A program made the position numbers and the translations under genes. Positions 1 to 64,000 of a stretch of DNA of 64,000 nucleotides are shown here, in pieces. The notes below the pieces were generated by a model. The model was given only the letters and a program-made list of their open reading frames with translations, did no database searches and was not told the origin of the DNA. This DNA is from Eledone cirrhosa (Eukaryota): contig OZ024743.1 in the NCBI GenBank assembly GCA_964016885.1, forward strand, positions 230,640,001 to 230,704,000. The letters run 5' to 3'. Numbering within the stretch: the first letter of the stretch is position 1; each line of letters starts with the position of its first letter.

Positions 1-2650
1 ATGCAAAGCACAAAGGCTGCGTTGTCAGAGCTAGGGTGCGTGCTCTCAGACACGAGGGGACAAAAGCCGTTCAATGGGCCCGAGTGGCGGAGGCGCGTCG
101 TGGCAACAAAGCCACGATCCGGTCTTTGGTGGACCACGACGGGCGCATGCTACTCGATCCCGGGCAAATGTGTGAAGCTTTTCAGCGACACTTCGCTCAA
201 CTGTTCGGGGGCAGTGGCGGGCCGGATCGAGGGATGGACTTTAGTGTCTACCTCGACGGACTGCCGCGGCTTTCGGCCACTGAGGCGGGGTGTTGCGAAA
301 AGCCGATAACAACCGCTGAAGTACGGGATGCAATGACTAGTTTCACAAGGGGTAAATCGCCTGGTTTGGATGGTCTGCCCTATGAACTTTACGTACAAAT
401 GCCAAACTTGTTCGGAGGCCTCTTGGCGGACGTCTACTGCAACTGGCAACAGAACGGGAGAATTCCCAGCTCTGTGAACCGAGGAGCGGTGGCGCTGCTG
501 AGAAAGGATCCGAATAAGGGGGATAACATAGATAATTTTAGGCCCATAACTCTGCTAAACACAGAGTTCAAGATTTTGGCCAAGGTGCTAGCAAAGAGGT
601 TGGCGCTTGTCGTTGGTGGTCTGGTGGGAGAGGCACAGACATGCGCCATTCCCGACAGATCCATCCACGACAACCTCCACCTCATGCGATACATCGTAGA
701 GAGGATAGCTAGGGAACCTGGCACGGGTGGGTCTTTGATCAATTTAGATCAGTCGAAAGTCTTCGATAGGGTCGACCATCGTTACCTAACGGCAATCCTG
801 AGGGCGGCTGGCTTTGGGCCCGTCTTCAGAGGCTGGATCGCCTCCATGCACAGCGACATCTGCTCTGTAGTGAGAGTGAACGGTCACCTTTCGGAACCGT
901 TCAACATCATGCGCTCGGTCCGCCAAGGATGTCCCCTCTCGTCCCTATTGTACGTATTGACTCTCGAGCCATTACTGCACAAACTGGAGACGTTGAGGGG
1001 GGTCCCGCGCGAACTAGGATGCGGAAGATCCGTGTCAGCATATGCCGACGATGTCACCGTAGTGGTGTCGAACGCCAAACACATCGAGGCGATCGGCACT
1101 ACACTAAGAGAATACGAAGCGGTGACAGGAGCAATGATCAACCAGGAAAAGTCAGTGGGCCTGCAGCTCGGCACCTGGAGAGGCAGGTCCATGCCGTCCA
1201 ACAGCGTCGTCGGGCGCTGGACGGACGGACCGGTTAAATTGCTAGGGGTCTGTTTCGGTCCAGACCTCCAGACGGACAAAAACTGGGACGAGGTGACGAG
1301 CAGGGTGGCTTCTCTCACCCAGAAATGGACCGAGAGGAAGCTATCCCTGAAAGGTCGAGCGGAGGTGGCGAATGCGTACATCGCATCCGTCATCTACTAC
1401 CGCCTGACCGTCGTACCTTGTCCTAAGCCCCGCCTGACTGCGCTGGAGCGTTTGCTCTTTCGCTTCTTGTGGAAGGGACGCGCTCCGATGGTCAGGCGGT
1501 CCATCTGCTGTCAACACCCGCTACGTGGAGGGCTGGGCATGCCGTGGCTGATGATGCACAGACACGCGCTCAGGCTACGACATCTCCACCTCTTCCTCGA
1601 CGGTGATCAGGTGTGGTCGCCGTTTGCAAGACACGTTTTTCCCCAGCTCGTCTCCTTGACGGAGCTGCAGTCCTGGGTCAAGCGAAGACCGAGAGGGAGC
1701 GCTTGGAGACTGGAATGTCTTCAGGTGCTCACAGCCCTCGACCAATCGGGCAATGTGATCGGTGGAAACTCCACCTTGGCGTTCTATAGGGGATTAGTGG
1801 AGGGGAAGAGCGACGACGTACTTGGAGAAACTCTAGGCGTCGACGAAAATCAACTAGCCAATCTCTTCGGAAGGACTTTCGGGCCGGGGCCTATGGACAA
1901 CTTCCAGAAATCCCTGGCCTGGCAGTGCTACCGAGGAGCCTTGCCAGTTCGGGATAAACTCTACAGGCATGGAGATGCCGTCAGCCGGGCATGTCCGAGA
2001 TGCGCGCAGGGCGACGAAACCGTCCTGCACGCACTCGTCCAGTGTCCGAGCATTGCTGACTTGTGGGTTTATGTCGAACACCTGTTGTCACGTGTAGGAC
2101 GGATCCGGCTATCAGCTGAGTCCATCGTGAGGATTGCCCCGCCCCCTTCCTTTAGCCTGGAAGGGCAGGCAGTTTTTATCTGTCTGGTGGCCATGGCGAA
2201 AGAGATAGTATGGTGGACACGTTTGAAAGGGCTGAAGACGAGCACTTACCTCTTCGGTGATGCCCTGATTAACTTTTTCAAATTTCATTTGAAAAGGAAA
2301 ATCAGGGTAGAGAGGGAAGTGCTCTCTTCCCAGCATTTTGTTGAAAGATGGGTGAGAGAAGCAAGTATGGCCCGAATGAATGGGCCTTCTCTGAGTATGT
2401 GTCTGTAAATTAAAGGTGGAAAACTGGGAGAGGGCACTTGCCCTGGTGGTCAGGGCCACTGTGGTCTTTTAATGGGCTTTCTCCACAAATGTCCCTTGGA
2501 AATCTCCCCCCTATTGGGGAATTTTTCTTTGTTATTTTATTTCAACCTCTGTTTTTTTACACGCAGAAATGCCCATTTGTACCGTCCTGTATTGTCCTGT
2601 ACTGTCCTTAATGTCTACTTTATGTGAACCCTTGTGGTTAATAAAGAAAA

Positions 2651-2651
<1 letters not shown>
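1..2651 (+). mobile_element. Tx1/L1-clade non-LTR retrotransposon, family A (copy A; 5' part outside window)
   Basis: RT ORF 36-2408, then a 3' UTR ending ...AATAAAGAAAAC and running into (ATT)n. Near-identical to the copies at 33085-39092, 48990-54643 and 59748-60460. Confidence 0.93.
36..2408 (+). CDS. Tx1 ORF2 (partial): reverse transcriptase plus C-terminal Cys/His domain
   Basis: Motifs KSPGLDGLP, NFRPITLLN, RQGCPLS, AYADD and CPRC...ETVLHALVQC. The frame is open for 790 aa. Confidence 0.93.
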   Translation: MRALRHEGTKAVQWARVAEARRGNKATIRSLVDHDGRMLLDPGQMCEAFQRHFAQLFGGSGGPDRGMDFSVYLDGLPRLSATEAGCCEKPITTAEVRDAMTSFTRGKSPGLDGLPYELYVQMPNLFGGLLADVYCNWQQNGRIPSSVNRGAVALLRKDPNKGDNIDNFRPITLLNTEFKILAKVLAKRLALVVGGLVGEAQTCAIPDRSIHDNLHLMRYIVERIAREPGTGGSLINLDQSKVFDRVDHRYLTAILRAAGFGPVFRGWIASMHSDICSVVRVNGHLSEPFNIMRSVRQGCPLSSLLYVLTLEPLLHKLETLRGVPRELGCGRSVSAYADDVTVVVSNAKHIEAIGTTLREYEAVTGAMINQEKSVGLQLGTWRGRSMPSNSVVGRWTDGPVKLLGVCFGPDLQTDKNWDEVTSRVASLTQKWTERKLSLKGRAEVANAYIASVIYYRLTVVPCPKPRLTALERLLFRFLWKGRAPMVRRSICCQHPLRGGLGMPWLMMHRHALRLRHLHLFLDGDQVWSPFARHVFPQLVSLTELQSWVKRRPRGSAWRLECLQVLTALDQSGNVIGGNSTLAFYRGLVEGKSDDVLGETLGVDENQLANLFGRTFGPGPMDNFQKSLAWQCYRGALPVRDKLYRHGDAVSRACPRCAQGDETVLHALVQCPSIADLWVYVEHLLSRVGRIRLSAESIVRIAPPPSFSLEGQAVFICLVAMAKEIVWWTRLKGLKTSTYLFGDALINFFKFHLKRKIRVEREVLSSQHFVERWVREASMARMNGPSLSMCL

Positions 2652-2702
<51 letters not shown>
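2652..2702. repeat. (ATT)n microsatellite at Tx1 3' end
   Basis: Direct reading. Confidence 0.95.
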
Positions 2703-5641
2703 ATTGTTACTGTTACTATTATCATTACTTTTTTTTTTTTTTTCTTAATTCAATGATGCTCCAAACAATATAAAAGCGATAATTGGCAATAAGGGCAGGG
2801 GCCCCAGGTTATTACAGCCTGGGCCCGCTCGTCATCGTGCCACTGTAATAGAGCTAAACAAGGCATTTGTCTTGGTTGCTGGAAACGTACGGAGCTGCTT
2901 GACATGGATTCCTTGGAACGTCCTGAACGAAGGACTGCTCTTGTTGCAAAGGAGCTTCGACGTTACGATCTTGACATGGTGGCTTTATCTAAGACGAGCT
3001 TAGCTGGAGATGGTCATCTTACAGAATTTTGTGGAGAATATACATTCTTCTGGAAAGAAAGAGAAGGAACCAGAAGAGAGGCTGGGGTAGCATTTTCTGT
3101 TAAGACTGTTCTTGTGAATAAATTAGAAGAATTCCCAGTAGGGATTAGTGAATGTCTTATGTCCATTAGAATTCCGCTGGACAAAGCAAGATATGCGACC
3201 CTGGTGAGTGTGTATGCTCCAACTATGAATTCTGTCGATGAAGAAAATGTGTCCTTTTACCATGCCATGAACGGTGTTTTAAGAAATGTTCCTCAGGCAG
3301 ACAAAGTCATCGTGCTTGATGACTTTAATGCTAGAGTGGGTAAGGATTTTAAAACATGGAATGTAATCGGAAGGCATGGGGTGGGAAAGTGTAACAATAT
3401 TGGTATGCTCCTGCTGCAGATGTGTGAGGAGGTGGATCTGTGTGTTACCAACACCATGTTCCAAAAAAAAAAAATTTAAGACCACATGGATGCATGCTGC
3501 ATCTAAGGAATGGCAACTTTAGGATGTGCAGTGTGTCCGTGCTCTTCGTTAGCTGAGTGCTGGACGGACCACCGCCTGGTACGCGCAAAAGTGAAACTAA
3601 TCACTAAACGTAAAATCTGGGCTCCTGGTGTTGCCCTGCCCAGATGATTGAATGATGCTCGTCACAAGGATAATAATGTGAAGAGGACATTGCAAGAAGA
3701 GATGCAGGTTGCAGATATTGGTGAAGATGGCCGACCCTTTAAAAGTCGGTTTATGGTGTAAGCAGGCGTGTTCTGGGACTGGTGAAGAGAAAACATCAAG
3801 ACTGGTTTAATGAGAAGGATGAACATATATAAGACTTGTTGGCTGATAAGCGGCGTGCTCTGTCACGCTACTTGACGGCAAAACAAACCACAGGAGGATA
3901 CGTTGCATAAGGAACTCAAGGATGTAAAATCACGTGTTAGGCGGAGTCTTTCTCAGATGAAGGATCAGTAGTGGAGTGAGAAGACTGATGAGATACAAAC
4001 TGCGTCAGATTCCAATAACACAAAGCTGTTGTACAGTCTCTTGCGTGAAGTTTATGGACCATCTTCTTCTCTGGTGACACCGCTTCGCAGCAAGGATGGC
4101 AAAGAACTTATTCGTGACTCACAAGGAATTCTACGAAGGTGGCGAGAGCACTTTGATGATCTTTTGAATCAGCCGTCTGTCGTCTATGAAGATTTCCTCA
4201 ATCTCATTCCAGAAAGTCCTGTGAAAGTAACTCTTGCAGAACCTCCGACGCTTGTGGAGGTTGCAGTGGCTATCTCGAAGCTGAACAGTGGAACGTCTCC
4301 AGGTATGGATGGCATACATGCTGAGCTCCTACAATATGGTGGTGAGAGACTCCTGCAACCTCTTCACTCTTTGTTTGGCAGGATATGGGCTAATGAATCC
4401 GTACCTTCGGACTGGAGAGATGCAGTAATGGTGGTCTTGTACAAGGGAAAGGGTAACAGGAATGATTGTCGGAACTACAGAGGTATATCATTGCTTTCTG
4501 TCGTAGGCAAAATTTTATGTACGGTGCTTCTGGACCGTCTGCTGACACACATTGCAAATTGTGTTCTTCCTGAAAGTCAATCTGGTTTTCGTGCTGGACG
4601 CGACACTACTGATATAATCTTCTCAGCTAGACAGCTCCAGGAGAAGTGCATGGAACAAGGTTTGGATCTGTATCAGGTTTTTGTCGATCTGACAAAAGTT
4701 TTCGATACTGTTAAAAGAAATGCATTATGGAAGGTTCTCCAGAAACTTGGTTGCCCTGATAAGTTCCTTGCTTTAGTTAGGTCTTTCCATGATGACATGA
4801 AGGGTTGGGTTATTGTCGGAGGATATTCCAGCACCGACCCTGTTTGCCATATACTTTGCAATGGTTTTCTATATTGCATTCAGGAATTGCGAGCATGGTG
4901 TTTACATCCGATATCGAACCACAGGCAGCATATTTAACATCAGGCGCTTTGCTGCAAAAACAAAAGTATTTACATCAATCATACGAGACCTCTTGTATGC
5001 ATATGATTGCGATCTTGTAGCGCACACAGAGAGTGATATGCAGCACATTTTGAATGCATTTCCTGATGCTTGCACTGCTTTAGGATTGACTGTCAATCTC
5101 AAGAAAACCGTCCTCATGTACCAACCTGCACCTGTTAAGCAGTACATTCAACCAAATATCTATGTGTATGGTAAACGACTTGGAGTGTTTGATCAGTAGT
5201 TTGTCTACCTGGGAAGCACTGTCAATCGATACAGCAACCTTGATAGTGAAACCCCACTCAGGATTAGGAAAGCAAGTGATGCTTTCGGAAAGCTAGAAAG
5301 GCGACTCTGTGTTCAGCGATACATTTGCAGGAAGGCAAAGTTAAAGGTGTACAAGGCATGTGTGCTCTCTTCTCTTCTTTATGCCTGCCAGACCTGGGTC
5401 ACATATTGACACCACCTTAAGCAATTGGAGCGTTTCCATCAGATGTATCTCAGATATATCCATGGCGTTCACTGGAGGGACCACTCCGTTGCCAGGATAA
5501 AGGATTCTAGAATACCAAAACAACTCTTTTATGGAGAGTTAGTTAAAGGAAAACGACCGCCACATAAACCAAAAAAGAGGTATAATGATTCCTTGAAAGC
5601 CTCTTTGAAAGACGCTAACGTCTCTGCTGATACATGGGAAA

Positions 5642-6154
5642 ATGTTGCTGGTGATCGTAATAAAGGGAGAAAGACTCTATATGATCGTAATAAAGGGAGA
5701 AAGACTGTATATGATCGTAATAAAGGGAGAAAGACTGTATATGAGGGACTGTATATTTGAGGCATCTCGAATCGCATACGAGAAAGAAAAGCGGGATGTG
5801 AGGAAGGGCATTGCTGTTGCACTTCCAGACGGCGAAGGTCCTCCTATGGTGCTGACATGCAACGTCTGTGCGAGACTCTACCTAAGCAAAGCTGGACTCG
5901 AAAGTAATCTTCGCAGTCATAAAGTGAGCCAAGTGGTTGAATACCAGGCTGCTGTTGGAGATGCTACTCTTCATGCTTGCCAAGCATGTGGTAGAGAATG
6001 TAAATCAGCAAGAGGGCTCAAACGATATGCAAAAGTACATGAACTCCAACCACAGCCGGCTATTCCCAGTGAATGTTTTGGTTGCCGACTCTGTGCAAAA
6101 CATTTCAGATCATTGGCTGGGCTAAAAAGCCACATTCGATTGCAGCGCTGTTAA
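5642..6154 (+). pseudogene. RTE C-terminal segment with three C2H2-like zinc fingers
   Basis: [61 protein letters not shown]. Confidence 0.7.
5652..5743 (+). repeat. 3 x 30-bp tandem repeat inside the RTE ORF
   Basis: TGATCGTAATAAAGGGAGAAAGACT(C/G)TATA repeated; encodes DRNKGRKTVY. Confidence 0.9.
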
Positions 6155-6375
6155 TTGCTATCGTGTGTGTGTGTGTGTGTATAGAGATGTTTTTTGTGTG
6201 CGTGTGTGTATATATGTATATTATTATTGTTGTTGTTGTCGTTAATATTATTGTTGTTATTATTATTATTGTCATTAATATGTTTGTTTGTTTTTTCTTG
6301 TTTTTTTATTCTCGTGCAATGGGCATACTCGATAACGATGGGGCAGCCATCATGTATGTATGTAAGAATGTATTT

Positions 6376-6789
<414 letters not shown>

Positions 6790-7539
6790 GGACGTATATA
6801 TAATGTATTTTGCAATACACTTTATGCTTCATTAAAAGCATTTTGAAGACCGTATGCTATTGTTTTAGAGTAGTGACAGATTCACTTACTTTAATCTCTA
6901 TAGCGTCAAAAACCGACGTGAGATGGTTTGAGTGACTGTTTACGTACAGCAGGTTCTCGTTCGGCTTGTGATATGGTCGGTATTAGCTTGTATCTAGTTC
7001 TAAGGGTACGTCTAGAAAGTTTACTGTCCTAGTGTTATTTTCTATTAGCATGGACAAGCCGTGCTGCTTAAAGCAACGTGCTCAAAAATCACGAGCGCTC
7101 TATCTCAAAATTATTTTTGAAAAGCATTAGAAATGCGCAACCGGTAAAAGTTTAAAACTAAAACTGATATACTAACTAATACTTATTACTAATTTATACT
7201 TATTCGTAATTAAATTATTTTTTACCGGGAAAAATTTGTCAGCATTTTCTTTTCCTTTTTGCTAATATATCACAACTCGTGTGTCAGACCTCTAATTTTT
7301 AAATATATATATATATAAGCAAAGGGATATTTAATGTGTTGTCAACAAAAATATTTATAACAGATGACAGTATTTCTGGAATATATTGTCACTGATATTA
7401 ATAAATGGAAAGTATTTTTATAAAACCATATTTATTCTAATATATATATTTATATATATATATATCCAAATAAAACTTGAACCGTTATGTTCTGATTTCT
7501 GACGGATGAAACAGTTCTAGTCCTGCCTGTAGAATCTCT

Positions 7540-7603
<64 letters not shown>

Positions 7604-7605
<2 letters not shown>

Positions 7606-7765
7606 GCTGGAGTATTGTACAGCATGCGAACGCGTACTCGGCCGGAGACAGGAAGTGCAAGTTATGCCTTTTCGTGGCTATGGAGATAGTAAAACTTAAG
7701 GGCGACATAGTAAACCTCAAGTCCGAAATCATCATGGCATGCAGAAACTACACTAACATAAATGC
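7604..7765 (+). mobile_element. Penelope-like element fragment (C-terminal end of GIY-YIG domain), 5'-truncated at (TA)n
   Basis: Manual translation WSIVQHANAYSAGDRKCKLCLFVAMEIVKLKGDIVNLKSEIIMACRN resembles the PLE C-terminal pattern WSI...Y....KxCxLCL.E....LNKRSE....CRH. Confidence 0.65.
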
Positions 7766-8609
7766 ACGCTCTCCACCCTAGTGATACCGGATGGATCTAC
7801 GTAACGCATCACCGGCACCACAACACCAGGCTGGGAGCATGCAGCGGACCACGATAGAACACTGCATAACTATGAATGCATGACAGAACAAGTTGATAGC
7901 AAAGACAGATCCAACGATGCCTACCTCGTAGAACACCTTAATAGCTCCACCACACCAATTTGCGGACGCCGACTCATTATAAGTAGGATTAGGTATATGT
8001 GCGGTTTTAAATTTTCAATTTTTTTAAATTTAAAAACTTTTAAATTGTTGATTTCCCATATTCGATTCGTGGTGTTTAATTTGCTACTTGGATGAGGGAC
8101 ATGATGCTGGTCTTAAGGTTAATGTCGCAGTTAATTGTAATGTTGATGTTAATTTTAATTCTAATTTTAATTTCAAATATTAATTTTGTCCTTGCATGCC
8201 GCTGATATGCACACGCACACAACGCATGCCGTTGTAATGGCACATTACAATAATGCATACACTCCACGTGCATTCCATATATACTGTTATGAAACACATA
8301 CACTTTATATTCCATGTATACATCAAACCTACCACATCTCATATATACTTTTATGAAATGGACGTTACACATAACCACAATATATATAACTTGTTTGTGC
8401 ACGCACGTACCGCCCACACCCATCCACAAGCCACGAGACCTGCATCATGCGCAGGCTACCACCCAGTGCCTTAGATCACCAGCCCCCATGTATTTCATAT
8501 AAACATTTGCACCACAGCCCCCAAGTATTGTATGCAACTTTACGCACACCTTGATAATGACCGGTCCCCATCTGTATCCTTGTCATGTATGCATTCACTT
8601 TTTCCAGCA

Positions 8610-8710
8610 TTTTATTTTATTTTATTTTATTTTATTTTATTTTATTTTATTTTATTTTATTTTATTTTATTTTATTTTATTTTATTTTATTTTATTTTAT
8701 TTTATTTTAT
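8610..8710. repeat. (TTTTA)n pentanucleotide microsatellite
   Basis: Direct reading. Confidence 0.95.
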
Positions 8711-8737
8711 TCAATTTTTTTATTTTATTATTGTATA

Positions 8738-8857
8738 GAGTTCAAATCCCACCAAGGTTGACTTTGCCTTTCATCCTTACGGGGTCGATAAAATAAAGTA
8801 CCAGTAATGCACTGGGTAATTTGCTGGCCTTGTGCCTAAAGTAGAAACAATTATTAT
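8738..8857 (+). mobile_element. tRNA-derived SINE family 1, 5'-truncated
   Basis: GAGTTCAAATCC (B-box)...GGGGTCGATAAAATAAAGTACCAG...GTAGAAACAATTATT; matches the other copies. Confidence 0.85.
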
Positions 8858-9012
8858 ATTATTTTATGTTATGTACGTACAGGCTTTTTTATGTATGTGC
8901 CACCCAAGCTGTATGTGATTAGTGCAGGAATATTGTGCTGCCTTAACATTTAAGCATATTGTGCAGGCACGGTCGGACTCATATATATATATACTATATA
9001 TATATATATAGT

Positions 9013-9303
9013 ATATACAATATATTAATAAATGGAAACTATATTTATAAAACCATATTTATTTTATTATATATATTATAAAGGCAACCGAGGCAAAATA
9101 TGGTACGCTTTCATCAGATAAAATACAGATTTGTTTCATAAATAAATATTGATATACCCGGAAAAAATATTTATTTATTAAAAAAATCTGTATTTTATCT
9201 GATGAAAGCGCACCATAATTTACCTTGGTTGCCCTTGAAATATATATAATAAAATAAATATGGTGTTATAAATATAGTTTCCTTTTATTAATATATTGTG
9301 TAT
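9013..9303. repeat. ~140-bp-arm inverted repeat (fold-back; inverted PLE pLTR-like)
   Basis: 9013-9150 is the imperfect reverse complement of 9166-9303. Confidence 0.88.
9191..9256 (+). ncRNA. Type I hammerhead ribozyme motif
   Basis: Stem I UAUUUUAU/AUAAAAUA, core CUGAUGA, imperfect stem II AAGCGCACCA...UGGUUGCCCUU, GAAA, short stem III with palindromic AUAU loop, AUA cleavage triplet. Confidence 0.7.
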
Positions 9304-10307
9304 TTACTCCACTAATTGTTGATTGCTTTATATCAGTTATAAACATTTTAAAGCTTGTTGAATCCCAACAAATTAAATATAACCTCTGCATATATATATA
9401 TATATATATATGTGTGTAACAAAATAAAGCAGAAATATCTAAGCAAAAACTCCTAAAAATGTGTACCTTTCTTGTCTGTCATGGGGAGGGGTCAATAATC
9501 TGGGATGTCGTGTACTTCAATTCCTCCATAGCAGAGGAGGTGGCAGTCCTGAAGAACAAAGGGGAGGGAGTAAGAAAGCAGTCTGATCTGTGGATGCCAA
9601 GCTACTCAGGCGTACACTCACAGCATTAAGAGAGAAATCAATACAACTATCTCTCATTTATAGAAACGGTAAACTACAATTTAAAGAGCTAAGAATATGT
9701 TTTCAGTATTGAGTACGCTGGTGCATTATGGTCCACCTAGTATCTTACCACACCCTCCCTGTTATATATATATATACACACAAATGTATACATACAGATA
9801 TTCACACGTATGGTTATGAATGTGAATATAAATACATATATGCATACAATTACACGCCCACACACACACAGAGACACACGCGCACACACACACTCACACT
9901 CACACACACATATATATATATATATTTGTGTGCGTGTGTGTGTAACTGAACCGTAAATTGTTTTACCTTCAATGTAAACAAGCCTACATAAATCCAGTAC
10001 AATTCCAGAAATTTAGCAAACACTATCCATAAACTTACATTCCTCTCCACTAACCGGGACCATACAGCACAATCAAAAATCAAAAAATAAAACGCGTCTT
10101 TCAAAACTATCCCTCTAATCATCTGGCAAAATGTATTGATGGTACTTACGTGATGGAAGTTATCTGACGGTAATATAATGTGCAGTGACTATTAACATAT
10201 TGTGTAACTGGCACTGCACCCACACAACTCATAACGAGCAGAATATTTTACCGATCACAAACTCCAATGAACATGATTCGATATATATATATATATATAT
10301 ATATATA

Positions 10308-13067
10308 ATGGAAAAATTTGAACAGAGACAAAACAGAGAGGCAGTACAACGAATGTTTATTAATTTCACGCTCTGGAGAGTGGGGTGTTGGTGGGGACGA
10401 CGTTTCGGGAATAAGCCCTTCCTCAGGTGAGAAGTGTGTGGGAACAGAGTTCAAAGAGTGTGTAGGGGAGTGGTGGAGAGACATATAGCGAAAGGAAACG
10501 GTGCGAATGAAAAAATAAAAAATAAAGATAAAAATAAAAATAAAGCATGATCAAAATACAAGGAATGAGATAAATTTAAAAATAAAGGCATGATCAAAAT
10601 AAACTTAAATTAAAAGGGGGGTAAACAGGTGGTGGAAGGGTGTGGGGTGTGTAGGGGTGGTGGCGGGTGGAGTGGGTAAAGGGAGACGGAGTGTCCGAGC
10701 GGGGAGGGCTGAAGGTGGTGTGTGTGTAGGTGTGCTTGTGTGTGTGTGTGTGTATGTGATAGTACGGGTTGGGGGAAGAACGGGGTTGCATGTTCAGGAA
10801 GAGGTGTGTGTGGGGGGGGGGGGGGTCGGAGTGTCTGTACGTGTGTGGATAGAGGGGTAGGGGGAGAGGAATCAGAAGGCTGAGGGTGTAAATATGTGGT
10901 GGAAAGCACGTGTGTGTGTGGTTTAAGCGTGTTGTGGGTGTAGGTGGCGTGTGGAGAAAAAAATTGTTTTGGGGTGTGTGTGTGGGTGAGTTATATAGGT
11001 GATTACGTAAGAGGATGGTTGAAAATTGGTAAATTCCGAAGATGTTTAGTGGATTGGTTGTTGGTCAATTTCTGCGTGTGGGTATTCCATGAAGCGATGG
11101 TCGGAAGAGGAGAGACGTGGGGTGCGTGCGCAACAGGAAGTGGTCAGCAGTGGGAGTGCTGTGGTCTGTTTGTGCTGGGAGGTGGTCAGAGGGCATAGCA
11201 GCAGTCGGTGGAATCGTAAAGGGGCGAGGATGGGTAGGTGTGAAAGTTGGAGTGAAGAGGGTGTGTGTGTGTGTATTAGTAGGAGTGTTAGTGGGATGAG
11301 TGAGTGTGGAGAGAGGGTGTGGGTGGAGCGGGGAGAGAAGGGTGTGTGTGGTTCTATGGAGGGAGTGTGGTGTACTGGTGTGTGTGTAGTTTGATGAAGA
11401 GGTGTTAGTGGGGGTTAGTATACGGGTGGTGGGGAGGGGTTGAATGCAGGTGTGAGTGGGGGTTAGTGGTGGTAGGGTGTGTATAGTTGGTGGTGTACGG
11501 GGGTGTGTGGGTACGTGTGCGTGGGGTTGGAGGATGTTAGTGACGTTAGTTGCGTGTGGGGTGGGTGGTGTAAGTGGGTGCGTGTGTTCGTGTGCTTGGG
11601 GTTCGGGGGTGTTAGTGAGGTTATTTGCGGGGTGGTGGGATAGAGGTGTGGGGGTGAGGGTTAGTGGTGATAGTATGGTGTGTGTTTAGTGTGAGCGCGT
11701 GTATATATGTGCCGGTGGGTGTGTGCGTGTGATAAGGAGGGGGAGGATGAGGAGAGAGGAGGGAAGGGATGTTCGTATGTTAGTTGGAGAAGGGTGGTCA
11801 GATGAGGGGTGAAGTGGAGGTATTAGTATTGTTAGTTGTGGGGTGGGCGGTGAAAAGGAGGGGTGTGTTAGTGGTGTTAGTGGGGGATAAGTGTGGGGTG
11901 AGGGGGGCGAAGGAAGGCTAAAGGAATAAGGGTGGGGAGTTCAGGCCGGGGGGAGTGTGGGTCTGTAAGATGAAGATAGTTCGTTGTTCGACCGTAAGGC
12001 GGTTGGCGGGTGTTCCGTGGCATTGGAGTAGGCCACAGACTGTGAGATGACGTGCAGAATGTCCAGGGCCACCAAAGTGGCGGGCGATGGGGGAACTGCC
12101 CCCGAGACGAATATCCCGGAGGTGCTCAGTGAATCGGTCCGCCAGGCGACGTCCGGTCTGTCCGACATAAGTCCGTAGACTGGGTTGGAGGAGGTGCAGC
12201 GGAAGGCATGCCGGACCGAGAGAGAGTGGCCGTTGTGACCCTGGAAGGTGGTGGTGTTGGTGATGTGGGGACAGGTGTTGCAGCGGGGCCTAGAACAGGG
12301 AAAGGAACCGGGGGGGGAACAGAGCGTGGGTGAGAAGGGTGCGGAGATTGCGTGCGCGTTTGAAGGAGGGGAGTGGTGGGGTTGGGAAAATATGGGAGGT
12401 GGAAGGGACGGACTGGACGCGTCGGAAGAGGCGGCGGATGGTGCGGTGGAGGGGTAATGTGGCGGGGTTGTAGGTGATTGGGAAGGGGAGACGGTGGGTG
12501 GGTGTGCGGTGGCGTGGGGTGAGGGTGGTGGAGCGGGGGACAGCACGGGCGCGGGTGAGAGCGGTGTGGACGAGAGGGGGGGGGGTAACCTCTGCGGATG
12601 AAATGGCTGACTAGGGAAAGGGCCTGGGACTCAAAGTCAGCATCACGGCTACAGAGGCGGCGGATCCTGAGAAGTTGGGAGTAGGGAATGGAGTGTTTAG
12701 TGTGGGTGGGGTGGGAAGAGGTGAAGTTGAGGTAAGAGTGGGAGTCGGTGGGTTTGAAGAAGGTGGAGGTGACGAGGGAGTGGTGGGAGGGGTCGAAGGC
12801 GACGGAGATGTCTAAGAAGTGAACGTGGGTGGTGGAGATAGAGGTGGTGAAGTGGAGGGAGGGGTGGAAGGAGCAGAAGAAGGAGAGAAAGGAGTCGAGC
12901 TGTTCTCGGGTGAGGGTCGTGGCTCCGATACAGTCGTCAATGTAACGACCGTACAGTTCGGGCGTGGGGCCGGTGTACTGGGCAAAGATTTGGGCCTCAA
13001 CATGGCCAACAAAAAGGTTGGCATAGTTCGGGCCCATTCTTGTACCCATGGCTACCCCCGTGACCTG
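10308..13067 (-). mobile_element. Penelope-like element (RT + GIY-YIG), 5'-truncated, with long C-rich 3' region, between two (TA)n tracts
   Basis: MGTRMGPNYANLF...RYIDD...FLDI...KPTDSHSYL..SSHP at 12126-13049. Then CSRPRCNTCPH, SSNPVY and YVGQTGRRLADRFTEH (frameshifted, with a deletion between GIY and YIG). Hammerhead near the 3' end. Confidence 0.9.
10397..10429 (-). ncRNA. Minimal hammerhead motif in PLE pLTR
   Basis: Minus strand reads AC-CUGAGGA-AGGG-CUUAUU-CCC-GAAA-CG-UC-GU; stem I is very short. Confidence 0.65.
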
Positions 13068-13111
<44 letters not shown>

Positions 13112-13485
13112 GAACTTAAATAAAGCACATGCTCGATAACCAGAACCCAAATCCGTCTCACGGAAACGATGTAATCACCAATTAAACTAATCCAAAACCT
13201 ATCCTGCTTAACGACCCGATAAAACCTGCTATCATCCATTATCCTAATCCAAACAATATCCTGTTTAACGAATCAATATATCTGCACAAAGTAACTAATT
13301 ACAGCTACACGCCCAGTAATTAAACAACCAATTAAAACCGAATAGAAACTCACAGGGCACAATTCAAAACCAGCTACAAGATTATGCACGATAGGAAACC
13401 CCGCATGTTAATTATAATAAGGATTTGAAAACAAAAGCTAGATTAAAGCATATATAAACATCACGGAATGATATTATTAAGCAAA

Positions 13486-13677
13486 GGGCGGTGGATTGGC
13501 AGTATCAGTAAAGGGTCGGACGCCATGCTTTGACGCATAGAGTTACGTCCCTTTCCATTCCGAGTTCAAATCGCGCCGAGGTTAACTTTTCCTTTCATCC
13601 TTACGGGGTCGATAAAATAAAGTACCAGTAATGCACTGGATAATTGCTGGCCTTGTGCCAAAAGTAGAAACAATTAT
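13486..13677 (+). mobile_element. tRNA-derived SINE family 1, full length
   Basis: GGGCGGTGGATTGGCAG...GAGTTCAAATC...GTAGAAACAATTAT; A/B-box-like head; multicopy in the window. Confidence 0.85.
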
Positions 13678-14040
13678 GAAGCAAATCTCAAATCAGAAAT
13701 TTATTTCATCTTATGCAAAATTATAGGCAAAAGCCGAAAAACCATAATACATAATCTCCTTATAATATATAACCAGCAATTTCTCTGTCTGTCCGACAGT
13801 GGAAACACGTGCGTGCGTGGTTGCTATATATATCTCTCTCTCTCTCTCCAGCTATCCCTCTCTTTTAGTCTGTCTGATTCTCTCACTCTCACTCTTTCTC
13901 TTTGTAACACAATAACATTCCTCCCCTCTATCGCTTTGACGAATGGGGAGATGGAGGTGGAGGAGGAGAGAGTCACTAATTCACTTCACCTCTGCCTTTC
14001 TTTCTCTCCCCTCTCACTCCCTCATTACGTACAGACATTA

Positions 14041-14234
14041 GGGCGGTGGATTGGCAGAATCTGTAGAGAGTCGGACACCATGCTTCATAGCATGGAGTTA
14101 CGTGCCTTTACGGTCTGAGTTCAAATACCTCCGAGGTTAACTTTGCCTTTCATCCTCACGGGGTCGATAAAATAACGCACCAGTAATGTACTGGGTATTT
14201 GCTGGCCTTGTGCCAAAAGTAGAAACAATTATTA
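14041..14234 (+). mobile_element. tRNA-derived SINE family 1, full length
   Basis: Homologous to 13486-13677. Confidence 0.85.
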
Positions 14235-14351
14235 GAAACATTGCTTCATTTTTACATATCTAAGCATTAGTAAAATAACTAAAAATTCAAAAAGTAATTT
14301 TTCAATTCCAATTCTTATGGACAGCAAAACGTTAATAATAATTTTGTTCTG

Positions 14352-14618
14352 AGAAATATATATACATTTCTGTGTGTGTAATATATATATATATATACAC
14401 AGAAATATATATACATTTCTGTGTGTGTAATATATATATACACACACAGAAATATATATATATACACACAAAAATATATATACATTTCTGTGTGTGTAAT
14501 ATATATATATATACACACACAGAAATATATATACATTTCTGTGTGTGTAATATATATATACACACACAGAAATATATATATATACACACAAAAATATATA
14601 TACATTTCTGTGTGTGTA

Positions 14619-14654
<36 letters not shown>
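14352..14654. repeat. Palindromic minisatellite (ACACAGAAATATATATACATTTCTGTGT with TA/CA tracts)
   Basis: Repeats several times and resumes at 16466-16558 on the other side of the 310-bp array. Confidence 0.85.
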
Positions 14655-14660
<6 letters not shown>

Positions 14661-14813
14661 ATAAATGCTCTGAAATAGCGATATATATGTGAATATAGAC
14701 ATAGAATATTCGAAAATATTCTGTATGTTTATAATAAACATTTTGAAGACCTAATCGCTATAGAATAGAATACGTCACGTATTACAATTAGATTCTCGAT
14801 AAAAGCAAGGGAA

Positions 14814-14856
14814 GTAATCTACGCGTTTCATTCTTGTTAGAAATCATCAGGACTAC
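14814..14856 (-). ncRNA. Type I hammerhead ribozyme (unit 1)
   Basis: GUAGUC-CUGAUGA-UUUCU-AACA-AGAAU-GAAA-CGCG-UA-GAUUAC. Stem I has 6 bp and is extended by a 16-bp helix (14792-14807/14865-14880). Confidence 0.88.
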
Positions 14857-15123
14857 ATATCCAGTGCTTTTATCGAGAATGACACAGCTAGAGACTTATA
14901 GAATACTTAGCTGTGTACAGGAACTGGTTTGAAAGAGCGGTTGCCGGTCCGGCAGAAATTAGAAATTGGAATAAATGCTCTGAAATAGCGATATATATGT
15001 GAATATAGACATAGAATATTCGAAAATATTCTGTATGTTTATAATAAACATTTTGAAGACCTAATCGCTATAGAATAGAATACGTCACGTATTACAATTA
15101 GATTCTCGATAAAAGCAAGGGAA

Positions 15124-15166
15124 GTAATCTACGCGTTTCATTCTTGTTAGAAATCATCAGGACTAC
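15124..15166 (-). ncRNA. Type I hammerhead ribozyme (unit 2)
   Basis: Identical to unit 1. Confidence 0.88.
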
Positions 15167-15433
15167 ATATCCAGTGCTTTTATCGAGAATGACACAGCTA
15201 GAGACTTATAGAATACTTAGCTGTGTACAGGAACTGGTTTGAAAGAGCGGTTGCCGGTCCGGCAGAAATTAGAAATTGGAATAAATGCTCTGAAATAGCG
15301 ATATATATGTGAATATAGACATAGAATATTCGAAAATATTCTGTATGTTTATAATAAACATTTTGAAGACCTAATCGCTATAGAATAGAATACGTCACGT
15401 ATTACAATTAGATTCTCGATAAAAGCAAGGGAA

Positions 15434-15476
15434 GTAATCTACGCGTTTCATTCTTGTTAGAAATCATCAGGACTAC
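15434..15476 (-). ncRNA. Type I hammerhead ribozyme (unit 3)
   Basis: Identical to unit 1. Confidence 0.88.
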
Positions 15477-15743
15477 ATATCCAGTGCTTTTATCGAGAAT
15501 GACACAGCTAGAGACTTATAGAATACTTAGCTGTGTACAGGAACTGGTTTGAAAGAGCGGTTGCCGGTCCGGCAGAAATTAGAAATTGGAATAAATGCTC
15601 TGAAATAGCGATATATATGTGAATATAGACATAGAATATTCGAAAATATTCTGTATGTTTATAATAAACATTTTGAAGACCTAATCGCTATAGAATAGAA
15701 TACGTCACGTATTACAATTAGATTCTCGATAAAAGCAAGGGAA

Positions 15744-15786
15744 GTAATCTACGCGTTTCATTCTTGTTAGAAATCATCAGGACTAC
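15744..15786 (-). ncRNA. Type I hammerhead ribozyme (unit 4)
   Basis: Identical to unit 1. Confidence 0.88.
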
Positions 15787-16053
15787 ATATCCAGTGCTTT
15801 TATCGAGAATGACACAGCTAGAGACTTATAGAATACTTAGCTGTGTACAGGAACTGGTTTGAAAGAGCGGTTGCCGGTCCGGCAGAAATTAGAAATTGGA
15901 ATAAATGCTCTGAAATAGCGATATATATGTGAATATAGACATAGAATATTCGAAAATATTCTGTATGTTTATAATAAACATTTTGAAGACCTAATCGCTA
16001 TAGAATAGAATACGTCACGTATTACAATTAGATTCTCGATAAAAGCAAGGGAA

Positions 16054-16096
16054 GTAATCTACGCGTTTCATTCTTGTTAGAAATCATCAGGACTAC
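16054..16096 (-). ncRNA. Type I hammerhead ribozyme (unit 5)
   Basis: Identical to unit 1. Confidence 0.88.
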
Positions 16097-16319
16097 ATAT
16101 CCAGTGCTTTTATCGAGAATGACACAGCTAGAGGCTTATAGAATACTTAGCTGTGTACAGGAACTGGTTTGAAAGAGCGGTTGCCGGTCCGGCAGAAATT
16201 AGAAATTGGAATAAATGCTCTGAAATAGCGATATATATGTGAATATAGACATAGAATATTCGAAAATATTCTGTATGTTTATAATAAACATTTTGAAGAC
16301 CTAATCGCTATAGAATAGA

Positions 16320-16459
16320 TCTAACAAGAATGAAACGCGTAGATTACTTCCCTTGCTTTTATCGAGAATCTAATTGTAATACGTGACGTATTCTATTCTA
16401 TAGCGATTAGGTCTTCAAAATGTTTATTATAAACATACAGAATATTTTCGAATATTCTA

Positions 16460-16467
<8 letters not shown>
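16320..16467 (+). repeat. Inverted partial copy of the 310-bp unit, beginning inside hammerhead stem II
   Basis: TCTAACAAGAATGAAACGCGTAGATTAC...TATGTCTATAT is the reverse complement of unit positions ~14694-14841. Confidence 0.93.
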
Positions 16468-16501
<34 letters not shown>

Positions 16502-17521
16502 GAAATATATATACATTTCTCTGTGTGTAATATATATATATATACACACAGAAATATATGGGCATTTCTCTGTTTGTCTGTCTGTCTGTCTCTCTGTCTG
16601 TCTCTCCTTCCCTAAAACTCAAATCTAGGTGCTACAGAAATATTACCTTCCCCTTTCTTTCTCCGAGGGAATCGCTGGTTGCTATAGAGACACCATGCAG
16701 AAGCCAGAAGTAACCAGTTCGAGGCGGTTCTGACTTGACACCATGCCAAGGACCATTTGAAGATATATTTCCATCGCTATATCATAACGTTTATGTATCA
16801 TAACGTTTATATTTCCGTCACTAATCTCTTTTTCTCCTTTTTCGTTTTAACATATTAAAGGAAACAGCTGTGTTTCTCATTGTTGTGTATAAGTTACCAG
16901 ATTTAGTTGAAGATGTAAATTCCCATTTAGCGGAGAAGTATATTTCAGAAGTTGTAATGTTGCCACGAGGAACCAGGTTTGGTAGAGAGATATGATAGGA
17001 ATATCAACAACGACTTTAGCTTGGTTTTACATTATTTATTAACAGAGGTTGAGCTGGCATGCCAAGAGAAATGAAATAATTCAATTAAGATTACAAGAGA
17101 AAATACGGGCGACTGGCTGAAGGCGTTTGGCCAGGCTCGTAGGTAATGTTTTGTCGTTACATACTGTTTGCGCTGGCGGAGCAAAAGAACAAGCGGTTTT
17201 TACTTAGCATGGTAAAGCCTTGAACTGTTGGCGTTCTCAAATCTTTGCGGGCTATTTCTCCCTCAGAACGCGTAGGGATAATCCTCTTCTACTGGCGCTG
17301 ATTGGCTGAGCTGAGCCAAATCACGCACAGAGAATGTATGTGAGCCCGCGGAATGTAGGTCACTACAATATATTTATTTCAAAGATTTCACCGTATAGAT
17401 AACATATATATTTATACATGCATAAAAGACACACCGAGAGACGGTGAACATGTGGTGCCGAAAACATTTCTCATCCAAATCTCAACAATATCAGTATATA
17501 CACTAGATGGTTTTCTGCTAG

Positions 17522-18438
17522 TCTATATATATAAAACAGAGGATGTCTGTGTGTGTGTCTGTTTCCCTAAAACTCGAGAAATACCCAACCGTTTTTTTTC
17601 AAACTTTACACATGTAACCCATATGGCCCGGAAGTGTTTTGAGCAAAAAAAAATATTCTGATCTAGCATTGGGCGATTTAGCGAAGCTTTCTCTTTCTCT
17701 TAGTCTTTCTCTTTTTATATAGATACATAGATATGACGTCGCGCCTTCATAATATCTGTCTGTATTCCAGGCTGTCTGCATTACGACATTATGATGTGAT
17801 CAGTGTGTGTGTGTATATATGTATATGTATAGTGTGTGCGTGTGTGTGTATATATATTCTTATGCCAGGGAGCGTCTTCACGAACCAAAGTATCGTCTTC
17901 CTGTTTTCCTTCGGTTGCAACGTTTTTCGAAATATTTATATCTGCGTTCACAGATTGATTTTTTTAGTTTCAGAAGATCCCGTTAAGGTTGAAAGCAGCG
18001 ATTCTTTGCTTAAACATTAATATATTATTTTAATATAGATATTCGTGTACAGACGTTTTTGCATACACAAAAACAAAATATAAACAAACAAGGCCAACAA
18101 TTACATCAGTTAGCCTTAGTGTACTTCATACTGCTTTTAGGTAGAATATTCCGTCAAGGGTGAAAGCAGCGATTCATTTTCTGCGTTCACAGATTGATTT
18201 TTTTAGTTTCAGAAGATCCCGTTTAGTGTGAAAGCAGTGATTCTTCGCTTAAACTTTAATCTGTTATTTTAATATATATATATATATATTTATATATTCG
18301 TGTACAGATATTTTTGCATACACAATAACAAAATATAAACAAACGTATTTATTTCACGAGGCTCGATAAGGATAAATATATATCAAATATAAAAGAACCC
18401 TAGAGCAAATCCCGAGCAACGCCGGGCCATTCTGCTAG
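17522..18438 (+). mobile_element. Non-autonomous Helitron
   Basis: 5' TCTATATATATAAAA with GTCTGT tract; 3' GC-rich hairpin CCCGAGCAACGCCGGG, then 7 nt, then GCTAG. Confidence 0.72.
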
Positions 18439-18730
18439 TCCATATATATAAAACTGAGATGTCTGTCTGTGTGTGAGTTTGAATCCCTAAAACTAGAGAA
18501 GCACCAAACCCACTGTTTTCAAACTTTACACATGTAGTACTTATGTTTCAGGGAGTGTTCTGAGCAAAAACAAATTCAAATGTTCAATGCCCTAGGGACC
18601 GCATTAGGCGATTTAGCGATCTCTCTCTATAATTCTTAGTTTTTCTCTTTTTAGATAGCTACATACATATAACGTCGCGCCCTTATAATATCTGTCTTTA
18701 TGTCTGGTGTCTGCATTACGTCACTTCCTA
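18439..18730 (+). mobile_element. Second Helitron copy (5' part), head-to-tail with the first
   Basis: CTAG|TCCATATATATAAAA junction; homologous to 17522-17790. Confidence 0.68.
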
Positions 18731-19145
18731 CAATTCGCTGTGCGTCCAGAACGCGCCCTTATAATATATGTCTGTATGTCTGGCTGTCGGCTGCCTGCAG
18801 TTATTCCGACACCCTTGCTCAAGACAAATCTCACACTCACTCCCCACACAGTTGGTAAGTGCACACAACTTCTTCCTCCCATTTTAAGCCACAGTGTTGC
18901 TTACTTACGTACCACCAGACCCTTACTTCATTGCAAGTCGTGGTTGTGGCAATACTAAGCTTAGCTAAGGCGGTTATATATTTCACAATACCTTATCCTG
19001 TGCTACTATACAATATAATCAGCTAAAGAAAAGTATTGAACTATCGTCTCACTCGAACAGTCTCGAATATAATTTCCGTCCAACGAAGGATCAAGCTTGA
19101 AAATCATATAAACACAAAAGCATCCACATGCACGCACATACAAAA

Positions 19146-19181
<36 letters not shown>

Positions 19182-19230
19182 AACACACACATACACACAC
19201 ACAAACAAACAAACACACACACACACACAC

Positions 19231-19284
<54 letters not shown>

Positions 19285-19465
19285 CTTCCCTGCTACATCC
19301 ACTATTAATGGTGACACTGCTAAGGTCAGTAAGAGTGAGAGTAAGAAGACTACAGAAAAAAATGGGAACTTTTCTCGGTATATATATGTATGTAAAACAT
19401 TTTTTCCCATATTCATATTCTTCTTATTAATATGCAATTTAATTACATTATACACTTCCGTCGTC

Positions 19466-19494
19466 TGAAGAAGCCTACACGCTGAAACCGGTAT
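19466..19494 (+). ncRNA. Degenerate minimal hammerhead core in a (TA)n-flanked PLE-end-like fragment (19281-19595)
   Basis: CUGAAGA-AGC-CUACAC-GCU-GAAA-CCGG-UA; stem I is poorly paired. Confidence 0.45.
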
Positions 19495-19604
19495 AAATAA
19501 TGCGGCCATTCCTATTTTGTAAATAGATGTTTTGATGTTATTCATCAAGAAAATCTCTTTAGCATTTTCTAGTGTTTTTTGTCTTTTTTACTATTATATA
19601 AATA

Positions 19605-19642
<38 letters not shown>

Positions 19643-19643
19643 A

Positions 19644-19745
<102 letters not shown>

Positions 19746-20274
19746 TCCGCCACCCCTCTGACCCCTCCCCATCCACACGCACGCACTCACCGACCTACAC
19801 CCCACCCCACACACACACACACCTTTTTCCTGAACATGGAGCCTCGTTCTTCCCCCAACTCTCACATTCGCATACACACACACACACACACACACACGCA
19901 CACCTACACACATACACCACCTTCAACCCTCCCCACTCGGACACCCCGCCTCCCTCTCCCCACTCCACCCGCCACCACCCACACACGGCCCACAGCCTTC
20001 CACCACATGTTTACCTTCATGTTTATTTTTATTTTTATTGTTTTTATTTTGTACAACTTCCACCGTTTTTCCTCCCTTTCCTCTCCCCCTTTTTTTCTAA
20101 ATGTCTCTCCTCCACTCCTCTACACACCCTCGTAACTCTCTTCCCACCCACTTTTCGCATGAAGAAGGGCTTATGCCCAAAATGTCGCCCCCTCCCCCAC
20201 TCTCAAGAGCGTGAAACTAATAAACCTTTGTTTGTACTGCCTCTCTGTTTTGTTCCCGTTCCATTTTTCACTAT
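19746..20274 (+). mobile_element. 3' (pLTR) fragment of the Penelope family at 10308-13067
   Basis: Homologous to the reverse complement of ~10310-10880. Degenerate hammerhead ATGAAGAAGGGCTTATGCCCAAAATGTC at ~20159-20186. Flanked by (TA)n on both sides. Confidence 0.8.
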
Positions 20275-20305
20275 TTATATATATATATATATGTATATAT
20301 ATATG

Positions 20306-20336
<31 letters not shown>

Positions 20337-20337
20337 G

Positions 20338-20368
<31 letters not shown>

Positions 20369-20864
20369 GTATATATATATATATATATGGAAAAAAGATG
20401 AATTCGAAGATGCAACTGGAGTCTTTTTTTTTTAATATATTTATTTGGTTCCTTTACCAGTTGCATTTTCGATTTCAACTTTTCTCCTTATATTTTCACT
20501 CGTGTTGGATAAAGGTTCTCAACGGGGGGCAAATTTCCCCCTTCCCCTCCGCGGGGGGGGGGGCGTTAATAGCCCCAGGGGGGCGTTATGCAGTAAGGGG
20601 CGTTTGACACTTTGAGGGCGCTAGAAGCCCTTTTAGTTTGGTAAGCTTTATAAGTCATATTTGTACGTCTCTTAGACAGTCAATAATTTGAATGAAGAAA
20701 ACAAAGAAAATAAATTAAAGAAGTTTGTCAACGAATTCCCTAGGGAGATAATAGAAAATCGAAAGAAATCAAAGTGAATGGCAGTAAGGACTACTTCAAC
20801 AGAAATGACAAGAAGAAGCAATGGTGGTGAACATACACACACATACATACATACATACATACAT

Positions 20865-20895
<31 letters not shown>

Positions 20896-21113
20896 TATAT
20901 ACACATACATACACACACACACATATATATACACACAGGCCGGCGTTAGTGTTTGTTGAAGTTGTGAACCTGGCCAGCTTTCAGCAAGAAGTGTGGTATT
21001 TAAACTCGCTAGGTAATAAAATCTGGCGACAAAATGTTCTCCTTACCAAAAAAAGAAGACATAGATCATATCAACTTCCTTACACACTTAAATATAAATG
21101 AATGTATATATAA

Positions 21114-21292
21114 CTGTTTCTACTTTAGGCACAAGGCCAGCAATTACCCAGTGCATTACTGGTACTTTATTTTATCGACCCCGTAAGGATGAAAGGCAAA
21201 GTCAACCTCGGCGGGATTTGAACTCAGATCATAAAGGGACGTAACTATGCTGGAAAGCATGGCGTCAAACCCTCTACCGATACTGCCAAACG
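21114..21292 (-). mobile_element. tRNA-derived SINE family 1
   Basis: Reverse complement of the family consensus. Confidence 0.85.
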
Positions 21293-21803
21293 GCGATGTA
21301 TTAGTTTTGCGAAGTTTTTGATATGAAATCGTGTATCGACCCAAATATTGTTATATTGGGGAGGGTCATATTTGTGTAATATTGCCAAAATTAATAACAG
21401 AACACACTTACTGTTTGGGTGGTTTTCGCTTTTTGCTTCTGTGTCCTTTATATCGGTAATTTAATTTATTCGGTCCTCAATGTTGCCATTGACTGACCAA
21501 CGGTCAAAAATACAGATTCAATATAGACACAAACACATATATATATTTTATCAAAGTTCTTTCGTTGCACATCTGCAACATCTTCAGTGGTGCTATTGTT
21601 TCCTCCCGTTGCATTGTATTTTCTATGCCATCTTTATTTAGTCTGTTTATATATTTATTTATTTGTTTATTTTGTGACTGTGTATTGGTTAATGTATTCT
21701 ATCTTTACTACTGTATTCTAATGTATTCTAATGTATTTAATGTATTCTATCTTTACGCATGTGTGAGCCCCCTGTTGGAGATAAATAGATAGATAGATAG
21801 ATA

Positions 21804-24800
21804 TATTTCTTTATTTACCATAGAGGCATAAAAAGAAGGGACAAATACAAAGGGGGAGTTTACATGAAACCGAGCAAAAAGGGTATAAAATGAAAATAAT
21901 CAAAAACAACCTCAAAAGGGAGGGGGCGTGATGGGGGTAGCAACCCCCCCCCGAAAAAGTGTGCAATCCTTTGCCCCGGGAGCACACGGAGAAGGTGCAC
22001 CTCTCTCCTTCACTTCATTACCTACAGGATGGTATACAGAGAAGGCCCATTTACACGAGCCATTCTCGCCACTATCACCCACCTTTCATAAAACTGCCTG
22101 TGGCCAAGCACCTCTCTCTCCATTCTTATCCTTCTTCCGAAGTGATATCGGAAGAAGTAGACCAGATTATGGCCAGAGAGGAAGTTGCCTGACCTCAGAC
22201 CTTTCAATCGTGTCCACCAAACAACCTCTTTCAACATGGCTATTACGCTCAGAAAAACCGCCTTTGCTTCCTTTGTGAAGAGGGGAGGCGGCTTGATTGT
22301 CATCACGAACTCGGCAGGCAATCGAATCGGCGCCACCCGCGGCAGCAGTCGTTCGGCGTAGCCCCACAGATCAGCCACGCCCGGACATTACACCAATGCG
22401 TGCGCAACGGTTTCTTTTGTGACGCACGCATCTAGGGCAAATCTTTTTCGAGGGATCCCTGCCCGGGCGCCCGTGTCTGTAGAGCTTTTCTCGAACGGGT
22501 AGAGCCCCCCAAGTAGTACTGCCAGGCCAGTGACTTCTGGAAGTTGTCCATTGGTCCGGGGCCGAAAGTCCTACCGGCCAGGCTGGCCAGTTCGTCTTCT
22601 TCCATGTCCACGAACTCTCCAAGGGTGTCATCGCCCCTGCTAGCCACCAGCCCTCTATAGAATGACGAGGTGGATTCTCCACCGATGGCCGGGTCCGCTT
22701 GCCAGAGAGCCCTGAGCGCCTGAGCACACTCAGTGTGCCAGTCGCCCAGTTTTCCGGATCTTTGCTTGACCCAGGACTGCAGCTCGGTGAGCGAGACGAG
22801 TCTCAGGAAGGCTCGTCTCACGAACGGAGCCCACACCGGTTGACCAGTGAGGAATACCTGTAGGTGCCGTAGCCTTAATGCGTGCCTACGCATCATCAAC
22901 CACGGCATCCCAGCCCTCCTTTCGAAGGTTGTTGGCAGCATATAGATCTTCTCACCATAGGAGGGCGCTTTTTCCAAAGAAATTGAAAGAGCATGCGTTC
23001 CATGGTGGTAAGTGTTTCCTTAGGGCAAGGCACGACAGTCAGGCGGTAGTAAGTGACGGACGCTATGTAAATGTTCGCCACCTCCGCCCGCCCTTTTAGG
23101 GACAGCTTACATTTGGCCCATTTCTGGGTCAGTGCAAACACCTTGCTCGTAACCTCGCCCCAGTTCTTTTCCACCTGGAGGTCCGGTCCAAACCAGACCC
23201 CAAGCAACTTCTCCGTGCCCTCCGTCCAGTGTCCGACGACACCGTCGGGAGGCATCGGTCTGCCTCTCCACGTTCCGAGTTGCAGCCCGATGGATTTTTC
23301 CCGGTTCAGTTTCGCTCCTGACAACCTTTCGTATTCCTCCAGTAAGATGCCGATCGCCTCGATCTCCGAATCGGTCGATACCATAACTGTTACGTCATCG
23401 GCGTAGGCCGACACCGCTTTGCTCAATCTTGGTTCCAGGGGGATACCCTGCAACAACTCCAACTTCCTCAGTAAAGGCTCGAGTGTCAATACGTACAGAA
23501 AGAAGGGAGGAAAGAGGGCACCCCTGTCGAATGGATCGTGTGATTTCGAACGGCTTGATCCTAGAATAGATGTGGTTGCTATGTAAGGCAGTGATCCAGC
23601 CTCTGAAAACAGGACTGAACCCAGCCGCCGCTAGCACCGCATCCAGGTAACCATGGTCGACCCTATCGAACGCTTTAGACTGATCCAAGTTGATCAGGGC
23701 CCCACGGAAGCCGGGTTTGTTGCCAACCCTCTCTATGATGATTCGCATGAGGTGGAGGTTGTCGTGAATGGACCTGGATGGGATAGCACATGTCTGCAAA
23801 TCTCCCACCATGATATCCACGACAAGCGCCAACATCTTTGCTAACACCTTGGCCAAAATCTTTAACTCTGTGTTTAGCAGGGTTATGGGCCGAACATTAT
23901 TTATACTATCCCCTTTGTTCTCGTCCTTCCTCACCAGCGAGACTACGCCCTTGGCTACAGAACAAGGAATTCTCCCGTTCTGCTGCCAATTGCAGTAGAC
24001 TGCTTCGAGGAGTTCGGAGAAGAAGACCGGCATTGCCAAATAAAGTTCGTAAGTTATACCATCGAGACCTGGAGATTTGCGTCTGCTGCATTGGCTCAGA
24101 GCATCCCCGATCTCATAAGCCAAGATTGGTCCCTCGCAAGACTCTGCCTCTTCGCTCGAGAGGCGCGGCAGGCCGTCGAGGTATGGCCCGAAATCCACGT
24201 CCTCGCCCGGACCCCCGCCTCCCCCCAACAATCGGGCAAAGTGCCTTTGAAAGGCCTCGCACATCTGCTTAGGATCCCGGATCACCCGTCCATCCTCGTC
24301 TTGCAAAGACCGGATGGTGGATCGTTTTCCACTCTTAGCTTCTGTCACGCGGGCCCAGCCATCGGCTTTGGCCCCCTCATTACCTAGAGCCCGTATTTTA
24401 CTTCGAATGACGCAGCCTTCGTGCTTTGCATCGAAAAACTGGCCCAAGGCCGTCCTCGATGCCAGCACTCTGGCCACATCTTCGCTCTTGATTGCCTCTT
24501 CTAATTTACCTGTTAATTCTTTTTCGTTCCTACTCCTATTGGCAGCTAACATCTTGCTATAACTTATTGATTCTGTTCTAATCTCTCTTTTGAGAGATGC
24601 CCACCATCGGTGGTTGACGATTGCACCCGTCAACCTCTCCTTAACTAATCTGCTATTCCGGTCTCTGTAAGCCTCTTTTGCCGGTAAAGACAAATTAAGT
24701 TTCCAGTAACCGGGACCCTGTCTATGTGTTCTCTCGAGGTTGACTACGCAGGTCACTAATTTGTGATCTGTATAGCCAACCGTGAGCATTTCTGGACAGC

Positions 24801-27596
24801 TTAATATGTCCCTATACTTACTTCTAACTAAGTATCTATCTAAGTACTATCTAGATTGACCACTGTGGTTCGTCCAACTCCAGGTTGGCACCGTTGGAGA
24901 AACTAGTCGATATCTATCGACCAAGTTAAAACGGTCGAGTAACCCCCCTCTATTAGGACATGCTCCTGCATAGTCCCAACGTGCATCTAGGATGTCATTC
25001 CAGTCCCCCGCTAGAAGCAGGGAACGCGACGTTCCCAGAAAAGTCTCCAGACGCTGGAAGAAGTCGGGTCGTTCAATTCCGAAAAGGGAGTAGACGGCGA
25101 CCAGTCTCAAGGCCGCACCTCTACTATTGCCAAGGTCTAGCACCAACAAACGACCTTCCGCGTCCGAGTGAACAACATGTACGGCGAGACCCATGTGTTT
25201 TTCCAGCAGTACGACAACTCCACCCCCACCTGCAGGTTGACAGAGAGATGCGTGAACCTCAAAGTCATCGAAGGTAGGGGCCAGCTGCCGCACGACGCTG
25301 ATCCGAATCTCACAGATAACCATTACATTTATACCACATGACCTGAGGTCATTTAGAAGCTTTGATTGCTTCCAAGTTGAGCCCAGGCCAAGTGCATTCA
25401 GACATCCTACTCTTAATACATCCATGTGGGCGGCAAAGCCAAAGGAGAGTGTAGTGACCTACCTTTCTGCTTCCCGGGGTTCGGGTCGCACGACTTCCAT
25501 CGGGTCGTGGGTGTTGGGTGAAGGGGTGTCTTGTGGTGGTGTGGGATCGTCAGTGTGTGGTGGGGTTGGGGTGTTTGAAGTTGGGTTGGGGAGGGGAAGG
25601 GGAGGGGGAAAGCTTTTTAGTAGGACGTGGTTTATGGTTCTGACAGAGGGTGGTCCTACGTCCTCCTTAAAATCCTTTTTTAGTTTTTGGTAGAGGTTCA
25701 TTGGGATCTTTATTAATTTTAAATGTGGGTAGTTTTCTGAAGAAACAAAGTTTACCCCTTCGGTTTGTACCGAAGGGTTATTGTTTATGAGTTCATTTAA
25801 TTTATTATTGTTTCTGTTGATGTAAGTATAGTGTAATGTCTTTTTTTCGGATGGTGTGAGTGTTTCGAAGAGGGGGGGGGGCAGGTTTGGTTTTGTTTGT
25901 TGCTGGAGGGGTGTTTTGTGTTTTGTTGGATTGTGTTGACATTTGGGTAGGGGCTGTTTGGCCTTGTGCGTTTTGCACATGTTTTCTTTTTTTCCTTTTA
26001 ATCTGTCTGAAGGACTCCGTTTCTTCCTCCGAATTCGTTGGGTTATCTTCAGTGTTGGAGGGAAGAGGTATGTTTGCTGGTAATGTTTCCGTGTTAGTTT
26101 TCTTTGTGGGGGAGATGGATGTCACTATGTTAGACTGTGTTGTGTGTTGTGGCTGCGGTGGTTGTGTTGTTTTATTGAGTGAGGGGTTGGGCGGGACTGT
26201 GTTATGTTTTGGGGTAATGTGTTATGTCTGTTTGTGCTGTGGTGGTGGTGTAGTTTTACTGAGGGACGGGTTGGGTCAGACTGAGTTTTGTTGTTTGTTT
26301 ATCTGTTGTGGTGGTGGTGGAACTGGTGTTGGTAGCAAGATTTTCTTCTTGTTGAGTTGGGGACAAGCCGCCTTCAGGTGCCCTCTGTCTGCACAGATAT
26401 GACAGGACGGCCTTCTCCCTTCCACGCTAATGTTTATATACCCATGGCCCACTAATAGGATTCTGTCGGGTATTTGGGTAATGCGTTCAGGCTTCATTTG
26501 CACTACAAGTTCTATACCTGTCCCACTGAACGCATTGCCTGTGGTTTTCCCAATGGAAATCACATTGTCATTCGCTGGATCGATGAAGCCAGCTATGAGC
26601 CAGCAGTAGTCCATATCTGGCATTATCGCATCCAGCCATATGCGCTGAGTTCTTTTACCCATATAAGATGGATAAAAGGTAAAATTGGTCGAACGAATCG
26701 GCGACAAAGCATGTTTTTTTGCCGCCGATTCGTTGTTCATAATAATGGCTAGGCTTCCATAGAGCCTGTCTCTTCTTATGAAAGTGGCTTCATTAAGTAC
26801 TTCTCTAAGTACCGCTTTAATTTCTGCTTGTGTTGGTTGTTGTGGCTTTTTTGAGATGCTGTAGATGGTGTGGAAAACGACCGTCCGACTCTCAATATCT
26901 TTGGTGAGTTCTTGGGGCATTTTTACTGACAAGGCTCCATTTTCGCCTTGAGTTATGAATTGTTTGGCGTTTTTTTATTATTTGTGCCACATCTGAAATA
27001 TTTTCAGGTATGTATGTTAAAGATTTTTTGTTGTTTGTGCAAATGAGATGTTATTGGTGTTGACTTTGTCGTCTGTTTTGCTTTCTGTTATGATGTTGCT
27101 GTTTTCAAATGTTATTTTTGTGTTTGTTGTTTCTTTGTTTGTGGTATTAATATTGTCATGAAATTCTTTCATATTTTTGTTGTTGTTGGAATCAATCTCC
27201 GGACCTGTGTCCTCGTCGACATTTTTCTCCGCACATTCGTCTGTTTTTATTTTATTTTTTCTTTCCTTCTCTGTGACGTTAGTTGGGAAGGGAGGGGAGA
27301 CTAAAGCTTACAACTCTTACCGCTGCCCCCCCCCCACTATTTTCGTTAGCTTCGTTTAACATTTCTCCCAGACGATTGAAATTTTATGCAAAACAATTTT
27401 TAAAACAGATTTTTCACCCCTGGGAGAGGCGAAAATGAGCTGACCCACCGCCTAACAGTTCAATCGGGGGGTCAAGCTACACAATAGTATCAAAATTAAA
27501 ATTAAACTTACAAAATTTCAGCAATAAATTGGAACAAAACTTCTGCGCGAAGTGAATTACGTCTACGCTATCGAACAGACGACAGCTAATTTCAAA

Positions 27597-27600
<4 letters not shown>
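21804..27600 (-). mobile_element. Tx1/L1-clade LINE, divergent family B, near full length, flanked by (GATA)n
   Basis: ORF1 fragments at 26932-25459 with zinc knuckle CHICADRGHLKAAC. ORF2 APE at 25425-24847 and RT at 24789-22022 (KSPGLDG, RQGCPLS, AYADD), frameshifted. 3' AATAAAGAAA. (GATA)n at 21783-21803 and 27601-27636. Confidence 0.9.
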
Positions 27601-27637
<37 letters not shown>

Positions 27638-27698
27638 CGTGTACCAAACACACACACATTTCTTACTCTCTCTGTCCCTCCCTCTTTATCTCTTCATT

Positions 27699-27729
<31 letters not shown>

Positions 27730-27849
27730 TTGGAGCGTTGTTATTTGGCGTTGTTGAAAAGAGCTTTTCCTTTGACCTGGCAATAAAAAACTAAACAAAA
27801 TTATTTCTGTACCAAGGTACACACACTCACAAGTTTGTGTGTGTGTATG

Positions 27850-27890
<41 letters not shown>

Positions 27891-28443
27891 CTATGTTTAT
27901 ATATAAGGGATAAAAATATTGCTATCTCAGTCACCAAGCTTCTCAATTCATTCCTTACTACTTATTTTGCTACGAGGTATATTATTTTGCAAGGTGCTAT
28001 TTTTCCCCTGAGTTTGTGATTTCAGAGAAAGGTAAGAAATTCTTCATATTTTGCATCTTTTGTATTTTGACTTTGCAGTTTCAATTGTCTATCCACTCAA
28101 AATATTACAACAGCTAACAGTGAAATATAGAATTTAAAAAAAAAAGAAGCTTTTTCGACTGAGATCAAATGTTTTTTTTTTATTTCGAAAATATATAATT
28201 TGAAATAGCTTGCTTTTGTTTTGGACTGAAACTTTTTTGTATTTAATTCATACGAGTATTTTTTAAAGAATCTAAGATAACTTGATTTGGCCCAGTAATC
28301 TACTGATATCCAAATCAGTAGTATATTGACAAATGGAAATATAGGGTATGTGGGCGTTTCGTGATTTCGTTTGGCCAAAATGGGTTGAGAACCTTTGGTG
28401 TAGGACTCCCTCGTTTTTTTTCATTTTGTAAAAAAACCTCACC

Positions 28444-28773
<330 letters not shown>

Positions 28774-29327
28774 TTAAGGATGCACCAATAAACTAGTTGA
28801 TACGATTAATCGGCCTTGCCTTAATTGTTTGGTCATTAGAATATGAAAGTACGTATCAAATTAATATCTCCCATGATTTATCACGATTATAGAGTTGCTA
28901 TTTGTGACCACACGATGACAATTTTAGGCTGTTCCACTGTAGATTGTAACATATATACCCATGCAAGATATTAACTCTATTCTTAAAATGGAGAACATTT
29001 TATATATTTAATTTATTACGTATGAGACCTTAAATGGAATTCTTGCATTTTATTTTTGTTTGAGTAATTTAACAGGGATAATTATACTGGTATATATTTG
29101 AATACCTTTAAATGCACATGTAATCTGAAACTAACATGTTCTAATTAATTCCTTTTAAAAGACCAATTAAACACAAATCCGCTTAAGTGGGTAGGTAAAT
29201 TTCTATTCTACATTAATTCACTCTAATCTACGAGGATTTACGCTCCTTGGTCAGACCCAAGTAATTCAGAGTTGCATTCGAACACTAGGAACTACATTTG
29301 CAGACTTAGACTGTGTGCAGTTGTAAA

Positions 29328-29742
29328 TAATTGTTTCTACTTTTGACACAAGGCCAGCAATTAATCCAGTGCATTACTGGTGCGTTATTTTATCGACCCC
29401 GTAAGGATGAAGGCGTGTGGCTAAGTGGTTAGAGAATTGGATTCGCAATCGTGAAGTTGTGAGATCGATTCCTGGACCAGACGATGCGTTATGTCCTTGA
29501 GCAAGACACTTTATTTCACGTTGCTCCTTCTACCTGGAGGTGCGACCGATAGATAGTATTAGCAATTGGAAAGACAAACGGAAACATTGTTTCCTCGGTC
29601 CGATATGACGAAAGTTGATCGTTCCAAAAGGATGAAAGTCAAAGCTAACCTTGGCGGGATTTGAACTCAGAACATAAAGGACCATAACTATATGCTGCGA
29701 AGCATGGTGTCTGACGCTCTACCGATACTGCCAAATCCACCG
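29328..29742 (-). mobile_element. SINE family 1 interrupted by another SINE
   Basis: Halves at 29328-29411 and 29628-29742; AAGGATGAA is duplicated at both junctions. Confidence 0.75.
29412..29627 (+). mobile_element. tRNA-derived CORE-type SINE (family 2), nested
   Basis: A-box TGGCTAAGTGG, B-box-like GATCGATTCC, CORE-like TGTCCTTGAGCAAGACACTT. A related minus-strand piece lies at ~32760-32800. Confidence 0.65.
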
Positions 29743-31029
29743 AAATACATAATGTATGTTCCTTATGTATTCCTACACATGGAATCTATTGTTTTCTTAA
29801 TTTCTGTATAGTTTTCTGTTTAAAAAAAAAAACTGAATGGCCAATAATCAAAACCTATTATGAATTATTCAGCAAAATCACCGATAGCGATTGTATGCCG
29901 ATCAATCGTTGCAAACATATATGTACACACATATATATATATATATATCCAGAGAGGGAGAGAGAGGGGGGAGGGATAGAGGTGCAGAGAATGAGAGGGA
30001 AGCGTGAGTGAGAGGGAAAAGGAGTGAAAGAGAGATAGATCCAATATGAACAAATTTAAAACATTTATGGGTCTTATCATATACACTAAAGACGTTAGAA
30101 TAAGATTTTAGGTAAAGTTGACAGCTATTTCTAGCATTTCGTACACGCGAATGGGTGCGTACTTGTTGATTATCGCATTTTCTTGTTGTTGATGCTGTTT
30201 AAGTACAGGTCAACACTAACGAGTGGACCTATGATTATAGTCATTCTAACCATGATCATTCAGTCTTTTTTAGCAATTTAAATCAGACTGCATTACCAAT
30301 ATTTCGATTATTTCTTTTGAAAACAGTAGAATATGATTTGTAGAGATTTAGTTATTTCTAGTAAAAAAGTTATAACATAGAAACTACTCTCATTGGCTCG
30401 TAATACTGATCTTTATGTTGCAGTTTGTTTACATTCGTAGGACCACTAAACATTGGCAATAGAATTATAGTTTCTATGGTGAAATGACAGGTTATATTTG
30501 CTTCCATACACAGACGGTTATGTCGGCATATATTACATATCAATGTCTCTCTGCAGAGATATTTCAAATCAATATGAAAATTTATACAAACTTAAATTAT
30601 TATTTTTGATATTATTCTTTTCAACTAAATAAAAATATGAATGCCTATTCAGGAATAAAGAATAGAGTAAAAAAAGAAATATCTTTGGTGAAAAACGTTG
30701 GTCTTTTATCGGCATACACCCACACATACACAGCCCCCCCACCACCACCACCACACTCACACATAAATACACATATCCACAAACACACACACTCACAGAC
30801 ACACATACACACATATATATACATACATATATATATATATATGTTTCTGTATGTGTATCTGTGTACCACAATGGAAGCTATATGTTGTATATATATTTGT
30901 ATCCAAATGCAGACACACACACACACATATATATATTTACTTATATATATATAACAAAGGAGATGTGGTAAGAAACCAGATGGACCATAAAGCACCAAAG
31001 TACTCAATATTTAGGGTAGTAGAGTGGTA

Positions 31030-31113
31030 ATAGGAACGAGTAGGACCCCGACGGCTGAGCTCAGAATTAGCCGTCGAAACGGCTTGAGCTCAGCCGTCGG
31101 GGTCCTACTAGTT

Positions 31114-31118
<5 letters not shown>
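31030..31118. repeat. 34-bp-arm GC-rich hairpin/palindrome
   Basis: Arms 31030-31063 and 31085-31118 with one mismatch; inner stem AGCCGT-CGAA-ACGGCT. Confidence 0.92.
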
Positions 31119-31147
<29 letters not shown>

Positions 31148-31221
31148 TAAATATATATATGTTTGTGTGTGTGTGTGTAAGCATTTGGATACAAATATAT
31201 ACAACATATAGCTTCCCTTGT

Positions 31222-31327
<106 letters not shown>

Positions 31328-31769
31328 TGTGTGTGTTCTCGCGGGTTCGTGTGCGTGTGTGTGGATATAGATATATACAACATATAGATTCCATTGTGGA
31401 AACTCCCGTCACTAGCTGTCCAATGAAGATTGCATTGATTTTGACGCTTTTCAACAGCATCACCTTCTTAGGTAAAATGGAGACGGGCCGTATACAATTG
31501 AAGGCAGTAGTAAATGGCTGGCTTCCTTAGCGTTTTCTATACACCGAACATGACAACCTCGTGCATCATCATCCACTCCAATCAAACAAAAACATGTTTT
31601 TATTATCATCATCGACATTATCATCATTGTTATTATAATCGAAAAGTTCCTTTGAATGATGCTTCTTTTCTAAATCATGCCAAGTGTCAACCTGACACTA
31701 AGTCAAAATTTGATAATACACCCATTTTACCATTAATTGTCATACAAATGATGCCACATGGGCACAAAC

Positions 31770-32380
31770 TACAGTAAATGTCCTTGCAAGGTTTTTAATT
31801 TGATAATACCCTTCTTAGGTCATTGACAGTACAAGTCAGCACTATTTACTGTATCTCTTGCAGGGATGGTCTACCAGGTATCACTTCCCATTATTTTTTC
31901 AGTTCCCTTTTTATCATTCTAAGTGCACGGACAATCACTGATAAATTAAAGGCATTAAGATGCCCCATTATCTCAATTTCAATCGATCGATCTTTAGACT
32001 TACCGAGCTGTCCAAACACTTTCGAGGAGATGTTACGATCTGAGGGAATGCTCATGTCAATTACGAAATAATCTTCCTCTTTATGACACTTCACAATCAT
32101 ATCAGGTCGTGGCCTTGATTGTTCTGTCAGTATTCATTAAGAAATCCCAGAGGATCGTTACGTTCTCGCCTCATGTTACTGCATCTGGGTGAAGGTTGTA
32201 CCATTTTCCCCGGCTTTCAGACCATAAATCCTGAACATTCACCAGTAAAAGCATTGCCCCACTCTATCATGGCTCGTTTTATATTCCTAGGGTGCTAATA
32301 TTTTGCAGCCTGAAATAGTCTCAACATGCTCATCACTTTGGATCAGTTTCCTTTCTGATCACATTGGCTTGAATGTTGCT
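31770..32380 (-). mobile_element. Old degenerate R4/Dong-like LINE 3' fragment (RLE domain)
   Basis: RPDMIV...VIDMSIPSDRNISSK....K.KD..IEI is similar to the endonuclease domain at 43270-43586. Confidence 0.7.
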
Positions 32381-32849
32381 CGTTTTGTGCAGTTGAAATA
32401 AAGTTGATTAGAAATATATCAATTGTAAAAGAGTAACGATATTTTGATTGTAAAACATTCAACATACTCAACACAACGAACAATAAAGTATCATACAATA
32501 TCAACTATGAAAAAAAAAATCTGCAATGCATTTGAGCATGTTCGTGTGCGTGATGGTGTCCGTGCGTGTTTGTGTGTGTGTGGTGGCCCTTATCTGTTCT
32601 GATCAATGTTCTTTGATCAATGGAAAAGCATGCGAGTGTCTGAATATTCCACAAACATGTGCACCTATGATTCCTTCTTCGGAAGAATCAGCGTAATATG
32701 GTGTCTGACAAGGCTATAATTTGAATTGCATATATACCTCATATTTTGCCAGCTAAGTGGACTAGGGCATCGTGAAATAAAGTATCTTGATCAAGGATGC
32801 GCTAGAGGTAAAGATAAAATCTTATATAAATTAAGTAATATTATTAAAT

Positions 32850-33039
32850 AATTGTTTCTACGTTTGGCATATGGCCAGCAATTACCCAGTGCATTACTGG
32901 TACTTTATTTTATCAACCCAGTAAGGATGAAAGGCAAAGTTAACCTCGGCGGGTTTTGAACTGAGAATGGCAAGGACCGTAACTCTATACGTCAAAGCAT
33001 GGCGTCCGAGCCTCTACCGATACGGCCAATCCACGGCCC

Positions 33040-33040
<1 letters not shown>
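32850..33040 (-). mobile_element. tRNA-derived SINE family 1
   Basis: Reverse complement of consensus; head abuts (AAT)n 33041-33083. Confidence 0.87.
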
Positions 33041-33070
<30 letters not shown>

Positions 33071-33344
33071 TAATAATAATAATGATTTCTTTATTAACCA
33101 CAAAGGTTTACATAAAGTAAACATTAAGGACAGTGCAGGACAATGCAGGACGGTACAAATGGGCATTTCTGCGTGTAAAAAACAAAAACAGAGGATGTAA
33201 CAAAAATAACAATGAAAATAACAATGAAAAATTCCCCAATAGGGGGGAGACTTCGGAGGGACATTTGTGGAGAAAGCCCAGTAAAAAGCCACGATGACCC
33301 TGACCACCAAGGCAAGTGCCCTCTCCCAGTTTTCCACCTTTAAT

Positions 33345-36300
33345 TTACAGATATATGCTCAGAGTAGGCCCATTCACTCGGGCCATTCTTGCTTCTCTCA
33401 CCCATCTTTCAACAAAATGCTGGGAAGAGAGCACTTCCCTCTCTACTCTGATTTTCCTTTTCAAATGAAATTTGAAAAAATCAATCAGAGCATCACCGAA
33501 GAGGTAAGTGCTCGTCTTCAGCCCTTTCAAACGTGTCCACCATACTATCACTTTCGCCATGGCCACCAGACAGATAAAAACTTCCTGCCCTTCCCGGCTA
33601 AAGGAGGAGGGCGGGGCAATCCTCACGATGGACTCAGATGATAGTTGGATCCGTCCTAAACGCGACAGCAGGTGTTCGACATAAACCCACAAGTCAGCAA
33701 TTTTCGGACACTGGACGAGTGCGTGCTGGACGGTTTCGTCGCCCTGCGCGCATCTCGGACATGCCCGGCTGACGGCACCTCCATGCCTGTAGAGTTTATC
33801 CCGAACTGGCAAGGCTCCTCGGTAGCACTGCCAGGCCAGAGATTTCTGGAAGTTGTCCATAGGCCCCGGCCCGAAAGTTCTTCCGAAGAGATTGGCTAGT
33901 TGATTTTCGTCGACGCCTAGAGTTTCCCCAGGTACGTCGTCGCTCTTACCCTCCACTAATCCTCTATAGAACGCCGAGGTGGAGTTTCCACCGATCACAT
34001 TGCCCGATTGGTCGAGGGCTGTGAGCGCCTGAAGACATTCCAGTCTCCAGGCGCTCCCTCTCGGTCTTCGCTTGACCCAGGACTGCAGCTCCGTCAAGGA
34101 AACGAGCTGGGAAAATACGCGCCTAGCAAACGGCGACCACACCTGATCACCGTCGAGGAAGAGGTGGAGATGTCGTAGCCTGAGCGCGTGCCTGCGCATC
34201 ATCAGCCACGGCATGCCCAGCCCTCCACGTAGCGGGTGTTGACAACAGATGGACCGCCTGACCATCGGAGCACGTCCCTTCCACAAAAAGCGAAAGAGCA
34301 AACGCTGCAGCGCAGTCAGGCGAGGCTTAGGACAAGGTACGACGGTCAGGCGGTAGCAGATGACAGACGCGATGTACGCGTTAGCCACCTCCGCTCGACC
34401 TTTCAGGGATAGCTTCCTCTCCGCCCATTTCTGGGTGAGAGAAGCCACCCTGCTCGTCACCTCGTCCCAGTTTTTGTCCGTCTAGAGGTCCGGACAGAAC
34501 CAGACCTCTAGCAATTTAACCGGTCCGTCCGTCCAGCGTCCGACGACGTTGTTGGACGGCATGGACCGGCCTCTCCAGGTGCCGAGCTGCAGGCCCACTG
34601 ACTTTTCCTGGTTGATCATTGCTCCTGTCACCGCTTCGTATTCTTTTAGTGTAGTGCCGATCGCCTCGATGGGTTTGGCGTTCGACACCACTACGGTGAC
34701 ATCGTCCGCATATGCTGACACGGATCTTCCGCATCCTAGTTCGCGCGGGACTCCCCTCAACGTCTCCAGTTTGTGCAGTAATGGCTCGAGAGTCAATACG
34801 TACAAGAGGGACGAGAGGGGACATCCTTGGCGGACCGAGCGCATGAAGTTGAACGGTTCCGACAGGTGACCGTTCACTCTCACCACAGAGCAGATGTCGC
34901 TGTGCATGGCAGCGATCCAGCCTCTGAAGACGGGCCCAAAGCCAGCCGCCCTCAGGACTGCCGCTAGGTAACGATGGTCGACCCTATCGAAAGCTTTCGA
35001 CTGATCTAAATTGATCAAGGACCCACCCGTGCCAGGTTCCCTAGCTACCCTCTCTACGATGTATCGCATGAGGTGAAGGTTGTCGTGGATGGATCTGTCG
35101 GGAATGGCGCATGTCTGCGCCTCTCCCACCAGACCACCGACGACAAGCACCAACCTTGGCCAAAATCTTAAACTCTGTGTTTAGCAGAGTTATGGGCCGG
35201 AAATTTTCTATGTTATCCCCCTTGTTCGGATCCTTTCTCAGCAGTGCCACCGCTCCTCGGCTCATAGAACTGGGAATTCTCCCGTTCTGTTGCCAGTTGC
35301 AATAGACGTCCGCCAAGAGGCCTCCGAACAAGTCTGGCATCTGTACGTAAAGTTCATAGGGCAGACCATCCAAACCAGGCGATTTACCCCTTGTGCAGCC
35401 AGTCATTGCCTCCCTTACTTCAGCGGCTGTTATCGGCTTTTCGCAACACTTCGCCTCAGTGGCCGAAAGCCGCGGCAGTCCGTCGAGGTAGACACTAAAG
35501 TCCATCCCTCTACCCGGCCCACCGCTGCCCCCGAACAGCTGAGCGAAGTGTCGCTGAAAAGCTTCACACATTTGCCCGGGATCGAGTAGCATGCGCCCGT
35601 CGTGGTCCACCAAAGACCGGATCGTGGCTTTGTTGCCACGACGCGCCTCCGCCACTCGGGCCCATTGAACGGCTTTCGTCCCCTCGTATCTGAGAGCACC
35701 CACCCTTGCTCTGACAACGCAGCCTTCGTGCTTTGCATTGAAGAATTGGTCAAGGGCCAATTTCGCCGCAAGCACGTCGGTCGCGATGCCTTTGCTAAGC
35801 GCCTCGTCTAATTTTCTAACTAGTTCTCCCTCTGCTCTATTTTTCTCTATTGCTAAAGCCTTACTAAACCTAATCGATTCTATTCTAATCGCTCTTTTCA
35901 GAGCAAACCACCACTTGTTGTTGACGATGGCCCCCGTCAACGCCCGCTTAACTAGTTCTCTAATCCGGTCTCTGTAGGCCTTGCGCGCTGGTAAGGACGC
36001 GTTTAGCTTCCAGTAGCCGGGTCCTCGTCTATGAAGCCTATCTAAGTCAAGCACACAGATCACGAATTTGTGGTCCGTGTAGCTGACTATCTTGATTTGT
36101 GGACAGCCTATGCTAGACCTATCTATTTCCCTACAAAATACTCTATCTAGATATGATCTGGATGACCCTATGCGGTTTGTCCAAGTCCACATTGGCACAT
36201 TCGGGAAATCCAATCGGTACCTGTCAGACAGTTCAAAACGCCTGAGCAGGTTGGTGAGGCTCTTGCACCCTCCACCCCTATCCGCTAATCCCACACAGTC

Positions 36301-36750
36301 CCAGCGTGCATCTAAGATCCCGTTCCAGTCGCCCACTAACACTAAAGAGCGGGACGTTCCAAGAAAGGTCTCCAGACGCCGGAAGAAATCAGGCCGCCCT
36401 GCTCCTGTCGGGGCATAGACGGCCACTAGCCTGAAAGCTTGCCCGTCTCCGCTGGTCACGTCCAGCACCACCAGCTTACCCTCTGGGTCCAGGAAGATGG
36501 CCCGTATGGCGAGATCCAAACCTCTCCGAAAAAGTACAGCAAATCCTCCACCGGATCCAGGACGGCTGGGAGATGCGTACACATCGTAGCCGCCGAAGAT
36601 CGGTGCGAAGGCCCGTGCTTCGGAGATTCTGGTCTCGCTGATGGCCACTACATCTATGTTTAGTGACCTGAGGTCGTTGAGCAGGTGACCCTGCTTCCAT
36701 GACGACCCCAAGCCACGCGCATTTATGCTGCCTATTCTGAGTGAGGTCAT
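33345..36750 (-). pseudogene. Tx1 ORF2 (APE-RT), disrupted
   Basis: MTSLRIGSINARGL, ISET, GDWN, YLDR, TDH, then RT motifs. A short deletion near 35150 and a stop at 34482 disrupt it. Confidence 0.9.
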
Positions 36751-36785
36751 GTTTAAAATAGAGTGGAAAAGATGGGAAAGACCAC

Positions 36786-38878
36786 TTACCGTACTTTTGG
36801 TAGAGGAGGGATGGTTTTTACATCCCTTTTCACTTGATCGTCTGGTGAAGGGACCGTTGAATCGTCCCTTCGGCTGGTCGTCGGCTCTTCTAAGAGAATG
36901 TCTGAGTATACTCTTCGATTGATGGTTCCTCCTAGGTCCCTGAAATCACCAACTGCGTTGGGGAATTTCGTTTTAATATTTGTGTATTGTTTCTGTGCTA
37001 TTTTGAGCAGTCTTATGTTAGTTGGCGTTTTGATTGGTGCTGGTATTATGTAGTCCTGTTGTGAAATGTCTGTGTGTTCAATTATGTAAGTCATTAGTTT
37101 CTTGTTGTGTGTATTTATTGCCGTGCATTTGTTTTTCTGGGGGTGGGGTGTGGTTCTGCTATTTTCTTGTCGTTGTTGCTGGGTGTGTGTGTTTTGTTGT
37201 TGTGTTTGCGATGTTGGTGCTTGTGGTGGTGGTGTTGAAGGTGTTGCTGGCGGTGGGGTTGTCGCCGGTGGTGTGGGTGGTGATGGTGTTGGTGGTGTTG
37301 CTGCTGTGGGTCTCTTTGCAGTAGACTTTACCCTTTTCTCATTTCTTTCCTCCCTTTTCAAAGGCGACGATGCGCTGCTTCTGCGTTTGTGCCTTCTTAC
37401 GACCTTTTGCCATCCCTCTCCCACCTCATACTCCATGTCTGATTCTGTGAGGTCGGGGAGGGGTACCAGCTCCACTCTTTCACTTGTTGTTGTTGGTGAT
37501 GTTTGCACTGGAGTCTCTGTTGCAGCTGCATTTGGTATTGCTGTTGTTGTTGTTAATATTTCCACTGCTGCTGCTGTTTTTGATTTCCGTGGAGTGGGTA
37601 TGGGTGCCACGGACCTATCGTTCCTGGTTGCCGCTTGTCCTGTTGCTGGTAGCCGTGGAGCCGGATTCGGAAGGAGGGGGGTTTTCTCCTTTCTCAGGGT
37701 CTTCTCGTTGCAGAAGGCCCTGAGGTGAGTCTTCGATCCACAGCGAAAGCATTTCGGGCGTTTGCCCTCAACACTTATGGGCAGTTGAGTGCCGTTATCG
37801 AAGTCTATCACATCCGGGATAGCTTCGATGCACTCCTGGTTGGTTTGGATTAGCATCTCAATGGAGGTGCCGACCCAATCTTCTCTTACTTTTTTCTGTA
37901 CTTGCAGTACAGTTGTTTTGTCCTCGATTCCGACGAGGACAGACGCGGCCATCCAAGAAGGAGCCATTCCGGGGGGGGGACGTGGGTCAGTTTGACCCTC
38001 ACAATTTTTTGCCCGCAGTAGGAGGGCACCAACACCATTTCCTCGCTCCTTAGGGTCACTACTGATTGGGCCTTTGCCTCCTGGGGTGTGGCAAAAAGTA
38101 CGTCTACGGTGGCATATTTTTTGCCTCGGGTGATGTGCGTTTTCCGCTGCCACACAGACCCCAAGGCTTTTTGTATCTGAGCCTCTGTGGCTCTTTCCAC
38201 CCTACGGGATTTTGTACTTACTGTACGGTACGTGACCGTACAGTGCTGATGGGTTTCGAACAAATTTTCCGCTGCCTTGCAGATTGCTCGGTGTCCGTTC
38301 TTTGTCACCATCTTCTTCGCTTCCTCTAATTCCTCATTTGTTATGAGGATTGTTTCCAAGTTTTTCGCAATGCCTGCAAATGAGATTGGTTTTTCTTTGC
38401 TGCTATTGTTGTTGTTGTCGTCAGAGCTGCTGGTACTTTTGTTGTTGCTGCAGGTACTACGACTACTGCCTCCGCCGCTGTTGCTGTGGTTGTTGTTGGT
38501 GTTGCTGCTGCTAATGCTGTTGTTGTTTATGCTGCTGGTGATGCTGTTGCGGCTGCTACTGTTATTTTCATTGTCACTGTTGCTGTTGTTATTACGGCTG
38601 CTACTGCTATTATTCCTGACGTCAGACGAATGAACTGGGTTTTTTTCGTATTTCCCACACACCTGTTTCGTCGCTGTCGTCGTCGTCGTGCAGAAACCTT
38701 GCACGCTTTGCACGAGACTTTTCTTTTCTTTCGTCACTTGCGAAAGAGAAGGAAGGGAGAGTGACACATTTAAAGAAGGGAGGGAGAGAGACAATCTTCT
38801 CTCTGCTGTAGTGATGATTGAGGAAGAAGAAGACGGAATGAGTGGGAGTGACGTATGAAATTTCTTTTCCGTAGCCAT
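36786..38878 (-). pseudogene. Tx1 ORF1 (gag-like, CCHC knuckle), one frameshift
   Basis: CFRCGSKTHLRAFC; frameshift at the G-run ~37971-37979; Ser/Asn-rich N-terminus. Confidence 0.82.
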
Positions 38879-39092
38879 GTTGTTTTTTGTTTAAAATGAA
38901 TATTGGGTACAAAACCCCAATAACTGGTTATTTAACCCCGAAGGGCCAAATAACGGACAGAAAGAACCCTCTCACGAGGAGGAGGGTGTCTTTATCAACA
39001 ATTTGGTTCAAGTTTTAAACAATTTACAATTGTTTTAACGGTTAAAAATTACTATACCTTACAGAGCCGAGCCTCCGTCAACCATGGCATTC

Positions 39093-39132
<40 letters not shown>

Positions 39133-39134
<2 letters not shown>

Positions 39135-39322
39135 TGTTTCTACTTTTGGCACAAAGCCAGCAATTACCCAGTGTATTACTGGTACTTTATTTTATCGACC
39201 CCATAAAGATGAAAGGCAAAGTTAACCTCGGCGGGATTTGAACTCAGAATGGCAAGGGCCGTAACTCTATGCGTCAAATCATGGCGTCCGACCCTCTACC
39301 GATACTGCCAATCCACTGGCCA
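39133..39322 (-). mobile_element. tRNA-derived SINE family 1, flanked by (AAT)n on both sides
   Basis: Reverse complement of consensus. Confidence 0.87.
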
Positions 39323-39347
39323 TTAATAATAATAATAATAATAATAA

Positions 39348-39735
39348 GATAGGGAAGAAGACGCACGAGGTGGTAGAAGGTCATGAAATCGCTCCCGTAA
39401 GTTTTTGATTTTTAACATATTTAAATCAAATGTGAAATAACAATTCTTAGTACAAATGTTGCATAAACCACCGAATCAAGTCCCATAACATTTCGGATCC
39501 ATATTATATTGTTATATCGCTCAAATATTCAATTTTGTATTATATATTTTGTATTCAAAAAAGAAAATGGTTATAAATGGAAGCAAACACCCTCTGTCTA
39601 CACTATATAGAACAGCCAAATAACAGCAATTTCACCAACACCAGAAACTCGATACACCACCTACCCCATCACACTAAATATGACAGCCAGATAACGGCAA
39701 TTTCACCACCACCAACACCAATCCCAGCATCATAA
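39348..39735 (+). mobile_element. 5' UTR fragment of the Dong-like family G (homologous to 54658-55045)
   Basis: GGAAGAAGACGCACGAGGTGG...CATGAAATCGCTCCCGTAAG is shared with 54659; follows (AAT)n. Confidence 0.7.
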
Positions 39736-40329
39736 TAATAATTACTATTATTATTGTCTCAAGTTTTAACAAAATGTTTAATTCCAATTTTACGGGAATA
39801 TGTCAACACAATATATATTAAACATACGCGACACAAACTTATAGATACTACATATCACAAAACTCAGTATCAACAACGCCACCGCCGCCACCACTCCATC
39901 CATCATAGCTACCACTATCCCATCACCGCCGCCACCACTCCTTCATTGCTACCACCACTTTTCCCCTGTTAACGTGAGAGAGAAAGGGGAAGGTGGCGGT
40001 ATCACTAGACAAGTGAGAGACTAGCAAAAGATATAAACAGATTGACTTAGTGACCTGGCCACCGGCCAAACGTCAACATCAACAACTATGGAACTGCTGG
40101 CTCACCCCTTCCTCACCAACAATATAAAAAGCCCCATCACCACCACCGACATAGCCAACAACAATAACAGGCAACTTCAGCAAAAAGTATATTATATTAT
40201 TGTAATGCACTGGGTGATTGCTGGCCTTGTGCCTGGAGTGGAGACAATTATTAATAATTTCATTCTTAAGCCACGCAATGCTCACATTAAGGAACCACTC
40301 ATGATAATAACAATTTAAAAAAAACAACA

Positions 40330-43300
40330 ACAAGAAAACCCCGTGACCAAGAAATACCGGGATGGCGGCCGGCGGGGAATAGCCGTGTCTCTAGGGGAGA
40401 ACGACCCCTCTAGTCTTGGTTGACACTCGTTCTAGAAGTGGTAACACGAAATGATTACCCCTTGGCGGATAAGGATAAAACGCGACAAAATAAAGTAAAT
40501 GTCTAATGATAAAATCTCATACCGGATCGGCCGTCACCCGGGTAAAAAAGGGCCGCGTCCCTCAGAGAGGAACCAGACTGGGGTCGAAAAATCAGCTAAT
40601 GGTTCAAACCTTCCCATCACTTCGGAGCTGGAGACCTCCCATAACCAGAATACTCCTACTGTTGGCCCTCCATGCTCACCACCTAGAAATCCAAAGAAAA
40701 AGAGAGAAAAATGGTCAAGGGAAGATAATAAAGAAGTCCTTGAGGCTTTCTACACTGCCATGTACTACCCATCAAATACATCGAATACAGAACAGACATA
40801 TATCAACTGGAAAAAGAAACATCCCGAAAACAGAGGCTATATTGACAGTAACAAACTAGCCAATATACGAAGAAATATTGTAAGAAAAAAGTTACTCACT
40901 GATATAGAAATTGATCAGATCAAGCTATTAGCACAAAGTCAGCGAAGGGAAAATGAAACATGTGTCACTGAAAACGAGGTAAATTGTAACACTTCGAATC
41001 CCAGGGTTGGGGCGGAATCACTCGCAACAGAACAAATTAAAGAAAGGATCGAAAAAGTGGAGGGAGTGCATGCTCAAGATGAAACTCCAAATGAAAATAA
41101 TGAGATCGTAAATGATAAAGAAATGAATGAGAATGAACTTGCCAACTTGAAGGATGAAATTATGATCGAATGGATGAAAATGAAAGAATCTGACATGGGG
41201 CAACGAGACACCCTCCCTAAGATCCAGAACTCCAAACAGAACCAAAAGATAATACACAAGACTAACATAATTCTCAAAACATTATCATCACAAACAAACT
41301 AAACATTACTGATTTAAATCATCTCTATTATGCATCGGCTAAAGTCACCACTCACTTATGTGGAGTGAAGATGAAAAAACAAAGGAATTCCCACAAGAAA
41401 TCTACTTGGCAAGAGAACATCAATCGCCAAATAAACCTTCTCCGATCTGACATAGAAATTTTAACAAACTATAAAGTAGGTGAACATGTTAAACAAACTA
41501 AACTTAGAAAATTGAAAAAAAAGTACAGTATAAAATCAACAAGTGACATAGACATGCTGATCGAAATAATCAAGCAAAGAGTGTCGGCCAAAGCTGCTCA
41601 TATAAGGCGCTTTGAAAAACGATCTAGATTCTATAATGACAATAATATGTTCACAAACAACCAAAGTAACTTCTACAGAAAAATTGGTAAGTCAACAATA
41701 ACTGCTAAATCAATATCACCCAAGGAGGAAGTGCAAGAATTCTGGGAAAAGATCTGGGCCGAAGAAAAAGTTCATAACATACATGCCCCATGGATAGACA
41801 GACAAATGAAAGATAAAGCTCACCTTGAGGAACAAATATGGGAAAATATAACAGTTGAACAGTTGCGCTTGGCTCTAAGAAATACAAGCAAATGGAAATC
41901 CCAAGGAAAAGACAAAATACAAAACTTTTGGATAAATGCCTTCACAGAGTCTCATGAGCTGTTAGCCCAACTTTACAATGAAATAGTTAAGGAGCCAGAA
42001 AAGATACCACCATGGCTAGTTAACGGCATTACATTCCTGCTTCCGAAGAATGATGAGACAAACAATCCCCCAAATTACAGACCGATAACTTGCTTTACCA
42101 CAATGTATAACATTTTAACATCAGTCCTAACTGAATACACATATGACCACTTGATAACAAATGACCTATTTCCCATTGAGCAGACAGGGTGTAAACGCGG
42201 CTCATATGGCTGTAAGGATCAGCTTCTGGTTAACAAAATGATACTGGAAGATTGTCATAATAGACACAAAAATCTATCGATTGCTTGGATAGATTATAAA
42301 AAAGCATTCGATAGTTTGCCACACAGTTGGATTGAAAAATGTTTAGAGATTTTCAAAATATCCCCGTTGTCAGGAGGTTTTTGTTATTCAGTATGAAGAC
42401 ATGGAAAACGACACTCCTTTAGAATAGTGAAACAAAATCACTGGAAGCTGGAGAAGTTAATATTAATTGTGGAATTTTTCAGGGTGACTCTTTATCACCG
42501 CTTTTATTCTGCATCGCGCTTATACCATTAAGTAAAATGCTCAATGAAACAAAACATGGATATAAAGTCTATGACAAAACCATTAATCACTTGTTCTACA
42601 TGGATGACCTGAAACTATTTGCAAAAGATTGGATGATCAAACTCGTTTTGAAACACGAAAGCATCAAAAGATCATATTCCATTACAAAAGATGCACAAAG
42701 ATACAGTAATGGACTACAAATTTCAGAAGTCCCATTTACTGCTGAAATGGAAAACACAGAAAAAGCAAAGCAGGTAAAAGTAACTGCAAAGAAAGAACTG
42801 CTACAGAAACTGGCTAAGAAATGGCAAGAAAAGCCTCTGTATGGAAAATACCCAGAACGAGCTAACAATCCTGATGTTGACAAAACTTTAACCCATCAGC
42901 GACTGGCATCCTCTGGACTGAAATCGGAGACTGAAGGACTGATTATATCAGCACAAGATCAGTGTCTGCCAACAAAAATTTACCAAGCCAACATAATAAA
43001 AAATGGATGCAGCCCATTATGCCGTGTATGCAAAAAACAACCAAAGACTATTGACCATATAATTTCAATGTGCAGTCCTATAGCTCCAACCGAATACCTA
43101 AACAGGCATGACAGAGCTGCACAATACATACATTGGATAATGTGTAAGCATTTTGACCTGCCCCATCAAAAGAATTGGTGGGAGCATCAACCACCTCCCA
43201 TACTTGAAAAAGATCACATCTCAATCTTGTGGAACTTTAGCATCCAAACAGACCGAAAAATAGATGCAAATAGACCTGATATAATATTGAAGGACTTTAA

Positions 43301-43730
43301 AAAGAGGGTATGCCTGCTAATTGACATGTCTGTTCCAATAGACAAGAATGTATTTATAAAAACATTTGAAAAATTGAGCAAGTATAAGGACATGGAGATA
43401 GAAATTGGAAAAATGTGGAAATTGAGAACTAAAACAATACCAGTGGTTGTAGGTGCTCTGGGAATGATACCTAAGGGGTCTAATGATTACTTATCGCAAA
43501 TCCCAGGAAACCCGCGTATAGGAGAAATACAAAAGATAGTACTAATGGGAACTGCCCATATACTAAGGAAGATTCTGTCAATATAAGTACATCACAAGTC
43601 TAAACACTAAAGATGCATGTGTGAGTATGTATGTTCTTTCTTGAACATTCGCTGACCTTGTTGTCTCTTGAGGTCACTGGTTGTGACTTGGTGATAACTC
43701 GTATGAACATAAAGCAAGATAAATGCAACT

Positions 43731-43732
<2 letters not shown>
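40330..43732 (+). mobile_element. R4/Dong-like RLE LINE, family F, internally deleted
   Basis: Single ORF in pieces at 40499-43586: WKSQGKDKIQNFW, NYRPITC, DYKKAFDS, QGDSLSP, FYMDD, CRVC...H....C, RPDI...IDMSVP..K..KY. (AAT)n tail at 43733-43783. Confidence 0.9.
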
Positions 43733-43783
<51 letters not shown>

Positions 43784-43818
43784 CTCAGCATAATGATAAC
43801 AATTTCAGCATAATAATA

Positions 43819-44003
43819 ATTGTTTCTACTTTAGGCACAAGGCCAGCAATCACCCAGTGCATTACTGGTACTTTATTTTATATACCCCGTAAGGATGAAA
43901 GGCAGAGTCAACCTTGGCGGGATTTGAACTCAGATCATAAAGGGACGTAACTATGCTGGACAACATGGCGTCCGACCCTCTACCGATACTCCCAATCCAC
44001 AGC
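43819..44003 (-). mobile_element. tRNA-derived SINE family 1, flanked by short (AAT)n
   Basis: Reverse complement of consensus. Confidence 0.87.
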
Positions 44004-44029
44004 ATAATAATAATAATTACTATTAATAT

Positions 44030-47000
44030 TGCCTTAACTTTTAGTTTTAACAAAATGTTTAATTCCAATATTAATGAAAATATGTCAACACATATAAGCG
44101 ACTAATGATAATTTCACTAAGGATAATTTCACCACCAATACCACCACCACTACCACGATGAAAACTCTGGTCAAGTCGACTCAAATTTCTACTCCAACTT
44201 CAACACCATCACTACAGTAATACGACCGCATCACCACCACCGCTGCCTCACTATCGCTACCGCTGCTATTCTCTCCCACTACATCCTGCTAGTTGCTGCT
44301 AGCACAGCATCGCCACCACCACCGCCGCCGCTACCTCAATATCACTACCGCCGCTATTCTCTCCCGCTACCCCCTGCTACATGGTAGAATTCTCACTAAA
44401 AGAGGAAAACATCAAAATATATAAATAGACTGAATTGATGACCCGGTCAAAATTAAAAAAAAAACAATAATCAAAATCGAGTTTTAGTTTTAACAACATG
44501 TTTAATTCCAATATTAAGGAAAAAATATGTCAACACATATACGCGACTAATGATAATTTCACTAAAGATAATTTCACCACCAGTGCCACCACCACTGTCA
44601 CGATGAAAACTCTGGTCAAGTCGACTCAAATTTCTACTCCATCTTCAACACCATCGCTACAGTAATACGACCACATCGCCACCGCCGCTATTCTCTCCAA
44701 CTACCTCCTGCTAGTTGCTGCTGACACAGCACCGTCATCGCCGCCGCCGCCGTTGCCTCATTGTCACTACCGCCACTATTCTCTCCCGCTAGCCCCTGCT
44801 ACATTGTAGAATTCTCACTAAAAGAGGAAGGCATCAAAATATATAAATAGACTGAATTGATAACCCAGTCATATTTAAAAAAAATAAATAAATAAAAATC
44901 AAAGCAGCACAGCAACAACGAAAAACGTAAAGGAAATAAAAATGAAGAGAAAAACAAACGGACGGACAGAGAAGGGAAGGGAAAAACTAAGTCAGACATT
45001 CAAACACTACATTACAATGAAACTTATGCTTATTCATTTTTGGGGTTTTTCTGCCTGTTTGTTTGTTTGTTTATTTGGGTTCGTCTACAGCGTGATAATG
45101 CCACACAAAAGTCACGTGGAGTGACGAAACCACCGGAGACAAGTAATTCACCGGTGGTTATGTAACCATACATTCTCCAATCCTCGATAAGAGTGTTTAA
45201 ATGTCGAACTTAAACAGTTCGAATAACAATGAAACGGAGACTAGAATGTCATGTGACAGACTCTCACCCAACAGGTGCTCCCTGGCTCAGCAGCAGAGAC
45301 CTGGCTGTCAACCAAATACTGCTGGTGTCGGAGGAAGAAGATGAAGGAAAGGGACCAGAACCAACTGGACGAAAGAATTGAATAGAACTGTTATGCAATG
45401 TTACATGAAGAGTAACCCCAATGAGAAAGGTTATAGGAAAAGGATGCATAACATCTGGAACGAGATTGGTCCATTTAAATTAGATGAACAAAAACTGGCC
45501 GGGCAGGCTCGGGTAATAAGAACTAATGGGTGTATAAGCGAGCTGGAACTGGAGGAACTGAGCAGAGAGATTAGCTTGGAGATGGAGGGTGGAGTATGCC
45601 AGGCAAACGAGCCAGTGGGAAATGAAGGTGAAGAGGTCGAGAGAACGGAGGAACCACCCGAAACAGACAATAATCTGAATGCTGAGATAAATAATACCTG
45701 GAACAGAGATACGGTCACGGAGGAGATGAATGCTGACGGGCTAGGACAAGATTTGGTAGATATCCTAAACTTAGTGGTAGATGAATTGAACAATGATAGT
45801 GGGAGACCTATGAACCTAAGATTTGTAGACAGGTAAAAGTTAAAAGAAACAACAGCTAAGGTAAACAAAGTCATCCCATACCTTGAGGCGAGGAGCCTTC
45901 ACCAGTGCAACAATATCCTCAAAGCAACAGCAAATACGGTGAGGATACTATTTGGTATAAAAGTGAGTGGAAACAACAGACAAGAAAGAGCAGAGCCTTG
46001 GTGGAAGAAACGACTGAGTGGTCAAATCAGGGAATTGAGAAATGACATTGGAAAGCTTGAGTCCCTACTGAATGGGACACTAAAAAAACATAGACACTAA
46101 AAATAGACTGGAAATAAATTACAAAAGTAGGAGCAAAAAGGTAAATATTATCATAGAGGAACTGAAGCAACGCATTGTAGCAAAGAGTGCAAAAATCAGG
46201 CGATACGAGAACAGAGTCAGCCAGTATAGACAGAACCGCATGTTCGACAACAACCAGAAGATGCTGTTTGGACAGCTTGAAGGGAAAGAAAGAGGCAACG
46301 ACTTGATCCCTGAGGCGGAACAAACTAAAACATTCTGGAGAGGAATATGGGAGCAGGATGTTAAACATAATGACCAGGCAGTGTGGATTGAGACATTACA
46401 GAAGGAGATCAGTGAACAGGCACACCAACAAACTGATTTGAGTATCACAGTTGAAACTCTTAAGGGGCAGGCCAAAAAAACTAACCAACTGGAAATCACC
46501 TGGCTCAGATGGTGTGCAGGGGTTTGGGATTAAAAACATAACATCCCTCCACCCGAAACTGACAACCATGTTCAATGACTGCTTGATGTCAGGTGAGGTA
46601 CCAGAGTGGTTGACAAAAGGTACCACAGTTCTGATAATGAAAGACCGAATCAAGGGTAATGATGTTATCAACTTTAGACCTATCACATGTCTGTCCGTAA
46701 TGTGGAAACTGTTGACGAGCATTATGTCTGAGGAAATCTACCATCACCTCCACACAAACAACTTGTTACCGGACGAACAGAAAGGATGCCGAAAGAAGTC
46801 ACGTGGTACAAATGACCAGTTACTTATTGATAAGATAGTAATGGGGAATTGCAAGAGGAGACACACTGATCTTGCCATGGGATGGATAGACTACAGAAAG
46901 GCATTTGACATGGTGCCTCATTCTTGGATCACCAAAAACCTGGAGATCTTCAAGGTGGCAGATAGCATCAGCCAGTTGTTGGGCAAAAGTATGAAGTCCT

Positions 47001-48690
47001 GGGAAACAGAGTTAACATCAACTGGAGAATCCTTGGGAAGCGTGAAGATCAAGAGAGGTATCTTCCAGGGAGGTAGTCTGTCCCCTTTCTTGTTTGTCCT
47101 TGCCCTGATGCCCCTGACCAGTGTACTGCAAAAAGTGAGAGCAGGTTACAGGTTAGGAAAGGGAGGGCTTACCATCAATCACTTCCTCTTCATGGACGAT
47201 CTTAAGCTCTTCGGGAAGAGTGAGAAGGAGTTGGATGTGCTTGTTGACACTGTCCGTATTTTCAGCAATTTGGTATTAGTAAGTGTGGGGTAATTGTGAT
47301 GAGGAGGGGTAAGTTGAGCAGAAGTAACGGAATCCAGATACCAACAGGTGAGATGATAAAGGAAATTGACTCTGAGGAAGGATACATGTATTTGGGCGTT
47401 CTGGAGGCTGATGACATCAAGAACAAAAAAATGAAGGAATTGATAAGAACTGAATACCTTCGGAGAGTAAGGAGCGTATTAAAGTCACATCTGAACAGTA
47501 GGAATGCCATAAGTGCAGTAAATTCCCGAGCTGTGTCTATTATTAGGTACAGTGCGGGAATTCTGAGATGGAATGTTGCTGAACAAAAAGAAATGGATAG
47601 CAAGACTAGGAAGCTATTGACTATCTACAATATGTTCCACAAGAGGAGTTTTGTCGATAGACTCTACTTAAGGAGTTCTGAAGGTGGAAGAGGTCTTATC
47701 AGCATAGAGGACTGTGTTCAGATGGAGAAAAACAACCTACACAAATAAGTGACTGAATGTAAGGAGCCAATGCTCAGAACTGTACTAAAGGAGGGGACAA
47801 TAGGCCAGGGGATGTCCAAGGAAATAATATCAAGGAGAAAGAGCAGCCTTCATGAAAAATCCCTTCATAGTACCTTCTTTGAGAAAACTGAATTTAGAGA
47901 TCCACAGACATGGAACTGTTTGAAAAGAGGAGACCTTAAAAAGGCTACAGAAGGAATGTTAATGGCTTCGCAGGAGCAGGCCCTCAAAACGAAGTGGTTG
48001 AAACACCACATTTACAAGGAGGAGGCTAGCCCACTGTGCAGGATCTGTGGAGAGAGAGAGGAGACTGTGGCTCACATTGTATCCGAGTGTAAACACCTGG
48101 CCCAGACTCACTATAAGGGCTGGAGACATGATGTGATGGGCAGGGTGATCCACTGGCACCTATGCAAAGTAAATAATTTACCACATTCTGAGAAGTGGTA
48201 TGAGCATAAGCCAGAGGCGGTGATAGAAAACGATCAGGTGAAGGTGCTGTGGGATTTTAGGATACAGACGGACAAGAAACTGGAACACAATTGACTTGAC
48301 CTGGTGATTTTGGACAAAGAATACAGATCGTGCTTGGTTGTGGATGTGGCCTGCCCATTCGACACGAGAGTGCAAGAGAAGGAGAGGGAGAAAATTAACC
48401 GATACCAGGACTTAAAGTGGGAGGTAAAAAGGATTTGGAACTGCCATGAAGTCAAAGTGATCAAGATTGTCATGGGCGCGCTAGGGACTATCTCAAAAGG
48501 TTTCCAGGGATGGTTAAAGAAAATTGGCCCCTTCACGCTTTTTGGAACGCTTCAAAAGGCATGCTAGCTGGGAACAGCAAGAACCATCCGATACGTCCTG
48601 AATATCTGAGGCTGCAGGTAGTGGCTTGATATTCATTTCAACAAACTTTCCAGTTAACTAACATCAATGACTGAGACTCAAAAAATAATA
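44030..48690 (+). mobile_element. R4/Dong-like RLE LINE, family G, copy 1 (degenerate)
   Basis: ORF pieces at ~45230-48609 with RT (FMDD), CRICGE..ET..H....C and PD-(D/E)xK-type RLE. Homologous to 54658-59206. Confidence 0.9.
44039..44872 (+). repeat. Two tandem ~440-bp monomers in the family G 5' UTR
   Basis: TTTTAGTTTTAACAA...GAATTGAT(G/A)ACCC repeated at ~44039 and ~44482; one more monomer at ~60541. Confidence 0.85.
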
Positions 48691-48693
48691 ATA

Positions 48694-48928
48694 AAAAGAT
48701 GGTAACGAGGAATTGAAGGAGGTGACACACTTGTCTTGCCATGGGATGGATAGACTACAAAAACGTATACGACATGGTACCTCATTCTTGGATAACCAGA
48801 AGCCTAGAGATCTTCAAGGTGGCAGACAGCATCAGACAGTTGTTGAGCAAAAGTATGAAGTCCTTGAAAACATGTTAACATAAACAAACCTTCCAGTTAA
48901 CTTACACCAATGACTGAGACTCAAAGAA
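48694..48928 (+). mobile_element. Short internally deleted family G derivative (RT fragment joined to 3' tail)
   Basis: 48696-48880 matches 46832-47019 and is joined to the TTCCAGTTAAC...GACTGAGACTCAA tail; (AAT)n follows at 48929-48988. Confidence 0.75.
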
Positions 48929-48929
48929 C

Positions 48930-48990
<61 letters not shown>

Positions 48991-49232
48991 TTTTCTTTAT
49001 TAACCACAAGGGTTCACATAAAGTAGACTTTAAGGAGAGTACAGGACAATACAGGACGGTACAAATGGGCATTTCTGCGTGTAAAAAAACAGAGGTTGAA
49101 ATAAAATAACAAAGAAAAATTACCCAATAGGGGGGAGACTTCCAAGGGACATTTGTGGAGAAAGCCCATTAAAAGACCACAGTGGCCCTGACCATCAGGG
49201 CAAGTGCCCTCTCCCAGTTTTCCACCTTTAAT

Positions 49233-52200
49233 TTACAGACACATACTCAGAGAAGGCCCATTCATTCGGGCCATACTTGCTTCTCTCACCCATCTTTCAA
49301 CAAAATGCTGGGAAGAGAGCACTTCTCTCTCTACCCTGATTTTCCTTTTCAAATGAAATTTGAAAAAGTTAATCAGGGCATCACCGAAGAGGTAAGTGCT
49401 CGTCTTCAGCCCTTTCAAACGTGTCCACCATACTATCTCTTTCGCCATGGCCACCAGACAGATAAAAACTGCCTGCCCTTCCAGGCTAAAGGAAGTGGGC
49501 GGGGCAATCCTCACGATGGACTCAGCTGATAGCTGGATCCGTCCTACACGTGACAGCAGGTGTTCGACATAAACCCACAAGTCAGCAATGCTCGGACACT
49601 GGACGAGTGCGTGCAGGACGGTTTCGTCGCCCTGCGCGCATCTCGGACATGCCCGGCTGACGGCACCTCCATGCTTGTAGAGTTTATCCCGAACTGGCAA
49701 AGCTCCTCGGTAGCACTGCCAGGCCAGGGATTTCTGGAAGTTGTCCATAGGCCCCGGCCCGAAAGTCCTTCCGAAGAGATTGGCTAGATGATTTTCTTCG
49801 ACGCCTAGAGTTTCTCCAAGTACGTCGTCGCTCTTCCCCTCCACTAATCTCCTATAGAACGCCAAGGTGGAGTTTCCACCGATCACATTGCCCGATTGGT
49901 CGAGGGCTGTGAGCGCCTGAAGACATTCCAGTCTCCAAGCGCTCCCTCTCGGTCTCCGCTTGACCCAGGACTGCAGCTCCGTCAAGGAGAGGAGCTGGGG
50001 AAAAACGTGTCTTGCAAACGGCGACCACACCTGATCACCGTCGAGGAAGAGGTGGAGATGTCGTAGCCTGAGCGCGTGTCTGCGCATCATCAGCCACGGC
50101 ATGCCCAGCCCTCCACGTAGCGGGTGTTGACAGCAGATGGACCGCCTGACCATCGGAGCGCGTCCCTTCCACAAGAAGCGAAAGAGCAAACGCTCCAGCG
50201 CAGTCAGGCGGGGCTTAGGACAAGGTACGACGGTCAGGCGGTAGTAGATGACAGATGCGATGTACGCATTCGCCACCTCCGCTCGACCTTTCAGGGATAG
50301 CTTCCTCTCGGCCCATTTCTGGGTGAGAGAAGCCACCCTGCTCGTCACCTCGTCCCAGTTTTTGTTCGTCTGGAGGTCTGGACCGAACCAGACCCCTAGC
50401 AATTTAACCGGTACGTCCGTCCAGCGCCCGACGACGCTGTTGGACGGCATGGACTTGCCACTCCAGGTGCCGAGCTGCAGGCCCACTGACTTTTCCTGGT
50501 TGATCATTGCTCCTGTCACCGCTTCGTATTCTCTTAGTGTAGTGCCGATCGCCTCGATGTGTTTGGCGTTCGACACCACTACGGTGACATCGTTCGCATA
50601 TGCTGACACGGATCTTCCGCATCCTAGTTCGCGCGGGACCCCCTCAACGTCTCCAGTTTGTGCAGTAATGGCTCGAGAGTCAATACGTACAAGAGGGACG
50701 AGAGGGGACATCCTTGGCGGACCGAGCCCATGATGTTGAACGGTTCCGAAAGGTGACCGTTCACTCTCACTACAGAGCAGATGTTGCTGTGCATGGCAGC
50801 GATCCAGCCTCTAAAGACGGGCCCAAAGCCAGCCGCCCTCAGGACTGCCGTTAGGTAACGATGGTCGACCCTATCGAAGGCTTTTGACTGATCTAAATTG
50901 ATCAAAGACCCACCCGTGCCAGGTTCCCTAGCTACCCTCTCTAAAATGTATCGCATGAGGTGGAGGTTGTCGTGGATGGATCTGTTGGGAATGGCGCATG
51001 TCTGTGCCTCTCCCACCAGACCACCAACGACAAGCACCAACCTCTTTGCTAGCACCTTGGCCAAAATCTTGAACTCTGTGTTTAGCAGAGTTATGGGCCT
51101 AAAATTATCTATGTTATCCCCCTTGTTCGGATCCTTTCTCAGCAGCGCCACCGCTCCTCGGCTCACAGAGCTGGGAATTCTCCCGTTCTGTTGCCAGTTG
51201 CAGTAGACGTCCGCCAAGAGGCCTCCGAACAAGTTTGGCATTTGTACGTAAAGTTCATAGGGCAGACCATCCAAACCAGGAGATTTACCCCTTGTGCAAC
51301 TAGTCATTGCATCCCGTACTTCAGCGGTTGTTATCGGCTTTTCGCAACACTCCGCCTCAGTGGCTGAAAGCCGCGGCAGTCCGTCGAGGTAGACACTAAA
51401 GTCCATCCCTCGATCCGGCCCGCCACTGCCCCCGAACAGTTGAGCGAAGTGTCGCTGAAAAGCTTCACACATTTGCCCGGGATCGAGTAGCATGCGCCCG
51501 TCGTGGTCCACCAAAGACCGGATCGTGGCTTTGTTGCCACGACGCGCCTCCGCCACTCGGGCCCATTGAACGGCTTTCGTCCCCTCGTGTCTGAGAGCAC
51601 GCACCCTAGCTCTGACAACGCAGCCTTCGTGCTTTGCATTGAAGAATTGGTCAAGGGCCAATTTCGCCGCAAGTACGTCGGTCGCGATGCCTTTGCTAAG
51701 CGCCTCATCTAATTTTCTAACTAATTCTCCCTCTGCTCTATTTTTCTCTATTGCTAAAGTCTTACTAAACCTAATGTACTCTATTCTAATTGCTCTTTTC
51801 AGAGCAAACCACCACTTGTTGTTGACGATGGCCCCCGTCAACGCCCGCTTAACTAGTTCGCTAATCCGGTCTCTGTAGGCCTTGCGCGCTGGTAAGGACG
51901 CGTTTAGCTTCCAGTAGCCGGGTCCTCGTCTATGAAGCTTATCTAAGTCAAGCACACAGATCACGAATTTGTGGTCCGTGTAGCTGACTATCTTGAATTG
52001 TGGACAGCCTATGCTAGACCTATCTATTTCCCTACAAAATACTCTATCTAGATATGATCTGGATGACCCTATGCGATTTGTCCAAGTCCACATTGGTACA
52101 TTCAGGAAATCCATTCGGTACCTGTCAGACAGCTCAAAACGTCTGAGCAGGTTGGTGAGACTCTTGCACCCTCCTTCCCTATCCACTAATCCCACACAAT

Positions 52201-52651
52201 CCCAGCGTGCATCTAAGATCCCGTTCCAGTCGCCCACTAACACTAAAGAGCAGGACGTTCCAAGAAAGGTCTCCAGACGCCGGAAGAAATCAGGCCGCCC
52301 TGCTCCTGTCGGGGCATAGACGGCCACTAACCTGAAAGCTTGCCCGTCTCCGCTGGTCACGTCCAGCACCACCAACTTACCTTCTGGGTCCAGGAAGATG
52401 GCCCGTATGGCAAGATCCAAACCTCTCCGAAAAAGCACAGCAACTCTTCCCCCCGATCCCGGACGGCTGGGAGATGCGTACACATCGTAGCCGCCGAAGA
52501 TCGGTGCGAAAGCCTGTGCTTCGGAGATTCTGGTCTCGCTGATGGCCACTACATCTATGTTTAGTGACCTGAGGTCGTTGAGCAGGTGGCCCTGCTTCCA
52601 TGACGACCCCAAGCCACGCGCATTTATGCTGCCTATTCTGAGTGAGGTCAT
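49233..52651 (-). pseudogene. Tx1 ORF2 (APE-RT), one frameshift
   Basis: 675-aa and 492-aa overlapping ORFs; a C-run near 50639 is one base shorter than in copy A. Confidence 0.9.
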
Positions 52652-52685
52652 GTTGAAAAGGAGTGGAAAAGATGGGAAAGTTCAC

Positions 52686-54505
52686 TTACCTTACTTCTCG
52701 TAGGGGAAGGACGGCTTTTCCATCCTTTTCACTGCTTGTGGCCTCCTCAGGAAGGATGTCCTTATAAATCCTCCTGGATAGTGCTTGTCGGAAGTCTCTG
52801 ATGACTTTGGGGAATTTTTGTTTTAGTGTCATGTACTTTTTCTGTGTGATGCGAGTGATTTGTATGTGTGGAGGTGGTGTGAATTTTGGGGTTGTTGTGT
52901 AGTCTTTTTCTGTGATGCTGGTGTTGTGTTGGATGTAGTGTAATAATTGCTTGTTGTTCAAATTTAATGCTGTGTAGTGTGTATCGTTTTGGTTGTTTCG
53001 TTTTGTTTGCGTTTGTTGTGGGTTTATTTCTGTTTCGCATTTTGGTGACTTTTGTGGTGTAGGTGATGGTGGTGTTGGAGTTAATGATGGTGATGGTGTT
53101 GGTGTTTGGGTTGATGGGGTTGGTGATGCTGGTGTGGATGGTGGCATATCTGTCCTAACTTTTTTGTTTCTTAGTTTATTTGTTTCCCTCTGTAATTTGT
53201 TTTTGGAGGGGGAAGGAAGAGAATTTTTTCTTTTTTGGTTTCTTTTTTTTTTCCGGATATCGTTTCCCACTCCTCGTCGTCACAATCTGTCTCCAGTTGT
53301 GATAGGCCGGGGAGTGGAAAATCCTCCACAGCCGTTAGTTTTGGTTGTGGTGTGGTGGATGGTGTAGGCGCTGGTGCTAGTTCTGAAGCGTTGGGTGGTG
53401 GTGGTGTTGGTTTTGCTGGTGGTGGTAGTGGTGTTGGTTTTGCTACTGTTGCTGGGGTTGTTGCTGTTATAGTTGCTTCTGTTGTTGCTGCTACAGTTGT
53501 TGCTGCCATCTCTGCTACTGGTGGTGTTGATGGTTGTGTCACTGGGGTGGGTAGGAGAGGTGGCCTCAACCTTTTAGCCTGAGGGCAGAAAGCCCTTAGG
53601 TGGGTTCCTTCACCACAAACGACACACCTAGGTCTTCTGTCCTCGACAATTACCGTGAGGTGGCTGCCGTCAGTGAGGTCTATTACCTCTGGGATTTCCT
53701 CAGTGCTTTTTTGGTCCGCTTGGATCAGGAGCTCCATCCCAGATCCGGACCAGTTTTCCTGCTTTTCTTTTGCTACTGCTATTATTTTTGTGTTGGCTTC
53801 GATGCCGGCGAGAACAGCCGCTATTAGCCAGGGAATTTCGATGGCCGGTGGAACGTGGGTCACCCTGATCTTTACGAGTCTCTGGCCACAATAGCTTGGG
53901 ACGAGTGTGAGGTCGTCACTTTTTAATGGGGCCATGGAGTGTTCTCTAGACTCCTCTGGTGTTTCAAAGAACACATCCACGGTTCCATACTTTTGCCCAC
54001 GTCTGATGTGGGTTTTTCTTGCCCACACTTGTCCCAAAGCTTTTTGCATTTGGATCTCGGATGCCCGTTCCACTCGGCGCGATTTTACATTTATTGTTCT
54101 ATACGACACGGTGCACAGGCGCCGATGCTCCATTTTATTAGGTGGGGGGTGAGGCTGACCCTGTACCCATCTTTCTTTACCATTTGTTTGGCATTTTCTA
54201 AATCTTCTTGAGTTACCGTGAACGCTTCGAATTGTTTTGCTACGATGGCGAAACTGAGGGTCGGTTTTATAATGTCATTGTTGTTGTTGTTGCTATCGTT
54301 ATTTGTGTTAATCTTAATTTTTGTTTCAGTTGTGGTGGTGGTGACGTCATTCATCTTTGGTGCGGAAGAGTCCATTTTGCTTGATTTCATTTCGACATCA
54401 CGAGTTAATTTATTTTTTTCTTCTTTTGTTTCTGTTGTCGCGGTGGTGGTGGGGGTGGTGGTTGTCGCGGTGGTGGTGGTGGAGGCTTTAACACCTGCAG
54501 TCATT
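52686..54505 (-). pseudogene. Tx1 ORF1 variant (CCHC knuckle), frameshifted
   Basis: ORF pieces 54807-54091, 54133-53171 and 53270-52686; homologous to but divergent from copy C ORF1. Confidence 0.8.
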
Positions 54506-54657
54506 GGTAATGGCGGGAAATGAATGTCTACCTGAGACAAATTTAAAATATTGCTACTGCTTATATTTTTTTTTGTGTTGGCAAACGTAGTAACATTTAC
54601 AATGGTGGTGTCGGTGTGAGGTGTTATTTTGTGAGGAAGGCTTAATAATAATAATAA

Positions 54658-57600
54658 TGGAAGAAGACGCACGAGGTGGCGGAGGTCATGAAATCGCTCC
54701 CGTAAGTTTTGAATTTTTAACATATTTAAATCATTTGTGAAATAACAACTCTTAGTACAAATGCTACGTAAAGCAGCCGGCTTGAGCCCCAAAAAATTCG
54801 GACCCAAAATATATTGTTATAAGGCTCAAATATTCAAATATTCAACTTTGTATTGTACACAGTATATCCAAAAAAGAAAATGGCTATAAATGGAAGAAGA
54901 ACTCCCCCCCCCCTCCTCTCCTCTGTCTACACTATATAGGACAGCCAAACTCACCAACACCAGAAACTAGATACACCACCCACCCCATCATCTGTGTACA
55001 CTAAACACAACAGCCAGATAACGGCATTTTCACCTTCACCACCACCGCTCACTACGGCCATCATTACCACCACTATCCCATCACCGCCGCCACCACCCCT
55101 TCACTTCTTCACTGCTGCCACCGCTACAGCACCACCACTACAGTAATACGGTCACATCACCGCCACCACTGCCTCGGTATCGACATCACCACCACCACTG
55201 TCTCAGTATCGCTACCGCCGTCAGTCTCCCACTTCTCCCTGCTGGCTGCTACTTCCACATTATAGAATTCCTACTACTAACAAAGAGGAAGGCATCAAAA
55301 TATATAGATAGACTCAAAAGAAAAAAGAAAAAACAAACAACAAAACCAAAGCAGCACAGCAACAACAGCAAAAACGAGAAAAACAAACAGAGAAAAACAA
55401 AAACAAAAAAAGAAACCCCAAAAACGTAAAGAAAATAAGAATGAAGAGAGAAGCAGGCGGACGGACAGAGAAGAGGGGGGAAAAACTAAAACTTAAAAAA
55501 CAAAAACTAAGTCAGACATTCGAACACTACATTACAATGAAACTTATGCTTATTCATTTTTGGGGCCCTTTCTGCCTGTGTGTTTGTTTGTTTATGTGTG
55601 TTCGTATACAGCGTGGTGATAATGCCACACAAGGGCCAAGTGGGATGGCGGATCCACAGATGGCTAAGTAATCATACATTCGCCAATCCTCGAGAAGAGT
55701 GTTTAAATATCGAACATAAACAGTTCGAATAACGGTGAAATGGAGACTAGAACGTCATGTGACAGACTCTCACCCAACAGGTGCCCCCTGGCTCAGCAGC
55801 AGGAACCTGACTGTCAACCAAATACTGCTGATGTTGGAGGAAGAAGAAGAAGGAAAGGGGCCACAACCAACTGGACGAAAGAATTGAATAGAACTGCTAT
55901 GCAATGCTACCTGAAAAGTAACCCCAAGGAGAGGGGCTACAGGAGACGGATGCATAACATCTGGAACGAGATTGGTTTATTTAAATTAGATGAACAAAAA
56001 CTGGCCGGGCAGGCTCGGGTAATAAGAACTAATGGGTGGATAAGCGAGGTGGAACTGGAGGAACTGAGCAGAGAGAATGGCTTGGAGATGGCGGGTGTAG
56101 TATGCCAGACAAGCGAGCCAGTGGGAAATGAAGGTGAAGAGGTCCTGAGAACGGAGGAACCACCCGAAGCAGACAATGATCTGAATACTGAGATAAATAA
56201 TACCTGGAACAGAGATACAGCCACTGAGGAGATGAATGCTGAATGGGCTAGGACAAGATTCGGTTGAATCCTAAATTTAGTGGTAGATGAATTGAACAAT
56301 GATAGTGGGAGACCTATGAACCTAAGATTTGTAGACAGGAAAAAGTTAAAAGAAACAACAGCTAAGGTAAACAAAGTCATCCCATACCTTGAGGCGAGGA
56401 GCCTTCACCAGTGCAACAATATCCTCAAAGCAACAGCAAATACGGTGAGGAAACAACTTGGTATAAAAGCGAGAGGAAACAACAGACAAGAAAGAGCAGA
56501 GCCGTGGTGGAAGAAGCGACTGAGTGGGCAAATCGGGGAAATGAGAAATGACATAGGAAAGCTTGTCACTACTGAATGGGACACTAAAAAACATAGGCAC
56601 TAAAAATAGGCTGGAAATAAAATACAAAACTAGGAGTAAAAAGCTAAATATTATCATAGAGGAATTGAAGCAATGCATTGTAGCAAAGAGTGCAAAAATC
56701 AGGCGATACGAGAACAGAGTCAGTCAGTATAAACAGAACCGCATGTTCGACAACAACCAGAAGATGCTGTTTGGACAGCTTGAGGGGAAAGAAAGAGGCA
56801 ACGACTTGATCCCTGGGGCGGAACAAACTAAAACATTCTGGAGAGGAATATGGGAGTAGGATGTTAGACATAATGCCCAGGCATTGTGGATTGAGACAGT
56901 ACAGAGGGAGATCGGTGAGCAGGCACAACAACAAACTGATTTGAGTATCACAGTTGAAACTCTTAAGGGGCAGGCCCAAAAACTAACCAACTGGAAATCA
57001 CCAGGCCCAGATGGTGTGCAGGGGTATTGGATTAAACATTTAACATCCCTCCACCCGAAGCTGACGGCCATGTTCAATGACTGCTTGGTGTCGGGTGAGG
57101 TGCCAGAGTGGTTGACAAAAGGTACCACAGTTCTGATAATGAAAGACCGAATCAAGGGTAATGATGTTACCAACTATAGACCTATCACATGTCTGTCCGT
57201 AATGTGGAAACTGTTGACGAGCATTGTGTCTGAGGAAATCTACCATCACCTCCACACAAACAACTTGTTACCGGACGAACAGAAAGGATGCCGAAAGAAG
57301 TCACGTGGTACAAAGGACCAGTTACTTATTGATAAGATGGTAATGGGGAATTGCAGGAGGAGACACACTGATCTTGCCATGGGATGGATAGACTACAGAA
57401 AGGCATTTGACATGGTGCCTCATTCTTGGATCACCAAAAGCCTGGAGATCTTCAGGGTGGCAGATAACATCAGACAGTTGCTGGGCAGGAGTATGGGGTC
57501 CTGGGAGACAGAGTTGACATCAACTGGAGTATCCTTGGGAAGCGTGAAGATCAAGAGAGGTATCTTCCAGGGAGATAGCCTGTCCCCTCTGTTGTTTGTC

Positions 57601-59206
57601 CTTGCCCTAATGCCCTTGACCATTATGCTGCGAAAAGTGAGAGCAGGATACAAGTTGGGAAGGGGAGAGCTTACCATCAATCTCCTCCTCTTCATGGACG
57701 ATCTTAAGCTCTTCGGGAAAAGTGAGAAGGAGTTGGATGTGCTTGTTGACACTGTCCGTATTTTCAGCAGTGATATATGTATGCAGTTTGGTATTGGTAA
57801 ATGTGGAGTCATTGTGATGAGGAGGGGTAGGTTGAGCAGAAGTAGCGGGATCCAGATACCAACAGGTGAGATGATAAAGGAAATTGACTCTGAGGAAGGA
57901 TACAAGTATTTGGGCGTTCTGGAGGCTGATGGCATAAAGAACAAAAAAATGAAGGAATTGTTAAGAACTGAATACATTCAGAGAGTAAGGAGCGTATTGA
58001 AGTCACATCTGAACAGCAGAAATGCCATAAGCGCAGTAAATTCCCGAGCTGTGTCTATTATTAGGTACAGTGCGGGAATTCTGAGATGGTATGTTGCTGA
58101 ACAAAAAGAAATGGATAGGAAGACTAGGAAGCTATTGACTATCTACAACATGTTCCACAAGAGGAGTGATGTCGATAGACTCTACCTAAGGAGATCTGAG
58201 GGTGGAAGAGGTCTTATCAGCATAGAGGACTGTGTTCAGATGGAGAAAAACAACCTATACAAATACGTGACCTATAGTAAGGAGCCAATGCTCAAAACTG
58301 TACTGAAGGAGGGGACAGTAGGCCAGGGGATGTCCAAGCAGGAAATAACATCAAGGAGGAAGAGCAGCCTTAAGGGAAAATCCCTTCATAGTACCTTCTT
58401 TGAGAAAACTGAATTTAGAGATCCACAGACATGGAACTGGTTGAGAAGAGGAGACCTCAAAAAGGCTACAGAAGGAATGATAATGGCTGCGCAGGAGCAG
58501 GCCCTCAAAACGAAGTGGTTGAAGCACCATATTTACAAGGAGGAGGCTAGCCCACTGTGCAGGATCTGTGGAGAGAGAGAGGAGACTGTGGCTCACATTT
58601 TGTCCGAGTGTAAACACCTAGCCCAGACCCACTATAAGGGCTGGAGACACGATGTGATGGGCAGGGTGATCCACTGGCACCTGTGCAAAGTAAACAATTT
58701 ACCACACTCTGAGAAATGGTATGAGCATAGGCCGGAGGCGGTGATGGAGAACAATCAGGTGAAGGTGCTGTGGGATTTTAGGATACAGACGGACAAAAAA
58801 CTGGAACACATTAGACCTGACCTGGTGGTTGTGGACAAAGAAAAAAGATCGTGTCTGATTGTGGATGTGGCCTGCCCGTTCGACACGAGAGTGCAAGAGA
58901 AGGAGAGGGAGAAAATTAACCGATACCAGGACCTAAAGTGGGAGGTGAAAAGGATTTGGAACTGCCATGAAGTCAAAGTGATCCCGATTGTCATAGGCGC
59001 ACTGGGGACTATCTCCAAAAGTTTCCAGGGATGGTTAAAGAAAATCGGCCCCTTCACGCTTTTTGGAACGCTTCAAAAAGCATGCTTGCTTGGAACAGCA
59101 AGAACCCTCCGATACGTCCTGAATATCTGAGGCTGCAGGTAGTGGCTTGATATTCATTCCAACGGACTTCCCAGTTAACCAACATCAATGACTGAGATTC
59201 AAGGAA
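54658..59206 (+). mobile_element. R4/Dong-like RLE LINE, family G, copy 2 (full length, best preserved)
   Basis: 5' UTR from 54658; ORF 55740-59130 with a few N-terminal lesions; flanked by (AAT)n at 54644-54657 and 59207-59250. Confidence 0.93.
56884..59130 (+). CDS. RT + CCHC zinc finger + restriction-like endonuclease (C-terminal part of the single ORF)
   Basis: WKSPGPDG, NYRPITC, DYRKAFD, QGDSLSP, FMDD, CRICGEREETVAHILSEC, RHD, RPDLVV, VDVACP, EKINRY; 748 aa open. Confidence 0.9.
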   Translation: MWIETVQREIGEQAQQQTDLSITVETLKGQAQKLTNWKSPGPDGVQGYWIKHLTSLHPKLTAMFNDCLVSGEVPEWLTKGTTVLIMKDRIKGNDVTNYRPITCLSVMWKLLTSIVSEEIYHHLHTNNLLPDEQKGCRKKSRGTKDQLLIDKMVMGNCRRRHTDLAMGWIDYRKAFDMVPHSWITKSLEIFRVADNIRQLLGRSMGSWETELTSTGVSLGSVKIKRGIFQGDSLSPLLFVLALMPLTIMLRKVRAGYKLGRGELTINLLLFMDDLKLFGKSEKELDVLVDTVRIFSSDICMQFGIGKCGVIVMRRGRLSRSSGIQIPTGEMIKEIDSEEGYKYLGVLEADGIKNKKMKELLRTEYIQRVRSVLKSHLNSRNAISAVNSRAVSIIRYSAGILRWYVAEQKEMDRKTRKLLTIYNMFHKRSDVDRLYLRRSEGGRGLISIEDCVQMEKNNLYKYVTYSKEPMLKTVLKEGTVGQGMSKQEITSRRKSSLKGKSLHSTFFEKTEFRDPQTWNWLRRGDLKKATEGMIMAAQEQALKTKWLKHHIYKEEASPLCRICGEREETVAHILSECKHLAQTHYKGWRHDVMGRVIHWHLCKVNNLPHSEKWYEHRPEAVMENNQVKVLWDFRIQTDKKLEHIRPDLVVVDKEKRSCLIVDVACPFDTRVQEKEREKINRYQDLKWEVKRIWNCHEVKVIPIVIGALGTISKSFQGWLKKIGPFTLFGTLQKACLLGTARTLRYVLNI

Positions 59207-59210
59207 TAAC

Positions 59211-59250
<40 letters not shown>

Positions 59251-59251
<1 letters not shown>

Positions 59252-59727
59252 GACCGAAAAATAGATGCAAATAGACCTGATATAATATTGAAGGACTTTC
59301 AAAGGAGGGTATGCCTGCTAATTGATATGTCTGTTCCAATAGACTAGAATGTATCTATAAAAACATTTGAAAAATTGAGCAAGTATAAGGACCTGGAGAT
59401 AGAAATTGGAAAAATGTGGAAATTGAGAACTAAAACAATACCAGTGATTGTAGGCGCTCTGGGAATGATACCTAAGGGGTCTAACGACTACTTATCGCAA
59501 ATCCCAGGAAACCCGCGTATAGGAGAAATACAAAAGATAGTACTAATGGGAACTGCCCATATACTAAGGAAGATCCTGTCAATATAAGTACATCACAAGT
59601 CTAAACACTAAGGATGCATGTGTGAATATGTGTGTTCTTTCTTGAACATGGCGGACCTTGTTGTCTCTTGAGGTCACTGGTTGTGACTTGGTGATAACTC
59701 GTATAAACATAAAGCAAGATAAATGCA
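59251..59727 (+). mobile_element. 5'-truncated family F Dong-like copy between (AAT)n tracts
   Basis: Near-identical to 43250-43728. Confidence 0.92.
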
Positions 59728-59747
59728 AATAATAATAATAATAATAA

Positions 59748-60460
59748 TGTTTTCTTTATTAACCACAAGGGTTTACATAAAGTAGACATTAAGGACAGTA
59801 CAGGACAATACAGGACGGTACAAAAGGGCATTTCTGCGTGTAAAAAACAGAGGTTGAAATAAAATAACAAAGAAAAATTCCCCAATAGGGGGAGACTTCG
59901 GAGGGACATTTGTGGAGAAAGCCCAGTAAAAAGCCACAATGACCCTGACCACCAAGGCAAGTGCCCTCTCCCAGTTTACCACCTTTAATTTACAGACGCA
60001 TACTCAGAGTAGGCCCATTCACTCGGGCCATACTTGCTTCTCTCACACATCTTTCAACAAAATGCTGGGAAGAGAGCACTTCCCTCTCTACCCTGATTTT
60101 CCTTTTCAAATGAAATTTGAAAAAGTTTATCAGGGCATCACCGAAGAGGTAAGTGCTTGTCTTCAGCCCTTTCAAACGTGTCCACCATACTATCTCTTTC
60201 GCCATGGACACCAGACAGATAAAAACTGCCTGCCCTTCCCGGCTAAAGGAAGGGGGCGGGGCAATCCTCACGATGGACTCAGCTGATAGCTGGATCCGTC
60301 CTACACGTGACAGCAGGTGTTCGACATAAACCAACAAGTCAGCAATGCTCGGACACTGGACGAGTGCGTGCAGGACGGTTTCGTCGCCCTGCGCGCATCT
60401 CGGACATGCCCGGCTGACGGCACCTCCATGCCTGTAGAGTTTATCCCGAACTGGCAAAGT
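59748..60460 (-). mobile_element. 5'-truncated Tx1 family A copy E between (AAT)n tracts
   Basis: ORF2 C-terminus at 60457-59990 plus 3' UTR; (AAT)n at 59728-59747 and 60463-60485. Confidence 0.92.
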
Positions 60461-60486
60461 TTATAATAATAATAATAATAATAATT

Positions 60487-63400
60487 AGAATTGATGACCC
60501 GATAAAAATAAAAATAAAAAAAACAATAATCAAAATCAAGTTTTAGTTTTAACAAAATGTTTAATCCAATATTATGGGTAAATGTCAACACATATACGCG
60601 ACTAACGATAACTTCACTAAAGATAATTACACGACCAATGCCACCTCCACTACCACGATGAAAACTCTGGTCAAGTCGAATCATATTTCTACTCCAACTT
60701 CAACACCATCACTACAGTAATACGACCACATCACCACCACCGCTTCCTCACTATCGCTACCGCCGCTATTCACTCCCACTACATCCTGCTAGTTGCTGCT
60801 AGTACAGCACCGCCACCACCCCCGCCGCCGCTGCCTCAGTATTACTACCGCCGCTATTCTCTCCCGCTATCCCCTGCTAGATTGTAGAATTCCCACTAAA
60901 AGAGGAAAACATCAAAATATATATATAGACTGAATTGATGACCCAGTCAAAATAAAAAAAAAACAACAAAAATCAAAATCAAAGCAGCACAGCAACAACG
61001 AAAAACGTAAAGGAAATAAAAATGAAGAGAAAAACAAACGGACGGACAGAGAAGGGAAGGGAAAAACTAAATCAGACATTCAAACACTACATTACAATGA
61101 AACTTATGCTTATTCATTTTTGGGTTTTTTTCTACCTGTTTGTTTGTTTGTTTGTTTGGGTTCATCTACAGCGTGATAATGCCACACAAAAGTCACGTGG
61201 AGTGACGAAACCACCGGAGACAAGTAATTCATCGGTGGTTATGTAACCATACATTTGCCAATCCTCGATAAGAGTGTTTAAATGTCGAACTTAAACAGTT
61301 CGAATAACAGTGAAATGGAGACTAGAATGTCATGTGACAGACTCTCACCCAACAGGTGCTCCCTGGCTCAGCAGCAGAGACCTGGCTGTTAACCAATTAC
61401 TGCTGGTGTCGGAGGAAGCAGAAGAAGGATAGGGACCAGAACCAACTGGACGAAAGAATTGAATAGAACTGTTATGCAATGCTACCTGAAGAGTAACCCC
61501 AAGGAGAAAGGCTATAGGAAAAGGATGAATAACATCTGGAACGAGATTGGTCCATTTAAATTAGATGAAGAAAAACTGGCCGGGCAGGCTCGGGTAATAA
61601 GAACTAATGGGTGGATAAGCGAGCTGGAACTGGAGGAACTGGGCAGAGAGATTAGCTTGGAGATGGAGGGTGGAGTATGCCGGGCAAACGAGCCAGTGGG
61701 AAATGAAGGTGAAGAGGTCGAGAGAACGCAGGAACCACCCGAAACAGACAATGATCTGAATGCTGAGATAAATAATACCTGGAACAGAGATATGGCCACT
61801 GAGGAGATGAATGCTGACGGGTTAGGACAAGATTTGGTAGATATCCTAAACTTAGTGGTAGATGAATTGAACACTGATAGTGGGAGACCTATGAACCTAA
61901 GATTTGTAGACAGGAAAAAGTTTAAAGAAACAACAGCTAAGGTAAACAAAGTCATCCCATACCTTGAGTCGAGGAGCATTCACCAGTGCAACAATATCCT
62001 CAAAGCAACAGCAAATACGGTGAGGAAACTACTTGGTGTAAAAGCGAGAGGAAACAATAGACAAGAAAGAGCAGAGCCTTGGTGGAAGAAACGACTGAGT
62101 TGTCAAATCAGGGAAAAGAGAAATGACATTGGAAAGCTTGAGTCCCTACTGAATGGGACACTAAAAAACATAGACACTAAAAATAGACTGGAAATAAAGT
62201 ACAAAACTAGGAGAAAAAAGCTAAATATTATCATAGAGGAAGTGAAGCAACGCATTGTAGCAAAGAGTGCAAAAATCAAGCGATACGAGAACAGAGTTTG
62301 CCAGTATAGACAAAACCGCGTGTTCGACAACAACCAGAAGATGTTGTTTGGACAGCTTGAAGGGAAGGAAAGAGGCAACGACTTGATCCCTGAGGCGGAA
62401 CAAACTAAAACATTCTGGAGGGGAATATGAGAGCAGGATGTTAAACATAATGACCAGGCAGTGTGGATTGAGACAGTACAGAATGAGATCAGTGAACAGG
62501 CACGCCAACAAACTGATTTGAGTATCACAGTTGAAACTCTTAAGGGGCAGGCCAAAAAACTGACCAACTGGAAATCACCTGGCCCAGATGGTGTGCAGGG
62601 GTATTGGATTACAAACATAACATCCCTCCACACGAAACTGACAACCATGTTCAATGACTGCTTGATGTCAGGTGAGGTGCCAGAGTGGTTGACAAAAGGT
62701 ACCACAGTTCTGATAATGAAAGAACGAATCAAGGGTAATGATGTTACCAACTATAGACCTATCACATGTCTGTCCGTAATGTGGAAACTGTTGACAAGCA
62801 TTATGTATGAGGAAATCTACCATCACCTCCACACAAACAACTTGTTACCGGACGAACAGAAAGGATGCCGAAAGAAGTCACGTGGTACAAAGGACCAGTT
62901 ACTTATTGATAAGATGGTAATTAGAAATTGCAAGAGGAGACACACTGGTCTTGCTATGGGATGGATAGACTACAAAAAGGCATTTGACATGGTGCCTCAT
63001 TCTTGGATCACCAAAAGCCTGGAGATCTTCAAGGTGGCAGATAACATCAGGCAGTTGTTGGGCAAAAGTATGAAGTCCTGGGAAACAGAGTTAACATCAA
63101 CTGGAGAATCCTTGGGAAGCGTGAAGATCAAGAGAGGTATCTTCCAGGGAGATAGTCTGTTCTTTCTGTTGTTTGTCCTTGCCCTGATGCTCCTGACCAG
63201 TGTACTGCGAAAAGTAAGAGCAGGATACAGGATGGGAAAGGGAGGGCTTACCATCAATCACCTCATCATCATGGACGATCTTAAGCTCTTCGGGAAGAGT
63301 GAGAAGGAGTTGGATGTGGTTGTTGACACTGTCCGTATTTTCAGCAATGATATATGTATGCAATTTGATATTAGTAAGTGTGGGGTAATTGTAATGAGGA

Positions 63401-64000
63401 GGGGTAAGTTGAGCAGAAGTAACGGAATCCAGATACCAACAGGTGAGATGATAAAAGAAATTGACTCTGAAGAAGGATACAAGTAATTGGGCGTTCTGGA
63501 GGCTGATGACATCAAGAACAAAAAATGAAGGAATTGATAAGAACTGAATACCTTCGGAGAGTAAGGAGCGTATTAAAGTCACATCTGAACAGTAGGAATG
63601 CCATAAGTGCAATAAATTCTCTACTTAAGGATATCTGAGGGTGGAAGAGGTCTTATCAGCATAGAGGACTGTGTTCAGATGGAGGAAAACAACCTACACA
63701 AATAAGTGACTTATAGTAAAGAGCTAATGCTCAGAGCTGTACTGAGGGAGGGGACAATAGGCCAGGGGATGTCCAAGCAGAAAATAACATCAAGGAGAAA
63801 GAGCGGCCTTCACGAAAAATCCCTTCATAGTACCTTCTTTGAGAAAACTGAATTTAGAGATCCACAGACATGGAACTGGTTGAAAAGAGGAGACCTTAAA
63901 AAGGCTACAGAAGGAATGTTAATGGCTGCGCAGGAGCAGGCCCTCAAAACGAAGTGTTTGAAACACCACATTTACAAGGAGGAGGCTAGCCCACTGTGCA
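60487..64000 (+). mobile_element. R4/Dong-like family G, copy 3 (runs off window)
   Basis: ORF pieces 61459-62430 and 62461-63486, with stops and a deletion near 63620; 5' UTR monomer. Confidence 0.9.

What the first reader, a model, noticed from the sequence alone, without database searches (positions are those of the whole stretch)
14655..14964. Almost the entire 310-nt monomer is base-paired (viroid/retrozyme-like fold)
Seen, in + coordinates of unit 1: ATAGCGAT 14675-14682 pairs with ATCGCTAT 14754-14761. That helix encloses the hairpins AGAATATT-CGAA-AATATTCT (14703-14722; UUCG loop on the ribozyme strand) and ATGTTTAT-A-ATAAACAT (14725-14741). Further helices: AATACGT-C-ACGTATT (14769-14783), the 16-bp helix closing the hammerhead, ACACAGCTA/TAGCTGTGT (14882-14916) and TGCCGG-T-CCGGCA (14942-14954). 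Inference: this density of helices suggests selection on the RNA rather than a DNA satellite.
Basis: partly seen in the sequence, partly recalled or inferred. Interest (0 to 1): 0.7.

Follow-up and report, generated by a model that had tools for sequence, protein, structure and literature searches.

The report
Folded ribozyme repeat with Penelope-type insertions
This 310-base repeat carries a hammerhead-ribozyme motif in a branched fold conserved across related families, and it sits in the genome as about a thousand mirror-image arrays whose ends suggest they were likely copied round and round from a small RNA circle by a Penelope-type retrotransposon enzyme.

Summary
The helices are real and the unit folds better than shuffles (z about -5, both strands), but 'almost entirely paired' is wrong: 57-61% of bases pair, much as in shuffles, in a branched fold, not a viroid rod. 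Selection on the RNA is supported: three paralogous families (~65% identical) keep the helices by compensatory changes, and G-U wobbles fall mostly on the hammerhead strand. The unit is a non-LTR retrozyme (type I hammerhead, minus strand; 4,587 exact core copies). The more telling feature is the insertion anatomy. In 86 of 86 complete two-armed loci, including this one, two arrays point outwards from a random-phase junction, with one outer end at monomer position ~165 and the other ~30 nt earlier, nearly always in (TA)n. This matches the 'tail' and inverted-copy signature of Penelope-like elements (PLEs). Each locus carries one haplotype across both arms (34 haplotypes in 98 loci). Best explanation: a PLE protein nicks both strands and reverse-transcribes one RNA circle from two start sites, rolling round it repeatedly. 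Cleavage, expression, circular RNA and the partner PLE were not shown. Recurrent A>G changes hint at RNA editing.

The parts
14655..16319 (-). Left arm: 5.4 head-to-tail copies of the 310-nt retrozyme unit, ribozyme sense on the minus strand; outer (3') end at monomer position 165 (numbering from the predicted cleavage site)
   Evidence: units 1-4 identical, unit 5 differs at 1 base
16320..16468 (+). Right arm: inverted partial copy, monomer 289 through the cleavage site to ~127-139 (the exact end is hidden in the TA run)
14814..14856 (-). Type I hammerhead motif of unit 1: helix I 6 bp, core CUGAUGA 14850-14844, helix II 4 bp with U-U at its base, GAAA 14829-14826, helix III one pair plus a palindromic 4-nt loop; predicted cleavage between 14820 and 14819
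   Evidence: Hammerhead_HH9 19.2 bits, E 0.025, below the gathering score
14792..14880 (-). 16-bp helix closing the hammerhead (14792-14807 with 14865-14880); would bring the two ends of a cleaved monomer together
   Evidence: 11 of the 19 pairs in this helix plus the adjoining 3-bp helix change on both sides across families
14675..14761 (-). Multibranch domain: 8-bp helix 14675-14682/14754-14761 enclosing hairpins 14703-14722 and 14725-14741; the most conserved sequence module across families, next to the two insertion ends
14769..14783 (-). 6-bp hairpin; paralogues have a hairpin of different sequence at the equivalent place
14882..14916 (-). 9-bp stem-loop; paralogues have a different stem around a conserved loop sequence
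14942..14954 (-). 5-bp GC hairpin, next to the conserved 5-bp helix 14934-14938/14667-14671
14655..14689 (-). ~26-35-nt 'tail' present at the left end only (monomer ~131-165): the stretch between the two inferred reverse-transcription start sites
14624..14654 (.). (TA)n target, left side
16469..16493 (.). (TA)n target, right side

Best explanation
The unit is a non-LTR retrozyme with a type I hammerhead motif and a branched fold conserved by compensatory change, and its arrays were likely written into the genome by a Penelope-like (RT plus GIY-YIG) protein reverse-transcribing a circular monomer RNA many times over. Inferred cycle: an array is transcribed; the hammerheads, working as dimers through the palindromic helix III, cut it into 310-nt monomers; the 16-bp closing helix holds the ends together for a host ligase to circularise; a PLE protein binds the conserved domain at monomer ~59-165, nicks both strands of a (TA)n target and primes two cDNAs on the RNA, one at position ~165 and one ~30 nt earlier; each RT rolls round the circle for up to ~20 turns or more; the two cDNAs are joined at a microhomology, giving outward-pointing arms with a tail at one end. 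Shown here: motif, fold, covariation, copy number, arm geometry, fixed outer ends, random inner junction, one haplotype per locus. Inferred: transcription, cleavage, circle, PLE identity, rolling-circle copying.
For: Hammerhead core in each of the 5 full units, against 0.32 expected; 4,587 exact copies genome-wide, control 0. No locus-fixed variant in the 12 invariant core positions scored, while the variable N7 changes in 22 of 98 loci. Of 106 loci examined, 86 are complete two-armed insertions and all 86 pair one long (160-170) with one short (120-140) end; 77 were picked by the long end, 9 were not. 87 of 89 loci with both ends found have (TA)4 within 20 nt of both ends. 1,015 exact long-end/TA junctions genome-wide. 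Inner junctions are spread round the monomer (KS p=0.08; 4 of 172 within 5 nt of the cleavage site), with microhomology of 2 nt or more in 60% of 65 gap-free junctions against 18% by chance. 125 of 172 arms are 2 units or longer. 98 loci carry 34 haplotypes, nearly always shared by both arms; only 2 of 67 minority substitutions (one event) are mirrored in the other arm. Families B and C show the same arms and two ends. PLEs abound here (10,597 GIY-YIG candidates, 150 scored), include an uninterrupted 938-aa RT+GIY-YIG frame, and one has the same two-arm form with a ~55-nt tail on one arm (L141). Literature: inverted 5'-truncated copy, 30-40-bp tail and (TA)n bias in PLEs (PMC8557442, passages); a purified PLE cuts and extends both strands and starts RT at two internal sites that define the tail (PMC11167929, passages); retrozyme circRNAs shown in coral, mussel and axolotl (PMC7229834, passages and Discussion).
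Against: No RNA, cleavage or circle was observed for this family. The hammerhead has U-U instead of G-C at the base of helix II and a one-pair helix III, and 8 of 9 Xenopus retrozyme dimers did not cleave in vitro (10.64898/2026.07.22.740005). No PLE sharing the retrozyme's 3' module was found among the 40 GIY-YIG loci examined. One locus (L224/L276) has two units of one haplotype then another haplotype in BOTH arms in the same order, and L066 has one mirrored variant: these fit a shared linear or multimeric template better than a single circle. A few loci have variants shared by 2-4 units of one arm (L036, L037, L050, L070), so some local duplication occurs. All architecture loci except the window come from contig C1 and most were chosen by one end. 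In the PLE tested in vitro, uncleaved RNA was the main substrate.
Confidence: 0.72

Rival explanations
1. Same element and same PLE enzyme, but the template is a linear multimeric (uncleaved or partly cleaved) transcript of an existing array, primed at two sites; circles are a by-product.
For: L224/L276 switches haplotype at the same rank in both arms; L066 has a mirrored variant; the weak-looking hammerhead could leave long multimers; uncleaved RNA was the dominant substrate for the PLE tested in vitro.
Against: 34 haplotypes each fixed across arrays of many units need a monomer bottleneck plus re-amplification. Single-unit variants are common in arrays (216) yet are almost never mirrored between arms (1 event). 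Inner ends are not enriched at the cleavage site (4 of 172). L058 has a different haplotype order in its two arms.
Confidence: 0.15
2. Short PLE-type insertions of one or two units are expanded afterwards at the DNA level by slippage or unequal exchange, as proposed for vertebrate retrozymes (10.64898/2026.07.22.740005).
For: Some variants are shared by 2-4 units of one arm; one arm exceeds 40 units (L070 plus L278); a related hammerhead-less 163-nt unit also forms an array (L165).
Against: Both inverted arms would have to expand separately at most loci (125 of 172 arms are 2 units or longer) while leaving 216 mutations confined to single units and few shared ones.
Confidence: 0.1
3. A DNA satellite or foldback element whose palindromes are kept by DNA-level processes (cruciforms, conversion), with no selection on RNA.
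For: Both strands fold about equally well; several helices are near-perfect palindromes; the paired fraction is ordinary.
Against: Strand-asymmetric G-U over A-C; invariant hammerhead core with free N7; PLE-type ends; dispersed insertions. The fold-back variant predicts that the short-ended arm is never the longer one, yet it reaches further in 37 of 86 loci.
Confidence: 0.03

Closest known systems
Metazoan non-LTR retrozymes (Cervera and de la Pena 2020, PMC7229834)
   Same: Tandem 310-bp units, 34% GC, one type I hammerhead per unit, no ORF, no LTR, thousands of copies, stable predicted fold that leaves the ribozyme free. Helix III resembles axolotl HHR_Amex1 (one pair, palindromic tetraloop); the U-U at the base of helix II resembles HHR_Amex2.
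   Different: Two-armed inverted arrays with two fixed ends in (TA)n are not described in the passages read; expression and cleavage are untested here.
Penelope-like elements, EN+ clades (PMC8557442, PMC3846280, PMC11167929)
   Same: Head-to-head inverted arms, ~30-nt tail at one end only, (TA)n targeting, minimal palindromic hammerhead, target duplications of variable length.
   Different: No ORF; arms are many identical short units instead of 5'-truncated long elements; no sequence match to a PLE 3' end found among 40 loci.
Non-autonomous Chlamys elements such as MRC1 (PMC8557442)
   Same: Non-autonomous, multicopy head-to-tail insertions attributed to a PLE.
   Different: Those resemble their autonomous partner at the 3' end; here a hammerhead is present and no partner was identified.
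Hammerhead viroids and viroid-like satellite RNAs
   Same: Size, hammerhead, inferred circular monomer and dimeric cleavage.
   Different: Genome-encoded with DNA copies, ribozyme on one strand only, about 60% paired and branched; no evidence of RNA-to-RNA replication.

Membership tests
non-LTR retrozyme | Tandem repeats of 150-450 bp, GC below 50% | tested here: met
   310 bp x 5.4; 106 of 310 bases G+C
non-LTR retrozyme | Type I hammerhead in each unit | tested here: met
   core and three helices in 5 of 5 full units; Rfam match only below gathering score
non-LTR retrozyme | Non-coding, no LTR structure | tested here: met
   no stop-to-stop frame of 150 aa inside the array (one TA-rich frame overlaps the left end); flanks are TA runs; PBS/PPT not searched
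non-LTR retrozyme | Many dispersed genomic loci | tested here: met
   4,587 core copies, 1,015 long-end junctions
non-LTR retrozyme | Stable self-paired monomer | tested here: met
   z about -5; paralogues z -6.7 and -10.2
non-LTR retrozyme | Target duplications longer than 4 bp when present | tested here: inconclusive
   mostly hidden in TA runs; clear 12 bp at L034 and ~32-36 bp at L032, L036, L044, L247, L266
non-LTR retrozyme | Self-cleavage of the transcript | not testable with these tools
   needs in vitro transcription
non-LTR retrozyme | Expressed as linear and circular monomer RNA | not testable with these tools
   needs RNA of this species; northern or RNase R sequencing
PLE-mobilised insertion | Inverted copy adjacent at the 5' end | tested here: met
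   92 of 106 loci are simple two-armed (86 complete), 5 more contain such a pair; 9 showed one arm, 2 of them because the fetched stretch ended
PLE-mobilised insertion | 30-40-bp tail at one end only | tested here: met
   86 of 86 complete loci: ends at ~165 and ~126-139
PLE-mobilised insertion | Microsatellite (TA)n target | tested here: met
   87 of 89; most loci were picked by a TA junction at one end, the other end was not selected
PLE-mobilised insertion | Shared 3'/pLTR sequence with an autonomous PLE | tested here: inconclusive
   no match in 40 GIY-YIG loci out of 10,597 candidates
autonomous PLE | ORF with RT and GIY-YIG | tested here: not met
viroid | No DNA counterpart, RNA-to-RNA replication | tested here: not met
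   thousands of chromosomal copies with insertion junctions

The most novel reading that the evidence does not exclude
These arrays are direct fossils of rolling-circle reverse transcription of a circular RNA by a dimeric Penelope-type enzyme: each insertion uses two start sites on one circle strictly asymmetrically (always one long and one short end, spaced about as far apart as the target duplication is long), and the retrozyme's new haplotypes arise partly at the RNA stage by A-to-I editing of its helices, which reverse transcription then fixes in the genome. All 7 locus-fixed stem wobbles are A>G and none C>U (p about 0.004 against the DNA mutation spectrum), and two sites (UAU, UAG contexts) recur on 6 haplotype backgrounds each.
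Probability: 0.3. Interest if true: 0.85.

Novelty: new member of a known kind. Interest (0 to 1): 0.6.

Why it matters
That PLEs mobilise animal retrozymes has been argued from co-occurrence, shared ribozymes and pLTR similarity, and how the tandem arrays arise (rolling-circle RT or later local amplification) is open. Here about a thousand very young insertions carry the PLE tail-and-inversion signature with base-level regularity. That ties retrozyme arrays to the two-start-site PLE chemistry seen in vitro and gives a 310-nt template with mapped start sites for testing it. I found no report of this anatomy for retrozymes in searches, or in the passages read; supplements were not read and subscription journals are mostly not covered.

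Tried and rejected
Rfam at gathering threshold: no match in the window. DNA search of the genome with the unit: empty because common words are skipped; replaced by patterns. Sequencing runs: no RNA holder listed; the six holders are of unrecorded kind and contigs only, so nothing on expression. A Pfam accession recalled for PLE ORFs was not in the library. Partner search: BLAST, a profile of alignment A2 and tblastn found no PLE whose 3' end matches the retrozyme; retrozymes next to PLE fragments (L112, L131, L145) are separate insertions. The RT frames elsewhere in the window are LINE-type where a second domain is present (APE or zf-RVT) and are not adjacent. The short-end pattern count multiply counts minus-strand hits, so only the 761 forward hits are usable. 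and unit listings failed on a regex slip and were redone. Fold-back self-priming as the sole origin of the second arm: rejected. 'Viroid-like rod': rejected. Three helices score poorly (50-54% paired) because MAFFT offsets them between families; I did not hand-correct the alignment and rely on single-sequence folds for their equivalents. R-scape was not available. Earlier-findings look-ups returned nothing.

Full report
Observation. The window holds 5.4 copies of a 310-bp unit at 14655-16319; units 1-4 are identical and unit 5 differs at one base. The unit folds far better than dinucleotide shuffles: z -5.45 (minus) and -4.81 (plus), 0 of 100 shuffles as low, and z -4.9 as a circle on either strand. 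Nineteen other AT-matched windows ranged from z -4.4 to +1.7. But the unit is not almost fully paired: 57-61% of bases pair, as in many shuffles; the listed helices cover 38%; 35% of bases have pairing probability above 0.9. The fold is a branched set of short perfect helices.

The ribozyme. The minus strand carries a type I hammerhead motif at 14856-14814 in each full unit (5 matches, 0.32 expected). Helix I has 6 bp, helix II 4 bp with U-U at its base, helix III one pair plus a palindromic tetraloop; cleavage is predicted between 14820 and 14819, which I number as monomer positions 310 and 1. Rfam finds it only weakly (Hammerhead_HH9, E 0.025; nothing at gathering score). Short palindromic helix III is the usual metazoan form and is thought to work as a dimer (PMC4209133, passages); U-U at helix II occurs in an axolotl retrozyme (PMC7229834, passages). 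A 31-nt core pattern has 4,587 exact matches in the 3.0-Gb genome, control 0.

Selection on the RNA. Older paralogous families were found (B and C, 64-67% identical to the window unit; a shared pattern has 1,556 matches; a more distant family D). On 13 units RNAalifold gives 58 pairs, 23 with compensatory change. With the window's own structure on 22 units, 29 of 78 pairs change on both sides, score 0.269 against 0.157 in shuffles (0 of 500) and 0.06-0.10 when slid. These units fall into only three families, so the number of independent events is small and the shuffle ignores relatedness; the measure 'further pair types' was not above shuffles. Three helices are offset by the aligner and score 50-54%; single folds of a B and a C unit show equivalent hairpins and the same branching, z -6.7 and -10.2. 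At pairs that are Watson-Crick in the window, G-U outnumbers A-C on the ribozyme strand, 19:5 and 27:12 (eight of twelve helices counted), which a DNA-level palindrome would not give. Within family A, substitutions fixed across a whole insertion keep the pair in 8 of 11 stem cases, single-unit mutations in 22 of 83 (p=0.004); none of 29 fixed substitutions hits the invariant core, against 4 of 180 single-unit ones.

Insertion anatomy. The window's array is followed at 16320 by an inverted 149-bp piece, and both outer ends abut (TA)n. I mapped 106 loci: the window, 10 picked by hammerhead-core matches and 95 picked by the long-end junction (from the first 100 of 1,015 listed, all on contig C1). 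Eighty-six are complete two-armed insertions with both 3' ends pointing outwards, and all 86 have one end at monomer 160-170 and the other at 120-140; 6 more two-armed ones ran off the fetched stretch, 5 are compound, 9 showed one arm (2 of these ran off the stretch, 1 ends in a gap). No locus had two long ends. Inner junctions fall anywhere on the monomer (KS p=0.08; 4 of 172 near the cleavage site); 65 of 86 have no gap, and 60% of these show 2 nt or more of overlap against 18% by chance (BLAST overlaps may run slightly high). Median arm 1,049 bp; 125 of 172 arms are two units or more. TA runs flank both ends in 87 of 89. Where interruptions allow, target duplications are 12 bp (L034) or about 32-36 bp (five loci). 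Families B and C show the same form.

What makes such insertions. An adjacent inverted copy, a 30-40-bp tail at one end and microsatellite targeting are PLE hallmarks (PMC8557442, passages; PMC3846280, passages). A purified PLE protein cuts and extends both target strands and starts reverse transcription at two internal RNA sites whose spacing is the tail (PMC11167929, passages). This genome has many PLEs (10,597 GIY-YIG candidates, 150 scored), an uninterrupted 938-aa RT+GIY-YIG frame with a CX2-5CxxC linker (L131), and a two-armed PLE with a tail on one arm (L141). I found no PLE sharing the retrozyme's 3' module among 40 loci, so the partner is unidentified.

Circle or multimer. Ninety-eight loci give 34 haplotypes, each fixed across all units and both arms. 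A new variant can only take over a whole array through a one-unit bottleneck and re-amplification. Arrays carry many single-unit mutations (216), yet only one event in 67 testable minority substitutions is mirrored in the other arm, and inner ends are not enriched at the cleavage site; both argue against routine copying of linear multimers. The short-ended arm reaches further than the long-ended arm in 37 of 86 loci, so it is not simply a fold-back copy. Two loci complicate this: L224/L276 reads two units of haplotype X then haplotype Y in both arms, as a shared multimeric template or a coordinated template switch would give, whereas L058 changes haplotype in one arm only. Rolling-circle RT was hypothesised for retrozymes (PMC7229834, Discussion); a 2026 preprint instead proposes local amplification after insertion (10.64898/2026.07.22.740005, parts 1 and 3 of 5 and passages). 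The data favour the first without excluding the others.

A side lead. A>G makes up 9 of 29 fixed substitutions against 15 of 180 single-unit ones (p=0.002); all 7 fixed stem wobbles are A>G; positions 20 and 276 recur on 6 backgrounds each. This fits A-to-I editing of the RNA before reverse transcription, but also stronger selection against C>U in G-C pairs, RT error bias, or recombination between haplotypes; some backgrounds may be related by descent. The repeat landscape recalls a coleoid cephalopod, where editing is extensive (recalled, untested).

Verdict. The finding is real in substance and overstated in its title. The element is a new member of the non-LTR retrozymes (confidence about 0.93 for that identity; cleavage and circRNA untested). 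The full PLE rolling-circle mechanism is rated 0.72. Its value lies in the insertion signature, which I did not find described for retrozymes in searches or in the passages read; supplements were not read and could bear on this. Interest 0.6.

Noticed in passing
L146:2660-2840; also L133, L136, L140: Another hammerhead family (E), as short two-armed insertions in TA runs, whose core and helix II nearly match the window's family while the rest differs; family A differs from B and C mostly in this region, suggesting exchange of a ribozyme module.
   Followed up: partly
L165:1380-2020 (also L166, L167): Tandem array of a 163-nt unit related to family C that lacks the hammerhead region but keeps the 3' module and the long end; it may be mobilised without its own ribozyme, or be a deletion expanded in place.
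   Followed up: no
L224 and L276; L058: Mixed-haplotype insertions: outer two units of one haplotype in both arms (L224/L276); switch after four units in one arm only (L058).
   Followed up: partly
window 14655-15584, runs X1, X3, X6: Three runs of other coded organisms each hold one exact 340-nt contig (one full turn of the unit) at depth 10-15, and two of them a diverged paralogue fragment; most likely carry-over between libraries. Run kind unknown.
   Followed up: no
L131:4809-7622 (-), L133:1775-5062 (+), L141: Long uninterrupted Penelope-like RT frames (938 and 1,096 aa); several copies of the L131 family have near-identical 3' regions, so it is young; candidates for the mobilising enzyme.
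   Followed up: partly
L142:8150-9860: Four hammerhead-like motifs about 500 bp apart with weak similarity to the family profile (E 0.003): a further, longer retrozyme family.
   Followed up: no
L070 and L278: A single family-A arm longer than 40 units (over 13 kb), end not reached.
   Followed up: partly
monomer position 2 (window 14818), 6 loci; position 287, 21 loci: A fixed one-base insertion just after the predicted cleavage/ligation site, always with the change that turns the helix II U-U into A-U.
   Followed up: no
window 3972-4937, 22896-24846, 33345-36945, 41266-43586, 46442-47293, 49233-52681, 56860-59130, 62431-63486: Many broken LINE-type RT, endonuclease and zf-RVT frames; the window is retroelement-rich.
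   Followed up: no
window 14035-14235: Piece of a very high-copy repeat (depth over 2 million in run X2 at 14200-14290); looks SINE-like (recalled).
   Followed up: no
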